Source: Candidatus Rokuibacteriota bacterium
GTDB taxonomy: Bacteria > JAUVQV01 > DATDCY01
Reading direction: 5' to 3'
DNA length: 32,905 nt
NCBI GenBank assembly: GCA_031406795.1
Contig: JANOHV010000104.1
Span: 1-32,905, forward strand
In this document: positions 1 to 32,905 of the stretch, piece after piece
Position numbering within the stretch: the stretch's first letter is position 1
How the letters are laid out: each line of letters begins with the position of its first letter
Position numbers and translations under genes: made by a program
Notes under the pieces: generated by a model
What the model saw: only the letters and a program-made list of their open reading frames with translations
Database searches by the model: none
Told to the model about the DNA's origin: nothing

Positions 1-828
1 CTGGATGTCCTTGACCCCGCCGATGCGCCGGAAGGCCTTCTCTTCGATCACCCGCAGCAGCTTCGCCTGCAGGTCGAAACGCATCTCGGCGATCTCGTCG
101 AGGAAGATCGTGCCGCCGTCGGCCAGCTCGAAGAGCCCCTTCTTCGTCCCCTTGGCGTCGGTGTAGGCGCCGCGCTCGTAGCCGAAGAGCTCGCTCTCGA
201 GCAGCTGCTCGGGCAGCGAGGCGCAGTTGACGGCCATGAACGGGCGCTCGGCGCGCGCGCCGGTGTAGTGCAGCGCCTTCGCGACCAGGTCCTTGCCGGT
301 GCCGCTCTCGCCCTGGAGCAGCACGGTGGAGGCGCCGGAGGAGGCGACCCGCGCGACCAGGTCGAGCACGGCGCGCATCGGGGCGCTGACCGCGACCACC
401 CGGTCGAGGGAGAAGCGGGCCGGCTGCGCCGGGCGCAGGCGCGGGACCTCCCCCCGCAGGCGGCGGGGGTCGGGGCCCGTCCTGATCGAGAGCTTGACCC
501 CCTCGAGGTTGAACGGCTTGTTCAGGTAGTCGAAGGCCCCGGCCTTCATCGCGGCCACCGCGGTGTCGACCATGCCGTAGGCGGTGATCATGATGACGAC
601 GATCTCGGGGTCCGCCGCCTTGAGCTTCTGCAACACCTCGATACCGCCCATGCCGGGCAGCTGGACATCGAGCAGGACCAGGTCCGGCGAGGACTCGCGC
701 GCCAGGCGCAACGCGCTCTCGCCGTCCTCGGCGGTGGTGACCTCGTACCCTTCCTTGGCGAGCTCCTGCTGGAGCGACCAGCGGATCAGGTACTCGTCGT
801 CGACGACCAGAATGCGTTCTTTTGTCAT
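1..828 (-). CDS. Sigma54-dependent (NtrC-family) response regulator, C-terminus runs off the window edge
   Basis: Not in the ORF track; translated by hand from ATG at 828: [19 protein letters not shown] (receiver domain, [14 protein letters not shown]), then AAA+ Walker [25 protein letters not shown], and Walker [10 protein letters not shown]. Frame is open to position 1. Confidence 0.95.
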
Positions 829-870
829 AGGCCCGGCTTCCCTCAGTGGCTGTCCGTGAATGCGCGGGTG

Positions 871-900
871 ATTATAGCGCGTTCTGCGGGCCACGCGGAA
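871..900 (-). promoter_or_regulatory. Putative sigma70 promoter for the response regulator
   Basis: Minus strand TTCCGC-N18-TATAAT, with a perfect -10 at 871-876 about 40 nt upstream of the ATG. Confidence 0.4.
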
Positions 901-959
901 CCTCTTCGTCAGCGAGAACGCCCTGTCGCGCGTCTGACCGACCTCGGGGAAGCTCAGGC

Positions 960-2450
960 CTACGCCGGGACGCGCGTCTCGACGACCGGTATGCGCACCG
1001 TGAAGGTCGTGCCGACCCCCGGCTCGCTCGTCACGCTGACGGTGCCGCCGCCCTGCTCGACGATCTTGCGCGTGATCGACAGCCCCAGCCCCGTGCCTTG
1101 GGTGCGCGTCGTGTAGAAGGGGCTGAAGATTTTTTCGCGGCTGGCGGGCGGGATGCCGACCCCCGTGTCGGCGACCGTGGCCACGATGAAGCTCTGCCCC
1201 CCGTCGGCGTCCGCCTCGTCGCGCAGCGCCGTGCGCAGCGTCAGATCGCCGCCCTCGGGCATCGCCTGCGTCGCGTTGAGAATCAGGTTCAGGAAGGCCT
1301 GCTCCAGGTGCTTGCCGTCGGCCATCGTCCGGGGCAGGCCCGCGGCGAAGTCGCGATGGACCCGGACCTTCGTCCGCGCCGGGTTCGGCAGCGCGATGAA
1401 GCTCGCCCGGTCGAGGATCTCGTTGACGTCCACCGGGCTCGGTTCGCCGGTGAGCGGCTGCGCGTAGTTGAGCAGGTCGCGGATCGTCTTGTCCATGCGG
1501 TTGCACTGGTGCAGGATCTGGTCGGCCACCTCGCGCCGCGGGTCTTCGCGCGGGAAATCGTCGGCGAGGACCTGCACCGCCCCGGAAATGCCGGCGAGCG
1601 GGTTCTTGATCTCGTGAGCGACGTTCGCCGCCAGCTCGCCGATGCTCGCCAGGCGCTCTGCGCGAATCAGCTGCTCGGTGTGGAAGCGCTCGATCTCGCG
1701 CTGGGTGGTATCGAGCTTCTCGATCATCGAATTGAGGCTGCGACCCAGGCTGCCGAGCTCGTCGCGGCGGGGCAGGCGCACGCGGGCCGAGAGATCGCCG
1801 CCTTCGGCGCGGCGCATCGCCTGCACGAGGTTCGAAATCGGCCGGTTGACCTGGACAGCGAAGATCAGCCAGATCGCGAAGCCGACCAGCGCGATGGTCA
1901 CCACCGCGGAACTGGCGAGGAACGTCCGGTTCTCGGCGACCTTGGCGTCCGTCTTCTTCATCGAGAGGCAGAGCTCGAAGATCGACAGCACCTCGCTGCT
2001 GGTCACGTGGCAGGCGCGGCAGGCGGTGTCGTTGCGGATCGTCTCGACCATGCAGAAAGCGTTGTAGCCGTGCCCGCCGCGGTACGGCATGCTCGGCACG
2101 CCGGCCTTGAAGATCTCCAGGCCGATGTCCTCGATCGTCAGGCCGACTTCCTGCTTGTCGGCGGACTTGGTGACCTTGCCGTTCTCGTCGAAGATCCGCA
2201 GGCTCTCGATGTCCGGGACGATGCCGATGCGCTCGAAGATCCCCTGGACGTCCTGGGCGCACTCGCCGCGCATGTCGTGCTGGATGCTCTTGACGATGGC
2301 GTGCGTCAACACCGCCGCCTGGTCCTTGGTCGTGTCGATAAACTGGTTGCTCTGGGCCTCGATGATGTAGAAGTACGAGCCCCCGACGCAGAGAACGAGG
2401 ATCAGCGTGACCAGCGCGGCGATCTTGCCGCGCAGCGTTGTCAGCCACAT
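960..2450 (-). CDS. Sensor histidine kinase (periplasmic domain with CxxCH, HAMP, HisKA, HATPase)
   Basis: Two TM segments flank a periplasmic region containing CRACH. HAMP (RRDELGSL), H-box AHEIKNPL, N-box NLILNA, and G-boxes DTGVGI and GTGLGL follow. Confidence 0.95.
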
Positions 2451-2491
2451 GGCGTCATGGGGTCTGGCATGGAGAAGGAAGTTCGAGGCGG

Positions 2492-2707
2492 CGGGAGGGG
2501 ATCAACCCCTCCCCTACAGGAACAAAGACAGATCTGACATGCGTCCCAAAGCTCGGAAACGGCGCAGGGTCGAAAAGGGGATTCTTCATAGGTAGATTCG
2601 CCGTATGGGCGGGAGGGGGTGAACCCCTCCCCTACGGGAACGGGGAGAAATGTGTCGTTCAGCCCCAGGCCTCGACACGGCGTAGGGGCGGGATTCATTC
2701 CCGCCCG
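2492..2707. repeat. Cluster of three GTAG-type REP palindromes
   Basis: cgggaggggatcaacccctcccctac (2492-2517), cgggagggggtgaacccctcccctac (2610-2635), gtaggggcgggattcattcccgcccg (2682-2707). Confidence 0.85.
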
Positions 2708-2721
2708 AACCTGCGTGCCGA

Positions 2722-3567
2722 TCACGAAGCGACCCGCGCGCCGGCGGGCGTGGGCAGCTCCGCGGGCGCGGCCGACGGCAGGTTTTCGAAGACCGTCTGG
2801 TACGAGACCACCGGGCAGGCGGTGCACTCCAGGCAACGGATGCAGTCCACCGAGCGCTCGTTCTGCCAGATGCTGATGTCCATCGGGCAGTTCTCGCGGC
2901 AGCGGTCGCAGCGCGTGCAGGAGCCGTGGTCGACGCGCATCTGGTAGACGCTGAAGGAGTTGAAAAACGAGAAGATGGTGCCGAGCGCGCAGGCCGTGCG
3001 ACAGAACGGCCGCTTCGCCGCGGCTGACCAGACGGCGAAGAGCGAGAGGATCGCGAGCTTGATGAAGAACATCTTCACCAACATCGCGCGGATGCTCTCG
3101 TCGAGCAGCGACCAGGGGATGCCGGCGATCAGGATGCCGTCGGGGCAGAGCTTCGAGAACCAGGGCTCCTGGGTGATCGCCGAGAGGGTGAAGACCAGGC
3201 CGGCGAGGACCAGGTACTTGGCGTAGGTCAAGGCCTTGGGGATGGCGATCTTGACGCTGCGCACCTTGTACAGCAGGTCCTGGAAGAAGCCGAACGGGCA
3301 GAGCCAGCCGCAGCACATCCGGCCGACGACGGCGCCGATGGCCGCCAGATAGCCCACCACGTAGGCCGGTATCGCCCCGCCGACGATCGCGAAGTGCTGG
3401 ATCGTGCCGATCGGGCACGCGAAAAGCGCGCCGGGGCAGGCGTAGCAGTTGAGCGTCGGGGTGCAGTACTCTTTGAGCGAGCCCTGGTAGATCGCCTTGT
3501 TGGTGAAGCCGAGCAGATACCCGTTCTGCCCGAACGTCGCGAGGATTTGAAAAAGTCGTCGTTTCAT
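2722..3567 (-). CDS. Membrane-bound 4Fe-4S binding protein (NapH/MauN/RdxA-like polyferredoxin)
   Basis: LNCYACPGALFACPIG, CCGWLCPFG, KLCPDG and PFCRTAC motifs among TM helices; C-terminal ferredoxin motifs CTRCDRCRENCP and CIRCLECTACP. Confidence 0.92.
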   Translation of the reverse strand: MKRRLFQILATFGQNGYLLGFTNKAIYQGSLKEYCTPTLNCYACPGALFACPIGTIQHFAIVGGAIPAYVVGYLAAIGAVVGRMCCGWLCPFGFFQDLLYKVRSVKIAIPKALTYAKYLVLAGLVFTLSAITQEPWFSKLCPDGILIAGIPWSLLDESIRAMLVKMFFIKLAILSLFAVWSAAAKRPFCRTACALGTIFSFFNSFSVYQMRVDHGSCTRCDRCRENCPMDISIWQNERSVDCIRCLECTACPVVSYQTVFENLPSAAPAELPTPAGARVAS

Positions 3568-3622
3568 GTCACCCGGGAATCGTCATCGCGCCGGCGACGC
3601 TAAATATTTGTTAGCCTTCACG

Positions 3623-3692
3623 CGGGAGGGTATGAAACCCTCCCCTACGACCCGGATCGTTGACGACGTAGGGGCGGGATTTATTCCCGCCC
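3623..3692. repeat. Inverted REP doublet (REPIN/BIME-like)
   Basis: cgggagggtatgaaaccctcccctac, spacer, gtaggggcgggatttattcccgccc. Confidence 0.85.
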
Positions 3693-3704
3693 AAAATCGC
3701 AACG

Positions 3705-3742
3705 GCATCGCGCTTTGTTGGGGGGTCAACCGACCCCGATGC
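3705..3742 (-). promoter_or_regulatory. Bacterial SECIS-like stem-loop
   Basis: 12 nt after the in-frame UGA (3752-3750): GGGGUC-GGUU-GACCCC (3737-3722), with an outer GCAUC/GAUGC pair. The apical loop starts with G and lies 18 nt from the UGA. Confidence 0.7.
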
Positions 3743-3875
3743 AGCTGAGTCAGACGAGTGTTGCATTGAAGAGCGTGTCGCCGATCTGATCGGCGAGCAC
3801 GCCCCAGACCAGCGCCCCGACCGCGAGCGCGGCGGCGACGATAGCGACGATCTTTTCCCGGCGGGGCCGATTCAT
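3726..3875 (-). CDS. Small membrane selenoprotein with UxxC motif (resembles CD1871A-like CxxC microproteins)
   Basis: MNRPRREKIVAIVAAALAVGALVWGVLADQIGDTLFNATLV-[TGA=U]-LSCIGVG*. One TM helix, a U-x-x-C-I-G-x-G terminus, a downstream SECIS-like hairpin, and a position directly upstream of a 4Fe-4S membrane protein. Confidence 0.8.
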
Positions 3876-3904
3876 CGAGTTACACCACGGGGACGAGGAC
3901 GGCC

Positions 3905-5089
3905 CTAGACCTCATCCCCGGTCGAAGGGAGGTTCATCAGGATCTCCAGCGCGCGGCGGAAATCCGCGGACGCCCGTTTGAGATCCCCCCCCGCTTCGCT
4001 GCCCTGCGCCCGGCGGAAATAGGTGCCGGCGTCAAGCGGGTTGAGCTCGAGCGCGGCCTTGAACTTCTCCTCCGCGTCCGCGGACTTGCCCTGCCTGGCG
4101 AGCACGAGGGCCAAATTCGAGACCGCGGGCGTGTACGTCGGGTCCAACGCGACGGCCTTCTCGAAAGCCGCGAAGGCCTCGTCGATCTTCCCGAGCTCCA
4201 GCAGCGCCTCGCCCTTGCCGGTGTGCGCGGTCACGTCGTTCGGGGCGATCGCCGCCGCCGCGCTGAACTGTTCCGCGGCCTGCTGCACGCTCTTCGGGTC
4301 CTTCTTGGCGAGCAGCAGCTGGCCGAGGAACACGCGGGGGGCGGCGTAGGTAGGATCCGCCGCCGCGGCCAGTTCGAGCTGCTCCATGGCCTTGTCACGA
4401 TTGCCGCGCTGGAACATCGTGCGGCCGAAGTTGAAGTGCCGCAGCGCCTTCGAGTCGGGCTTGTAGACCGGCACGGCAGCCACGGCATCGGCCTTGGGCG
4501 CCTCGCGCACGCCGAGCAGGATCTCGACCGACTCGCGGATGCCCTCCCCGGTGGAGCGCAGGTAGCTCGCCGTCTCGTGGACGATCTTGCCCTCGGCGTT
4601 GATCACCGCGGTCGAGGGTGTCGCCACGACACCAAACGCGTTGTAGGTCTCGAGGCCGGCGTCGATCACGATCGGCACCGTGAGCTTGAGGCTCGTCTTG
4701 AGCTCCTCGATCTGCCGCCGGTCGTCCGGGCCGAGGCTCAGCCGGTTGACGTTTACCGCGAGAACCTGAAAGCCCTTGTCGGCATACTGGGTGGCGAGCT
4801 TCTGCGCGTCCTCGAGAGCCGGCGTCGAGCGCGGGCTCCAGGTGGCGAAGAACACCAGGAGCGTTGCCGGCTGCCCCTTGACCTGGGCGAGCGTGTACTC
4901 CTTCCCGTCGAGAGTCTTCAACGAGAACTCCGGCACTTCCATCCCGACCTTCAGGTATTTGAAGGCCGCCCCCGCCTGGGGGATGGCGAAGAGCATGACG
5001 AGCAGGGCTGCGAATCCCGTCAGTACGTGGGTCGCCGTGCGCCACCCCCGACGGGGCGCTGCGGCCGGCGGCGGACCTTGAAGCGGCAT
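3905..5089 (-). CDS. Exported TlpA/ResA-like thioredoxin-fold (SxxS, no active-site Cys) + TPR protein
   Basis: Signal peptide; PEFSLKTLDGK...LLVFFATWSPRS...FQVLAVN...FGVVATPST redoxin pattern; C-terminal TPRs; RBS AAGGAGGAG. Confidence 0.85.
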   Translation of the reverse strand: MPLQGPPPAAAPRRGWRTATHVLTGFAALLVMLFAIPQAGAAFKYLKVGMEVPEFSLKTLDGKEYTLAQVKGQPATLLVFFATWSPRSTPALEDAQKLATQYADKGFQVLAVNVNRLSLGPDDRRQIEELKTSLKLTVPIVIDAGLETYNAFGVVATPSTAVINAEGKIVHETASYLRSTGEGIRESVEILLGVREAPKADAVAAVPVYKPDSKALRHFNFGRTMFQRGNRDKAMEQLELAAAADPTYAAPRVFLGQLLLAKKDPKSVQQAAEQFSAAAAIAPNDVTAHTGKGEALLELGKIDEAFAAFEKAVALDPTYTPAVSNLALVLARQGKSADAEEKFKAALELNPLDAGTYFRRAQGSEAGGDLKRASADFRRALEILMNLPSTGDEV

Positions 5090-5101
5090 GACCCTCCTCC
5101 T

Positions 5102-5782
5102 TCAGTAGAGCAGGAACTGTTTCTCGGAACCGTGCGGATTGTGGCACTCCGGACACTGCTTGCTCGCGCTCTTCTCGATGTGCGACTGGCTGCGGCTCTG
5201 GGCATGGCACTGCATGCACAGCGTCCGCACCCCCATGACCAGGAAGGCCGGGTTGGCCGAACCGTGCGGATCGTGGCAGATGCTGCACTGCCCGGCACCG
5301 AGCGGCCCGTGCAGGTACTTGTACCCGGTTTTCGGGTCGTGGCACGTGTTGCACAGCTTGGCCTCGGACACCGGCGAGGTCCGGCCGACGCCCTGCGGGT
5401 GACAGGCCTTGCACTCCCCTTCCTGGACCGGGTCGTGGTAGCGGTACGAGCGTCCCCCGGCGTCCTTGGTCTGGTACTCGAATGTCGACTGCCGGGATTC
5501 CGCCCCGGACTTGACCACCAGGGTGTTCTTGCCCGGGACAAGCGCGAGCGGGCCGGTGAACGCCTTCCCGACCTGTTTGATCCCGTCGACCTTGCGCCCG
5601 TTGAGCACGACCTCGAGCGTTCCCGAGGACCCGCTCCCGATCAGGGTCAGCGGCGAGCGATCGAGCGTGGCGCCATCCGGCGGGGCGAGGATCTTGAGCT
5701 CCTCGCCCGACGCGCCGCCGGCGGTGATCAGGGTTGCCGCCAGGACGACGCCGGCAACAGCGGCGGAACCGAATCGTTTCAT
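5102..5782 (-). CDS. Exported pentaheme cytochrome c with N-terminal beta-rich (Ig-like) domain
   Basis: Start moved to the ATG at 5782 (MKRFGSAAVAG, RBS GGAG). Motifs CKACH, CNTCH, CSICH, CMQCH, CPECH with HGP and CHxPHGS paired-CXXCH repeats. Confidence 0.92.
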   Translation of the reverse strand: MKRFGSAAVAGVVLAATLITAGGASGEELKILAPPDGATLDRSPLTLIGSGSSGTLEVVLNGRKVDGIKQVGKAFTGPLALVPGKNTLVVKSGAESRQSTFEYQTKDAGGRSYRYHDPVQEGECKACHPQGVGRTSPVSEAKLCNTCHDPKTGYKYLHGPLGAGQCSICHDPHGSANPAFLVMGVRTLCMQCHAQSRSQSHIEKSASKQCPECHNPHGSEKQFLLY

Positions 5783-5789
5783 GTCGCTC

Positions 5790-6785
5790 CTACTGCTTGC
5801 CGAAGAGCCGCGTGAGCGCCAGCTTGTAGCTCTCGACGGCCTTGGCGAGGTCGCCCTTCTTCTCATAGGCCTTCCCCATCTCGTAGTAGACTTTCTCGGG
5901 TTTGGGGTTCATCTTGATCGCCGACTGGAAATATTCGAGGGCCTTGTCCGTTTCGCCCTTCTTCGCGTGGGCCATGCCGAGGCCAACCTTGGCGTCGTTG
6001 CTGGTCGGGTCGCACTTGATGACGTAGGTGAACTCCCCGATCGCCTCGTCGACCTTGCCGTCGTCGAGAAAGGTGTGCCCGAGCAGGATGTGCGCATCGC
6101 AGAAGCCGGGGTCGAGCTTGAGGATCTCCTGAAGCTTCGCGACCGCCTTCTCCTTCATCCCGCGCTCCATCAGCACCATCGCGAGGCCGTACATCTTCTT
6201 GGCCTCCTTCTCCTCGGTGCTCGCCGCGGGGCCCTCCTGGGGGCGGATGGCGAGCTCGGCGTCCCCGGCCTTCTTCTCCCCGAGGGCCACCAGGGCGTAC
6301 TCGTTGGTGATCAGCTCGAGGTCAAAGGCGATCTGGTTCTCCTCGTGAATGAGCACGCCGGCCTTGTCGACCCAGATGACTTCGGGCATCGCCACGACGC
6401 CAAGCGTCCCGTAGAGCTCCTCGGTCCCCATCAGGATCGGAAAGCCCGCGCCTTCGGCGAGGGCCTTCGCGTCCTCGGCCTTGCCCTTGCCGAAGTAGAC
6501 GCCGAGGTAGACGACGCCCTTCTCCTTCATGGCCGCCCAACTCTTGCCGACGCGCTTGAACGCGTTGGCGGTGCTCGGGCCCTCCTTGAAGAAGACCATC
6601 ACGTGGGCCTGGCCCGGGGCGAAGCCGGCGTCGGCGCCGGCGGTGTCCTTGAGCGTGAACGCCGGCATCTTGTCGCCGTTCTTGACCTTGTTGAAACTCT
6701 GGGCCGGTGCGGCCAGCGCGATTAGCGCGGCCAGCGCGAAGATGGCCGGAAGGACCCGGGTGCGGTTCTTGATGCGGCTTGTCAT
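5790..6785 (-). CDS. Exported degenerate thioredoxin-fold (no CxxC) + TPR protein
   Basis: Signal peptide; VKNGDKMPAFTLKDTAG, VMVFFKEGPST in place of WCxxC, LGVVAMPEVIWVDK (cis-Pro loop); C-terminal TPRs. Confidence 0.8.
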   Translation of the reverse strand: MTSRIKNRTRVLPAIFALAALIALAAPAQSFNKVKNGDKMPAFTLKDTAGADAGFAPGQAHVMVFFKEGPSTANAFKRVGKSWAAMKEKGVVYLGVYFGKGKAEDAKALAEGAGFPILMGTEELYGTLGVVAMPEVIWVDKAGVLIHEENQIAFDLELITNEYALVALGEKKAGDAELAIRPQEGPAASTEEKEAKKMYGLAMVLMERGMKEKAVAKLQEILKLDPGFCDAHILLGHTFLDDGKVDEAIGEFTYVIKCDPTSNDAKVGLGMAHAKKGETDKALEYFQSAIKMNPKPEKVYYEMGKAYEKKGDLAKAVESYKLALTRLFGKQ

Positions 6786-6801
6786 GCTCAGCCTCCCCGC
6801 C

Positions 6802-8130
6802 CTAGTACTTGACCGCGGTCTCGCGGTCGTAGGTCTGCTCGCGGTGGCAGCCGACCACGCAATTGCCGCCCGTCGGCAGCTTCGTGAACTTGACCGGCAG
6901 CTGCCAGCCGCCGGTCCCGAAGGGAACCTTCTCGCGGATGTGCTTCTCCTGGTCGCCGGCGTGCATCTCGTGGCAGGCCTTGCAGCTGCGGCCCTTCTTC
7001 TGGTTGATGTGGAAGTAGTGCAGGTTGCGGTTGCCGTTGCGGAAACCGGTCAGCGTCGAGGTGACCTCGGTCAGCGCCATGTCCTTGTTGTGACAATCCC
7101 AGCAGATGGCGTAGTTCTCGGTCTTGTATTCCATGTAGAACTCGGGCGGGAAGAACTTCTTGAGGATCTTCACGTAGTCCGAGCCGTGCGTGTCGTGGCA
7201 GGCATAGCAGTCGTCCTGCTGGACCGGGCCGTGCAGCGACTTGGAGGCCAGCACCCGGGAACCGATGTCCTTGTGGCAGCTGTAGCAGATCTGCTTGGTC
7301 GAGAGCTTCAGCTGGCGCACATAGTCGGAGGAGTGCGGCGTGTGGCAGCCGGTGCAGGTGCCGCTCTTGAGCGCGCCGTGCTGGGTCTTGGCCTTCTTGA
7401 CGTGCTCCTGGACCTTCGAGTGGCAGGAGAAGCACAGCGCGGTCGGCTCGTTCTTGAGCAGGTACTTGTAGGCGCCGCTGTGGGAGTCGTGGCAGACGGA
7501 GCAGGACTCGGTGACCGGCTTGTGCACGCTCTTGCGGGTGAACTCGGCCTTGCGGTCCTCATGGCAGAGAAAGCACAGCGTGTTGCCGGAGGCCTCGAGC
7601 TGGTACTTGTAGTCCGAGGCGTGCGGGTTGTGGCAGACGTTGCAGTCGCCGGCGGCGACCGGGCCGTGGAGGAACTCCTTGTTCGTCTTGTTGTTCTCGT
7701 GGCAGGAGAAGCAGAGCGCGGAGGTCGTCGGCTTGCGCATCTGGAACTTCGCGTCGGACTGGTGGGGATCGTGACAGGCGATGCAGTCGCCCATCGCCAC
7801 CGGCCCGTGGATGAACTTGCCCTGCAGCTTCTTCTGGAGCGACTCGTGACAGATGAAACACAGGTCCTTGCCCTTGGCGGCGATCGTGAAGCTCGCCGAA
7901 CTGTGCTTCTCGGGGGTGTAGCTGGTGCGGGTGCGGTGGCAGGCGGTGCACACGCCGGCGCCGACCGGGCCGTGGACGTACTTGGCCTTGCCCATCCCCG
8001 GGTGGCACTTCTCGGAGAGACAGTTGTCGCCGCCCGGCGACTGTGCCCGAACGGGAACCGCGGCAAACAGCGCGGCTGCGACGAGCGCAATCAGGACGAA
8101 CAGCGTGTGGTGCAACTTGGTACCCTGCAT
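6802..8130 (-). CDS. Large exported multiheme cytochrome c (13 CxxCH + CX4CH + CX3CH; up to 15 hemes)
   Basis: Start moved to the ATG at 8130 (RBS AAAGGAGG). Signal peptide, repeated HGP(V)..CxxCHxxH..LCxxCH units, N-terminal CLSEKCH and C-terminal CVVGCH. Confidence 0.95.
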   Translation of the reverse strand: MQGTKLHHTLFVLIALVAAALFAAVPVRAQSPGGDNCLSEKCHPGMGKAKYVHGPVGAGVCTACHRTRTSYTPEKHSSASFTIAAKGKDLCFICHESLQKKLQGKFIHGPVAMGDCIACHDPHQSDAKFQMRKPTTSALCFSCHENNKTNKEFLHGPVAAGDCNVCHNPHASDYKYQLEASGNTLCFLCHEDRKAEFTRKSVHKPVTESCSVCHDSHSGAYKYLLKNEPTALCFSCHSKVQEHVKKAKTQHGALKSGTCTGCHTPHSSDYVRQLKLSTKQICYSCHKDIGSRVLASKSLHGPVQQDDCYACHDTHGSDYVKILKKFFPPEFYMEYKTENYAICWDCHNKDMALTEVTSTLTGFRNGNRNLHYFHINQKKGRSCKACHEMHAGDQEKHIREKVPFGTGGWQLPVKFTKLPTGGNCVVGCHREQTYDRETAVKY

Positions 8131-8228
8131 GTCGCAAGCCTCCTTTGTGCTACGAACCATCACGCATCTCCCGGTAGACCGCCAGGCCACTGCAAGCTCC
8201 CTCGCGCACCGCCGCGGTTCGTCTACGA

Positions 8229-9284
8229 TCAACCGTAGCTGTGGAGGCCCGAGAGCACGAAGTTCACGCCGATGTAGGTGAAGATCACCGCTGCGAAGCC
8301 GATCACCGAGAGGACCGCAGTGCTTTTGCCGCGCCACCCCGCGGTGAAGCGGGCATGCAGGAAGGCGGCGTAGATCAGCCAGGTGATCAGGGACCAGGTC
8401 TCCTTCGGGTCCCAGCTCCAGTAGGTGCCCCAGGCGTAATTGGCCCAGGCCGCGCCGGTCACGATGCCGAGCGTCAGCAGCGGAAAACCGACCATGATCA
8501 TCTTGTAACTCAGGTCATCGAGGATCCGCAGACCGGGGAACAGGGCGGCCAGGCGCTCGTGGTAGAGCGCGCCGACGTACCAGAACAGCGCGAAGATCCC
8601 GACGGCGGCGATCCAGGAGACGATCTTCACCCCCGAGGAGTGGCTCGCGAACGAGGCCGCGAACAGATGCGGCTGGGCCACGCCCGCGACTTTCTGCACG
8701 AGGAAGTCCAGCATCGTGGCGGCGAACAGCGTGAACATCGTCACCAGGCTCGCCATGCCGACGACATAGAAGGCGTCCTTGCGCTTCTCCGCCGAGAGAA
8801 TCAGGTAGAGGATGCTGACCCCGAAGGATATCGTGAAGGCGGCATAGCCGAGAAAGCTGGTGATGACGTGCACGGTGAGCCAGTTGCTCTGGAGCGCCGG
8901 CACGAGCGGCTCGATCTCCTGCGAGATGTTCGGCGCGATGGAGATCGACGCAATCGCCAGGAAGCCCAGCGGCGCGGCGACGACGCCGAGCGCCCGATTG
9001 CGGTAGACCCGTTCGAAAATCAGGTAGATCAGGATGATCGACCAGGACCAGAAGACCATCGACTCGTACATGTTGGAGAGCGGGATGTGCCCGAACCCCA
9101 TGGCGTAGGATTCGCGCCAGCGCAGACCGATGGCCGCGGTCTGCACCAGAAACCCGACGACGGTCACCAGGGTCGCCGCCAGGCCGACCTTTTCGTTGCG
9201 GAAGGCCAGGTAGACGAAGTACGCCACCGTCGCCACGAGGTACAACACGAGCGATACGTTGAAGACCGCCGAACTGTTCATCAT
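8229..9284 (-). CDS. ccsA: Cytochrome c biogenesis system II heme channel/synthase subunit (ResC/CcsA; named CcsB in some annotation schemes)
   Basis: GHIPLSNMYES, LVPALQSNWLTVHV, WWD motif WGTYWSWDPKETW, C-terminal GLHSYG. Confidence 0.95.
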   Translation of the reverse strand: MMNSSAVFNVSLVLYLVATVAYFVYLAFRNEKVGLAATLVTVVGFLVQTAAIGLRWRESYAMGFGHIPLSNMYESMVFWSWSIILIYLIFERVYRNRALGVVAAPLGFLAIASISIAPNISQEIEPLVPALQSNWLTVHVITSFLGYAAFTISFGVSILYLILSAEKRKDAFYVVGMASLVTMFTLFAATMLDFLVQKVAGVAQPHLFAASFASHSSGVKIVSWIAAVGIFALFWYVGALYHERLAALFPGLRILDDLSYKMIMVGFPLLTLGIVTGAAWANYAWGTYWSWDPKETWSLITWLIYAAFLHARFTAGWRGKSTAVLSVIGFAAVIFTYIGVNFVLSGLHSYG

Positions 9285-9359
9285 TCTCTCCGGGTCCCTG
9301 AATCCAGATGGCCGTTCGTTATTTCTAGCACAAACCCCATGCCCCTGCCAAGGAGCTCG

Positions 9360-10850
9360 CTAGCCGCGGGCCTCACCCACGGCATGGATCGCGTCGCCGA
9401 GACGCTCGAACTCCTCGGTGAAGCGCTCGCGATTCTTGTTGGCGTTGCCCGCGAGCAGCACCTCCGTCTTGCCGCCGACCTCCCGCAGCCGCACCCAGAC
9501 CCGGCGGTGCGAGGAGAAGAAGGCGAACCAGAGCCCGAAGACCATCAGCGTGCAGCCGGCCCAGATCACCCAGACCCCGGGGTCGTAGACGACCTGGAGC
9601 CCCGTGTACTGCAGGCTGCTGAAGTCGACGAGCGTCAGATCGACCGGCAGGCCCGCGACCGTCTTGAGGTCGGGCCGGAGCTTGAAGAGATAGGTCAGCT
9701 TGCTCGTGCCGTCGGGGAGCAGCACCTGAACCGCGGCCACGGGGTTCTTCGCCTGGTTCGAGCGGCTGGTCGGCCGCCCCTGTTCGTCCTGCGCGAAGTC
9801 CGGGAAGATCCGCTGCATCTGCAGCCGCACGCCCGTCCCCGGGACTTCGAGGGTTTCGCTCCCGGTGAAGCTCAGGTCGTGCCCGGCGCCGGTCTTGAGG
9901 TCCACGGCGCGGATGCTCGCCTTGAGCCCGCGCCCGGTGTCGCCGAAGCTCGACTGGTAGAACCAGATCCCGTCGTATTGCAGCGGTGTGTTGACCTCGA
10001 TCCGCACAGCGGGCAACTCCTTGCCCTGGTCGATGACGGTGAGCGTGCTGAAAAAGTCCTTCGGCCGCTGTCCGCCCGGGTAGTAGTCCACCTGGAAGTC
10101 GTCGCAGCGCACCTTGAACGGCAGGGTCGCCATCCGGCTCTCGTCGCCGCGCATCATGATCTGGTCGGAGGTTTCCCCCTCCGTGATCTGCATGTAGGCC
10201 TTGAAGCCGTAAACGCTGCCGAGGAGGCCGCCGACGAAGATCATGATGATGGAAAAGTGCGTCGCATAGATGCCGAGCCGGCTGTAGGCGCCCTTTTGCC
10301 CGAAGAGGTAGAACGCGTCGTCGCGGTCGCTCTCGCGCTTGCCGAAGCCGCCCTTTTTCAGCGCGGCGGCAGCGACCGCGGCGGCCTCCGCCCGCGGCAG
10401 GCGCAGCGAGAGGGTGCGGCGATTGGGGCTGGCCTTGAAGCCGGACTCCTCGAGTTCGACCTTGGGGCGCGCCATGATCCGCCAGGTCTGCGGCAGGCGG
10501 CGCAGAGAACAGACGATCAGGCTGGTGCTGAGCAGGCCGAGCAGCGCATAGAAGTACCAGGTCTGATAGAGATGGAAAAAGCCAATGCGTTCCGAGATGT
10601 CGAATGCCCGCTGCGCGCGGCCCGCGTCGCCGAAGAAATCCTGGAACAGGCGCAGGTTGTCGGCGACTTCCCCGATGTTTTTCTGCTGCAACACGGTGCC
10701 GATGATCGAGATCGACGCGAGGATGATCAGGGTGACGACCGCGACGTGGACCGAGCTGAAGAACGAGAGCAGCGGGTCGTACCACGGCTTCGTGACGACG
10801 GCCGGCGGGGCGTCTGCGGGCGGGGGGGAAGTCTGTTTTTCCTCAACCAC
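9360..10850 (-). CDS. resB: Cytochrome c biogenesis system II protein ResB/Ccs1
   Basis: SIIGTVLQQ, Y.TWYF..LL...SLIVCS, THFS, VNTPL.YDGI.FYQSS, GLQVVYDPG, HRRVWV. Start placed at GTG 10850 behind AAGGAGAG; the ORF track uses 10871. Confidence 0.93.
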   Translation of the reverse strand: MVEEKQTSPPPADAPPAVVTKPWYDPLLSFFSSVHVAVVTLIILASISIIGTVLQQKNIGEVADNLRLFQDFFGDAGRAQRAFDISERIGFFHLYQTWYFYALLGLLSTSLIVCSLRRLPQTWRIMARPKVELEESGFKASPNRRTLSLRLPRAEAAAVAAAALKKGGFGKRESDRDDAFYLFGQKGAYSRLGIYATHFSIIMIFVGGLLGSVYGFKAYMQITEGETSDQIMMRGDESRMATLPFKVRCDDFQVDYYPGGQRPKDFFSTLTVIDQGKELPAVRIEVNTPLQYDGIWFYQSSFGDTGRGLKASIRAVDLKTGAGHDLSFTGSETLEVPGTGVRLQMQRIFPDFAQDEQGRPTSRSNQAKNPVAAVQVLLPDGTSKLTYLFKLRPDLKTVAGLPVDLTLVDFSSLQYTGLQVVYDPGVWVIWAGCTLMVFGLWFAFFSSHRRVWVRLREVGGKTEVLLAGNANKNRERFTEEFERLGDAIHAVGEARG

Positions 10851-10890
10851 GGGGGGGGACTCTCCTTGCATTCACGGTTGCCGTAAAGCA

Positions 10891-10925
10891 GTCACGGCCG
10901 GCCGGACCAGCCGGCCGGCCGTGAC
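10891..10925 (-). terminator. Perfect 15-bp hairpin downstream of cytochrome c3 (partial terminator or mRNA stabiliser)
   Basis: GTCACGGCCGGCCGG-N5-CCGGCCGGCCGTGAC, followed on the minus strand only by a weak TGCTTT tail. Confidence 0.6.
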
Positions 10926-10995
10926 CTCAATTCTTCGCTCGCACCCTGTCCGGTCGTCGCCGACCCTTCAGGTGCGTCGGAGGCGCGGCTGAGGA

Positions 10996-11430
10996 CTACT
11001 CGTCCGCGCCGCCGTGACACTCCTTACACTTCGTCGGAGCCTTGGCGGCCGTAGCCTTGGCATCCGTCTTGTGGCAAGCGATACACCGGCCCGTCTTGGC
11101 GTGGATCATCTCGTAGGTGTTGACCTGCTTGTCCTTGGCCTCGGGACCGTGGCAGTCGAAGCAGAGCTTGGCCGGCTTGCCGCCTTCCTTGAGCTCCTTA
11201 TCCGTGTGGTGACAAACGGTGCAGCCAAGGTCGGCCCCGTGCTTCTTGTGGTTGAATGTGACCGGATTCTTCGCCTTCTTGCCTTCCTTGATCTTCGCCG
11301 CCGGCCACTTGTCGATCGGCTTGTCAATGGTCAGCTTCCCGTCCGGCGTCATGTGATGAGACGCGAAGGCAGCGCCGACCGCGAAGACCGAGAACATCAC
11401 CATCATCCCAACGACAATACTTTTCTTCAT
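10996..11430 (-). CDS. Tetraheme class III cytochrome c3
   Basis: Signal peptide; VTFNHKKH, CTVCHH, CFDCH, CIACH, CKECH; strong RBS GGGAGGAG. Confidence 0.95.
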   Translation of the reverse strand: MKKSIVVGMMVMFSVFAVGAAFASHHMTPDGKLTIDKPIDKWPAAKIKEGKKAKNPVTFNHKKHGADLGCTVCHHTDKELKEGGKPAKLCFDCHGPEAKDKQVNTYEMIHAKTGRCIACHKTDAKATAAKAPTKCKECHGGADE

Positions 11431-11487
11431 TCTTTACTCCTCCCTTTCCGTGTTCAGTAAGGTTTACTTGCTGACAAAAACTTGTAC

Positions 11488-11517
11488 TTCATACACCCGC
11501 GGGCGGCGGGTTGTCAA
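11488..11517 (-). promoter_or_regulatory. Putative sigma70 promoter of the cytochrome cluster
   Basis: TTGACA-N18-TATGAA on the minus strand upstream of cytochrome c3. Confidence 0.4.
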
Positions 11518-11582
11518 CCACCACCGGCGAGGCTGAACCGACAGTGCTTTCCTTTCGACGCGCGATCGTAAATAATCAGCCG

Positions 11583-13511
11583 GTGAAGTCCGCCAAATGG
11601 CTCATTTTCGCGGTATTGCTGATCTTGACCGCGGCCGTGTTCCGCCCGCTTCTCGAGAATGATTTCATCAACTTTGACGACGACCAGTACGTCACCGACA
11701 ACCGCCATGTGCAGCAGGGATTGAAACGGCAGGAATTCGCGTGGGCCTTCACCACGCGCGATGCGGCCAACTGGCACCCCCTGACCTGGCTCTCCCACAT
11801 GCTCGATGTGGAATTATATGGACTGAATCCGCGCGGTCACCACCTGACGAGCCTCCTCCTCCACCTGGCGAACGCCGGCCTCCTTTTTTTCGTTTTCAAC
11901 CGGATGACGGGAGGACTGTGGGCGAGCGCCTTCGTGGCCGCGGTTTTCGCCGTGCACCCCCTGCACGTGGAATCCGTAGCCTGGGTCGCGGAGCGCAAGG
12001 ACCTGCTGTCCGCCTTCTTCTCGCTGCTGACCCTGTGGGCGTATCACCATTACTCCAGTCGCCCCGGGGTTGGCAGATATGTCCCGGTGATCGTTCTTTT
12101 TTCTCTGGGGCTCATGGCTAAACCGATGGTAATCACCCTGCCGCTCGTCTTCCTGCTCCTGGACTACTGGCCCCTCGGGCGCCTGTCCGACGGGCGCGGG
12201 ACGGGAGGCTCCCTGCGACTCTCCACCCTGGCCCAGCGACTCCTGGAGAAAGCCCCCTTGTTTCTGCTCTCGGCGGGATCGGCGGCAATCACGCTTTCGG
12301 CACAGAAGTCGGGCGGAGCCGTCCAGGATGCGGATTTTCCGCTCGCCATCCGTGCTTTCAACGCGCTCGCGAGCTACGCCCACTATCTCTGGAAGATGGT
12401 CTGGCCGCGGAACCTCGCCGTTTTTTATCCGCATCCCGGCAACGACCTGCCGTGGTGGCTTGGCGCAGGCGCCGGGCTCCTTCTGCTCGCGAGTTCGATT
12501 GCGGTCGTGCGGGCGGGACGGCGGCTGCCTTTCCTCCCCGTCGGCTGGTTCTGGTATCTCGCGACCCTCATCCCCGTCATCGGCCTCGTGCAGGTCGGCA
12601 GACAGGGAATGGCGGACCGCTACACGTATCTCCCACTCACCGGCGTCTTCATCATGGTCGCCTGGGGCGCGCCCGCCCTCCTGAGCGGCTGGCGCCGGCG
12701 GGACCGGGCGCTTGCCCTGGCGGCGCTCCTGATCCTGCCGGCCCTCGGGGTCCGCGCGCACCACCAGGCCGCCGCCTGGCGGGACAGCCTGACTCTCTTC
12801 TCGCAGGCACTGCTGGCAACCCGCGACAACTGGCTGGCCGAATACAACGTGGGTCTCCTCCTCGCCGGGCGGGGGAATGCCGCCGGGGCGGTCGCGCATT
12901 ACCGCAGCGCGCTGCGCATCAGGCCCGACTACACCGAGGCCCACATCAACCTCGGCACCCTTCTCGCCGCCGAGCGCAAATTCGAGGAGGCGGCAGGCCA
13001 TTTCAGGGAGGCGATCAGCCGGGATCCGCTGATGTCCAGGCTCGGGGCCAACACGGCATTCGTCAGCCTGGGCAACGTCCTCTTGGAACTTGGCCGGACC
13101 GACGAGGCCGAAGGGATGTATCAGCAAGCACGCCGGGCCGACCCCCGTGATCCGGCGCCCCTCTACTGTCTCGCGCTCCTCGAGACCCGGCGATCGAATC
13201 TCCCGGGGGCCGAGACCCTGTACCGGGAGGCGCTGCGGATGAAACCCGACTACCAGGAGGCCGCGAACAACCTAGCGATCCTCCTGGTGAACCTCAGCAG
13301 AACCGGGGAAGCCGTTGGCACGCTGGGGCGGATCCTCGAGCTGAAGCCCGATTTTGCCCAGGGCCATTTCAACATCGCCACGATCCTCTCCACGCAGGGA
13401 AAGATCGATCTGGCGATCGACCATTATCGTGCGGGGCTCCAGATCGAGCCGGGCAACGGGGAAGCCCGGCTTGCCCTCGAGCGAGCCCTGCGGGCGGTGT
13501 CGCCCCGGTAG
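11583..13511 (+). CDS. TMTC-like GT-C membrane glycosyltransferase with C-terminal TPRs
   Basis: FINFDDDQYV, NWHPLTWLSH, VHPLHVESVAWVAERKD, AKPM, MADRYTYLP, WRDS.TLF, then TPRs. Start uncertain (GTG 11583 or TTG 11511). Confidence 0.88.
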   Translation: MKSAKWLIFAVLLILTAAVFRPLLENDFINFDDDQYVTDNRHVQQGLKRQEFAWAFTTRDAANWHPLTWLSHMLDVELYGLNPRGHHLTSLLLHLANAGLLFFVFNRMTGGLWASAFVAAVFAVHPLHVESVAWVAERKDLLSAFFSLLTLWAYHHYSSRPGVGRYVPVIVLFSLGLMAKPMVITLPLVFLLLDYWPLGRLSDGRGTGGSLRLSTLAQRLLEKAPLFLLSAGSAAITLSAQKSGGAVQDADFPLAIRAFNALASYAHYLWKMVWPRNLAVFYPHPGNDLPWWLGAGAGLLLLASSIAVVRAGRRLPFLPVGWFWYLATLIPVIGLVQVGRQGMADRYTYLPLTGVFIMVAWGAPALLSGWRRRDRALALAALLILPALGVRAHHQAAAWRDSLTLFSQALLATRDNWLAEYNVGLLLAGRGNAAGAVAHYRSALRIRPDYTEAHINLGTLLAAERKFEEAAGHFREAISRDPLMSRLGANTAFVSLGNVLLELGRTDEAEGMYQQARRADPRDPAPLYCLALLETRRSNLPGAETLYREALRMKPDYQEAANNLAILLVNLSRTGEAVGTLGRILELKPDFAQGHFNIATILSTQGKIDLAIDHYRAGLQIEPGNGEARLALERALRAVSPR

Positions 13512-13598
13512 CCGGGAAACGGCGGCAGGCGTAACTGCGGCGCAAGGGGACGGGGTCCGCGATGAAATGCCGCTAAGACCCAAGGAGGGAAGACCGAG

Positions 13599-14075
13599 AT
13601 GAATATCCTGAACTTCCGCGCGTACAGATGGACCGTGGCAGCGGCTCTGGGTGTTGTCGCCATGGCGCCGTCGCAGGCCGGCGCCGATGCCGGCCGGGAC
13701 CGGATGCAGCGGGGGAAGGAAGCATTCGTCTCCCAGTGCCTGAACTGCCACCAGACCGTCGACGAGGCGGCCGGAGGCTATCGCATGCAGCCTGCCTGGC
13801 AGAGGATTGTCGCGGACATGGTCGCCCGGGGGGCGAAGCTCGACGAGGCGCAGCAGGAAGCCGTCGTCGAATACGTCTCCGGCAGGATGCTGATGGTGGC
13901 CAAGTGCTCCTCGTGCCACACCTCCAACCGCCCGCTGACCGCGAGCAAAAGCCTCGAAGAGTGGAAGGGCTCGGTTGAGAACATGGTTCAGAGGATGCCT
14001 CCGAACCTGAGGCCGACCGCAGAGCAAATCGAAAAACTCACCCTTTTTCTCGCGGTGGAGCGCCCCCGCCCGTAG
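13599..14075 (+). CDS. Exported diheme cytochrome c (two tandem small monoheme domains)
   Basis: Signal peptide; CLNCH...W..IV..M and CSSCH...W...V..M repeats; RBS AAGGAGG. Confidence 0.85.
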   Translation: MNILNFRAYRWTVAAALGVVAMAPSQAGADAGRDRMQRGKEAFVSQCLNCHQTVDEAAGGYRMQPAWQRIVADMVARGAKLDEAQQEAVVEYVSGRMLMVAKCSSCHTSNRPLTASKSLEEWKGSVENMVQRMPPNLRPTAEQIEKLTLFLAVERPRP

Positions 14076-14715
14076 GGGTTTCCCCCAGGAGGGGCCGCCA
14101 GGCGCGCGCCGCCACCGCGCCGGCGCGCAGTTGAGTCACCGCCCCCGCATCGTCGATGTCGAGCAGGGTGGAGGCCGGGGAGGGGGGCAGGGATCCCGCG
14201 TCGACAAAAACGTCGACCTCCCCAGCCAGGTGGCGCAGTGCAGCGTCCGGGTCGCCGGTGCCTCCTGCCCCGGCGGTGTTGGCGCTCGTCCCGGTGAGCC
14301 CCCCCCCGGCGGCGCGCACCACCGCGCGGCAAAGCGCAGAACCGGGGACCCGAAGCGCCACCTTCCCGGAGGCCGAGCGGATGCCGGGGGGCAGGTCGGG
14401 GAGCGCCGGGAAGAGCAGCGTCAGCGGCCCGGGCCAGAAGTGCGCCATCAGCGCCCGCCAGGCTGCGGGGACCCCGGCTGCGTAGCGACCGACGAAAGAC
14501 GCGTCGGCGATGATCACGGGCAGCGGCTTGCCGGGATCGCGTCCCTTGAGCCGAAAAACCGCCGCGAGGCCGGCCGGGGAAAAGGGGTCCGCCCCGAGGC
14601 CGTAGAGGGTGTCGGTCGGGAAGAGAATCACGCCGGCTCCTCGTGCGGCGGCGCCGACGGCGGCCTCCTCCTCCGGCGTGAGTTCGTCCCTGCCGGCGCA
14701 ATCGATGATACGCAC
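14038..14715 (-). CDS. tsaC: L-threonylcarbamoyladenylate synthase (YrdC/Sua5/TsaC)
   Basis: FPTDTLYGLGAD, LKGR...KPL, FWPGPLT, ALRVP, TSAN. The 3' end overlaps the convergent diheme gene by 38 nt. Confidence 0.92.
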   Translation of the reverse strand: MRIIDCAGRDELTPEEEAAVGAAARGAGVILFPTDTLYGLGADPFSPAGLAAVFRLKGRDPGKPLPVIIADASFVGRYAAGVPAAWRALMAHFWPGPLTLLFPALPDLPPGIRSASGKVALRVPGSALCRAVVRAAGGGLTGTSANTAGAGGTGDPDAALRHLAGEVDVFVDAGSLPPSPASTLLDIDDAGAVTQLRAGAVAARAWRPLLGETPTGGGAPPREKG

Positions 14716-14728
14716 GGGGGGCCTGACC

Positions 14729-15106
14729 TCAGGAACGGCGGAATCCCCGGCGCGCCCGTGCCGCGAGCTGCACGAGCGAGATGGGCAACCGGCCGAGGCT
14801 CAGGACCCAGAGCAGCGCGACCAGCGAGGAGATGACGACTCCCGCGAGAGCCAGCAGCGGCAGGCCGATGCAGCCGCAGCCGGGGCCGAGTGTGCACCCC
14901 ATGGGACGGACGTTCATCTGTGGGTCCCGGGGCCCCCGGAATCCCGTCCGGTCGACATCGTCCAGGGATTCGAGGACTTCGGGCTCGAGCACTTCGACGT
15001 CCGTCGCAGCGCCGTCGTCGCCTCGCATAAAGGTCGCCGGCATGCCGCAGGACGAGCATTCGGAGGCCGCATCCTGCAGCCGGGAACCGCACCGCGGGCA
15101 GATCAT
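14729..15106 (-). CDS. Small zinc-ribbon membrane protein, function unknown
   Basis: ATG at 15106 behind GAGAGG: MICPRCG...CSSCG, an acidic linker and a C-terminal hydrophobic helix. The upstream ORF extension lies in a repeat. Confidence 0.7.
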   Translation of the reverse strand: MICPRCGSRLQDAASECSSCGMPATFMRGDDGAATDVEVLEPEVLESLDDVDRTGFRGPRDPQMNVRPMGCTLGPGCGCIGLPLLALAGVVISSLVALLWVLSLGRLPISLVQLAARARRGFRRS

Positions 15107-15131
15107 GACACCAGCCTCTCGGGGACAGGCT

Positions 15132-15230
15132 GGGCGAAGGTCTGGCGCGAAGGGGAGGTCTCCAGCAGCGGAGCGAAGCGAGGCCGATGGAGGTCCGCAG
15201 CGACAGGACCCCGCAGCCTGCACGGGACTG
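15132..15230. repeat. 99-bp repeat, inverted partner of 16687-16785
   Basis: Ungapped manual alignment to the reverse complement of 16687-16785 gives 12 mismatches in 99 nt. Confidence 0.9.
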
Positions 15231-15235
15231 CTTCT

Positions 15236-16681
15236 TCAGCGGTCAAGTCTCTCCTGGAGCAGGCGGCGGATCTCGTCCGGGTTGGACCTCCCGCCGCTGG
15301 CGCGCATCATCTGGCCGACGAAGAACTCGAAGAGTTTGACTTTGCCGCCGCGGTAGCCCGCGACCTTGTCGGGGTTCTCGGCGACCACGCGGTCGGCGAG
15401 CGCGGCCAGCTCGCCGCCGCCGCCGGGTGCGGCCGGCCCCTGCGCCTCGATCGCCGCGGCCGCCGTCTTCCCCTCGCGGAACATCGTCTCGAGGGCGCCC
15501 TTGGCCTGCGCGCGCGTGAGCGTTCCCGCTTCGACCGCCGCCAGCAGCGCGGCGAGTTCCGTCGGCGGCACCGGGCAGTCGCGCGCGTCGCGGCCGGCGT
15601 CCCGCAGCAGGCGCAGCAGCTCGCCCATGACCCAGTTGCTGACCGTCTTGGGCTTGGGGAACGCCGCCACCGCGGCCTCGAACCAGCAGGCGAGCGCCGG
15701 GTCCGCCGTCAGGACCCCGGCGTCGTACTCCGGCAGGCCGAGCGACTCGACGTAGCGGCGGCGCCTGGCCTCGGGCAGCTCGGGCATCGCAGCGGCGACG
15801 CGGGCGAGAAAAGCCGCGTCGATCGCCAGCGGCACCAGGTCCGGGTCGGGGAAATACCGGTAGTCGTGCGCCTCCTCCTTGCGCCGCATCGAGTGCGTCG
15901 TCCCCGCCTTCGGGTCGAACAGCCGGGTCTCCTGCACGACGCGGCCGCCCTCGTCGAGGAGCGCCTCCTGGCGCGCGATCTCGTAGTCCAGAGCCTGCTG
16001 GACGTAGCGGAAGGAGTTCATGTTCTTGAGTTCGACCTTCGTCCCGAGCGTTTCGCGCCCGCGGGGGCGCAGCGAGATGTTCGCGTCGCAGCGGTAGCTG
16101 CCCTGCTCCATGTTCCCGTCGCAGACGCCGAGGTGCACGACGATGTCGCGCAGCGCCACGAGGTAGTCGCGCGCCTCCGCGGGCGAGCGCAGCACGGGCT
16201 CGCTGACGATCTCCATCAACGGGACGCCGGCCCGGTTCAGATCGACGAAACTCTGCCGCGGGTCGCCGAGGTTCTCGCCGTGGATGAGCTTGCCCGCGTC
16301 CTCCTCGAGATGGATGCGCGTCAGCGCGATCGTGCGCGCGGCCGCGCCGGCCCCGATCGCGACCCCGCCGCCCGAGCAGACGGGCAGCTCGTACTGGGAG
16401 ATCTGGTAGCCCTTGGGCAGGTCGGGGTAGAAATAGTTCTTGCGCGCGAAGCGGCTGACCGGCGCGATGGCGCACCCGAGCGCGATCCCGGTGCGCACGA
16501 TGCACTCGACGGCCGCGCGGTTGAGCACCGGCAGCACGCCGGGCAGGCCGAGGCAGACGGGGCAGACGTGCGTGTTGGCCGCGGCGCCGAAGTCGGTCGG
16601 GCAGCCGCAGAAGACCTTGGTCTTCGTCGCGAGCTGCGCGTGGACCTCCAGGCCGATGACGACTTCGTAACGGTCAGTCAT
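15236..16681 (-). CDS. gatB: Asp-tRNA(Asn)/Glu-tRNA(Gln) amidotransferase subunit B
   Basis: YEVVIGLEVHAQL, RKNYFYPDLPKGYQISQ, IHLEEDAGK, YRYFPDPDL. Confidence 0.98.
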   Translation of the reverse strand: MTDRYEVVIGLEVHAQLATKTKVFCGCPTDFGAAANTHVCPVCLGLPGVLPVLNRAAVECIVRTGIALGCAIAPVSRFARKNYFYPDLPKGYQISQYELPVCSGGGVAIGAGAAARTIALTRIHLEEDAGKLIHGENLGDPRQSFVDLNRAGVPLMEIVSEPVLRSPAEARDYLVALRDIVVHLGVCDGNMEQGSYRCDANISLRPRGRETLGTKVELKNMNSFRYVQQALDYEIARQEALLDEGGRVVQETRLFDPKAGTTHSMRRKEEAHDYRYFPDPDLVPLAIDAAFLARVAAAMPELPEARRRRYVESLGLPEYDAGVLTADPALACWFEAAVAAFPKPKTVSNWVMGELLRLLRDAGRDARDCPVPPTELAALLAAVEAGTLTRAQAKGALETMFREGKTAAAAIEAQGPAAPGGGGELAALADRVVAENPDKVAGYRGGKVKLFEFFVGQMMRASGGRSNPDEIRRLLQERLDR

Positions 16682-16686
16682 TCAGA

Positions 16687-16785
16687 CGGTCCCGTCCAGG
16701 CTGCGGGGTCCTGTCGCTGCGGACCTCCATGGGCTTCGCCCCGCTCAGCCCCTGGAGACCTCCCCTTCGCGCCACCCCTCCGCCC
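16687..16785. repeat. 99-bp repeat, inverted partner of 15132-15230
   Basis: Reverse complement matches 15132-15230 at 87/99; abuts the gatB start codon. Confidence 0.9.
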
Positions 16786-16849
16786 TCCAAGGCGCAATCA
16801 GCGAACGCCAACACAAGCCCCATTTCCTCCGCGGTCCCGTCACCAGCAT

Positions 16850-17047
16850 TGGTGGGGATGGAGTTGTTCCGGACGGGCGCATGGCGGAGCGCGAGGGAAC
16901 CTGGGCGGCCGCACCGGAGCGTCCCCGCAAGGGGCGAAGCGTGCTGTCTGAGCCCGCAGGGCGAGTTGCGCGCTTCGAGCGCAGGTGCGGACAAGCCCAG
17001 GTCGAGTGCGAAGCTGGCGACCGCCCGGGACAGCTCCATCCCCACCA
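16850..17047 (+). other. 198-nt highly structured fold-back element (candidate ncRNA or MITE)
   Basis: 31-bp terminal stem (TGGTGGGGATGGAG.../...CTCCATCCCCACCA), nested helices ACCTGGGC/GCCCAGGT, CCGCACC/GGTGCGG and CGAAGCGTGC/GCGCGCTTCG, and a CCCC-GCAA-GGGG tetraloop hairpin. Confidence 0.7.
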
Positions 17048-17068
17048 TCCTCACGGTCGGGTGCCGGA

Positions 17069-18565
17069 TCATGGAACTTCTCCTGCTGTCGCTTTCACAA
17101 GAGGGGGACGCTTGGTATGCCAATCCGTTGCGAGTTGGAAGGCGTGGCCGGTGCGCAGCAGCGTCTCCTCGCCGAAGGCGGGGCCGATCAGCTGCAGCCC
17201 GATCGGCAGCCCCGCGGACGTGAAGCCGCACGGCAGCGAGAGGCCCGGCACGCCCGCGAGGTTGACCGAAATCGTGAAGATGTCCGAGAGGTACATCTGC
17301 AGCGGGTCGTCGCTCTTCTCGCCGATGCGGAACGCGGCGGTCGGCGCCGTCGGCCCGGCGAGCACGTCGACCTCGCGGAAGGCCGCGGTGAAGTCGTTCA
17401 GGATCAGCGTGCGCACCTGCTGCGCCTTGCGGTAGTACGCATCGTAATACCCCGAAGAGAGCGCGTAGGTGCCGAGCATGATCCGGCGGCGCACCTCGGG
17501 GCCGAAGCCCGCGCTGCGCGTGCGCCGGTACTGGTCGATCAGGTCGCGGGCACCCTCGGCGCGATAGCCGTACTTGACGCCGTCGTAACGCGCCAGGTTC
17601 GAGGAGGCCTCGGCCGTCGCCAGGATGTAGTAGACCGCCACCGAGTACTTCCCGTGCGGCAGCGAGACTTCCCGGACCCGCGCGCCGCGTTCCTCGAGTG
17701 TGCGCACCGCCGCGCGGACCGAGCGCTCGACCTCGGCGTCGAGACCGGCGGCGAAAAACTCGCGCACGATGCCGACGGTCAGTCCGTCGAGACGCCCGTC
17801 GCCGAGCAGCGCGGCGTAGGGCGGGACCGGACCGGGAATCGAAGTCGAGTCGCGGGGGTCGTGGCCCGCGATCGCCTCGAGCAGCAGCGCGCAGTCCTCG
17901 ACGGTGCGGGCCATGGGGCCGATCTGGTCGAGCGAGGAGGCGAAGGCCATGAGCCCGTAGCGCGAAACCCGCCCGTACGTCGGCTTGAGGCCGACGATGC
18001 CGCAGCAGGCGGCGGGCTGGCGGATCGAACCGCCGGTGTCCGAGCCGAGCGCCGCGAGACACGCGCCGGCGGCCACGGCGGCGGCCGAGCCCCCCGAGGA
18101 GCCGCCGGGGATCGTCGCCGGGTCCCACGGGTTGCGGGTGGCGCCGAATGCGGAGTTCTCGGTCGAGGAGCCCATCGCGAACTCGTCGAGGTTCGTCTTT
18201 CCGAGAAACACCGCGCCGCTCGCGCGCAGGCGCTCGACGACCGTTGCGTCGTAGGGGGGCACGAAGTTCTCCAGGATCCGCGAGGCGCAGGTGGTCGTCA
18301 CGCCGCGCGTGCAGAGGTTGTCCTTCAGCGCGATCGGCGCGCCCCAGAGCGCGGACGCACCGGCGGGCGGCGGCGCCACGCGATCGGCGCGGCGGGCCGC
18401 CTCGAGTGCGGCGTCGGCGTCGACGCGCAGGTAGGCATGCACCGTCGGCTCCACGCGGGCGATGCGCTCGAGCACCGCGCGGGTGACCTCCTCGGAGGTG
18501 AAATCGCCCCGGCGGCGCCCGTCGGCAAACTGCCGCAGCGTCAGGTCCGCGAGGTCCGTCACCAT
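17069..18565 (-). CDS. gatA: Asp-tRNA(Asn)/Glu-tRNA(Gln) amidotransferase subunit A
   Basis: Amidase signature [54 protein letters not shown]. Confidence 0.98.
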
Positions 18566-18582
18566 CGTTCCATAGTCCGTAC

Positions 18583-18740
18583 CGGGAGGGGGTGAACCCC
18601 TCCCCTACACACGCCGTAACCCGTCATCCGATCCCCGTCGGCACAGGGTTGATCCTCGTCCGTCATCCCTACCCCATTGGGCCGGGGTTGATCTTCGTCC
18701 GTCATCCCTACCCCGTAGGGGCGGGGTTGATCCACGCCTG
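18583..18740. repeat. REP doublet expanded by three tandem 39-nt units
   Basis: REP at 18583-18608; units 18622-18660, 18661-18699 and 18700-18738 (cgtcatccctacccc...ggggttgatc..cgtc), the last holding a near-intact GTAG REP. Confidence 0.85.
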
Positions 18741-18755
18741 CCTTGTCCGAATCGA

Positions 18756-19043
18756 TCATTCGATTATCTTCGGGACCGCGAAGTGGCCCTGTTCAGCGGA
18801 CGGCGCGTTCGCGAGCGCCTCGTCGTTCGTCAGGCATTCGTGCACGACATCCTCGCGCATGACGTTGGTCAGCGGCAGCACATGGCTGGTCGGCTCGATT
18901 CCCGTCGTGTCGACTTCGCCCAGCTGGTCCATGTACTCGAGGATGGCGTTGAGCTGGCCGGTGAGCGATCCCTCTTCGCCGGGCGCAAGATCGAGGCGCG
19001 CCAGCTCGGCGACGTACCGCACCTGGTCGATCGTAATCTTCAT
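18756..19043 (-). CDS. gatC: Asp-tRNA(Asn)/Glu-tRNA(Gln) amidotransferase subunit C
   Basis: MKITIDQVRYVAELARL...L.EVDT.GIEPTSH...MRED...ALANAP...F.VPKIIE; ATG overlaps the glmS stop (TGATG). Confidence 0.97.
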   Translation of the reverse strand: MKITIDQVRYVAELARLDLAPGEEGSLTGQLNAILEYMDQLGEVDTTGIEPTSHVLPLTNVMREDVVHECLTNDEALANAPSAEQGHFAVPKIIE

Positions 19044-20875
19044 CACTCAACGGTAACAGATTTCGCGAGATTGCGGGGCTGGTCGACGTCGTGGCCGAGC
19101 GCGTCCGCGAGGTGGTAGGCGAAGAGCTGCAACGGCACCGTCAGCAGGATCGGCGTCAGGAACGGGTTCGTGCGCGGCACGACGAACAGGTGGTCGGCTT
19201 CGGCCCCCAGATCACGGCCGGCGCGGTCGGTGAACGCGATCGCAATGCCGTGCCGGGCCCGGACCTCCTTGAGATTGGCGAAGATCTTGCCGAAGAGCCC
19301 GTCGCGCGGCGCGAGGATGATCACCGGCAGCTCGCGGTCGATCAACGCGATCGGGCCGTGCTTCATTTCGCCGCCGGCGTAGCCCTCGGCGTGGATGTAG
19401 GAGATCTCCTTGAGCTTGAGGGCCCCCTCGAGCGCGACCGGAAAGTTCACGTCCCGGCCGAGGAAGAGACAGCCGCGGCTTTTCGCGAACCGCTGGCCGA
19501 GTTCGGCCATCGGCGCGTTCAGCGCGAGGGCCTTGCCGATCAGCGCCGGCAGGCGCACCAGGTCGGCCAGATGACGTCCGAGCTCCGCGCGCTTGAGATG
19601 GCCGCGCTGCTGGCCGAGAAAGAGCGCGAGCAGGTAGAGCGCCGTGAGCTGCGACGTGAAGGCCTTCGTCGAGGCGACGCTGATCTCCGGGCCGGCATGG
19701 GTGTAGAGCACGCCGTCGGCGTCCTCCCGCGTGATGCTCGAACCGAGCACGTTGCAGACGGCGAGGCGAAAGCCCCCCTTCGAGCGGGCCTCGGCGAACG
19801 CGGCCCGGGTGTCGGCGGTCTCCCCGGACTGCGAGATCGCCACGGTCAGCACCCCCTCCTCGGCGGGCGCCTCGCGGTAGCGGAACTCGGACGCCAGGTC
19901 GACCTCGGCCGGCAGCCCCGCGAGCCGCTCGATGTAGTGCTCCCCGACCAGCGCGGCGTGCCAGGAGGTGCCGCACGCGAGGAAACGCACGCGGCGGATC
20001 CCGGCCACGATCTTCGGGGTCAGGCCGCAGTCGTCATCGAGGATGACGCGCCCTTTCTCGCGGCTGACCCGGGTGCGGAAGGTGTCGAGACAGGCGATGG
20101 GCTGCTCGTGGATCTCCTTGAGCATGAAGTGCTTGTAGCCGCCGCGCTCGGCCGAGACCGGGTCCCAGGAGACGTGGCAGATCTTCTGGCGCCGGGCTTT
20201 TCCCGCGGCGTCCGTCAGCTCCACGTCGTCGGGGCTCAGCACCGCGATCTCGCCGTTTTCGAGGTAGACCACCTCGCGGGTGTGCGCGATGAGCGCAGGG
20301 ACATCCGAGGCGAGGAACTGTTCGCCGACCCCGCGCCCGATCACCAGCGGGCTGCCCTCGCGCGCGGCGAAGAGGCACCCGGGCCGTTCGACGCAGATCA
20401 CGCCCAGCGCGTAGGAGCCCTCGATCTCGACCAGGGTCTTCGCGAGCGCGCGGCGGACGTCCCCGCCGCGGTAGAAGCTGTGCAGCAGCACCGCGACGAC
20501 CTCGGTGTCGGTCTCGGAGTTGAAAGCGTAGCCGCGCCCCTGGAGGCGCTTCTTCAGCGCGAGGTAGTTCTCGATGATCCCGTTGTGCACGACGACGAAC
20601 GGCCCGGAGCGGTGCGGGTGCGCGTTCTCCTCGCTCGGGCGGCCGTGGGTCGCCCAGCGCGTGTGGCCGATCCCGAGGGTGCCGGGGACGCCGGCCGGCC
20701 CGATCGCCGCCTCGAGCGCGGCGATCTTGCCCACGCTGCGGCACACGGCCAGCGCGCCGTCGTCGAGGATGGCGACGCCCGCCGAGTCGTAGCCGCGGTA
20801 CTCGAGGCGCCGCAACCCGTCGATCAGGATGGGGAGCGCGGGGCGCTTGCCGACGTAGCCTACGATGCCGCACAT
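19043..20875 (-). CDS. glmS: Glutamine--fructose-6-phosphate aminotransferase
   Basis: MCGIVG, LEYRGYDSAG, GHTRWATHG, SQSGETADT, EGALKLKEISY, DQPRNLAKSVTVE. Confidence 0.99.
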   Translation of the reverse strand: MCGIVGYVGKRPALPILIDGLRRLEYRGYDSAGVAILDDGALAVCRSVGKIAALEAAIGPAGVPGTLGIGHTRWATHGRPSEENAHPHRSGPFVVVHNGIIENYLALKKRLQGRGYAFNSETDTEVVAVLLHSFYRGGDVRRALAKTLVEIEGSYALGVICVERPGCLFAAREGSPLVIGRGVGEQFLASDVPALIAHTREVVYLENGEIAVLSPDDVELTDAAGKARRQKICHVSWDPVSAERGGYKHFMLKEIHEQPIACLDTFRTRVSREKGRVILDDDCGLTPKIVAGIRRVRFLACGTSWHAALVGEHYIERLAGLPAEVDLASEFRYREAPAEEGVLTVAISQSGETADTRAAFAEARSKGGFRLAVCNVLGSSITREDADGVLYTHAGPEISVASTKAFTSQLTALYLLALFLGQQRGHLKRAELGRHLADLVRLPALIGKALALNAPMAELGQRFAKSRGCLFLGRDVNFPVALEGALKLKEISYIHAEGYAGGEMKHGPIALIDRELPVIILAPRDGLFGKIFANLKEVRARHGIAIAFTDRAGRDLGAEADHLFVVPRTNPFLTPILLTVPLQLFAYHLADALGHDVDQPRNLAKSVTVE

Positions 20876-20904
20876 GAGATCCGCTCCTTCATTCGTGCCC
20901 GCAG

Positions 20905-20979
20905 CGGGAGGGGGTGAACCCCTCCCCTACGTCCCGTGTTACCCCGTTTCCCCGCAGGGGCGGGATTCATTCCCGCCCG
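20905..20979. repeat. Inverted REP doublet between glmU and glmS
   Basis: cgggagggggtgaacccctcccctac, spacer, gcaggggcgggattcattcccgcccg. Confidence 0.85.
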
Positions 20980-21017
20980 GAATCCGATTGCCGGAACGAT
21001 CGCCATTCCAAGCACAC

Positions 21018-22403
21018 TCACTTCTTTCCGAGGAGACTGCGGCGGCGATCGGCCCAGCCGTCCACCGTCTTCTGCGGCGCGCGCGAGAGAGCGAGAGCGC
21101 CGGCGCGGACATCCTTCGTCACGGTGGTCCCGGCCGCGATCAACGCGCCCCTGCCGATCCGCACCGGCGCCACCAACTGCGTGTCGCTGCCGATGAACAC
21201 ATCGTCGCCGATGACCGTCAGGTGCTTGGTGTACCCGTCGTAGTTACAGGTGATGGTGCCGGCCCCGACATTCACCCGCCGGCCGATCCGGGCGTCGCCG
21301 AGGTAGCTCAGGTGGCCGGCCTTGGCGCCCGCACCCAGCGACGCCTTCTTGGTTTCGACGAAATTGCCGACGTGCACCCCGGCGGCGAGTCGGGTGCCGG
21401 GACGCAGACGAGCGAACGGCCCCACGCGACAGCGCGGCCCGATCGCGGCTTCCTCGACGACGCAGCAATCCGCGAGGACGCTGTCCGGACCGACCCGGCT
21501 GTCCCTGACCCGGGTGTACGGGCCGATGCGGCACCGGGCGCCGATCACAGTGCTCCCCTGCAGGGTCGTTCCCGGGAGGATCACGCTGTCGGCGCCGATG
21601 CGCACGCCCGGTTCAATGCAGGTCGAAGCCGGGTCGAGCACGGTGACCCCGGCGCGCATCAGCCGCTCGAGCACGCGAAGGCGCAGCACCGCATGGACGC
21701 GCGCCAGCTGCACGCGGTCGTTGACCCCGAGCATCTCCAGCGCCTCCTCGCAGGGCACGCCGACGACGCCCAGCCGCGCGCGCACCGCTGCGCCGATGAC
21801 GTCCGTGAGGTAGTACTCCTCCTGACGGTTGGCGGCCCGCAGCCGCCCGAGGGCGCGGTCGAGAAAACGGTTTTCGAAACAGTAGACCCCGGCGTTCACC
21901 TCCGCGATGCGCCGCGTCGCCGCGTCCGCGTCGTCGTGCTCGACAATCCCCCGCACTTCGCCGGACTCATCGCGCACCACCCGCCCGTAGCCGGCGGGAT
22001 CCGCCAGCCGGGCGGTGAGAAAGCTCACCGTCGCGCGCCGGCGGCGGTGTTCGGCCAACAGCCGGCGCACTGTGGCCGCAGTCAGCAGCGGCGTGTCGCC
22101 GGAGAGCACGACGGTGTCGCCCTCCCCCGCGAAGAGAGCGCGCGCCTGGCGCACGGCGTGCCCGGTGCCCAGGAGCTGCTGCTGGAGCACCGTCTCGAAC
22201 CCGGCCGGCAGAACTTTCGCCACCGCCTCGGCCTGAAAGCCGACGATCACGGCGCGGCGGGTGGCGGGCAGGGCGCGAGCCACATCGAGCGGCCACGCCA
22301 GCAGCGGGCGGCCGAGGACCGGGTGCAGAACCTTCGCGACACCCGAGCGCATCCGCGTGCCGCGCCCGGCGGCAAGAACGAGGACGGTCAGACTGCGTGT
22401 CAT
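21018..22403 (-). CDS. glmU: Bifunctional UDP-GlcNAc pyrophosphorylase / glucosamine-1-phosphate N-acetyltransferase
   Basis: LAAGRGTRMRS..KVLH, LGTGHAV, EYYLTD, GNFVETK, HLSYLGDA, TCNYDG. Start at ATG 22403 behind AGGGGA. Confidence 0.98.
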   Translation of the reverse strand: MTRSLTVLVLAAGRGTRMRSGVAKVLHPVLGRPLLAWPLDVARALPATRRAVIVGFQAEAVAKVLPAGFETVLQQQLLGTGHAVRQARALFAGEGDTVVLSGDTPLLTAATVRRLLAEHRRRRATVSFLTARLADPAGYGRVVRDESGEVRGIVEHDDADAATRRIAEVNAGVYCFENRFLDRALGRLRAANRQEEYYLTDVIGAAVRARLGVVGVPCEEALEMLGVNDRVQLARVHAVLRLRVLERLMRAGVTVLDPASTCIEPGVRIGADSVILPGTTLQGSTVIGARCRIGPYTRVRDSRVGPDSVLADCCVVEEAAIGPRCRVGPFARLRPGTRLAAGVHVGNFVETKKASLGAGAKAGHLSYLGDARIGRRVNVGAGTITCNYDGYTKHLTVIGDDVFIGSDTQLVAPVRIGRGALIAAGTTVTKDVRAGALALSRAPQKTVDGWADRRRSLLGKK

Positions 22404-22441
22404 GTCGTTATTCCCCTGCGATTGCGGCAAAAACTTCGCGC

Positions 22442-22450
22442 ATTCTACCA
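22442..22450 (-). promoter_or_regulatory. Extended -10 promoter for the glmU operon
   Basis: TG-G-TAGAAT about 40 nt upstream of the glmU ATG. Confidence 0.45.
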
Positions 22451-22598
22451 CAGCCGCCGTCCTCCGGGGGAACTCTGGCGCGATAACCCTTCAATGAACG
22501 GTGGCCCGATCAGTACCGCTCGTCAAGCACACGGCTCACCATGAACGGGAAAAGTTACCGCAATTCACTGAAGGGTTACGTGACCAGCCCGCACAACG

Positions 22599-22627
22599 TT
22601 GACTTTCCGCCCCGCGCTCGGTAGAAG
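22599..22627 (+). promoter_or_regulatory. Putative sigma70 promoter for the HD-GYP gene
   Basis: TTGACT-N17-TAGAAG. Confidence 0.35.
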
Positions 22628-22683
22628 GGGGAGGAGAGCGGAGACTTCGCGAACCTCAGACGGGTATCAGGCACGGGAGCGTC

Positions 22684-23595
22684 ATGCCGTCACGACTCGA
22701 TTTTGCCGTCCGATCGCTCGAGGGGCAGGAGATCCTCCCCGCGGGCACGCCGTTGAACGCCTCGGTGCTCGCCTCCATCGCGAGCGCCGGCCGGGTCCAC
22801 CGCTGGGAACAGCGGGTGCTCCTCGCCCATGGCACGGTCCGCGAGGACCTGGCGCTGGCCGCGCGCGTCGGGCCATACGCCACCGTGTTCGGCAGCGCGG
22901 ACGAGTACCGCGACCTCGAGCTGCTGATGGGACAGGCCCGGCTCCCGGATCCCTGCCTGCGGGGTCTGGACTGGTTCCAGGCGAACGACACCTACACCTA
23001 CCGGCACATCCTGATGGTCTTCGCTCTCTCCTGCCTGCTGGTGCGGCGGCTCGGATACAGCGCCCCGGCGGCCGCGGCCGAGGCGGTGGCCGGGCCGCTC
23101 CACGACTTCGGCAAGCTCTGCGTCCCGCTGGCGATTCTGCTCAAGCGCACGGCGCTGACCCGCGGCGAGCGCCGGCAGCTCGAGCAGCACACGCTGGCCG
23201 GCCACGTCCTGCTCTGCCACTACATCGGGGAACCGGAGCATTTCACCTCACGGGTCGCCCGCGACCATCACGAACGCCGCGACGGCTCCGGCTACCCGCA
23301 CGGTATCTCGCTCGCCGACCAGCTCGTCGAGATCGTCGCGGTCTGCGACATCTACGACGCCCTCGTCTCGCCCCGCCCCTACCGCAGCGCCGCGTTCGAC
23401 AACCGCTCGGCGCTCGAGGAGCTCACCGCGCTGGCCGAATCCGGACGGATCAGCCGGGATGCGGTGCGGCTGCTCGTCTCCGTCAACCGCAAGGACCATC
23501 CGCCGCCCGAGCGCTGCGCGGTCTCGCTGGAGAAACGCGGCACCGCACCCGCCCGCAACCTCTACGGAGTCTTCGCCGACGGTGACGGGCGTTGA
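22684..23595 (+). CDS. HD-GYP domain phosphohydrolase (putative cyclic dinucleotide phosphodiesterase)
   Basis: YTYRH, LHDFGK, HHERRDGSGYP, VCDIYDAL, RPYR. Confidence 0.9.
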   Translation: MPSRLDFAVRSLEGQEILPAGTPLNASVLASIASAGRVHRWEQRVLLAHGTVREDLALAARVGPYATVFGSADEYRDLELLMGQARLPDPCLRGLDWFQANDTYTYRHILMVFALSCLLVRRLGYSAPAAAAEAVAGPLHDFGKLCVPLAILLKRTALTRGERRQLEQHTLAGHVLLCHYIGEPEHFTSRVARDHHERRDGSGYPHGISLADQLVEIVAVCDIYDALVSPRPYRSAAFDNRSALEELTALAESGRISRDAVRLLVSVNRKDHPPPERCAVSLEKRGTAPARNLYGVFADGDGR

Positions 23596-23776
23596 AAAGG
23601 GCTCATCTGCGGCAATAATCCGATTGCCCCGCGCCTGATGTAATCCCGTAAGCCTCAATTGGGATTCGAGTTTAGTGCTCTCGGCCTCGTTGGGGACTAC
23701 GGACATTTAAAGCCCTACAATCGAGGTGTCGTTAGCGTACTCGCCCTCTTTCTGCTGCCGCCAGTTGCGGATTTTC

Positions 23777-23818
23777 TTGCCGTTCGAACAACTCCGATAT
23801 ATATTGCCGATAGATATC
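23777..23818 (+). promoter_or_regulatory. vapBC promoter with overlapping palindromic operator
   Basis: TTGCCG-N17-TATATT; inverted repeat GATATATAT-N5-ATAGATATC (23796-23818) over the -10, consistent with TA autorepression. Confidence 0.7.
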
Positions 23819-23830
23819 ACGGAGGGTGTC

Positions 23831-24061
23831 ATGGCTCAGACAGCGAAGGTCTTCATGAGTGGAAGGAGCCAGGCTGTTCGGCTCCCAATGAAGTTTCGAT
23901 TTTCATGCAAAGAGGTGCTCATCGAGAAACGGGGAGACGCTATTGTCCTGCGGCCACGGCCGGCGGGATGGGCAGACTTTTTTTCCCGCCCGTCCCCGGT
24001 GCCCGGAGACTTTCTCAAGTCTCGTAATGATTCTCCGCCCGAAGAGCGGGAGTTGTTTTGA
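23831..24061 (+). CDS. vapB: VapB antitoxin (AbrB/MazE/SpoVT fold)
   Basis: MAQTAKVFMSGRSQAVRLP..FRF...EV.IEKRGD.IVLRP; RBS GGAGG; stop overlaps the vapC ATG. Confidence 0.95.
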   Translation: MAQTAKVFMSGRSQAVRLPMKFRFSCKEVLIEKRGDAIVLRPRPAGWADFFSRPSPVPGDFLKSRNDSPPEERELF

Positions 24062-24459
24062 TGCTGTACATGCTCGACACCTGTATCTGCAGTTACGTCC
24101 TCAAAAAACGCCCGCCGTCGGCAAAGGCCAGGTTCGAGGGGGTCTCCCCCGGCGCCTTGTGCATTTCTGCCGTGACATTGGCGGAGCTGTACTACGGGGC
24201 GGCCCGCCATCCGAAGGGAGAGGCGATCCGTACGGAGATAGACGACTTCGCAGCTCGGCTCTCTGTCATGGGGTGGGATGCGGCGGCGGCCGACCACTAC
24301 GGATCGATTCGCACGGTTCTCGAAAAGCGTGGTTCGCCGATCGGGGCGATGGACATGCTGATCGCTGCCCACGCCCGCAGTATGAGAGCCGTTCTGGTCA
24401 CCAACGACATCCGCCATTTCACGAGGGTTCCCGGCCTCAAGGTTGAAGACTGGTCGTAA
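24061..24459 (+). CDS. vapC: VapC PIN-domain toxin
   Basis: YMLDTCICSY, ISAVTLAELYYG, IGAMDMLIAAHA, LVTND.RHF.RVPGL.VEDW. Confidence 0.95.
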   Translation: MLYMLDTCICSYVLKKRPPSAKARFEGVSPGALCISAVTLAELYYGAARHPKGEAIRTEIDDFAARLSVMGWDAAAADHYGSIRTVLEKRGSPIGAMDMLIAAHARSMRAVLVTNDIRHFTRVPGLKVEDWS

Positions 24460-24670
24460 TCGGAAAGCCGCGCTGGCGACACTCGGATTATTTGCGGTGT
24501 TGCACTCCTCCCGACTCCCTGCGGCAGGCACCAGCCTGCCTCAGTCGTCGGATCGGGGTGCGCCTTGCACCTGAACCCTTTTGAACACCCTCCCCGCTAC
24601 CGTTGCCCAGCGAGGCGAGGGCAACGCTCCCGAAATCGGCCTCCGCGTTCCTAGAACGACCCGGCCGACC

Positions 24671-25756
24671 TCAAAACCATTTCTTGCGGCGGAAGTAGGC
24701 CAGCATCGCCAGCGCGATCCCGATCATGACGGCCCAGATGAGGCCGTAGCCGTAGCGCCATGAGAGTTCCGGCATGTGCTCGAAATTCATGCCGTAGACG
24801 CCGGCGATGAACGTCAGCGGGATGAAGATCGTCGCGATCACCGTGAGCACCTTCATCACCTCGTTCATCCGGTTGCTGACGCTCGAGAGGTAGATGTCGA
24901 GCATGCCGGCGAGGAGGTCGCGGTAGGTCTCCACGGTGTCGAGAACCTGCACGGCGTGATCGTAGAGATCGCGCAGGTAGACGCCCGTCGACTCGCGCAC
25001 CAGGTCGCGCTCGCGCTGCAGGCCGCCGATCAGCTCGCGCAGCGGCCAGACCGACTTGCGCAGGTTGATCACTTCGCGCTTGAGGGCATAGACCGCGTGC
25101 AGCGTTTTCGGCGCCGGGGAAGCCATGAGTTCCTCCTCGAGCTCCTCGAGGCGGTCGCCGATGCGCTCGAGCACCTTGTAGTAGTCGTCGACGACCGCAT
25201 CGAGGATCGAATAGGCCAGGTAGTCCGGCCCGTGCTTGCGGCAGTGGGCCTTGTCGGCCTTCAGGCGATCGCGCAGCGTGCGCGCCCAGGGTTGCGGCCC
25301 CTCGTTGAAGGAGAGCAGCCAGTTCCCGCCGAGCACGAGGCTGATCTGCTCGGCGTGGATTTCGTCGCTGTCATCGTGCAGATGCAGGACGTTGAGGTCC
25401 ATGAAGAGGTGGTCGCCGTAACTTTCGAGCTTCGGCCGCTGCTCGGTGTGCGCGATGTCCTCGAGCAGCAGCGGGTGCAGGCCGAACCGGCTGCCGACCC
25501 GCTCGAGGATGCCGACGTCGTGCACCCCGTCGATGTCGATCCAGAGCGTGCGCTCGTCCCCCGGCGTCGGGAAGGCCTCCTCGATCGCGGCAACTTCGCG
25601 CTCATCGTACCCCGCGGCATCGTAGAGAATGCGGGTGATCAGGACCTCGGGGTGCGCGGCGAAGGCGGGGTGCGTGGGTTCGGAGGTGGCGACCAGCGTG
25701 CCGGGGGGCAGCCCGGCCTTCTGGGCAATGCGGCGCCTGCGCTTCCTGTGCACCAT
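24671..25756 (-). CDS. corA: Magnesium/cobalt transporter CorA
   Basis: KAGLPPGTL, LHPLLLEDI...QRPK, MNEVMKVLT, YGMNFEHMPEL. Start is ATG 25756 or GTG 25765. Confidence 0.97.
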   Translation of the reverse strand: MVHRKRRRRIAQKAGLPPGTLVATSEPTHPAFAAHPEVLITRILYDAAGYDEREVAAIEEAFPTPGDERTLWIDIDGVHDVGILERVGSRFGLHPLLLEDIAHTEQRPKLESYGDHLFMDLNVLHLHDDSDEIHAEQISLVLGGNWLLSFNEGPQPWARTLRDRLKADKAHCRKHGPDYLAYSILDAVVDDYYKVLERIGDRLEELEEELMASPAPKTLHAVYALKREVINLRKSVWPLRELIGGLQRERDLVRESTGVYLRDLYDHAVQVLDTVETYRDLLAGMLDIYLSSVSNRMNEVMKVLTVIATIFIPLTFIAGVYGMNFEHMPELSWRYGYGLIWAVMIGIALAMLAYFRRKKWF

Positions 25757-25797
25757 GCCCGCCACTCTAACAGTTTGTTGAACTGCCCGAAACCGGC

Positions 25798-26110
25798 AGG
25801 CTGCTCAAAATGGTCCAGGTGGTCGCGGTACGGACGCTCCAAGGCTTGCGACAGGCGGATGCCGGGCGGGGATCAACCCCGCCCCTACGAAATATCCATG
25901 CGAGCGCAGGGGAGGGGTTCACCCGCGCCCCACCTACCAAAATACCACGGTAGTGTAGGGGAGGGGTTCGCCCCCTCCCTCCCCCTACGAAATATCCATG
26001 CGAGCGCAGGGGAGGGGTTCACCCGCGCCCCACCTACCAAAATACCACGGTAGCGTAGGGGAGGGGTTCACCCCCTCCCATCACTGCAGATGGGCCTTTT
26101 TCAGCAATCC
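25798..26110. mobile_element. Second MITE-like element of the same TIR family, with a nested REP array
   Basis: Ends AGGCTGCTCAAAATGGTCCAGGTG and CAGATGGGCCTTTTTCAGCAATCC are imperfect inverted repeats related to the 23587/24590 ends. Confidence 0.6.
25863..26079. repeat. REP array with a near-identical 100-bp tandem duplication
   Basis: 25882-25979 and 25982-26079 differ at 2 positions; each carries GCAG- and GTAG-GGGAGGGGTTC REP units; inverted REP at 25863-25888. Confidence 0.9.
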
Positions 26111-26778
26111 GCCCCGCCGCAGGTGCAGGAGCCGGTGCGGGCCTTGGTGAAAGCCTCGCGCCCCTCGCGCCACGCCAGCGCGGCGATCACCACCGCGCCG
26201 AGCGTGTCGATGTGCCGGAGGCCGGTCGCCTCGTACCCAAGACTCGAAGCGAGCAGCACGAAGGAGAGGGCGAGGCAGGCGCGCGTGCAGGCCGCATCGG
26301 CAACGATCGCCGCCGAGCCGAGCGCGCGGCCGACGGACATCTTCAGCCGGATCAGCAGCCACATCGTGATTATCGAGACCCCGGCGACCACGACCCCCCA
26401 GAAGGTGGTCTCGGGCGCGCTGCCGGCCAGGATGTTCCAGGCCGCCGTAAGCACCAGCCCGCCGGCCAGCAGGTAGAACGCCGCGCCGGTCACGCGCAGC
26501 GCCGTCTTCTCGAATCCGTCCGCGCCCTCCCCGTCCGCGCTCGCGCGCAGCCGCCGCATCATGTGCCAGATGCCGACGCCGGAGATCACCTCGACGAAGG
26601 AGTCCAGCCCGAAGCCGAAAAGGGCGACCGTCTCGTCCGCGAGACCAAAGTACACCGAAACCAGTCCCTCGAGAAGGTTGTAGCCGATGGTGACAACGGC
26701 GAGCTGCGTCGCGCGGGCGTACAGCCGCGCACGCGCCTCGGGCGCGATCACCGGCGGGGTCAGTGTCACCAGCGCCAT
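26101..26778 (-). CDS. Cation diffusion facilitator-like membrane protein (TM domain only)
   Basis: TIGYNLLEG.VSV..G, ALFGFGLDSFVE, AIVADA, IDTLGA..IA...REG.EA; six TM helices; Cys-rich tail CTCGGADC; RBS AGGAGG. Confidence 0.85.
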   Translation of the reverse strand: MALVTLTPPVIAPEARARLYARATQLAVVTIGYNLLEGLVSVYFGLADETVALFGFGLDSFVEVISGVGIWHMMRRLRASADGEGADGFEKTALRVTGAAFYLLAGGLVLTAAWNILAGSAPETTFWGVVVAGVSIITMWLLIRLKMSVGRALGSAAIVADAACTRACLALSFVLLASSLGYEATGLRHIDTLGAVVIAALAWREGREAFTKARTGSCTCGGADC

Positions 26779-26835
26779 AACCACCCTCCTCCCGATTCAG
26801 TCCCGACGGGATCCATTTTGCACTATAATGGCCGG

Positions 26836-27618
26836 ATGCGCTTTCGCCCCTGTATCGACCTGCACCTGGGCCGGGTGAAGCAGATCGTCGGCTCGACCTT
26901 CTCCGACGACGACCCGGACCGCATCGCCACCAATTTCACCTCGAGCCGACCCGCCTCCTGGTACGCCGCGCGGTATCGCCGCGACGATCTCCCCGGCGGG
27001 CACGTCATCATGCTCGGCCCCGGCAATGAGGCCGCCGCGGCAGACGCCCTGCGGGCCTACCCGGAGGGAATGCACATCGGCGGCGGCATCAACGAAGAGA
27101 ATGCCCCCGCCTGGCTCGAGCGCGGGGCGGCCGCGGTCATCGTCACCTCGCACGTCTTCCGCGACGGGCGCATCGACGAGGAGCGCCTCGCCCGCCTCGT
27201 CGCCCGCGTCGGTCGCGAGCGACTCGTCCTCGACCTGAGCTGTCGCAAACGCGACGGGCGCTACTGGGTCGTCACCGATCGCTGGCAGAAATTCACCGCC
27301 GTCGAGGTGAACCCGGCCGGCCTCGATCGGCTCGCCGGCTCCTGCGCCGAATTCCTGATCCACGCCGCCGACGTCGAGGGCCGCTGCGAAGGGGTCGAAG
27401 CCGACCTCGTCGGGCTGCTCGGCGACTGGAGCGGCATCCCCGTCACCTACGCCGGGGGCATCCGCGATCGCCGGGATCTGGAACTCATCCGCGACCTCGG
27501 CCGCGGGCGTCTCGATTTCACCGTCGGCAGCGCCCTCGACATCTTCGGCGGCACGGGGCTCGCCTACGACGAGGTGGTCGCCTTCCACCGCGCCCAGGGC
27601 GAATCGGCCGCACCTTAG
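26836..27618 (+). CDS. hisA: ProFAR isomerase, eukaryotic His6-type HisA
   Basis: MRFRPCIDLH.G.VKQIVG, GGHVIMLG, GGGI, LVLDLSCRK, DRWQKFT, EFLIHAADVEG, TYAGG, TVGSALDIFGG. Confidence 0.95.
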   Translation: MRFRPCIDLHLGRVKQIVGSTFSDDDPDRIATNFTSSRPASWYAARYRRDDLPGGHVIMLGPGNEAAAADALRAYPEGMHIGGGINEENAPAWLERGAAAVIVTSHVFRDGRIDEERLARLVARVGRERLVLDLSCRKRDGRYWVVTDRWQKFTAVEVNPAGLDRLAGSCAEFLIHAADVEGRCEGVEADLVGLLGDWSGIPVTYAGGIRDRRDLELIRDLGRGRLDFTVGSALDIFGGTGLAYDEVVAFHRAQGESAAP

Positions 27619-27625
27619 CGAGAAC

Positions 27626-30600
27626 TTGAACACCCTGCTCGAATTGCTGCGGGCGTACCCGCCGGGCCAGGTCTTCAGTCTGGCGCCGAAACCCACGCTG
27701 CTGCGGGGCATCGACTATTTCCGGCGGGGAAGCGTTGCCGGATTCAGCTGGAACGCCGACCGCACGGTCCTGACCGCCGCGGTGAGCGGCCAGACCCGCT
27801 ACCTCGTCGATGTCGAGGTCGGCGGGAGCCACCTCGATTTCACGTGCACCTGCCCGGCCTGGAAACCCGACGCGCACTGCAAACACGTGGTTTGCGCCGC
27901 GATGACGATCAAGAACCTGCTCAATCACGGCTCGTTCGTGGTGGAGGGCTGGGATTCCGGCAGACGGGAGCATCTGCTGCGGCAGATCGAGTCCGGTGCC
28001 CCGGACGAACCCCCGCCCGAGGCGGCGCGCGGGATCGTTGCGCCGAGAGCGAGCGTCGGAGCGACGATCCGGCGGGCCGCGGCCGTCGAAGGATTCGCGG
28101 TCGCGATCGTGCCGGGGCGGCCGATCGCCGACGTCGTGCTGCTGCGCGACGGCGAGCCGGCGCAGGGGTACCGCGACTTTGCGGACACGCCGCCGGTGCT
28201 GCGCCCGTTGCTCTCGCCCTACCAGCGACTCGACCGCTATGGCAAGACCTGGTTCCTCGCGCAGTATCTCGCCAACCACGGCGGCAGACACCCGCTGCTG
28301 CTGCAGACCCCGGCGGGTGAGCAGCCGTTGCGGTATCTCCCCGCGCCGGCCGATGCTGCGCGCACCGAGCTGGATCTCCGGCCTGACGGCGTCAACGCCG
28401 CGAAGATCTTTCTCCTCGACGGAAAGGAATTGCGGGGCGCGCAGATCGGCGACGGCATCGCGCTCGACGTCGACGCGGGAGTGATTTCTGCGGTGATCGA
28501 CCGGCAAGGCTGGCGCATCTGGAACGAAGTCACCTCGCTGCTCCCGCTCCCCGACGACGAAGAGGAGTTCGTCTTCGAGAACGAAGCGCCGGAGAACGAT
28601 GAAGAGGAGGAGGAACTCTCCCGAGCGGCGCTGGCCGAGCTTCTCAGCCGCATTCCGGTCTACTACCCGGCCGCCGAGGGCGCGGCGCCGCCAACCCTGC
28701 TGCTCAAGATCGGCGGGCTGCCCGTCGCCGCGCAGGCGGTGCAACCGCGCTACCGGTTGAGCATCCTCCCCGGCCGCGACCAGGACGAACGCCAGCTGCA
28801 CGCCGAGGTCATTCTCGCTGACAGCGCGGTGCTGCCCCACCCGCTGATCTCCGGGTTCCTCCAGTTCTCGCGGCTCCGCGTCTCGCAGCCGCTGCGCGCG
28901 AACAAGCGCCGGTCGGTGCTCTGCGCGGCCCTGATCGAGATGCTCGCCGCGCCGACGAACAAGGAGGCGCAGGGGGCCATATCACGGGCGGCGCGCCACG
29001 AGGCGATCGACCGGCACCACCTGCGCCACGAAGTGCGGGAGCTGCTGCAGGCCAACCTCGTCGCGTCCCGGTTGAGTTCCCGCGCCCTGATCCTCGCCGG
29101 CGAGCACTGGGTCACGGCGCCCGTCGAGCTGCGGCGGGAACTCGACCTCTTCCGGATTCCCTTCGACGTCTTCGGCTGGGAGATCTTCCGGGAGATGCCG
29201 GACGTGGACTTGCTGCGCGTGCCGGCCGAGAAGCTTCAGGCGCAGCTCCCGCAGCTGCTCGAGGCGCTCGACGCCGCGGGGATCGAACTGCAGCAGGGCG
29301 GCCTGCCCGTGCGCGCAGCGGCCTGGGAGTTCAGCTTCGACGCGCAGCGCAAGGAGGGGATCGACTGGTTCGAAATCCGGCCCGAAATCCGCTGCGACGG
29401 CCGGTTGCTCGGCGCACGCGACCTGAAGCGGATCCTCAAGGGCGGCGGAACGGTGGAGATCGACGGCCAGCTGCGGGTCGTCGACGCCGCATCGCGCGAA
29501 GTGCTCGCCCTGCTCGGCGGCGTGCGCGGCAAGAACGCCGCCCGCAAGAGCGGCAGCCGGGAGATCGTGGAGGTCCCGCGGTTGCGCATTCTCGACTGGA
29601 TCCACCTGCGGCGGCACGGCGTCGTGGTGCGCCTGCCCGCGGAGGACGAAGCGGTCGTCGATCGCCTGCTGCATTTCGAGCGGCTCGAGGCGCGAACGCT
29701 CCCCGCGGGACTGCGGGCGACCCTGCGCCCGTATCAGCGTGAAGGCTGGCACTGGCTGGCCTTCCTGTACGAGCACGGCTTCGGCGCCTGCCTCGCCGAC
29801 GACATGGGCCTCGGCAAGACGCTACAGGCGATCATCCTGCTCGGCGGCATCACGGAGGGCCTGGTGCGCGCGCCGGGCGAACACGGCCGGCGGCCGCACC
29901 TGATCGTCGTCCCCCCGAGCCTGCTCTTCAACTGGGAGAGTGAGATCCGCAAGTTCTTCCCGGGGCTGACGGTCGCCACCTACGCCGGCGCCGAGCGCTC
30001 CACCGACTTCGGGAACGCCGATATCGTGCTCACGACCTATGGCCTGGTCCGGCGCGATCTCGCGCGGCTGGGGCCGATCCCCTTCGACGTGATCGTCTTC
30101 GACGAGGCGCAGGCGATCAAGAACGCGGCCGCCGACACCACGGGCGCCGCCCGGCAGCTGCGGGCGCGTTTCAAACTGGCGATGACCGGCACCCCGGTGG
30201 AGAATCATATCGGTGAATTCATCTCGATCCTCGATCTCGCGGTTCCGGGTCTGCTCGACGACGTCAAAGAGAGTCAGGTCGAACAGATCGTCCGGCGCAC
30301 CCGCCCCTTCGTGCTGCGCCGGACCAAAGAGCAGATCCTCCAGGAGCTGCCGCCCAAGGTCGAGACCGACATCTACCTGGACCTCACGGAGCACCAGAAG
30401 ATGCTCTATCGACGGACGGTGGAGTCCGTCAAGTCCACCATCGAGGCCGCCTACCGCTCGCGCACGGCGTCCCAGGCCCGGATCATCGCCCTCACCGCGC
30501 TGCTGCGGCTGCGGCAGATCTGCGTCTCGCCGCAGCTGATCGACCCTGCGCACCACGAGCCTTCGCCCAAGATCGGCTTCCTGATCGCGCAGCTGCGGGA

Positions 30601-31081
30601 ACTGCTCGACGAGGGGCACCGGGCCCTGGTCTTTTCCCAGTTCACGTCCTTTCTCGACCTGCTCGAGCCGGAGTTCGAACGGGCCGGGATCGACTTCGTG
30701 CGGCTCGACGGCTCGACGCCGACCGCCAAACGCAGAAAGCTCGTGGAGGGCTTCCAGTCCGGCGCGGGACCGGGCGTCTTTCTGCTGAGCCTCAAGGCCG
30801 GCGGGCAGGGGCTCAACCTGACGAGCGCTTCGTACGTCTTCCACCTCGACCCCTGGTGGAACCCGGCCGTCGAAAACCAGGCGTCGGACCGGACACACCG
30901 GATCGGCCAGCGGCGGACCGTGACGATCACCCGGATCCTGATGCGCCACACCATCGAAGAGAAGATGATGACCCTCAAGCAGCGCAAGCTCGATCTCTAC
31001 AAGACCGTGCTGGCCGACGCCGAGGACGGCGGGGGCGGGGCGGCGCTCAGCAGGGAGGACCTGGCGTTCCTGCTGGGCTGA
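27626..31081 (+). CDS. SWIM zinc-finger / SNF2-family helicase-like ATPase
   Basis: CTCP..CKH SWIM motif; LRPYQ, LADDMGLGKT, DEAQ, TGTPVEN, LRRTK, FSQF, GLNLT, DPWWNPAVENQASDRTHRIGQ. Confidence 0.95.
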   Translation: MNTLLELLRAYPPGQVFSLAPKPTLLRGIDYFRRGSVAGFSWNADRTVLTAAVSGQTRYLVDVEVGGSHLDFTCTCPAWKPDAHCKHVVCAAMTIKNLLNHGSFVVEGWDSGRREHLLRQIESGAPDEPPPEAARGIVAPRASVGATIRRAAAVEGFAVAIVPGRPIADVVLLRDGEPAQGYRDFADTPPVLRPLLSPYQRLDRYGKTWFLAQYLANHGGRHPLLLQTPAGEQPLRYLPAPADAARTELDLRPDGVNAAKIFLLDGKELRGAQIGDGIALDVDAGVISAVIDRQGWRIWNEVTSLLPLPDDEEEFVFENEAPENDEEEEELSRAALAELLSRIPVYYPAAEGAAPPTLLLKIGGLPVAAQAVQPRYRLSILPGRDQDERQLHAEVILADSAVLPHPLISGFLQFSRLRVSQPLRANKRRSVLCAALIEMLAAPTNKEAQGAISRAARHEAIDRHHLRHEVRELLQANLVASRLSSRALILAGEHWVTAPVELRRELDLFRIPFDVFGWEIFREMPDVDLLRVPAEKLQAQLPQLLEALDAAGIELQQGGLPVRAAAWEFSFDAQRKEGIDWFEIRPEIRCDGRLLGARDLKRILKGGGTVEIDGQLRVVDAASREVLALLGGVRGKNAARKSGSREIVEVPRLRILDWIHLRRHGVVVRLPAEDEAVVDRLLHFERLEARTLPAGLRATLRPYQREGWHWLAFLYEHGFGACLADDMGLGKTLQAIILLGGITEGLVRAPGEHGRRPHLIVVPPSLLFNWESEIRKFFPGLTVATYAGAERSTDFGNADIVLTTYGLVRRDLARLGPIPFDVIVFDEAQAIKNAAADTTGAARQLRARFKLAMTGTPVENHIGEFISILDLAVPGLLDDVKESQVEQIVRRTRPFVLRRTKEQILQELPPKVETDIYLDLTEHQKMLYRRTVESVKSTIEAAYRSRTASQARIIALTALLRLRQICVSPQLIDPAHHEPSPKIGFLIAQLRELLDEGHRALVFSQFTSFLDLLEPEFERAGIDFVRLDGSTPTAKRRKLVEGFQSGAGPGVFLLSLKAGGQGLNLTSASYVFHLDPWWNPAVENQASDRTHRIGQRRTVTITRILMRHTIEEKMMTLKQRKLDLYKTVLADAEDGGGGAALSREDLAFLLG

Positions 31082-31108
31082 ACGAGCGGAATTCTTTTCG
31101 TCGCCCCG

Positions 31109-31912
31109 CTAGAAGCTGTACTTCACGCCGGTGGTGACGCCGACGTCCGACGCGGTTTCGGAGAGGCCGAGATCCAGGAGCGCATAGAGGCGGATGTCGG
31201 TCCGGAGCCGGTGGCTCACGGAGAACATCAACGATGTGGCCGCCGGCCGGGAGACCAGGGAACTGGCGGAGTCGTAGTACAAGCTCAGGATCCAGGCCGG
31301 CCGCGGCTGCCAGCCCAAACCGAGGTCCCACGCGATGCGGTTGCGATAGCTGAGATCCGGCGGGTCGCCGATGAAGGTGTACATGAAGTCGGCCATGGCG
31401 AAGTACTTCCCACCGAAGCGATAGCTGAGTTCGGTGCCGAAGCCGACGTCCGCTTCCCCGGTGCCGAGGTCCTCGGGCGCGGTCGGCAGTTTGAGCCGGC
31501 AGACGAGATCGACGTACGGCAGCCGCCCCTTCTGCGTCAGGGCCGCGTACTTGCCCTTCAGAACGATGTCGCCGAGTCCGGAGGCCGACGCGCCGTCCCC
31601 GCCGTCGACGGCCTGCGGCGTGCCGTCGATGACCACAACGTCGCCCGCCGTGTCCATGGAAACGTACGGGATCGTGACGGAGACCTCCCCCGGCGTGAAG
31701 AGGTACTTGAGCGTCAGCGGCACGGAGAGCATGGTGGTGGTCGCGTCGCTCCCGTACTCACCGCGCAGGTAGGAAACGGCGAGATCCGCCTGCCAGGAAC
31801 CGGCGCGCGCCGGAGCCGACGCGAGGAGCGCAGCCCAGAGGACGGCGCAAACCGCCGCCCGCAGGAACGGGCGGCGGCCACGGCCAGAGAACTTCCCGCG
31901 GGCACAGGTCAT
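31109..31912 (-). CDS. Putative outer-membrane beta-barrel (MetA-pathway/SphA-like transporter family)
   Basis: Signal peptide; SGLGDI.L.GKY, KLPTA...LGTG..D, alternating amphipathic strands, C-terminal KYSF. Confidence 0.75.
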   Translation of the reverse strand: MTCARGKFSGRGRRPFLRAAVCAVLWAALLASAPARAGSWQADLAVSYLRGEYGSDATTTMLSVPLTLKYLFTPGEVSVTIPYVSMDTAGDVVVIDGTPQAVDGGDGASASGLGDIVLKGKYAALTQKGRLPYVDLVCRLKLPTAPEDLGTGEADVGFGTELSYRFGGKYFAMADFMYTFIGDPPDLSYRNRIAWDLGLGWQPRPAWILSLYYDSASSLVSRPAATSLMFSVSHRLRTDIRLYALLDLGLSETASDVGVTTGVKYSF

Positions 31913-31924
31913 GCGCCGCCTGAA

Positions 31925-32620
31925 CTACTTCGCGGTGCGTTGAGGTTTTTCCGGCTTCTCCGGTTTTTCCGGTCTTTCGGGTTTCTCCGGCTTTTCGACT
32001 TTCTCCGGCCGTTCGGGCTTGTCCAATTTCTCGGGTTTTTCGGGTTTCTCCGGTCGTTCAGGCTTGTCCAGCTTCGCAGGTTTTTCCATTTTCTCCGGCT
32101 TGTCGAGCTTGCTTCCGCGGTCGGGCTTCGCGCCGGTGCTGGTCTCAGGGGTGGTCAGAACCGGTTCGACAGGGACAACCGTCGCGTCCTTCTTCGCCTG
32201 TCCCTTGCCGACGACTTCGCCGAGCTTGAAGCCGTTCGCCTGAGCAATCTCGCCCCAGCCCATTCCCGCCTGGCGCTGGGCGAGCAGGCCGTCGAGAATC
32301 GGCGTTATCGGCAGCGCCGTGGTCTGCGCGGTCGAGATCTTCTGCGCCAGCGAGATGGCGATCTTGATCTCGCCCCACCCCAGACCGCTCGTGCGCATCG
32401 AAGTCACCTGCGCCGGGGCGACCCCGGCCTGCTCGGCCAGTTCCTTCACTTTCCCCGGTTCTACCGGCGGGATGGCTTCGGTTTCGGTGGTGGTTGTCTG
32501 ATCGGTCGGCGCGGGCGCCGGCACCTTCTGTTTGGTTTCGGCAAGTGCAGGACTCGCCGCGGCCCAGGACACTGTCAGTATCCCGGCACAAAGGACGATC
32601 CGGAACTTTGATCTATTCAT
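31925..32620 (-). CDS. Exported protein with two GxGWGEI motifs and a C-terminal (K/R)PE repeat tail
   Basis: Signal peptide; GLGWGEIKIAISLA and GMGWGEIAQ; tail KLDKPEKMEKPAKLDKPERPEKPEKPEK...; RBS GGAGGGG. Confidence 0.8.
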   Translation of the reverse strand: MNRSKFRIVLCAGILTVSWAAASPALAETKQKVPAPAPTDQTTTTETEAIPPVEPGKVKELAEQAGVAPAQVTSMRTSGLGWGEIKIAISLAQKISTAQTTALPITPILDGLLAQRQAGMGWGEIAQANGFKLGEVVGKGQAKKDATVVPVEPVLTTPETSTGAKPDRGSKLDKPEKMEKPAKLDKPERPEKPEKPEKLDKPERPEKVEKPEKPERPEKPEKPEKPQRTAK

Positions 32621-32905
32621 GATCCCCTCCTGTTCTTTCTCGCATATCTGATCACTGCGTCGAGACTACTCCATTCGTCACCATCTTGACACGAGCAAAC
32701 ATAGTCTGGAAATCGGAAGGGAAATGTGACGCGAGACACACCAGCCGACCGCGTCATCTATACTAAAACAATGTTGGCCGCTGCTCCGTTACATCGGGCC
32801 TAACAAGCGGAGACGCACCAGTTTCTGCGCCAGAGCGTAGATGTCTTTCCCGCTTCCCGAGCGGCGGAGTCCGAGCGCCACGACGATAACGATTACCCGC
32901 GCTCG

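Follow-up and report, generated by a model that had tools for sequence, protein, structure and literature searches.

Introduction

To our knowledge, the carriage of reducing power across the membrane for System II cytochrome c maturation and for other periplasmic thioredoxin-like proteins is so far known only for proteins of the CcdA/DsbD type. Ferredoxin:thioredoxin reductase and heterodisulfide reductase represent the chemistry that the module proposed below would resemble, and for the membrane FeS proteins NapH and MauN the accepted role is that of quinol dehydrogenase or electron carrier, not of disulfide reductase. A first-pass annotation of the window, i.e. the whole 32,905-nt stretch of Candidatus Rokuibacteriota DNA analysed here, had proposed that a multiheme cytochrome/System II cluster may use a selenoprotein and an FeS membrane protein instead of CcdA-ResA. 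That interpretation was only partly supported: the conserved peptide–FeS gene pair, its linkage to System II genes and a negative association with CcdA/DsbD stood, but the replacement of CcdA-ResA in this organism did not. No paper on the peptide–FeS pair was found in a literature search.

Organisation of the gene cluster

As annotated, the cluster consists of eleven co-oriented genes, all on the minus strand and in their proposed places according to translations and Pfam and NCBIfam matches, with intergenic gaps of 4-271 nt. These genes, together with a hairpin and a spacer, are as follows:

10996..11430, minus strand: tetraheme c3-type cytochrome, first gene of the cluster, 4 CxxCH (PF02085 Cytochrom_CIII, 62.5 bits)
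9360..10871, minus strand: ResB (CcsB/Ccs1), System II cytochrome c synthase subunit (PF05140, 343.5 bits)
8229..9284, minus strand: CcsA/ResC (CcsA/CcsB), System II heme-handling subunit with WWD motif (TIGR03144, 294.5 bits, cut-off 187.6)
6802..8130, minus strand: multiheme cytochrome, 15 heme sites (Paired_CXXCH_1, 232.6 bits)
5790..6785, minus strand: Trx-TPR 1 (thioredoxin fold plus TPR), signal-like N-terminus, active site without Cys (translation, Pfam, alignment)
5102..5785, minus strand: pentaheme cytochrome, 5 CxxCH (translation, Pfam)
3905..5089, minus strand: Trx-TPR 2 (thioredoxin fold plus TPR; Redoxin, 73.3 bits; TPR_CcmH_CycH, 39.9 bits, under the cut-off of 42)
3726..3875, minus strand: 49-residue Sec peptide plus stop codon (TGA at 3750-3752, then x-x-C)
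3722..3737, minus strand: SECIS-like hairpin (covariation analysis)
3568..3724, no strand: REP-like spacer of 157 nt between peptide and FeS genes (comparison with relatives)
2722..3567, minus strand: NapH/MauN-like membrane polyferredoxin, hereafter FeS protein, two 4Fe-4S motifs (Pfam, NCBIfam)
960..2450, minus strand: sensor histidine kinase, HAMP-HisKA-HATPase (Pfam)
1..828, minus strand: sigma54-dependent response regulator, truncated at the start of the window (Response_reg, 114.9 bits; Sigma54_activat, 167.7 bits)

The entire cluster is also present in two genomes of the same genus and one of the same class, and the arrangement is therefore not due to chance. The 15 sites of the larger cytochrome comprise 13 CxxCH, one CxxxxCH and one CxxxCH, and its orthologues share 56-95% identity among loci with the window's architecture; the starts of this cytochrome and of the pentaheme one are uncertain, their frames staying open as far as 8337 and 5866, respectively. 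No porin or NrfD-like subunit occurs among the eleven products in Pfam and NCBIfam, in agreement with the annotation.

Each Trx-TPR gene lies directly 3′ of a multiheme cytochrome gene. The lack of CxxC in both thioredoxin-fold proteins was confirmed and is conserved among orthologues: in Trx-TPR 2 the expected W-C-x-x-C is replaced by W-S-P-R-S, with 24 of its 25 orthologues aligned at this site showing W-S-x-R-S/A, and the orthologues of Trx-TPR 1 likewise have no Cys at the active-site position. The two proteins are most likely redox-inactive adaptors that bind apocytochromes. The histidine kinase, whose gene comes after the FeS gene in loci of the window's architecture, carries one CxxCH between two hydrophobic segments, that is, in a predicted periplasmic loop, and this motif is kept in all 24 aligned orthologues. 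Control of the cluster probably lies with the heme-bearing kinase and the sigma54 regulator.

The selenocysteine peptide and the FeS protein

The 49-codon UxxC microprotein is a genuine selenoprotein, as indicated by Sec/Cys exchange, a covarying hairpin and the presence of sel genes. Its N-terminus is basic, a single hydrophobic helix at residues 9-25 would anchor it in the membrane, and its C-terminus reads [U]-x-S-C-I-G-V-G; across 75 homologues the TGA position encodes Sec in 57 and Cys in 18, and a profile built from 19 Cys-form relatives matches the window peptide (E=9.5e-9). The hairpin (6-bp stem, 4-nt loop) begins 15 nt after the U of the UGA and contains the stop codon of the peptide within it. 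Over 48 distinct sequences, 97.6% of its cells are paired and 16 are compensatory, a result reached by none of 500 shuffles. Furthermore, selA, selB (truncated where its contig ends), selD and tRNA-Sec were all found when the genome was checked for Sec machinery. The conduit had been annotated as selenium-dependent, but the 18 Cys-form peptides show that selenium is optional.

The proposed pairing of the peptide with the FeS protein was recovered well beyond the window: the peptide lies directly upstream of a NapH-like FeS gene in 75 of the 78 related loci having at least 200 nt of sequence upstream of FeS, the FeS match usually beginning 16 nt past the end of the motif and 13 nt past the stop codon. 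A more distant FeS subfamily likewise has the peptide in 19 of 20 loci. The two form an obligate pair. The 157-nt spacer separating them in the window consists of REP-like hairpins and is an insertion relative to close relatives, a contig of one relative having 9 nt in its place; copies of the repeat occur in the window at 2491, 2609 and 3622, as well as at 2677 and 3663, and 84 times genome-wide. The spacer does not belong to the functional pair. In an RNA library of a relative (roughly 93% identical), one contig runs from the last part of Trx-TPR 2 through the peptide into the beginning of FeS. This is a weak hint of co-expression, given that such a contig may combine more than one transcript and that DNA carry-over is possible.

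Besides its two C-terminal 4Fe-4S motifs, the FeS protein has two CxxxC(P) motifs, a family-specific N-terminal Cys-rich segment (C35, C41, C44, C51) and C141. The predicted structure is poor at the N-terminal segment (pLDDT 45-53), and topology was assigned solely by hydropathy and the positive-inside rule.

Genomic contexts of the pair

The proposed linkage with resB/ccsA was borne out in a survey of 80 loci, which are the closest relatives of one query and hence not independent. The order ccsA-peptide-FeS was found in 24 of them as a compact (c3)-resB-ccsA-peptide-FeS arrangement, in which ccsA ends 181-240 nt before FeS, and another 26 have the architecture of the window; in 62 loci the upstream sequence extends over 3 kb or more, and 42 of these have resB or ccsA there. 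A c3 homologue precedes resB in compact loci too, and in 6 of the 24 the gene after FeS encodes a secreted WCxxC thioredoxin. Of 201 genomes from a second phylum, five carry the FeS family, and each of these five encodes full-length ResB (66/201 overall).

Other contexts are different. Six loci of other phyla read WCxxC redoxin, DUF6029, peptide, FeS and a Pyr_redox_2/Fer4_20 NAD(P)H-type flavoprotein, and a seventh agrees with them from the peptide on. A candidate type of donor is the NAD(P)H-dependent FeS flavoprotein encoded beside the pair in some phyla. The pair follows ftsH-folP-cdaA-ybbR-glmM in 8 loci and tatC in 4, and this position among housekeeping genes fits a general envelope function. 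The linkage is missing from the more distant FeS subfamily, where neither resB nor ccsA lies within 6 kb in any of 20 loci. The pair is not bound to System II: none of the eight genomes of one pair-bearing locus type has ResB, so that its role extends beyond cytochrome maturation. One further pair-bearing genome also lacks ResB, and a role limited to cytochrome c is excluded by these genomes together.

Co-occurrence with CcdA/DsbD

The window lacks ccdA/dsbD, as annotated, and its contig has no DsbD_TM match; the genome, however, carries four DsbD_TM genes on other contigs, one of them a canonical stand-alone CcdA, which contradicts the use of the pair instead of CcdA-ResA in this organism. 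Since it also encodes at least nine periplasmic TlpA/ResA-like proteins with CxxC, the classical route is available and the pair is, on paper, not needed. The window's ResB is the sole strong ResB match in the whole genome, in which 55 open frames contain at least three CxxCH, and these numbers set against each other are evidence of a need for the proposed function.

The predicted anti-correlation with ccdA/dsbD appeared as a negative association in 301 genomes of one phylum (requested completeness 90% or more), but not as mutual exclusion, as 61 of 93 FeS-positive genomes keep DsbD_TM. That is, DsbD_TM is absent from 32 of the 93 FeS-positive versus 11 of the 208 FeS-negative genomes, the latter 11 lacking both alike, and the FeS family is found in 32 of the 43 genomes without DsbD_TM versus 93 of the 301 overall. 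Among the 264 ResB-positive genomes the proportions are 32/92 and 11/172 (odds ratio 7.8, Fisher p 9e-9, uncorrected for kinship). Twenty-five of the 32 FeS-positive genomes without DsbD_TM hold the lower-scoring subfamily, and the 20 loci fetched from these lie in several genomic contexts. The remaining seven include five with the window architecture (G061, G064, G065, G077, G094) and one with the compact order (G084), while G314 lies outside the loci examined. DsbD_TM is present in 30 of the 49 genomes carrying the closest loci.

Discussion

We regard it as an even call that the pair is an FeS-driven transmembrane thiol/selenol reductase for System II and other periplasmic thioredoxin-like proteins, acting beside or instead of CcdA. 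From the computed gene pair, Sec/Cys exchange, SECIS hairpin, linkage and co-occurrence we infer a topology, a direction of electron flow, a donor and an acceptor. The pair would be a membrane redox module through which cytoplasmic reducing equivalents reach a selenol/thiol pair facing the periplasm, and in this organism it would serve the adjacent System II synthase (ResB-CcsA). A cytoplasmic donor, either a ferredoxin or an NAD(P)H-dependent FeS flavoprotein, would reduce the two C-terminal 4Fe-4S clusters, from which electrons would travel via the two membrane-proximal CxxxC(P) sites to the Cys-rich segment and C141 at the predicted outer face. This outer Cys site would reduce the Sec-x-x-Cys selenylsulfide of the peptide, and the reduced peptide could then act on a periplasmic TlpA/ResA-like thioredoxin, or directly on apocytochrome CxxCH disulfides.

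The nearest named relatives of the FeS protein, NapH and MauN, speak against a thiol reductase. They could indicate a respiratory module of NapH/NapG type in which the FeS protein oxidises menaquinol or a donor in the cytoplasm and feeds the cluster's c3 and multiheme cytochromes, the peptide being a small subunit of structural or redox function; resB/ccsA adjacency would then reflect only the co-regulation of cytochromes with their maturation genes. Cytochrome genes do lie within the cluster in 26 of the 80 loci, a tetraheme or 11-heme cytochrome immediately precedes the peptide in 6 distant loci, and a heme-sensor kinase and sigma54 regulator downstream are typical of respiratory operons. 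However, the best named matches (NapH/MauN TIGR02163, 50 bits; NapH NF007013, 44 bits) score far under the family cut-offs of 213 and 234, and a NapG-like partner is absent. Of 11 compact loci with flanks read, 7 have only the small c3, 3 lack sequence there and 1 has none (an additional 8-heme gene lies downstream in one of the 11). Moreover, the 12 housekeeping loci, the eight genomes without ResB and an [U/C]xxC with Sec/Cys exchange, a signature of thiol redox chemistry and not of an electron-carrier site, fit such a module poorly, and the DsbD_TM association would be left unexplained. We therefore consider it unlikely.

An outward [U/C]xxC beside a transmembrane FeS protein is compatible with both directions of flow, so that the pair might instead be a DsbB/VKOR-like outlet, passing electrons from periplasmic thiols (disulfide formation or isomerisation) by way of the FeS clusters to an acceptor, either quinone or a cytoplasmic one. 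Disulfide formation in methylamine dehydrogenase is associated with MauE and MauD, and MauE/DoxX and rhodanese genes adjoin the pair in 5 loci. This direction is quite improbable, as the tightly linked genes (resB/ccsA and those of TlpA/ResA-like WCxxC proteins) need reductant, the flavoprotein gene after FeS in 7 loci is of NAD(P)H type, and the pair correlates with absence of the reductant carrier DsbD_TM in a survey that covered this carrier, ResB and the FeS family.

It is very improbable that the resB/ccsA adjacency is functionally meaningless, the pair being an independent housekeeping module inherited beside System II genes in one large clade. The non-independence of the 80 loci and the missing linkage in the distant subfamily would agree with this, but the linkage is kept in two different architectures, ResB accompanies every carrier in the second phylum, and the DsbD_TM association spans several locus contexts. 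Handling of soft metals or chalcogens, in which the FeS protein would reduce metal or selenium/sulfur species, as does the NapH-family cupric reductase CcoG (weak match, TIGR02745, E=0.0019), and the C-terminal [U/C]xxC of the peptide would bind them and hand them on (CxxC and Sec at a C-terminus being good ligands of Cu(I), Hg(II) and similar ions), has the lowest probability of all, since, despite rhodanese genes close by in 5 loci, the contexts read show no conserved neighbour of the pair that encodes a metal transporter, a metal chaperone or a resistance function, and neither the resB/ccsA linkage nor the DsbD_TM association would be explained.

Should the pair be a transmembrane thiol/selenol reductase, its role in the cell would resemble that of CcdA/DsbD, alongside which it occurs here and which it may replace where they are absent. 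This widely conserved Sec peptide–FeS pair would then constitute a further transmembrane reductant route besides CcdA/DsbD.

Gene content of the cluster and its cytochrome c synthase

The host genome (4.1 Mb, 278 contigs, 99.9% completeness) carries the window as contig C175, with a G+C content of about 65-70%. The eleven co-oriented minus-strand genes described in the first-pass annotation, running from 11430 down to 1, were confirmed by their translations and family matches, with intergenic gaps of 4-271 nt:

Gene 1 (-): tetraheme c3
Gene 2 (-): ResB (PF05140, 343.5 bits)
Gene 3 (-): CcsA (TIGR03144, 294.5 bits against a cut-off of 187.6), with a W-x-W-D-P-K-E motif in the translation
Gene 4 (-): multiheme cytochrome with 13 CxxCH, one CxxxxCH and one CxxxCH motif
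Gene 5, 5790-6785 (-): Trx-TPR 1, a thioredoxin-fold/TPR protein with an active site without Cys
Gene 6 (-): pentaheme cytochrome
Gene 7, 3905-5089 (-): Trx-TPR 2, with W-S-P-R-S at the W-C-x-x-C position
Gene 8, 3726-3875 (-): 49-codon peptide with a TGA at 3750-3752
Gene 9, 2722-3567 (-): NapH-like membrane polyferredoxin (FeS protein)
Gene 10, 960-2450 (-): HAMP histidine kinase with a single CxxCH between two hydrophobic segments
Gene 11 (-): sigma54-type response regulator, truncated by the window edge

Genes 8 and 9 are called the pair hereafter. Since the next upstream gene (11511-13511, +) is a divergent TPR membrane protein gene, c3 is the first gene of the cluster. A promoter and terminator scan returned no promoter-like sites, and 5 terminator-like sites against a mean of 7.6 in shuffled sequence, a result that gives no guidance on transcription units. 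Outside the cluster, a small dihaem cytochrome c with Cytochrome_CBB3-type domains is encoded at 13599-14075 (+), followed on its 3′ side by housekeeping-like genes (by eye gatB, gatA, gatC, glmS and glmU).

Both subunits of the System II synthase (ResB plus CcsA) pass their family cut-offs, and CcsA carries the WWD motif. The ResB of the window was the only strong ResB found in a search of the genome, which contains 55 open frames with at least three CxxCH motifs, suggesting that this System II is probably the main cytochrome c synthase of the organism. One 3887-residue open frame on contig C156 has 70 CxxCH motifs, and others have 30, 26, 25 and 20. A second CcsA-like gene, on G000:C141 (L137 1225-2136, +), encodes a 303-residue protein with a WWD motif and immediately precedes a hemA-like gene (glutamyl-tRNA reductase, assigned by eye from the sequence). 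No ResB partner lies nearby, and this protein may be HemX-like and not a synthase.

The Trx-TPR proteins and the histidine kinase

Each of the two Trx-TPR genes comes right after a cytochrome gene. Trx-TPR 2 has a thioredoxin/redoxin fold (Redoxin, 73.3 bits; AhpC-TSA, 69.8 bits), the AhpC-TSA match of Trx-TPR 1 (23.2 bits) falls under the cut-off of 26, and the TPR_CcmH_CycH match of the TPR part of Trx-TPR 2 (39.9 bits) falls under that of 42. With their Redoxin fold, TPR repeats, secretion-type N-terminus and position between cytochrome and maturation genes, these proteins resemble the CcmI/CycH chaperones and CcmG/ResA. Unlike in CcmG/ResA, however, S-x-x-S stands in place of the CxxC motif or the motif is absent: Trx-TPR 2 reads W-S-P-R-S, Trx-TPR 1 has no Cys, and the S-x-x-S or Cys-free site is kept in the orthologues. 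This conserved loss excludes thiol-disulfide exchange, and we infer that the two proteins are redox-inactive apocytochrome adaptors. Two more Cys-less W-S-P-R-S paralogues are encoded at G000:C93:3526-4218 (-) and G000:C225:37855-38529 (+), the former adjoining selA (C93:4480-5745).

The CxxCH between the two hydrophobic segments of the kinase is kept in all 24 of the 24 aligned orthologues, which suggests a heme-c sensor, the heme being covalently attached in a sensor domain on the periplasmic side.

The peptide as a selenoprotein

Read with the TGA as Sec, the peptide has a basic N-terminus, a hydrophobic helix (residues 9-25) and, up to the stop codon, a tail of some 22 residues that closes with [U]-L-S-C-I-G-V-G. 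Homologues with the same TGA occur in two genomes of the same genus and one of the same class, and Cys-form homologues in unrelated genomes. Among 80 loci collected with the FeS protein as the only query (the best 80 of 547 relatives, and biased towards the kin of the query), 78 have at least 200 nt of upstream sequence, and in 75 of those the peptide precedes the FeS gene. Across 75 peptides from loci found with the FeS protein, the Sec position is occupied by Sec in 57 and by Cys in 18.

A SECIS-like hairpin of 6 bp with a G-G-G/U-U loop starts 15 nt 3′ of the UGA and is common to 53 sequences (48 distinct). Its cells are paired in 97.6% of cases, against 38-65% in slid controls, and 16 cells show compensatory double changes, a number reached by none of 500 shuffles. 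As the 3′ arm lies past the stop codon, Val/Ile changes in the final codons are compensated in non-coding sequence. This short conserved hairpin emerged only from sequence comparison and not from the minimum free energy fold, which over the 71 nt after the UGA was no better than shuffles (z = -0.76). An Rfam scan of 1-12000 gave one sub-threshold snoRNA-like match and no SECIS family. Sec-decoding machinery was found in the genome: selA (541 bits), selD (351 bits), a tRNA-Sec with anticodon tca and, at a contig start, the C-terminal portion of selB. The selD gene (G000:C234:8400-9320, -) itself has one in-frame TGA, so that selenophosphate synthetase is also a selenoprotein in this genome. Judged from these sequence features, the window peptide is a real selenoprotein.

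Pfam and NCBIfam gave no name to the window peptide, and Pfam was also blank for the two Cys forms tried. TsoA (the LULAxC selenoprotein, NF045695) was rejected as its identity, with no match for the peptide and none in the whole genome at E<=1. Two Cys-form peptides taken from upstream of FeS orthologues scored 44.4 and 26.4 bits on NF040920 ('CD1871A family CXXC motif-containing protein'; cut-off 32), a family that carries no assigned function. The NF040920 model itself misses the Sec-containing peptide of the window; a profile built from 19 Cys-form peptides did retrieve it (E=9.5e-9). Taken together, the two sets of matches suggest that the window peptide is a Sec-bearing branch of this uncharacterised small-protein family. 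In the literature searched, no paper was found naming 'CD1871A' or describing the peptide-FeS pair, and selenoprotein lists in supplements could still hold the peptide. The NF040920 family is not among the 119 selenoprotein families in Table 1 of a 2026 review (PMC13188914).

The FeS protein

The FeS protein shares with the NapH/MauN/NosH/CcoG polyferredoxins a Fer4_5 motif, several hydrophobic helices, two CxxxC(P) motifs (C86-x3-C90-P, and C189-x3-C193, whose next residue is P in most relatives and A in the window) and two C-terminal 4Fe-4S motifs (C217/220/223/227 and C242/245/248/251). Unlike NapH and MauN, it has an extra family-specific Cys-rich N-terminal segment (C35-x-P-x2-N-C41-x2-C44-P-x5-C51-P) and a W-F-S-K-L-C141-P loop, both conserved. 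In two alignments the CxxxC and both 4Fe-4S Cys sets were invariant, and the listed motifs overall were invariant or nearly so. The curated models scored well under their cut-offs (TIGR02163, 50 bits against 213; NF007013, 44 against 234), and the 2646 relatives at E<=0.001 are named just '4Fe-4S binding protein', 'polyferredoxin' or 'NapH'. The AlphaFold2 model had a mean pLDDT of 71.8, with the Cys-rich N-terminal segment below 55 and poorly defined, and a Foldseek search of it against the PDB gave no match at E<=0.001. Matches of the sequence profile to the PDB were confined to the generic ferredoxin part, the membrane part having no solved-structure match. By hydropathy and the positive-inside rule, the tail of the peptide and the Cys-rich segment and C141 loop of the FeS protein would face outward, and the cytoplasmic side would hold the CxxxC(P) motifs together with the ferredoxin domain. 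The topology of NapH agrees with this prediction.

In the window, a spacer of 157 nt separates the peptide and FeS genes. An RNA library yielded a 348-nt contig, about 93% identical to the window, that runs from the end of Trx-TPR 2 across the peptide into the first 87 nt of the FeS gene. It has 9 nt at the position of the spacer, indicating that the spacer of the window is an insertion of REP-like hairpins. The contig is also a weak hint that these three genes are co-transcribed in a relative; a contig is no proof of a single transcript, and RNA libraries can contain DNA. Coverage of 2600-5200 by RNA-library contigs was incomplete in each run, and most runs held only small shares of the stretch. 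REP-like palindromes of a first kind (2491-2518, 2609-2636 and 3622-3649) and of a second kind (2677-2709 and 3663-3695) lie on both sides of the FeS gene, and the first-kind element is present in 84 copies in 52 contigs of the genome.

Genomic contexts of the pair

In 26 of the 80 loci, tblastn recovered the gene order of the window (resB-ccsA-cytochrome-TrxTPR-cytochrome-TrxTPR-peptide-FeS-kinase), and 24 had a compact order, (c3)-resB-ccsA-peptide-FeS, with the end of ccsA 181-240 nt before FeS. Two loci had resB or ccsA in another arrangement, and 28 had neither, several of these with almost no upstream sequence. When counted over the 62 loci with at least 3 kb upstream, resB or ccsA was found upstream on the same strand in 42. 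A secreted WCxxC thioredoxin lies directly 3′ of FeS in 6 of the 24 compact loci, and was rejected as a general feature of them on that count. With or without an intervening thioredoxin, most compact loci with flanks read encode an unannotated protein of about 640 residues after FeS, mostly followed by glycosyltransferases; no homology was found between it and the 666-residue TPR protein of the window.

Other phyla provided further contexts. Six loci encode a WCxxC redoxin, DUF6029, the peptide (Cys), the FeS protein and a Pyr_redox_2/Fer4_20 flavoprotein, and a seventh has the same genes starting at the peptide. Five loci (L117, L118, L124, L127 and L130) encode DUF1573, rhodanese, MauE/DoxX, a tetraheme cytochrome, the peptide (Sec) and the FeS protein, with Sir2 after FeS in the three that reach that far. 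Both DUF1573 and rhodanese appear in PMC13188914 as selenoprotein families in their own right. In one more locus an 11-heme cytochrome precedes the pair and a CxxC thioredoxin follows, and in another the pair is preceded by a WCxxC thioredoxin. Of 20 loci from a lower-scoring FeS subfamily, 19 have a Cys peptide upstream and none has resB or ccsA within 6 kb; eight of these loci follow ftsH-folP-cdaA-ybbR-glmM and four follow tatC.

In L056 (6616-10000; G005, a same-class relative) 3385 nt lie between peptide and FeS, with an opposite-strand gene for a CNNM-family membrane protein inside, meaning that the pair can be split. The FeS frame of L121 (10001-10114) is cut short at 38 codons, suggestive of a frameshift or assembly error, and in L110 (about 5000-5040) the peptide frame continues past the C-I-G-I-G motif without a stop. 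Across the loci compared, the pair forms a conserved module without annotation, in which the peptide is probably a new Sec-containing branch of a small-protein family.

Relation of the pair to CcdA/DsbD and ResB

The first-pass annotation had suggested that the cluster may use the pair in place of CcdA-ResA. The genome is not CcdA-less: four genes with DsbD_TM (PF02683, the CcdA/DsbD membrane domain) are present, all on other contigs:

DsbD_TM gene: rhodanese/DsbD/thioredoxin fusion
DsbD_TM gene: adjoins a small CxxC thioredoxin
DsbD_TM gene: canonical stand-alone CcdA
DsbD_TM gene: in an arsenic-resistance context

TlpA/ResA-like proteins with CxxC number at least nine in the genome, and one of them resembles the thioredoxin of the compact loci. 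On G000:C68 (L001 859-2679, +), a rhodanese-like open frame precedes a DsbD_TM gene whose product ends in a WCxxC thioredoxin domain, an arrangement reminiscent of the rhodanese/DsbD fusion selenoprotein TsoB that PMC13188914 lists; no TGA was seen here.

A strict anti-correlation of the pair with CcdA was rejected, DsbD_TM being present in 30 of the 49 genomes of the closest loci, in 61 of 93 FeS carriers in a 301-genome sample and in 11 of 16 distant carriers. The sample was drawn from the phylum of one compact-locus genome at a requested completeness of at least 90%, and contained the FeS family (E<=1e-30) in 93, DsbD_TM in 258 and ResB in 264 of the 301 genomes. All 43 genomes without DsbD_TM had ResB, and 32 of them had the FeS family. 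Among ResB-positive genomes, DsbD_TM was absent from 32 of 92 FeS carriers versus 11 of 172 non-carriers (odds ratio 7.8; Fisher p 9e-9, a value that overstates the association since kin are non-independent). These 32 carriers span the window architecture, one compact locus and at least three further locus contexts. In a second phylum the FeS family is rare (5 of 201 genomes), and full-length ResB was found in 5 of 5 carriers versus any ResB-family match in 66 of 201; the five carriers may form one clade. The redoxin-DUF6029 locus type had ResB in 0 of 8 genomes and one further carrier was also without it, so that the presence of the pair in genomes lacking ResB is evidence against a cytochrome-only role. 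The proposal that the selenopeptide and FeS protein form an alternative thiol-reduction route is partly supported.

Interpretation

Like the CcdA/DsbD-ResA/CcsX branch, the pair is encoded beside resB/ccsA, has a membrane anchor with a two-residue thiol-type redox motif predicted to face outward, and adjoins periplasmic WCxxC thioredoxins in some loci. Moreover, its presence coincides with the absence of DsbD_TM more than expected, although it is often found alongside CcdA, as in this genome. The pair has no sequence relationship to CcdA/DsbD, neither the FeS protein nor the peptide matching PF02683. Furthermore, its redox residue is Sec in most members, and instead of a cysteine relay fed by cytoplasmic thioredoxin it would pass reducing power through iron-sulfur clusters. 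Ferredoxin:thioredoxin reductase and heterodisulfide reductase reduce a disulfide beside a cluster with one-electron FeS donors. The chemistry proposed for the pair (a disulfide or selenylsulfide next to a cluster) is the same, by analogy only: no similarity to these enzymes was detected past generic ferredoxin motifs, and they are soluble or cytoplasm-facing, whereas the module of the pair would span the membrane.

Less probably, the pair is a respiratory electron module of the NapH kind. The partner of the FeS protein is a 45-50-residue [U/C]xxC peptide and not a NapG/MauM ferredoxin, and the linkage is to resB/ccsA and not to nap, mau, nos or cco genes; neither a NapG/MauM-type partner nor a nap/mau context was found in the window cluster or the neighbourhoods read. 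Other rivals, also improbable, are an oxidising, DsbB-like outlet, a role in metal or chalcogen handling, and an inherited adjacency without meaning. Over all of these, export of reductant fits best, given the outward [Sec/Cys]xxC single-helix anchor next to a multi-cluster FeS protein with outward and inward Cys sites, the thiol-redox neighbours and, in some loci, an NAD(P)H-type flavoprotein, as well as the close linkage to resB/ccsA and the surplus of carriers among System II genomes without DsbD_TM. The pair would then pass reductant out to thiol-disulfide oxidoreductases of the periplasm and to apocytochromes, alongside CcdA in this genome and possibly replacing it in others. We consider the chances that it is such a reductant-export module to be evenly balanced; which way electrons flow, their donor and acceptor, and contact between the peptide and the FeS protein are inferred. 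A broader claim is somewhat more doubtful and put forward tentatively, namely that the pair could be a previously unrecognised FeS-based, ferredoxin- or NAD(P)H-driven transmembrane disulfide/selenylsulfide reductase and a new selenoprotein family. As a second, unrelated solution to the DsbD/CcdA task, it could supply reductant to the envelope of many anaerobes, and give System II organisms without DsbD_TM their sole route of this kind.

To our knowledge, every textbook scheme of cytochrome c maturation and envelope reducing pathways relies on cysteine relays of the DsbD/CcdA type. The link to System II together with the inverse relation to CcdA/DsbD provides a specific, testable hypothesis of an alternative envelope reductant route. 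If true, there would be a new selenoprotein family and a function for the unannotated small-protein family NF040920, and the NapH superfamily would gain a new type of partner. Furthermore, if the pair is the missing reductant route, it would explain how CxxCH thiols are kept reduced in cytochrome-rich anaerobes that have ResB and lack DsbD_TM.

What the first reader, a model, noticed from the sequence alone, without database searches (positions are those of the whole stretch)
3726..3875. Hidden 49-aa membrane selenoprotein (UxxC) missing from the ORF track
Seen: an ATG-initiated ORF in the operon gap, MNRPRREKIVAIVAAALAVGALVWGVLADQIGDTLFNATLV*LSCIGVG*. The TGA at codon 42 sits where it creates a U-L-S-C motif, and a SECIS-like hairpin follows. 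From recall, not a search: small single-TM proteins ending CxxCIGxG (CD1871A-like) precede this type of 4Fe-4S protein, which puts the TGA at the first Cys position. The basic N-terminus predicts N-in topology with UxxC outside the membrane, where apocytochromes are matured (inference).
Basis: partly seen in the sequence, partly recalled or inferred. Interest (0 to 1): 0.9.

Follow-up and report, generated by a model that had tools for sequence, protein, structure and literature searches.

The report
Tiny membrane selenoprotein beside polyferredoxin
A 49-residue membrane-anchored peptide whose gene seems to stop early almost certainly reads that stop codon as selenocysteine, which makes it an uncatalogued selenoprotein that probably passes electrons from an iron-sulfur membrane protein to the machinery that matures c-type cytochromes.

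Summary
On the minus strand, 3875..3726 encodes MNRP...FNATLV-TGA-LSCIGVG-TGA. All 22 related DNA copies aligned (window, 2 same-genus genomes, 19 metagenome contigs found with the 41-aa N-terminal part only), plus one genome of another family, keep TGA at codon 42. The next seven codons vary only synonymously (six Ser codons, TGC/TGT, ATC/ATA, GGG/GGA, GGT/GGG), then a second TGA follows and conservation ends. A 6-7 bp hairpin with loop GGUU/GGGU starts 12 nt after the UGA, covaries (AU 10, GC 9, GU 1) and fits the published bacterial SECIS model. The genome has tRNA-Sec, SelA, SelD and the SelB C-terminal part. Cys homologues ending ...C-L-S-C-I-G-I-G place Cys at the TGA position and are CD1871A-family peptides. 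The peptide gene is followed by a NapH-like 4Fe-4S membrane protein gene in 17 of 21 Cys-form loci and 20 of 23 Sec-form loci. It often sits beside ResB/CcsA, ResA-like thioredoxins or cytochromes. The function, an extracytoplasmic U/CxxC redox relay for cytochrome c maturation, is inferred. The family is not in the 119-family 2026 selenoprotein table.

The parts
3729..3875 (-). Coding region of the 49-residue selenopeptide: basic N-terminus MNRPRREK, one hydrophobic helix (about residues 9-27), tail DQIGDTLFNATLV-U-LSC-IGVG
   Evidence: translation; 47 of 47 database homologues share residues 1-41; hydropathy maximum 2.66 for the 19-residue stretch starting at residue 9
3750..3752 (-). In-frame TGA, codon 42, read as selenocysteine (first position of UxxC)
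   Evidence: TGA in 22 of 22 aligned copies and in L026; aligns with the first Cys of CxxC in Cys homologues
3721..3738 (-). SECIS-type hairpin: 6 bp core 3737-3732 / 3727-3722, loop GGUU 3731-3728, optional 7th pair 3738/3721. Its 5' arm is codons 47-48. Codon 49 and the first base of the stop codon form the loop. The last two bases of the stop codon start the 3' arm.
   Evidence: the count of structure pairs: 94.3% of cells paired against 32-56% for slid partners; pair 18-29 AU:10 GC:9 GU:1 with none unpaired; hairpin is in the MFE fold in 22 of 22 copies; hairpin energy -8.9 to -12.8 kcal/mol
3726..3728 (-). Terminal TGA stop codon (true stop, inside the hairpin)
   Evidence: TGA in 22 of 22 copies; frames after it are not conserved
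3568..3725 (-). Spacer to the next gene. It holds two REP-like palindromes (3622-3649, 3663-3695). Close relatives have only about 9-17 nt here.
   Evidence: contigs in runs X6 and X17 skip 3567-3725 (or 3567-3722), with 9 other letters between
2722..3567 (-). Partner gene: 281-aa NapH-like membrane polyferredoxin (Fer4_5; two CX3CP-type motifs, extra NCYACP...CP and KLCP motifs, two C-terminal 4Fe-4S motifs)
   Evidence: Pfam Fer4_5 41.7 bits (cut-off 22), NapH/MauN TIGR02163 50 bits (cut-off 213, not met); invariant Cys columns; orthologue directly downstream of the peptide gene in 17 of 21 Cys-form and 19 of 22 other Sec-form loci
3905..5089 (-). Upstream neighbour: membrane-anchored thioredoxin-fold (Redoxin/AhpC-TSA) plus TPR protein with no cysteine at all; WSPRS stands where ResA/TlpA have WCxxC
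   Evidence: WSPRS in 13 of 13 Sec-lineage loci whose contig covers the motif
5102..10871 (-). Rest of the same-strand cluster: multihaem cytochrome (5102-5866), second Trx-like/TPR protein without CxxC (5790-6785), multihaem cytochrome (6802-8337), CcsA (8229-9284), ResB (9360-10871)
   Evidence: Pfam: Paired_CXXCH_1, AhpC-TSA plus TPR, Cytochrom_C_asm 184 bits, ResB 343 bits; no CxxC in the second Trx-like protein

Best explanation
The gene encodes a real 49-residue selenoprotein. SelB and the hairpin that starts 12 nt downstream recode UGA-42 as selenocysteine. Translation then runs seven more codons through the hairpin and ends at the second UGA, which lies in the hairpin's 3' arm. The product is a single-pass membrane peptide, with a basic N-terminus inside and a U-L-S-C-I-G-V-G tail outside or at the outer membrane face. 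It is the Sec form of the CD1871A-type CxxC peptides. These statements rest on comparative sequence evidence; selenium incorporation itself has not been measured.

Inferred, at about 45% odds: the peptide is the small subunit of the NapH-like 4Fe-4S membrane protein encoded next to it. That protein carries electrons from a cytoplasmic donor or quinol across the membrane, and the peptide's selenenylsulfide/selenol-thiol pair hands them on as a thiol-disulfide reductant. The recipients would be apocytochrome c CxxCH sites, or a ResA-like thioredoxin in the Cys-form lineages. In this lineage the neighbouring thioredoxin-fold/TPR proteins have lost both cysteines, so the Sec peptide may itself be the terminal reductant and those proteins only substrate holders.
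For: Recoding:
- TGA-42 is kept in 22 of 22 aligned copies plus L026. Codons 43-49 change only synonymously, including Ser AGC/AGT versus TCC/TCT/TCG/TCA. Conservation ends after the second TGA.
- The hairpin covaries. It meets the four criteria of the bSECIS model as quoted in PMC13188914 (passages read): 4-nt loop, G then G at the first loop positions, 18 nt between UGA and loop, energy at or below -7.5 kcal/mol.
- Sec machinery is present: tRNA-Sec at 69.2 bits with anticodon TCA, SelA at 541 bits, SelD at 351 bits with its own in-frame TGA, and the SelB C-terminal part at a contig start.
- TGA is an ordinary stop in this window.

Cys/Sec pair: a profile search over 1.84 billion representatives gave 18 hits. 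Twelve of them run to the profile's end and carry Cys at the TGA position.

Family: 10 of 10 tested Cys forms hit NF040920 best. hhalign of the Sec family against the cut-off-passing Cys forms gives 98.8% probability.

Partnership and role:
- The orthologous Fer4_5 gene lies directly downstream in 17 of 21 Cys-form loci from many phyla and in 20 of 23 Sec-form loci counting the window. In G005 it lies 3.4 kb downstream.
- Directly upstream in the Cys-form loci are ResB+CcsA in 5, a WCxxC redoxin in 6 and a c-type cytochrome in 3 of 21.
- In the window the pair closes a ResB-CcsA-cytochrome cluster.
- NapH-like PF12801 proteins are described as a modular transmembrane electron-transfer unit serving extracytosolic redox partners (PMC8238504, passages).
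Against: - No measurement of selenium, of the protein or of read-through exists.
- The window peptide itself scores only 14.3 bits on NF040920 (cut-off 32), and a genome-wide search with that model did not pick the locus.
- All Sec copies come from one small clade (peptides 68-100% identical), so they are kin, not independent samples.
- The functional part is neighbourhood inference. Three Cys-form loci (L061, L065, L073) sit among housekeeping genes, and three loci with enough downstream DNA (L059, L064, L071) lack the Fe-S gene next door.
- The genome also has four DsbD_TM/CcdA-type matches, so a standard reductant route is not missing.
- From my own knowledge, the organism that gives CD1871A its name has no c-type cytochromes, so the family's general role cannot be cytochrome-specific.
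- The side of the membrane on which the Fe-S protein's extra cysteines lie was not settled.
Confidence: 0.8

Rival explanations
1. The peptide is a selenoprotein and a partner of the NapH-like protein, but its U/CxxC tail binds or reduces a metal rather than acting as a thiol-disulfide relay. It might reduce Cu(II) or Fe(III), or supply ligands to an Fe-S centre shared with the four invariant cysteines of the Fe-S protein. This would resemble the polyferredoxin CcoG, which I recall to be a cupric reductase encoded near the small single-pass protein CcoS.
For: The partner has four extra invariant Cys (NCYACP...CP and KLCP) besides the CX3CP and ferredoxin motifs. CcoG is among its weak NCBIfam matches. 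JGI names some 41-aa homologues 'nitrogen fixation-related uncharacterized protein', which I take to be the FixS/CcoS label. Some loci have no cytochrome or thioredoxin context. The function of CX3CP motifs is unsettled, either a disulfide or a cluster (PMC5928378, passages).
Against: Pfam FixS scores only 11.7 bits, E 0.22, against a cut-off of 23.1, and only over the hydrophobic helix. Upstream neighbours in 14 of 21 Cys-form loci are cytochrome c biogenesis genes, WCxxC redoxins or cytochromes, not copper or iron handling genes. UxxC/CxxC with Sec replacing Cys is the usual signature of thiol oxidoreductases (table in PMC13188914).
Confidence: 0.15
2. Translation ends at UGA-42 and the product is the 41-residue peptide. 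The conserved 30 nt behind it is an RNA element, for example a hairpin that tunes translation of the downstream Fe-S gene.
For: All 47 database entries are called as ending at residue 41. The hairpin is real and lies just before the Fe-S gene start in most relatives.
Against: Codons 43-46 lie outside the hairpin yet change only synonymously, including the AGY/TCN serine switch, which an RNA element does not explain. Cys homologues in other phyla are translated through the same residues and end with the same CIGxG. The 41-residue form would lack the one motif that defines the family.
Confidence: 0.03
3. UGA-42 is read through without selenium, by near-cognate Cys or Trp insertion or by a lineage-wide reassignment of TGA.
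For: Sequence alone cannot tell which residue is inserted at a UGA that is read through.
Against: TGA ends the peptide gene itself and Pfam-supported genes here (the Fe-S protein, a cytochrome, CcsA). It is the stop of 12 of 17 long ORFs in the window. The complete Sec machinery is present, and SelD also uses an in-frame TGA. The hairpin has the position and loop of a SECIS.
Confidence: 0.02

Closest known systems
CD1871A family CXXC motif-containing protein (NCBIfam NF040920), a family of small peptides with no published function that I could find
   Same: About 40-60 residues, one hydrophobic helix, C-terminal C-x-x-C-I-G-x-G. End-to-end alignment of window residues 13-49 to model positions 2-38. 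Linking Cys forms pass the cut-off. hhalign gives 98.8%. A Fer4_5 4Fe-4S membrane protein gene lies directly downstream.
   Different: The first Cys is selenocysteine. The window peptide scores 14.3 bits, under the cut-off of 32. The conserved block FNATLV and the SECIS hairpin are specific to this clade.
UxxC selenoproteins of the thiol-disulfide oxidoreductase type (Sec-thioredoxin, UGC-containing TlpA family, ResA-like WAxxUGC protein NF041054), as listed in PMC13188914
   Same: Sec replaces the first Cys of a CxxC redox motif, Cys homologues exist, and a SECIS lies just downstream. The setting is the cell envelope, next to cytochrome c biogenesis genes.
   Different: There is no thioredoxin fold. 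The motif sits on a 22-residue tail of a single-pass peptide. NF041054 matches the neighbouring Trx/TPR protein weakly (50 bits, cut-off 300), and that protein has no Cys or Sec.
CcdA/DsbD-ResA reductant pathway of System II cytochrome c maturation
   Same: It may work alike, by delivering reducing power across the membrane to CxxCH sites. It has the same gene company (ResB, CcsA, ResA-like redoxins).
   Different: There is no DsbD_TM fold. Electrons would pass through Fe-S clusters and CX3CP motifs, not a Cys pair in a transporter-like fold. The genome keeps four DsbD_TM matches as well. No experiment supports the analogy.
NapH / NosR / RdhC(PceC) membrane modules with an extracytosolic redox partner
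   Same: The partner has Fer4_5, CX3CP motifs (CGWLCP, and FCRxxCP in the Cys-form lineages) and two C-terminal 4Fe-4S motifs. The published idea is of a modular transmembrane electron conduit (PMC8238504 and PMC5928378, passages).
   Different: The outside partner is a U/CxxC peptide, not a flavinylated FMN domain or NapG. The NapH model score is 50 bits against a cut-off of 213. The partner carries extra invariant NCYACP...CP and KLCP motifs.
UXX-star and KCU-star selenoproteins (names seen in the table of PMC13188914; their anatomy is recalled)
   Same: Sec lies very near the C-terminus, so the SECIS reaches or passes the stop codon.
   Different: Here Sec is eight codons before the stop, and the stop codon is part of the hairpin. 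The families are unrelated.

Membership tests
Bacterial selenoprotein (UGA recoded by SelB/SECIS) | In-frame UGA conserved in orthologues, with protein-level conservation continuing after it | tested here: met
   22 of 22 aligned copies plus L026 keep TGA. Codons 43-49 change only synonymously.
Bacterial selenoprotein (UGA recoded by SelB/SECIS) | Homologues with Cys at the position of the UGA | tested here: met
   12 profile hits run through the motif with Cys at that column. 21 genome loci carry Cys forms; those loci were found with a pattern that includes the motif.
Bacterial selenoprotein (UGA recoded by SelB/SECIS) | Stem-loop fitting the bSECIS model: 3-9 nt loop, 4-16 bp stem, G in the first two loop positions, 16-37 nt from UGA to loop, MFE at or below -7.5 kcal/mol (criteria from PMC13188914) | tested here: met
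   Loop GGUU or GGGU, 6-7 bp stem, 18 nt spacing, -8.9 to -12.8 kcal/mol in 22 of 22 copies; one pair covaries fully and a second partly.
Bacterial selenoprotein (UGA recoded by SelB/SECIS) | selA, selB, selC and selD present in the genome | tested here: met
   tRNA-Sec at 69.2 bits with anticodon TCA. SelA at 541 bits. SelD at 351 bits with an in-frame TGA. SelB is seen only as its C-terminal part (profile positions 158-580, 130 bits, under the full-length cut-off) at the start of a contig.
Bacterial selenoprotein (UGA recoded by SelB/SECIS) | Selenium shown in the protein | not testable with these tools
   Needs 75Se labelling or mass spectrometry.
CD1871A family (NCBIfam NF040920) | Score at or above the curated cut-off of 32 bits | tested here: not met
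   The window peptide (U read as C) scores 14.3 bits, E 0.028, and the genome-wide search missed the locus. Of 10 Cys homologues of the window family, all hit this model best and 3 pass (36.6, 32.1, 43.6 bits). hhalign between the two sets gives 98.8%. It is therefore a diverged relative, not a member by the curated threshold.
CD1871A family (NCBIfam NF040920) | Small single-helix peptide with a C-terminal CxxC | tested here: met
   49 residues, one hydrophobic stretch, and U-L-S-C seven residues before the end, with Sec in place of the first Cys.
   17 of 21 Cys-form loci and 20 of 23 Sec-form loci. Two of the three Sec-form misses are contigs that end within 50 nt.
NapH/MauN ferredoxin-type protein (TIGR02163), for the partner gene | Score at or above the cut-off of 213 bits | tested here: not met
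   50 bits. Only the domain-level Pfam Fer4_5 passes (41.7 against 22). The partner is NapH-like, not NapH.
FixS/CcoS (Pfam PF03597), suggested by a JGI name on homologues | Score at or above the gathering cut-off of 23.1 bits | tested here: not met
   11.7 bits, E 0.22, over residues 9-30 only.

The most novel reading that the evidence does not exclude
The NapH-like Fe-S protein plus the U/CxxC mini-peptide is a so far undescribed, CcdA-independent way to bring reducing power to the outer face of the membrane for System II cytochrome c maturation and for envelope thioredoxins. In this lineage the peptide acquired selenocysteine and took over the chemistry of the ResA/TlpA-type thioredoxins, whose active-site cysteines were then both lost (WSPRS), leaving them as Cys-less holders of the substrate.
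Probability: 0.3. Interest if true: 0.8.

Novelty: new member of a known kind. Interest (0 to 1): 0.62.

Why it matters
First, it adds a selenoprotein family that gene callers truncate in every copy (47 of 47 database entries stop at residue 41). The family is absent from the 119-family table of the May 2026 review that I read (section 7, parts 1-2). At 49 residues, with the stop codon inside the SECIS hairpin, it is a compact test case for Sec insertion close to a terminator.

Second, the Cys/Sec pair marks the CxxC of the unstudied CD1871A-type peptides as redox-active.

Third, the conserved gene order gives a testable idea for what the widespread peptide/NapH-like pair does: an Fe-S-driven reductant route to the cell envelope. 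That order is ResB/CcsA, a ResA-like redoxin or a cytochrome, then the peptide, then the NapH-like Fe-S protein.

Fourth, the parallel loss of both cysteines in the neighbouring thioredoxin-fold proteins is a natural experiment on who does the chemistry.

Tried and rejected
- Complex prediction on a natural Cys-form pair from one genome (L062 peptide plus Fe-S protein, with alignments A7 and A8) gave no verdict: scores 0.31, 0.27 and 0.20, mark 0.32. I used this pair because the tool takes table-11 proteins only. The result is evidence neither way.
- AlphaFold2 of the window's Fe-S protein on a 16-row alignment gave mean pLDDT 43.8 and is unusable, so topology stays unsettled and no fold search was run.
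- Folding 66 nt of the window alone did not return the hairpin and was no better than shuffles (z -0.47). The shorter stretch and the alignment did return it.
- I tested the idea that the pair replaces a missing CcdA and dropped it for this genome, which has four DsbD_TM matches. Of five Cys-form genomes, 2 have a match and 3 do not, but their completeness is unknown.
- A profile search of the PDB with the Fe-S protein matched only ferredoxin domains and nothing for the membrane part.
- The ESM Atlas gave only generic '4Fe-4S binding' clusters and one labelled Mad6.
- The search for related loci with the mixed alignment A4 failed for want of a conserved stretch. A narrower alignment (A5) worked, but its pattern contained CLSCI, so the invariance of the motif in L055-L075 is by construction.
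- L049 is a false hit.
- Paper searches: 'CD1871A' gave 0 papers. 'selenoprotein', 'cytochrome c biogenesis', '4Fe-4S' and 'ResB' gave nothing relevant in 8 listings.
- Supplements of the selenoprotein catalogues (BSepDB, deep-Sep) are closed, so I cannot exclude that the family appears in a supplementary list.
- Reads: contigs of RNA-library runs from two studies lie on the small ORF. One contig (X6, 348 nt) spans the Fe-S gene start, the whole small ORF and the end of the Trx/TPR gene of a relative. Contigs cannot show a transcript and DNA carry-over is possible, so I do not count this as evidence of expression.
- Cluster look-up of truncated and Cys forms returned only 'hypothetical protein' names.
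- Four more divergent truncated forms that end at ...FNATLV (P0049, P0053, P0062, P0065) are probably further Sec lineages.
Full report
**What is there.** On the minus strand, the ATG at 3875 opens a frame that reads MNRPRREKIVAIVAAALAVGALVWGVLADQIGDTLFNATLV, then TGA (3752-3750), then LSCIGVG, then a second TGA at 3728-3726. Table 11 lists only the 41-residue form. The gene lies 29 nt after a thioredoxin-fold/TPR gene (3905-5089) and 158 nt before a 281-residue membrane 4Fe-4S protein gene (2722-3567). All are on the minus strand, at the end of a run of ResB, CcsA, two multihaem cytochromes and a second Trx-like/TPR gene.

**Is the TGA read through?**
- A word-index search of 5.8 billion proteins found 47 homologues. 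All end at the same valine-41; 46 are 41 residues long and one is 46 residues with a longer N-terminus. That only shows where gene callers stop, so I went to the DNA.
- The genome search over the order and phylum examined just 6 species genomes, G000 included. It found the locus in the window's own genome, in two genomes of the same genus and in one of another family, each with one in-frame TGA.
- In a third same-genus genome, the contig starts inside the downstream Fe-S gene, so the peptide gene lies off its end. The sixth genome (another family, 92% complete) has neither gene with these queries.
- A scan of JGI metagenome contigs, using an alignment of the first 41 residues only, returned 20 loci. 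One (L049) is a false hit. The other 19 all read V-TGA-LSCIGVG-TGA.
- In the 36-nt alignment of 22 copies (20 distinct rows), codon 42 and codon 50 are TGA in all. Codons 43-49 are spelled CTC/CTT; AGC/AGT/TCC/TCT/TCG/TCA; TGC/TGT; ATC/ATA; GGG/GGA; GTC; GGT/GGG, with no amino-acid change. The other-family genome adds CTG.
- The serine switch between the AGY and TCN codon families lies outside the hairpin and has no explanation other than selection on the protein.
- After the second TGA the copies fall into several unrelated sequences.
- TGA is otherwise an ordinary stop here. It ends the Fe-S gene, a cytochrome gene and CcsA, and 12 of 17 long ORFs of the window.

**The hairpin.** Twelve nucleotides after the UGA comes GGRGUC-GGKU-GAYYCC.
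- On the alignment, 94.3% of cells pair, against 32-56% when the partners are slid.
- The third pair is A-U in 10 rows, G-C in 9 and G-U in 1, and never unpaired. A flanking seventh pair is A-U in 6, C-G in 6 and unpaired in 8.
- The hairpin is part of the minimum-energy fold of the 33 nt behind the UGA in 22 of 22 copies, at -8.9 to -12.8 kcal/mol.
- These values meet the bacterial SECIS model as quoted in the 2026 review PMC13188914 (passages read): loop of 3-9 nt, stem of 4-16 bp, G in the first two loop positions usually followed by G or U, 16-37 nt between UGA and loop (18 here), and energy at or below -7.5 kcal/mol.
- The terminal UGA lies partly in the loop and partly in the 3' arm, which explains why the stop is always TGA.
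- There is no T-run after the hairpin, so it does not look like a terminator.

**Machinery.** The genome (99.9% complete, 278 contigs) has:
- a tRNA-Sec over Rfam's cut-off with anticodon TCA;
- SelA at 541 bits, running to a contig end;
- SelD at 351 bits, with its own in-frame TGA;
- the SelB-specific C-terminal part at the first bases of another contig.

**Cys homologues and family.**
- A profile of 21 read-through sequences (U given as C) was run against 1.84 billion cluster representatives and gave 18 hits at E up to 0.001.
- Twelve hits run to the end of the profile and read ...NA[TVCS]x[LIV]-C-[LF]-[SE]-C-I-G-[IMLV]-[GQK], with Cys at the TGA column.
- Four others (P0049, P0053, P0062, P0065) end at ...FNATLV and are probably further Sec lineages. 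I could not fetch their DNA.
- The remaining two hits are P0019, one of the 41-residue forms already found, and P0059, a 1536-residue protein matched over 23 residues, which I set aside.
- The window peptide matches NCBIfam NF040920 (CD1871A family CXXC motif-containing protein) end to end, but at only 14.3 bits against a cut-off of 32. A genome-wide search with the model missed the locus.
- Ten Cys homologues all have that model as their best family, and three pass the cut-off.
- hhalign between the Sec family and the cut-off-passing set gives 98.8% probability over 46 columns. That set was found with the Sec profile, so this is a consistency check, not an independent test.
- I conclude that the peptide is a diverged, Sec-bearing relative of the CD1871A peptides.

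**The partner and the neighbourhood.**
- A scan of 185,579 species genomes, with a pattern that includes the motif, returned 21 Cys-form loci. They come from Cloacimonadota, Syntrophorhabdaceae and other Deltaproteobacteria-labelled MAGs, Anaerolineae/Chloroflexota, Armatimonadia, Thermodesulfobacterium, Dictyoglomaceae and others.
- In 17 of the 21, an orthologue of the window's Fe-S protein (38-56% identical) starts within about 150 nt downstream on the same strand. Of the four without it, one contig ends 336 nt on, and three (L059, L064, L071) have other genes there.
- Among the Sec-form loci, 19 of 22 have the orthologue, or 20 of 23 with the window. Two contigs end within 50 nt, and in the other-family genome it lies 3.4 kb downstream.
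- Directly upstream, by blastp clustering of all ORFs plus Pfam on one to three representatives per group, are: ResB and CcsA in 5 loci; a membrane-anchored redoxin with WCPPC, WCAPC or WCTPC in 6; and a c554-like cytochrome in 3.
- L061, L065 and L073 sit among FtsY, SMC, IspD, SecDF and similar genes.
- The partner carries Pfam Fer4_5, two C-terminal ferredoxin motifs, CGWLCP, and FCRxxCP (FCRTACA in the Sec lineage). It also has invariant NCYACP-x5-CP and KLCP motifs. It is NapH-like but fails the NapH model (50 against 213 bits).
- Papers describe this module, shared by NapH, NosR and RdhC, as a membrane electron-transfer unit that serves redox partners outside the cytoplasm. The role of its CX3CP motifs is left open between a disulfide and a cluster (PMC8238504 and PMC5928378, passages only).

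**A lineage-specific twist.** The thioredoxin-fold/TPR protein upstream of the Sec peptide has no cysteine at all. Where ResA/TlpA have WCxxC it has WSPRS, in 13 of 13 Sec-lineage loci whose contig reaches the motif, including the other-family genome. The second Trx-like/TPR protein of the cluster also lacks the motif. In the Cys-form lineages the corresponding redoxins keep WCxxC. This is one lineage, so it is an observation, not a correlation.

**Mechanism.**
- Shown by comparison: the recoding signal, the Cys/Sec pair, the family link and the conserved gene pair.
- Inferred from the positive-inside rule: the N-terminus has four Arg/Lys against one Glu and the tail is net acidic, so the helix should place the UxxC tail outside or at the outer face.
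- Inferred from neighbourhood and from what is published on NapH-like modules: the Fe-S protein brings electrons across, and the peptide's selenol/thiol pair passes them to disulfides of apocytochromes or envelope thioredoxins.
- I put the selenoprotein reading at about 0.9, and the whole statement as framed (identity shown, relay marked as inference) at 0.8. The relay-for-cytochrome-maturation reading on its own stands at about 0.45, and a metal-centred role at about 0.15.
- Against a strict cytochrome role: the family's name-giver comes, as far as I know, from an organism without c-type cytochromes; some loci have no such context; and this genome has four DsbD_TM matches.

**Novelty.**
- NF040920 and 'CD1871' do not occur in the main text of PMC13188914 or of the BSepDB paper PMC13326102.
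- I read the 119-row family table of the review in full and found no matching entry.
- A full-text search for 'CD1871A' found no paper. Supplementary lists could not be opened.
If that note is right, Sec has entered this kind of peptide twice, at either Cys. I did not test it.
- The finding is a new selenoprotein family of the usual Cys-to-Sec kind. Its wider interest is the functional lead it gives for the peptide/NapH-like pair.

Noticed in passing
window 3905-5089 and 5790-6785 (minus strand): Two membrane-anchored thioredoxin-fold plus TPR proteins in a cytochrome c biogenesis cluster lack the CxxC active site. The first has no cysteine at all and carries a conserved WSPRS (13 of 13 related loci that cover it), so it is not a decayed gene.
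   Followed up: partly
window 2490-2518, 2608-2636, 3622-3649; and 2677-2709, 3663-3695: Two kinds of REP-like GC-rich palindromes (GCGGGAGGG..CCCTCCCCTACG and GTAGGGGCGGGATTYATTCCCGCCC) fill intergenic spacers. One pair forms a 157-nt insert between the peptide gene and the Fe-S gene; close relatives and contigs in runs X6 and X17 lack it.
   Followed up: partly
G000:C234:8400-9320 (L051): SelD of this genome has an in-frame TGA, so it is itself a selenoprotein. SelA runs to the end of contig C93 and the SelB C-terminal part starts contig C88, so selA-selB is probably one locus split by the assembly.
   Followed up: no
L026 (G005:C3, about 1011150-1011400): In the other-family genome, the tail ...FNATLV-TGA-LSCIGVG-TGA is intact, but the hydrophobic N-terminal part lies in another frame. 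This is either an indel in the assembly or a real frameshift. Its Fe-S gene is 3.4 kb further downstream instead of adjacent.
   Followed up: no
window 5102-5866 / 5790-6785 and 6802-8337 / 8229-9284: The longest ORFs of the two multihaem cytochrome genes overlap the preceding genes by 77 and 109 nt. Their true starts are probably internal Met codons just before the signal-anchor-like hydrophobic stretches.
   Followed up: no
proteins P0049, P0053, P0062, P0065; cluster of P0065 has 16 members: More divergent peptides (43-61% identical), called as ending at ...[ES][ST]LFNATLV, suggest further Sec-bearing lineages of this family outside the window's clade. Their DNA was not seen.
   Followed up: partly
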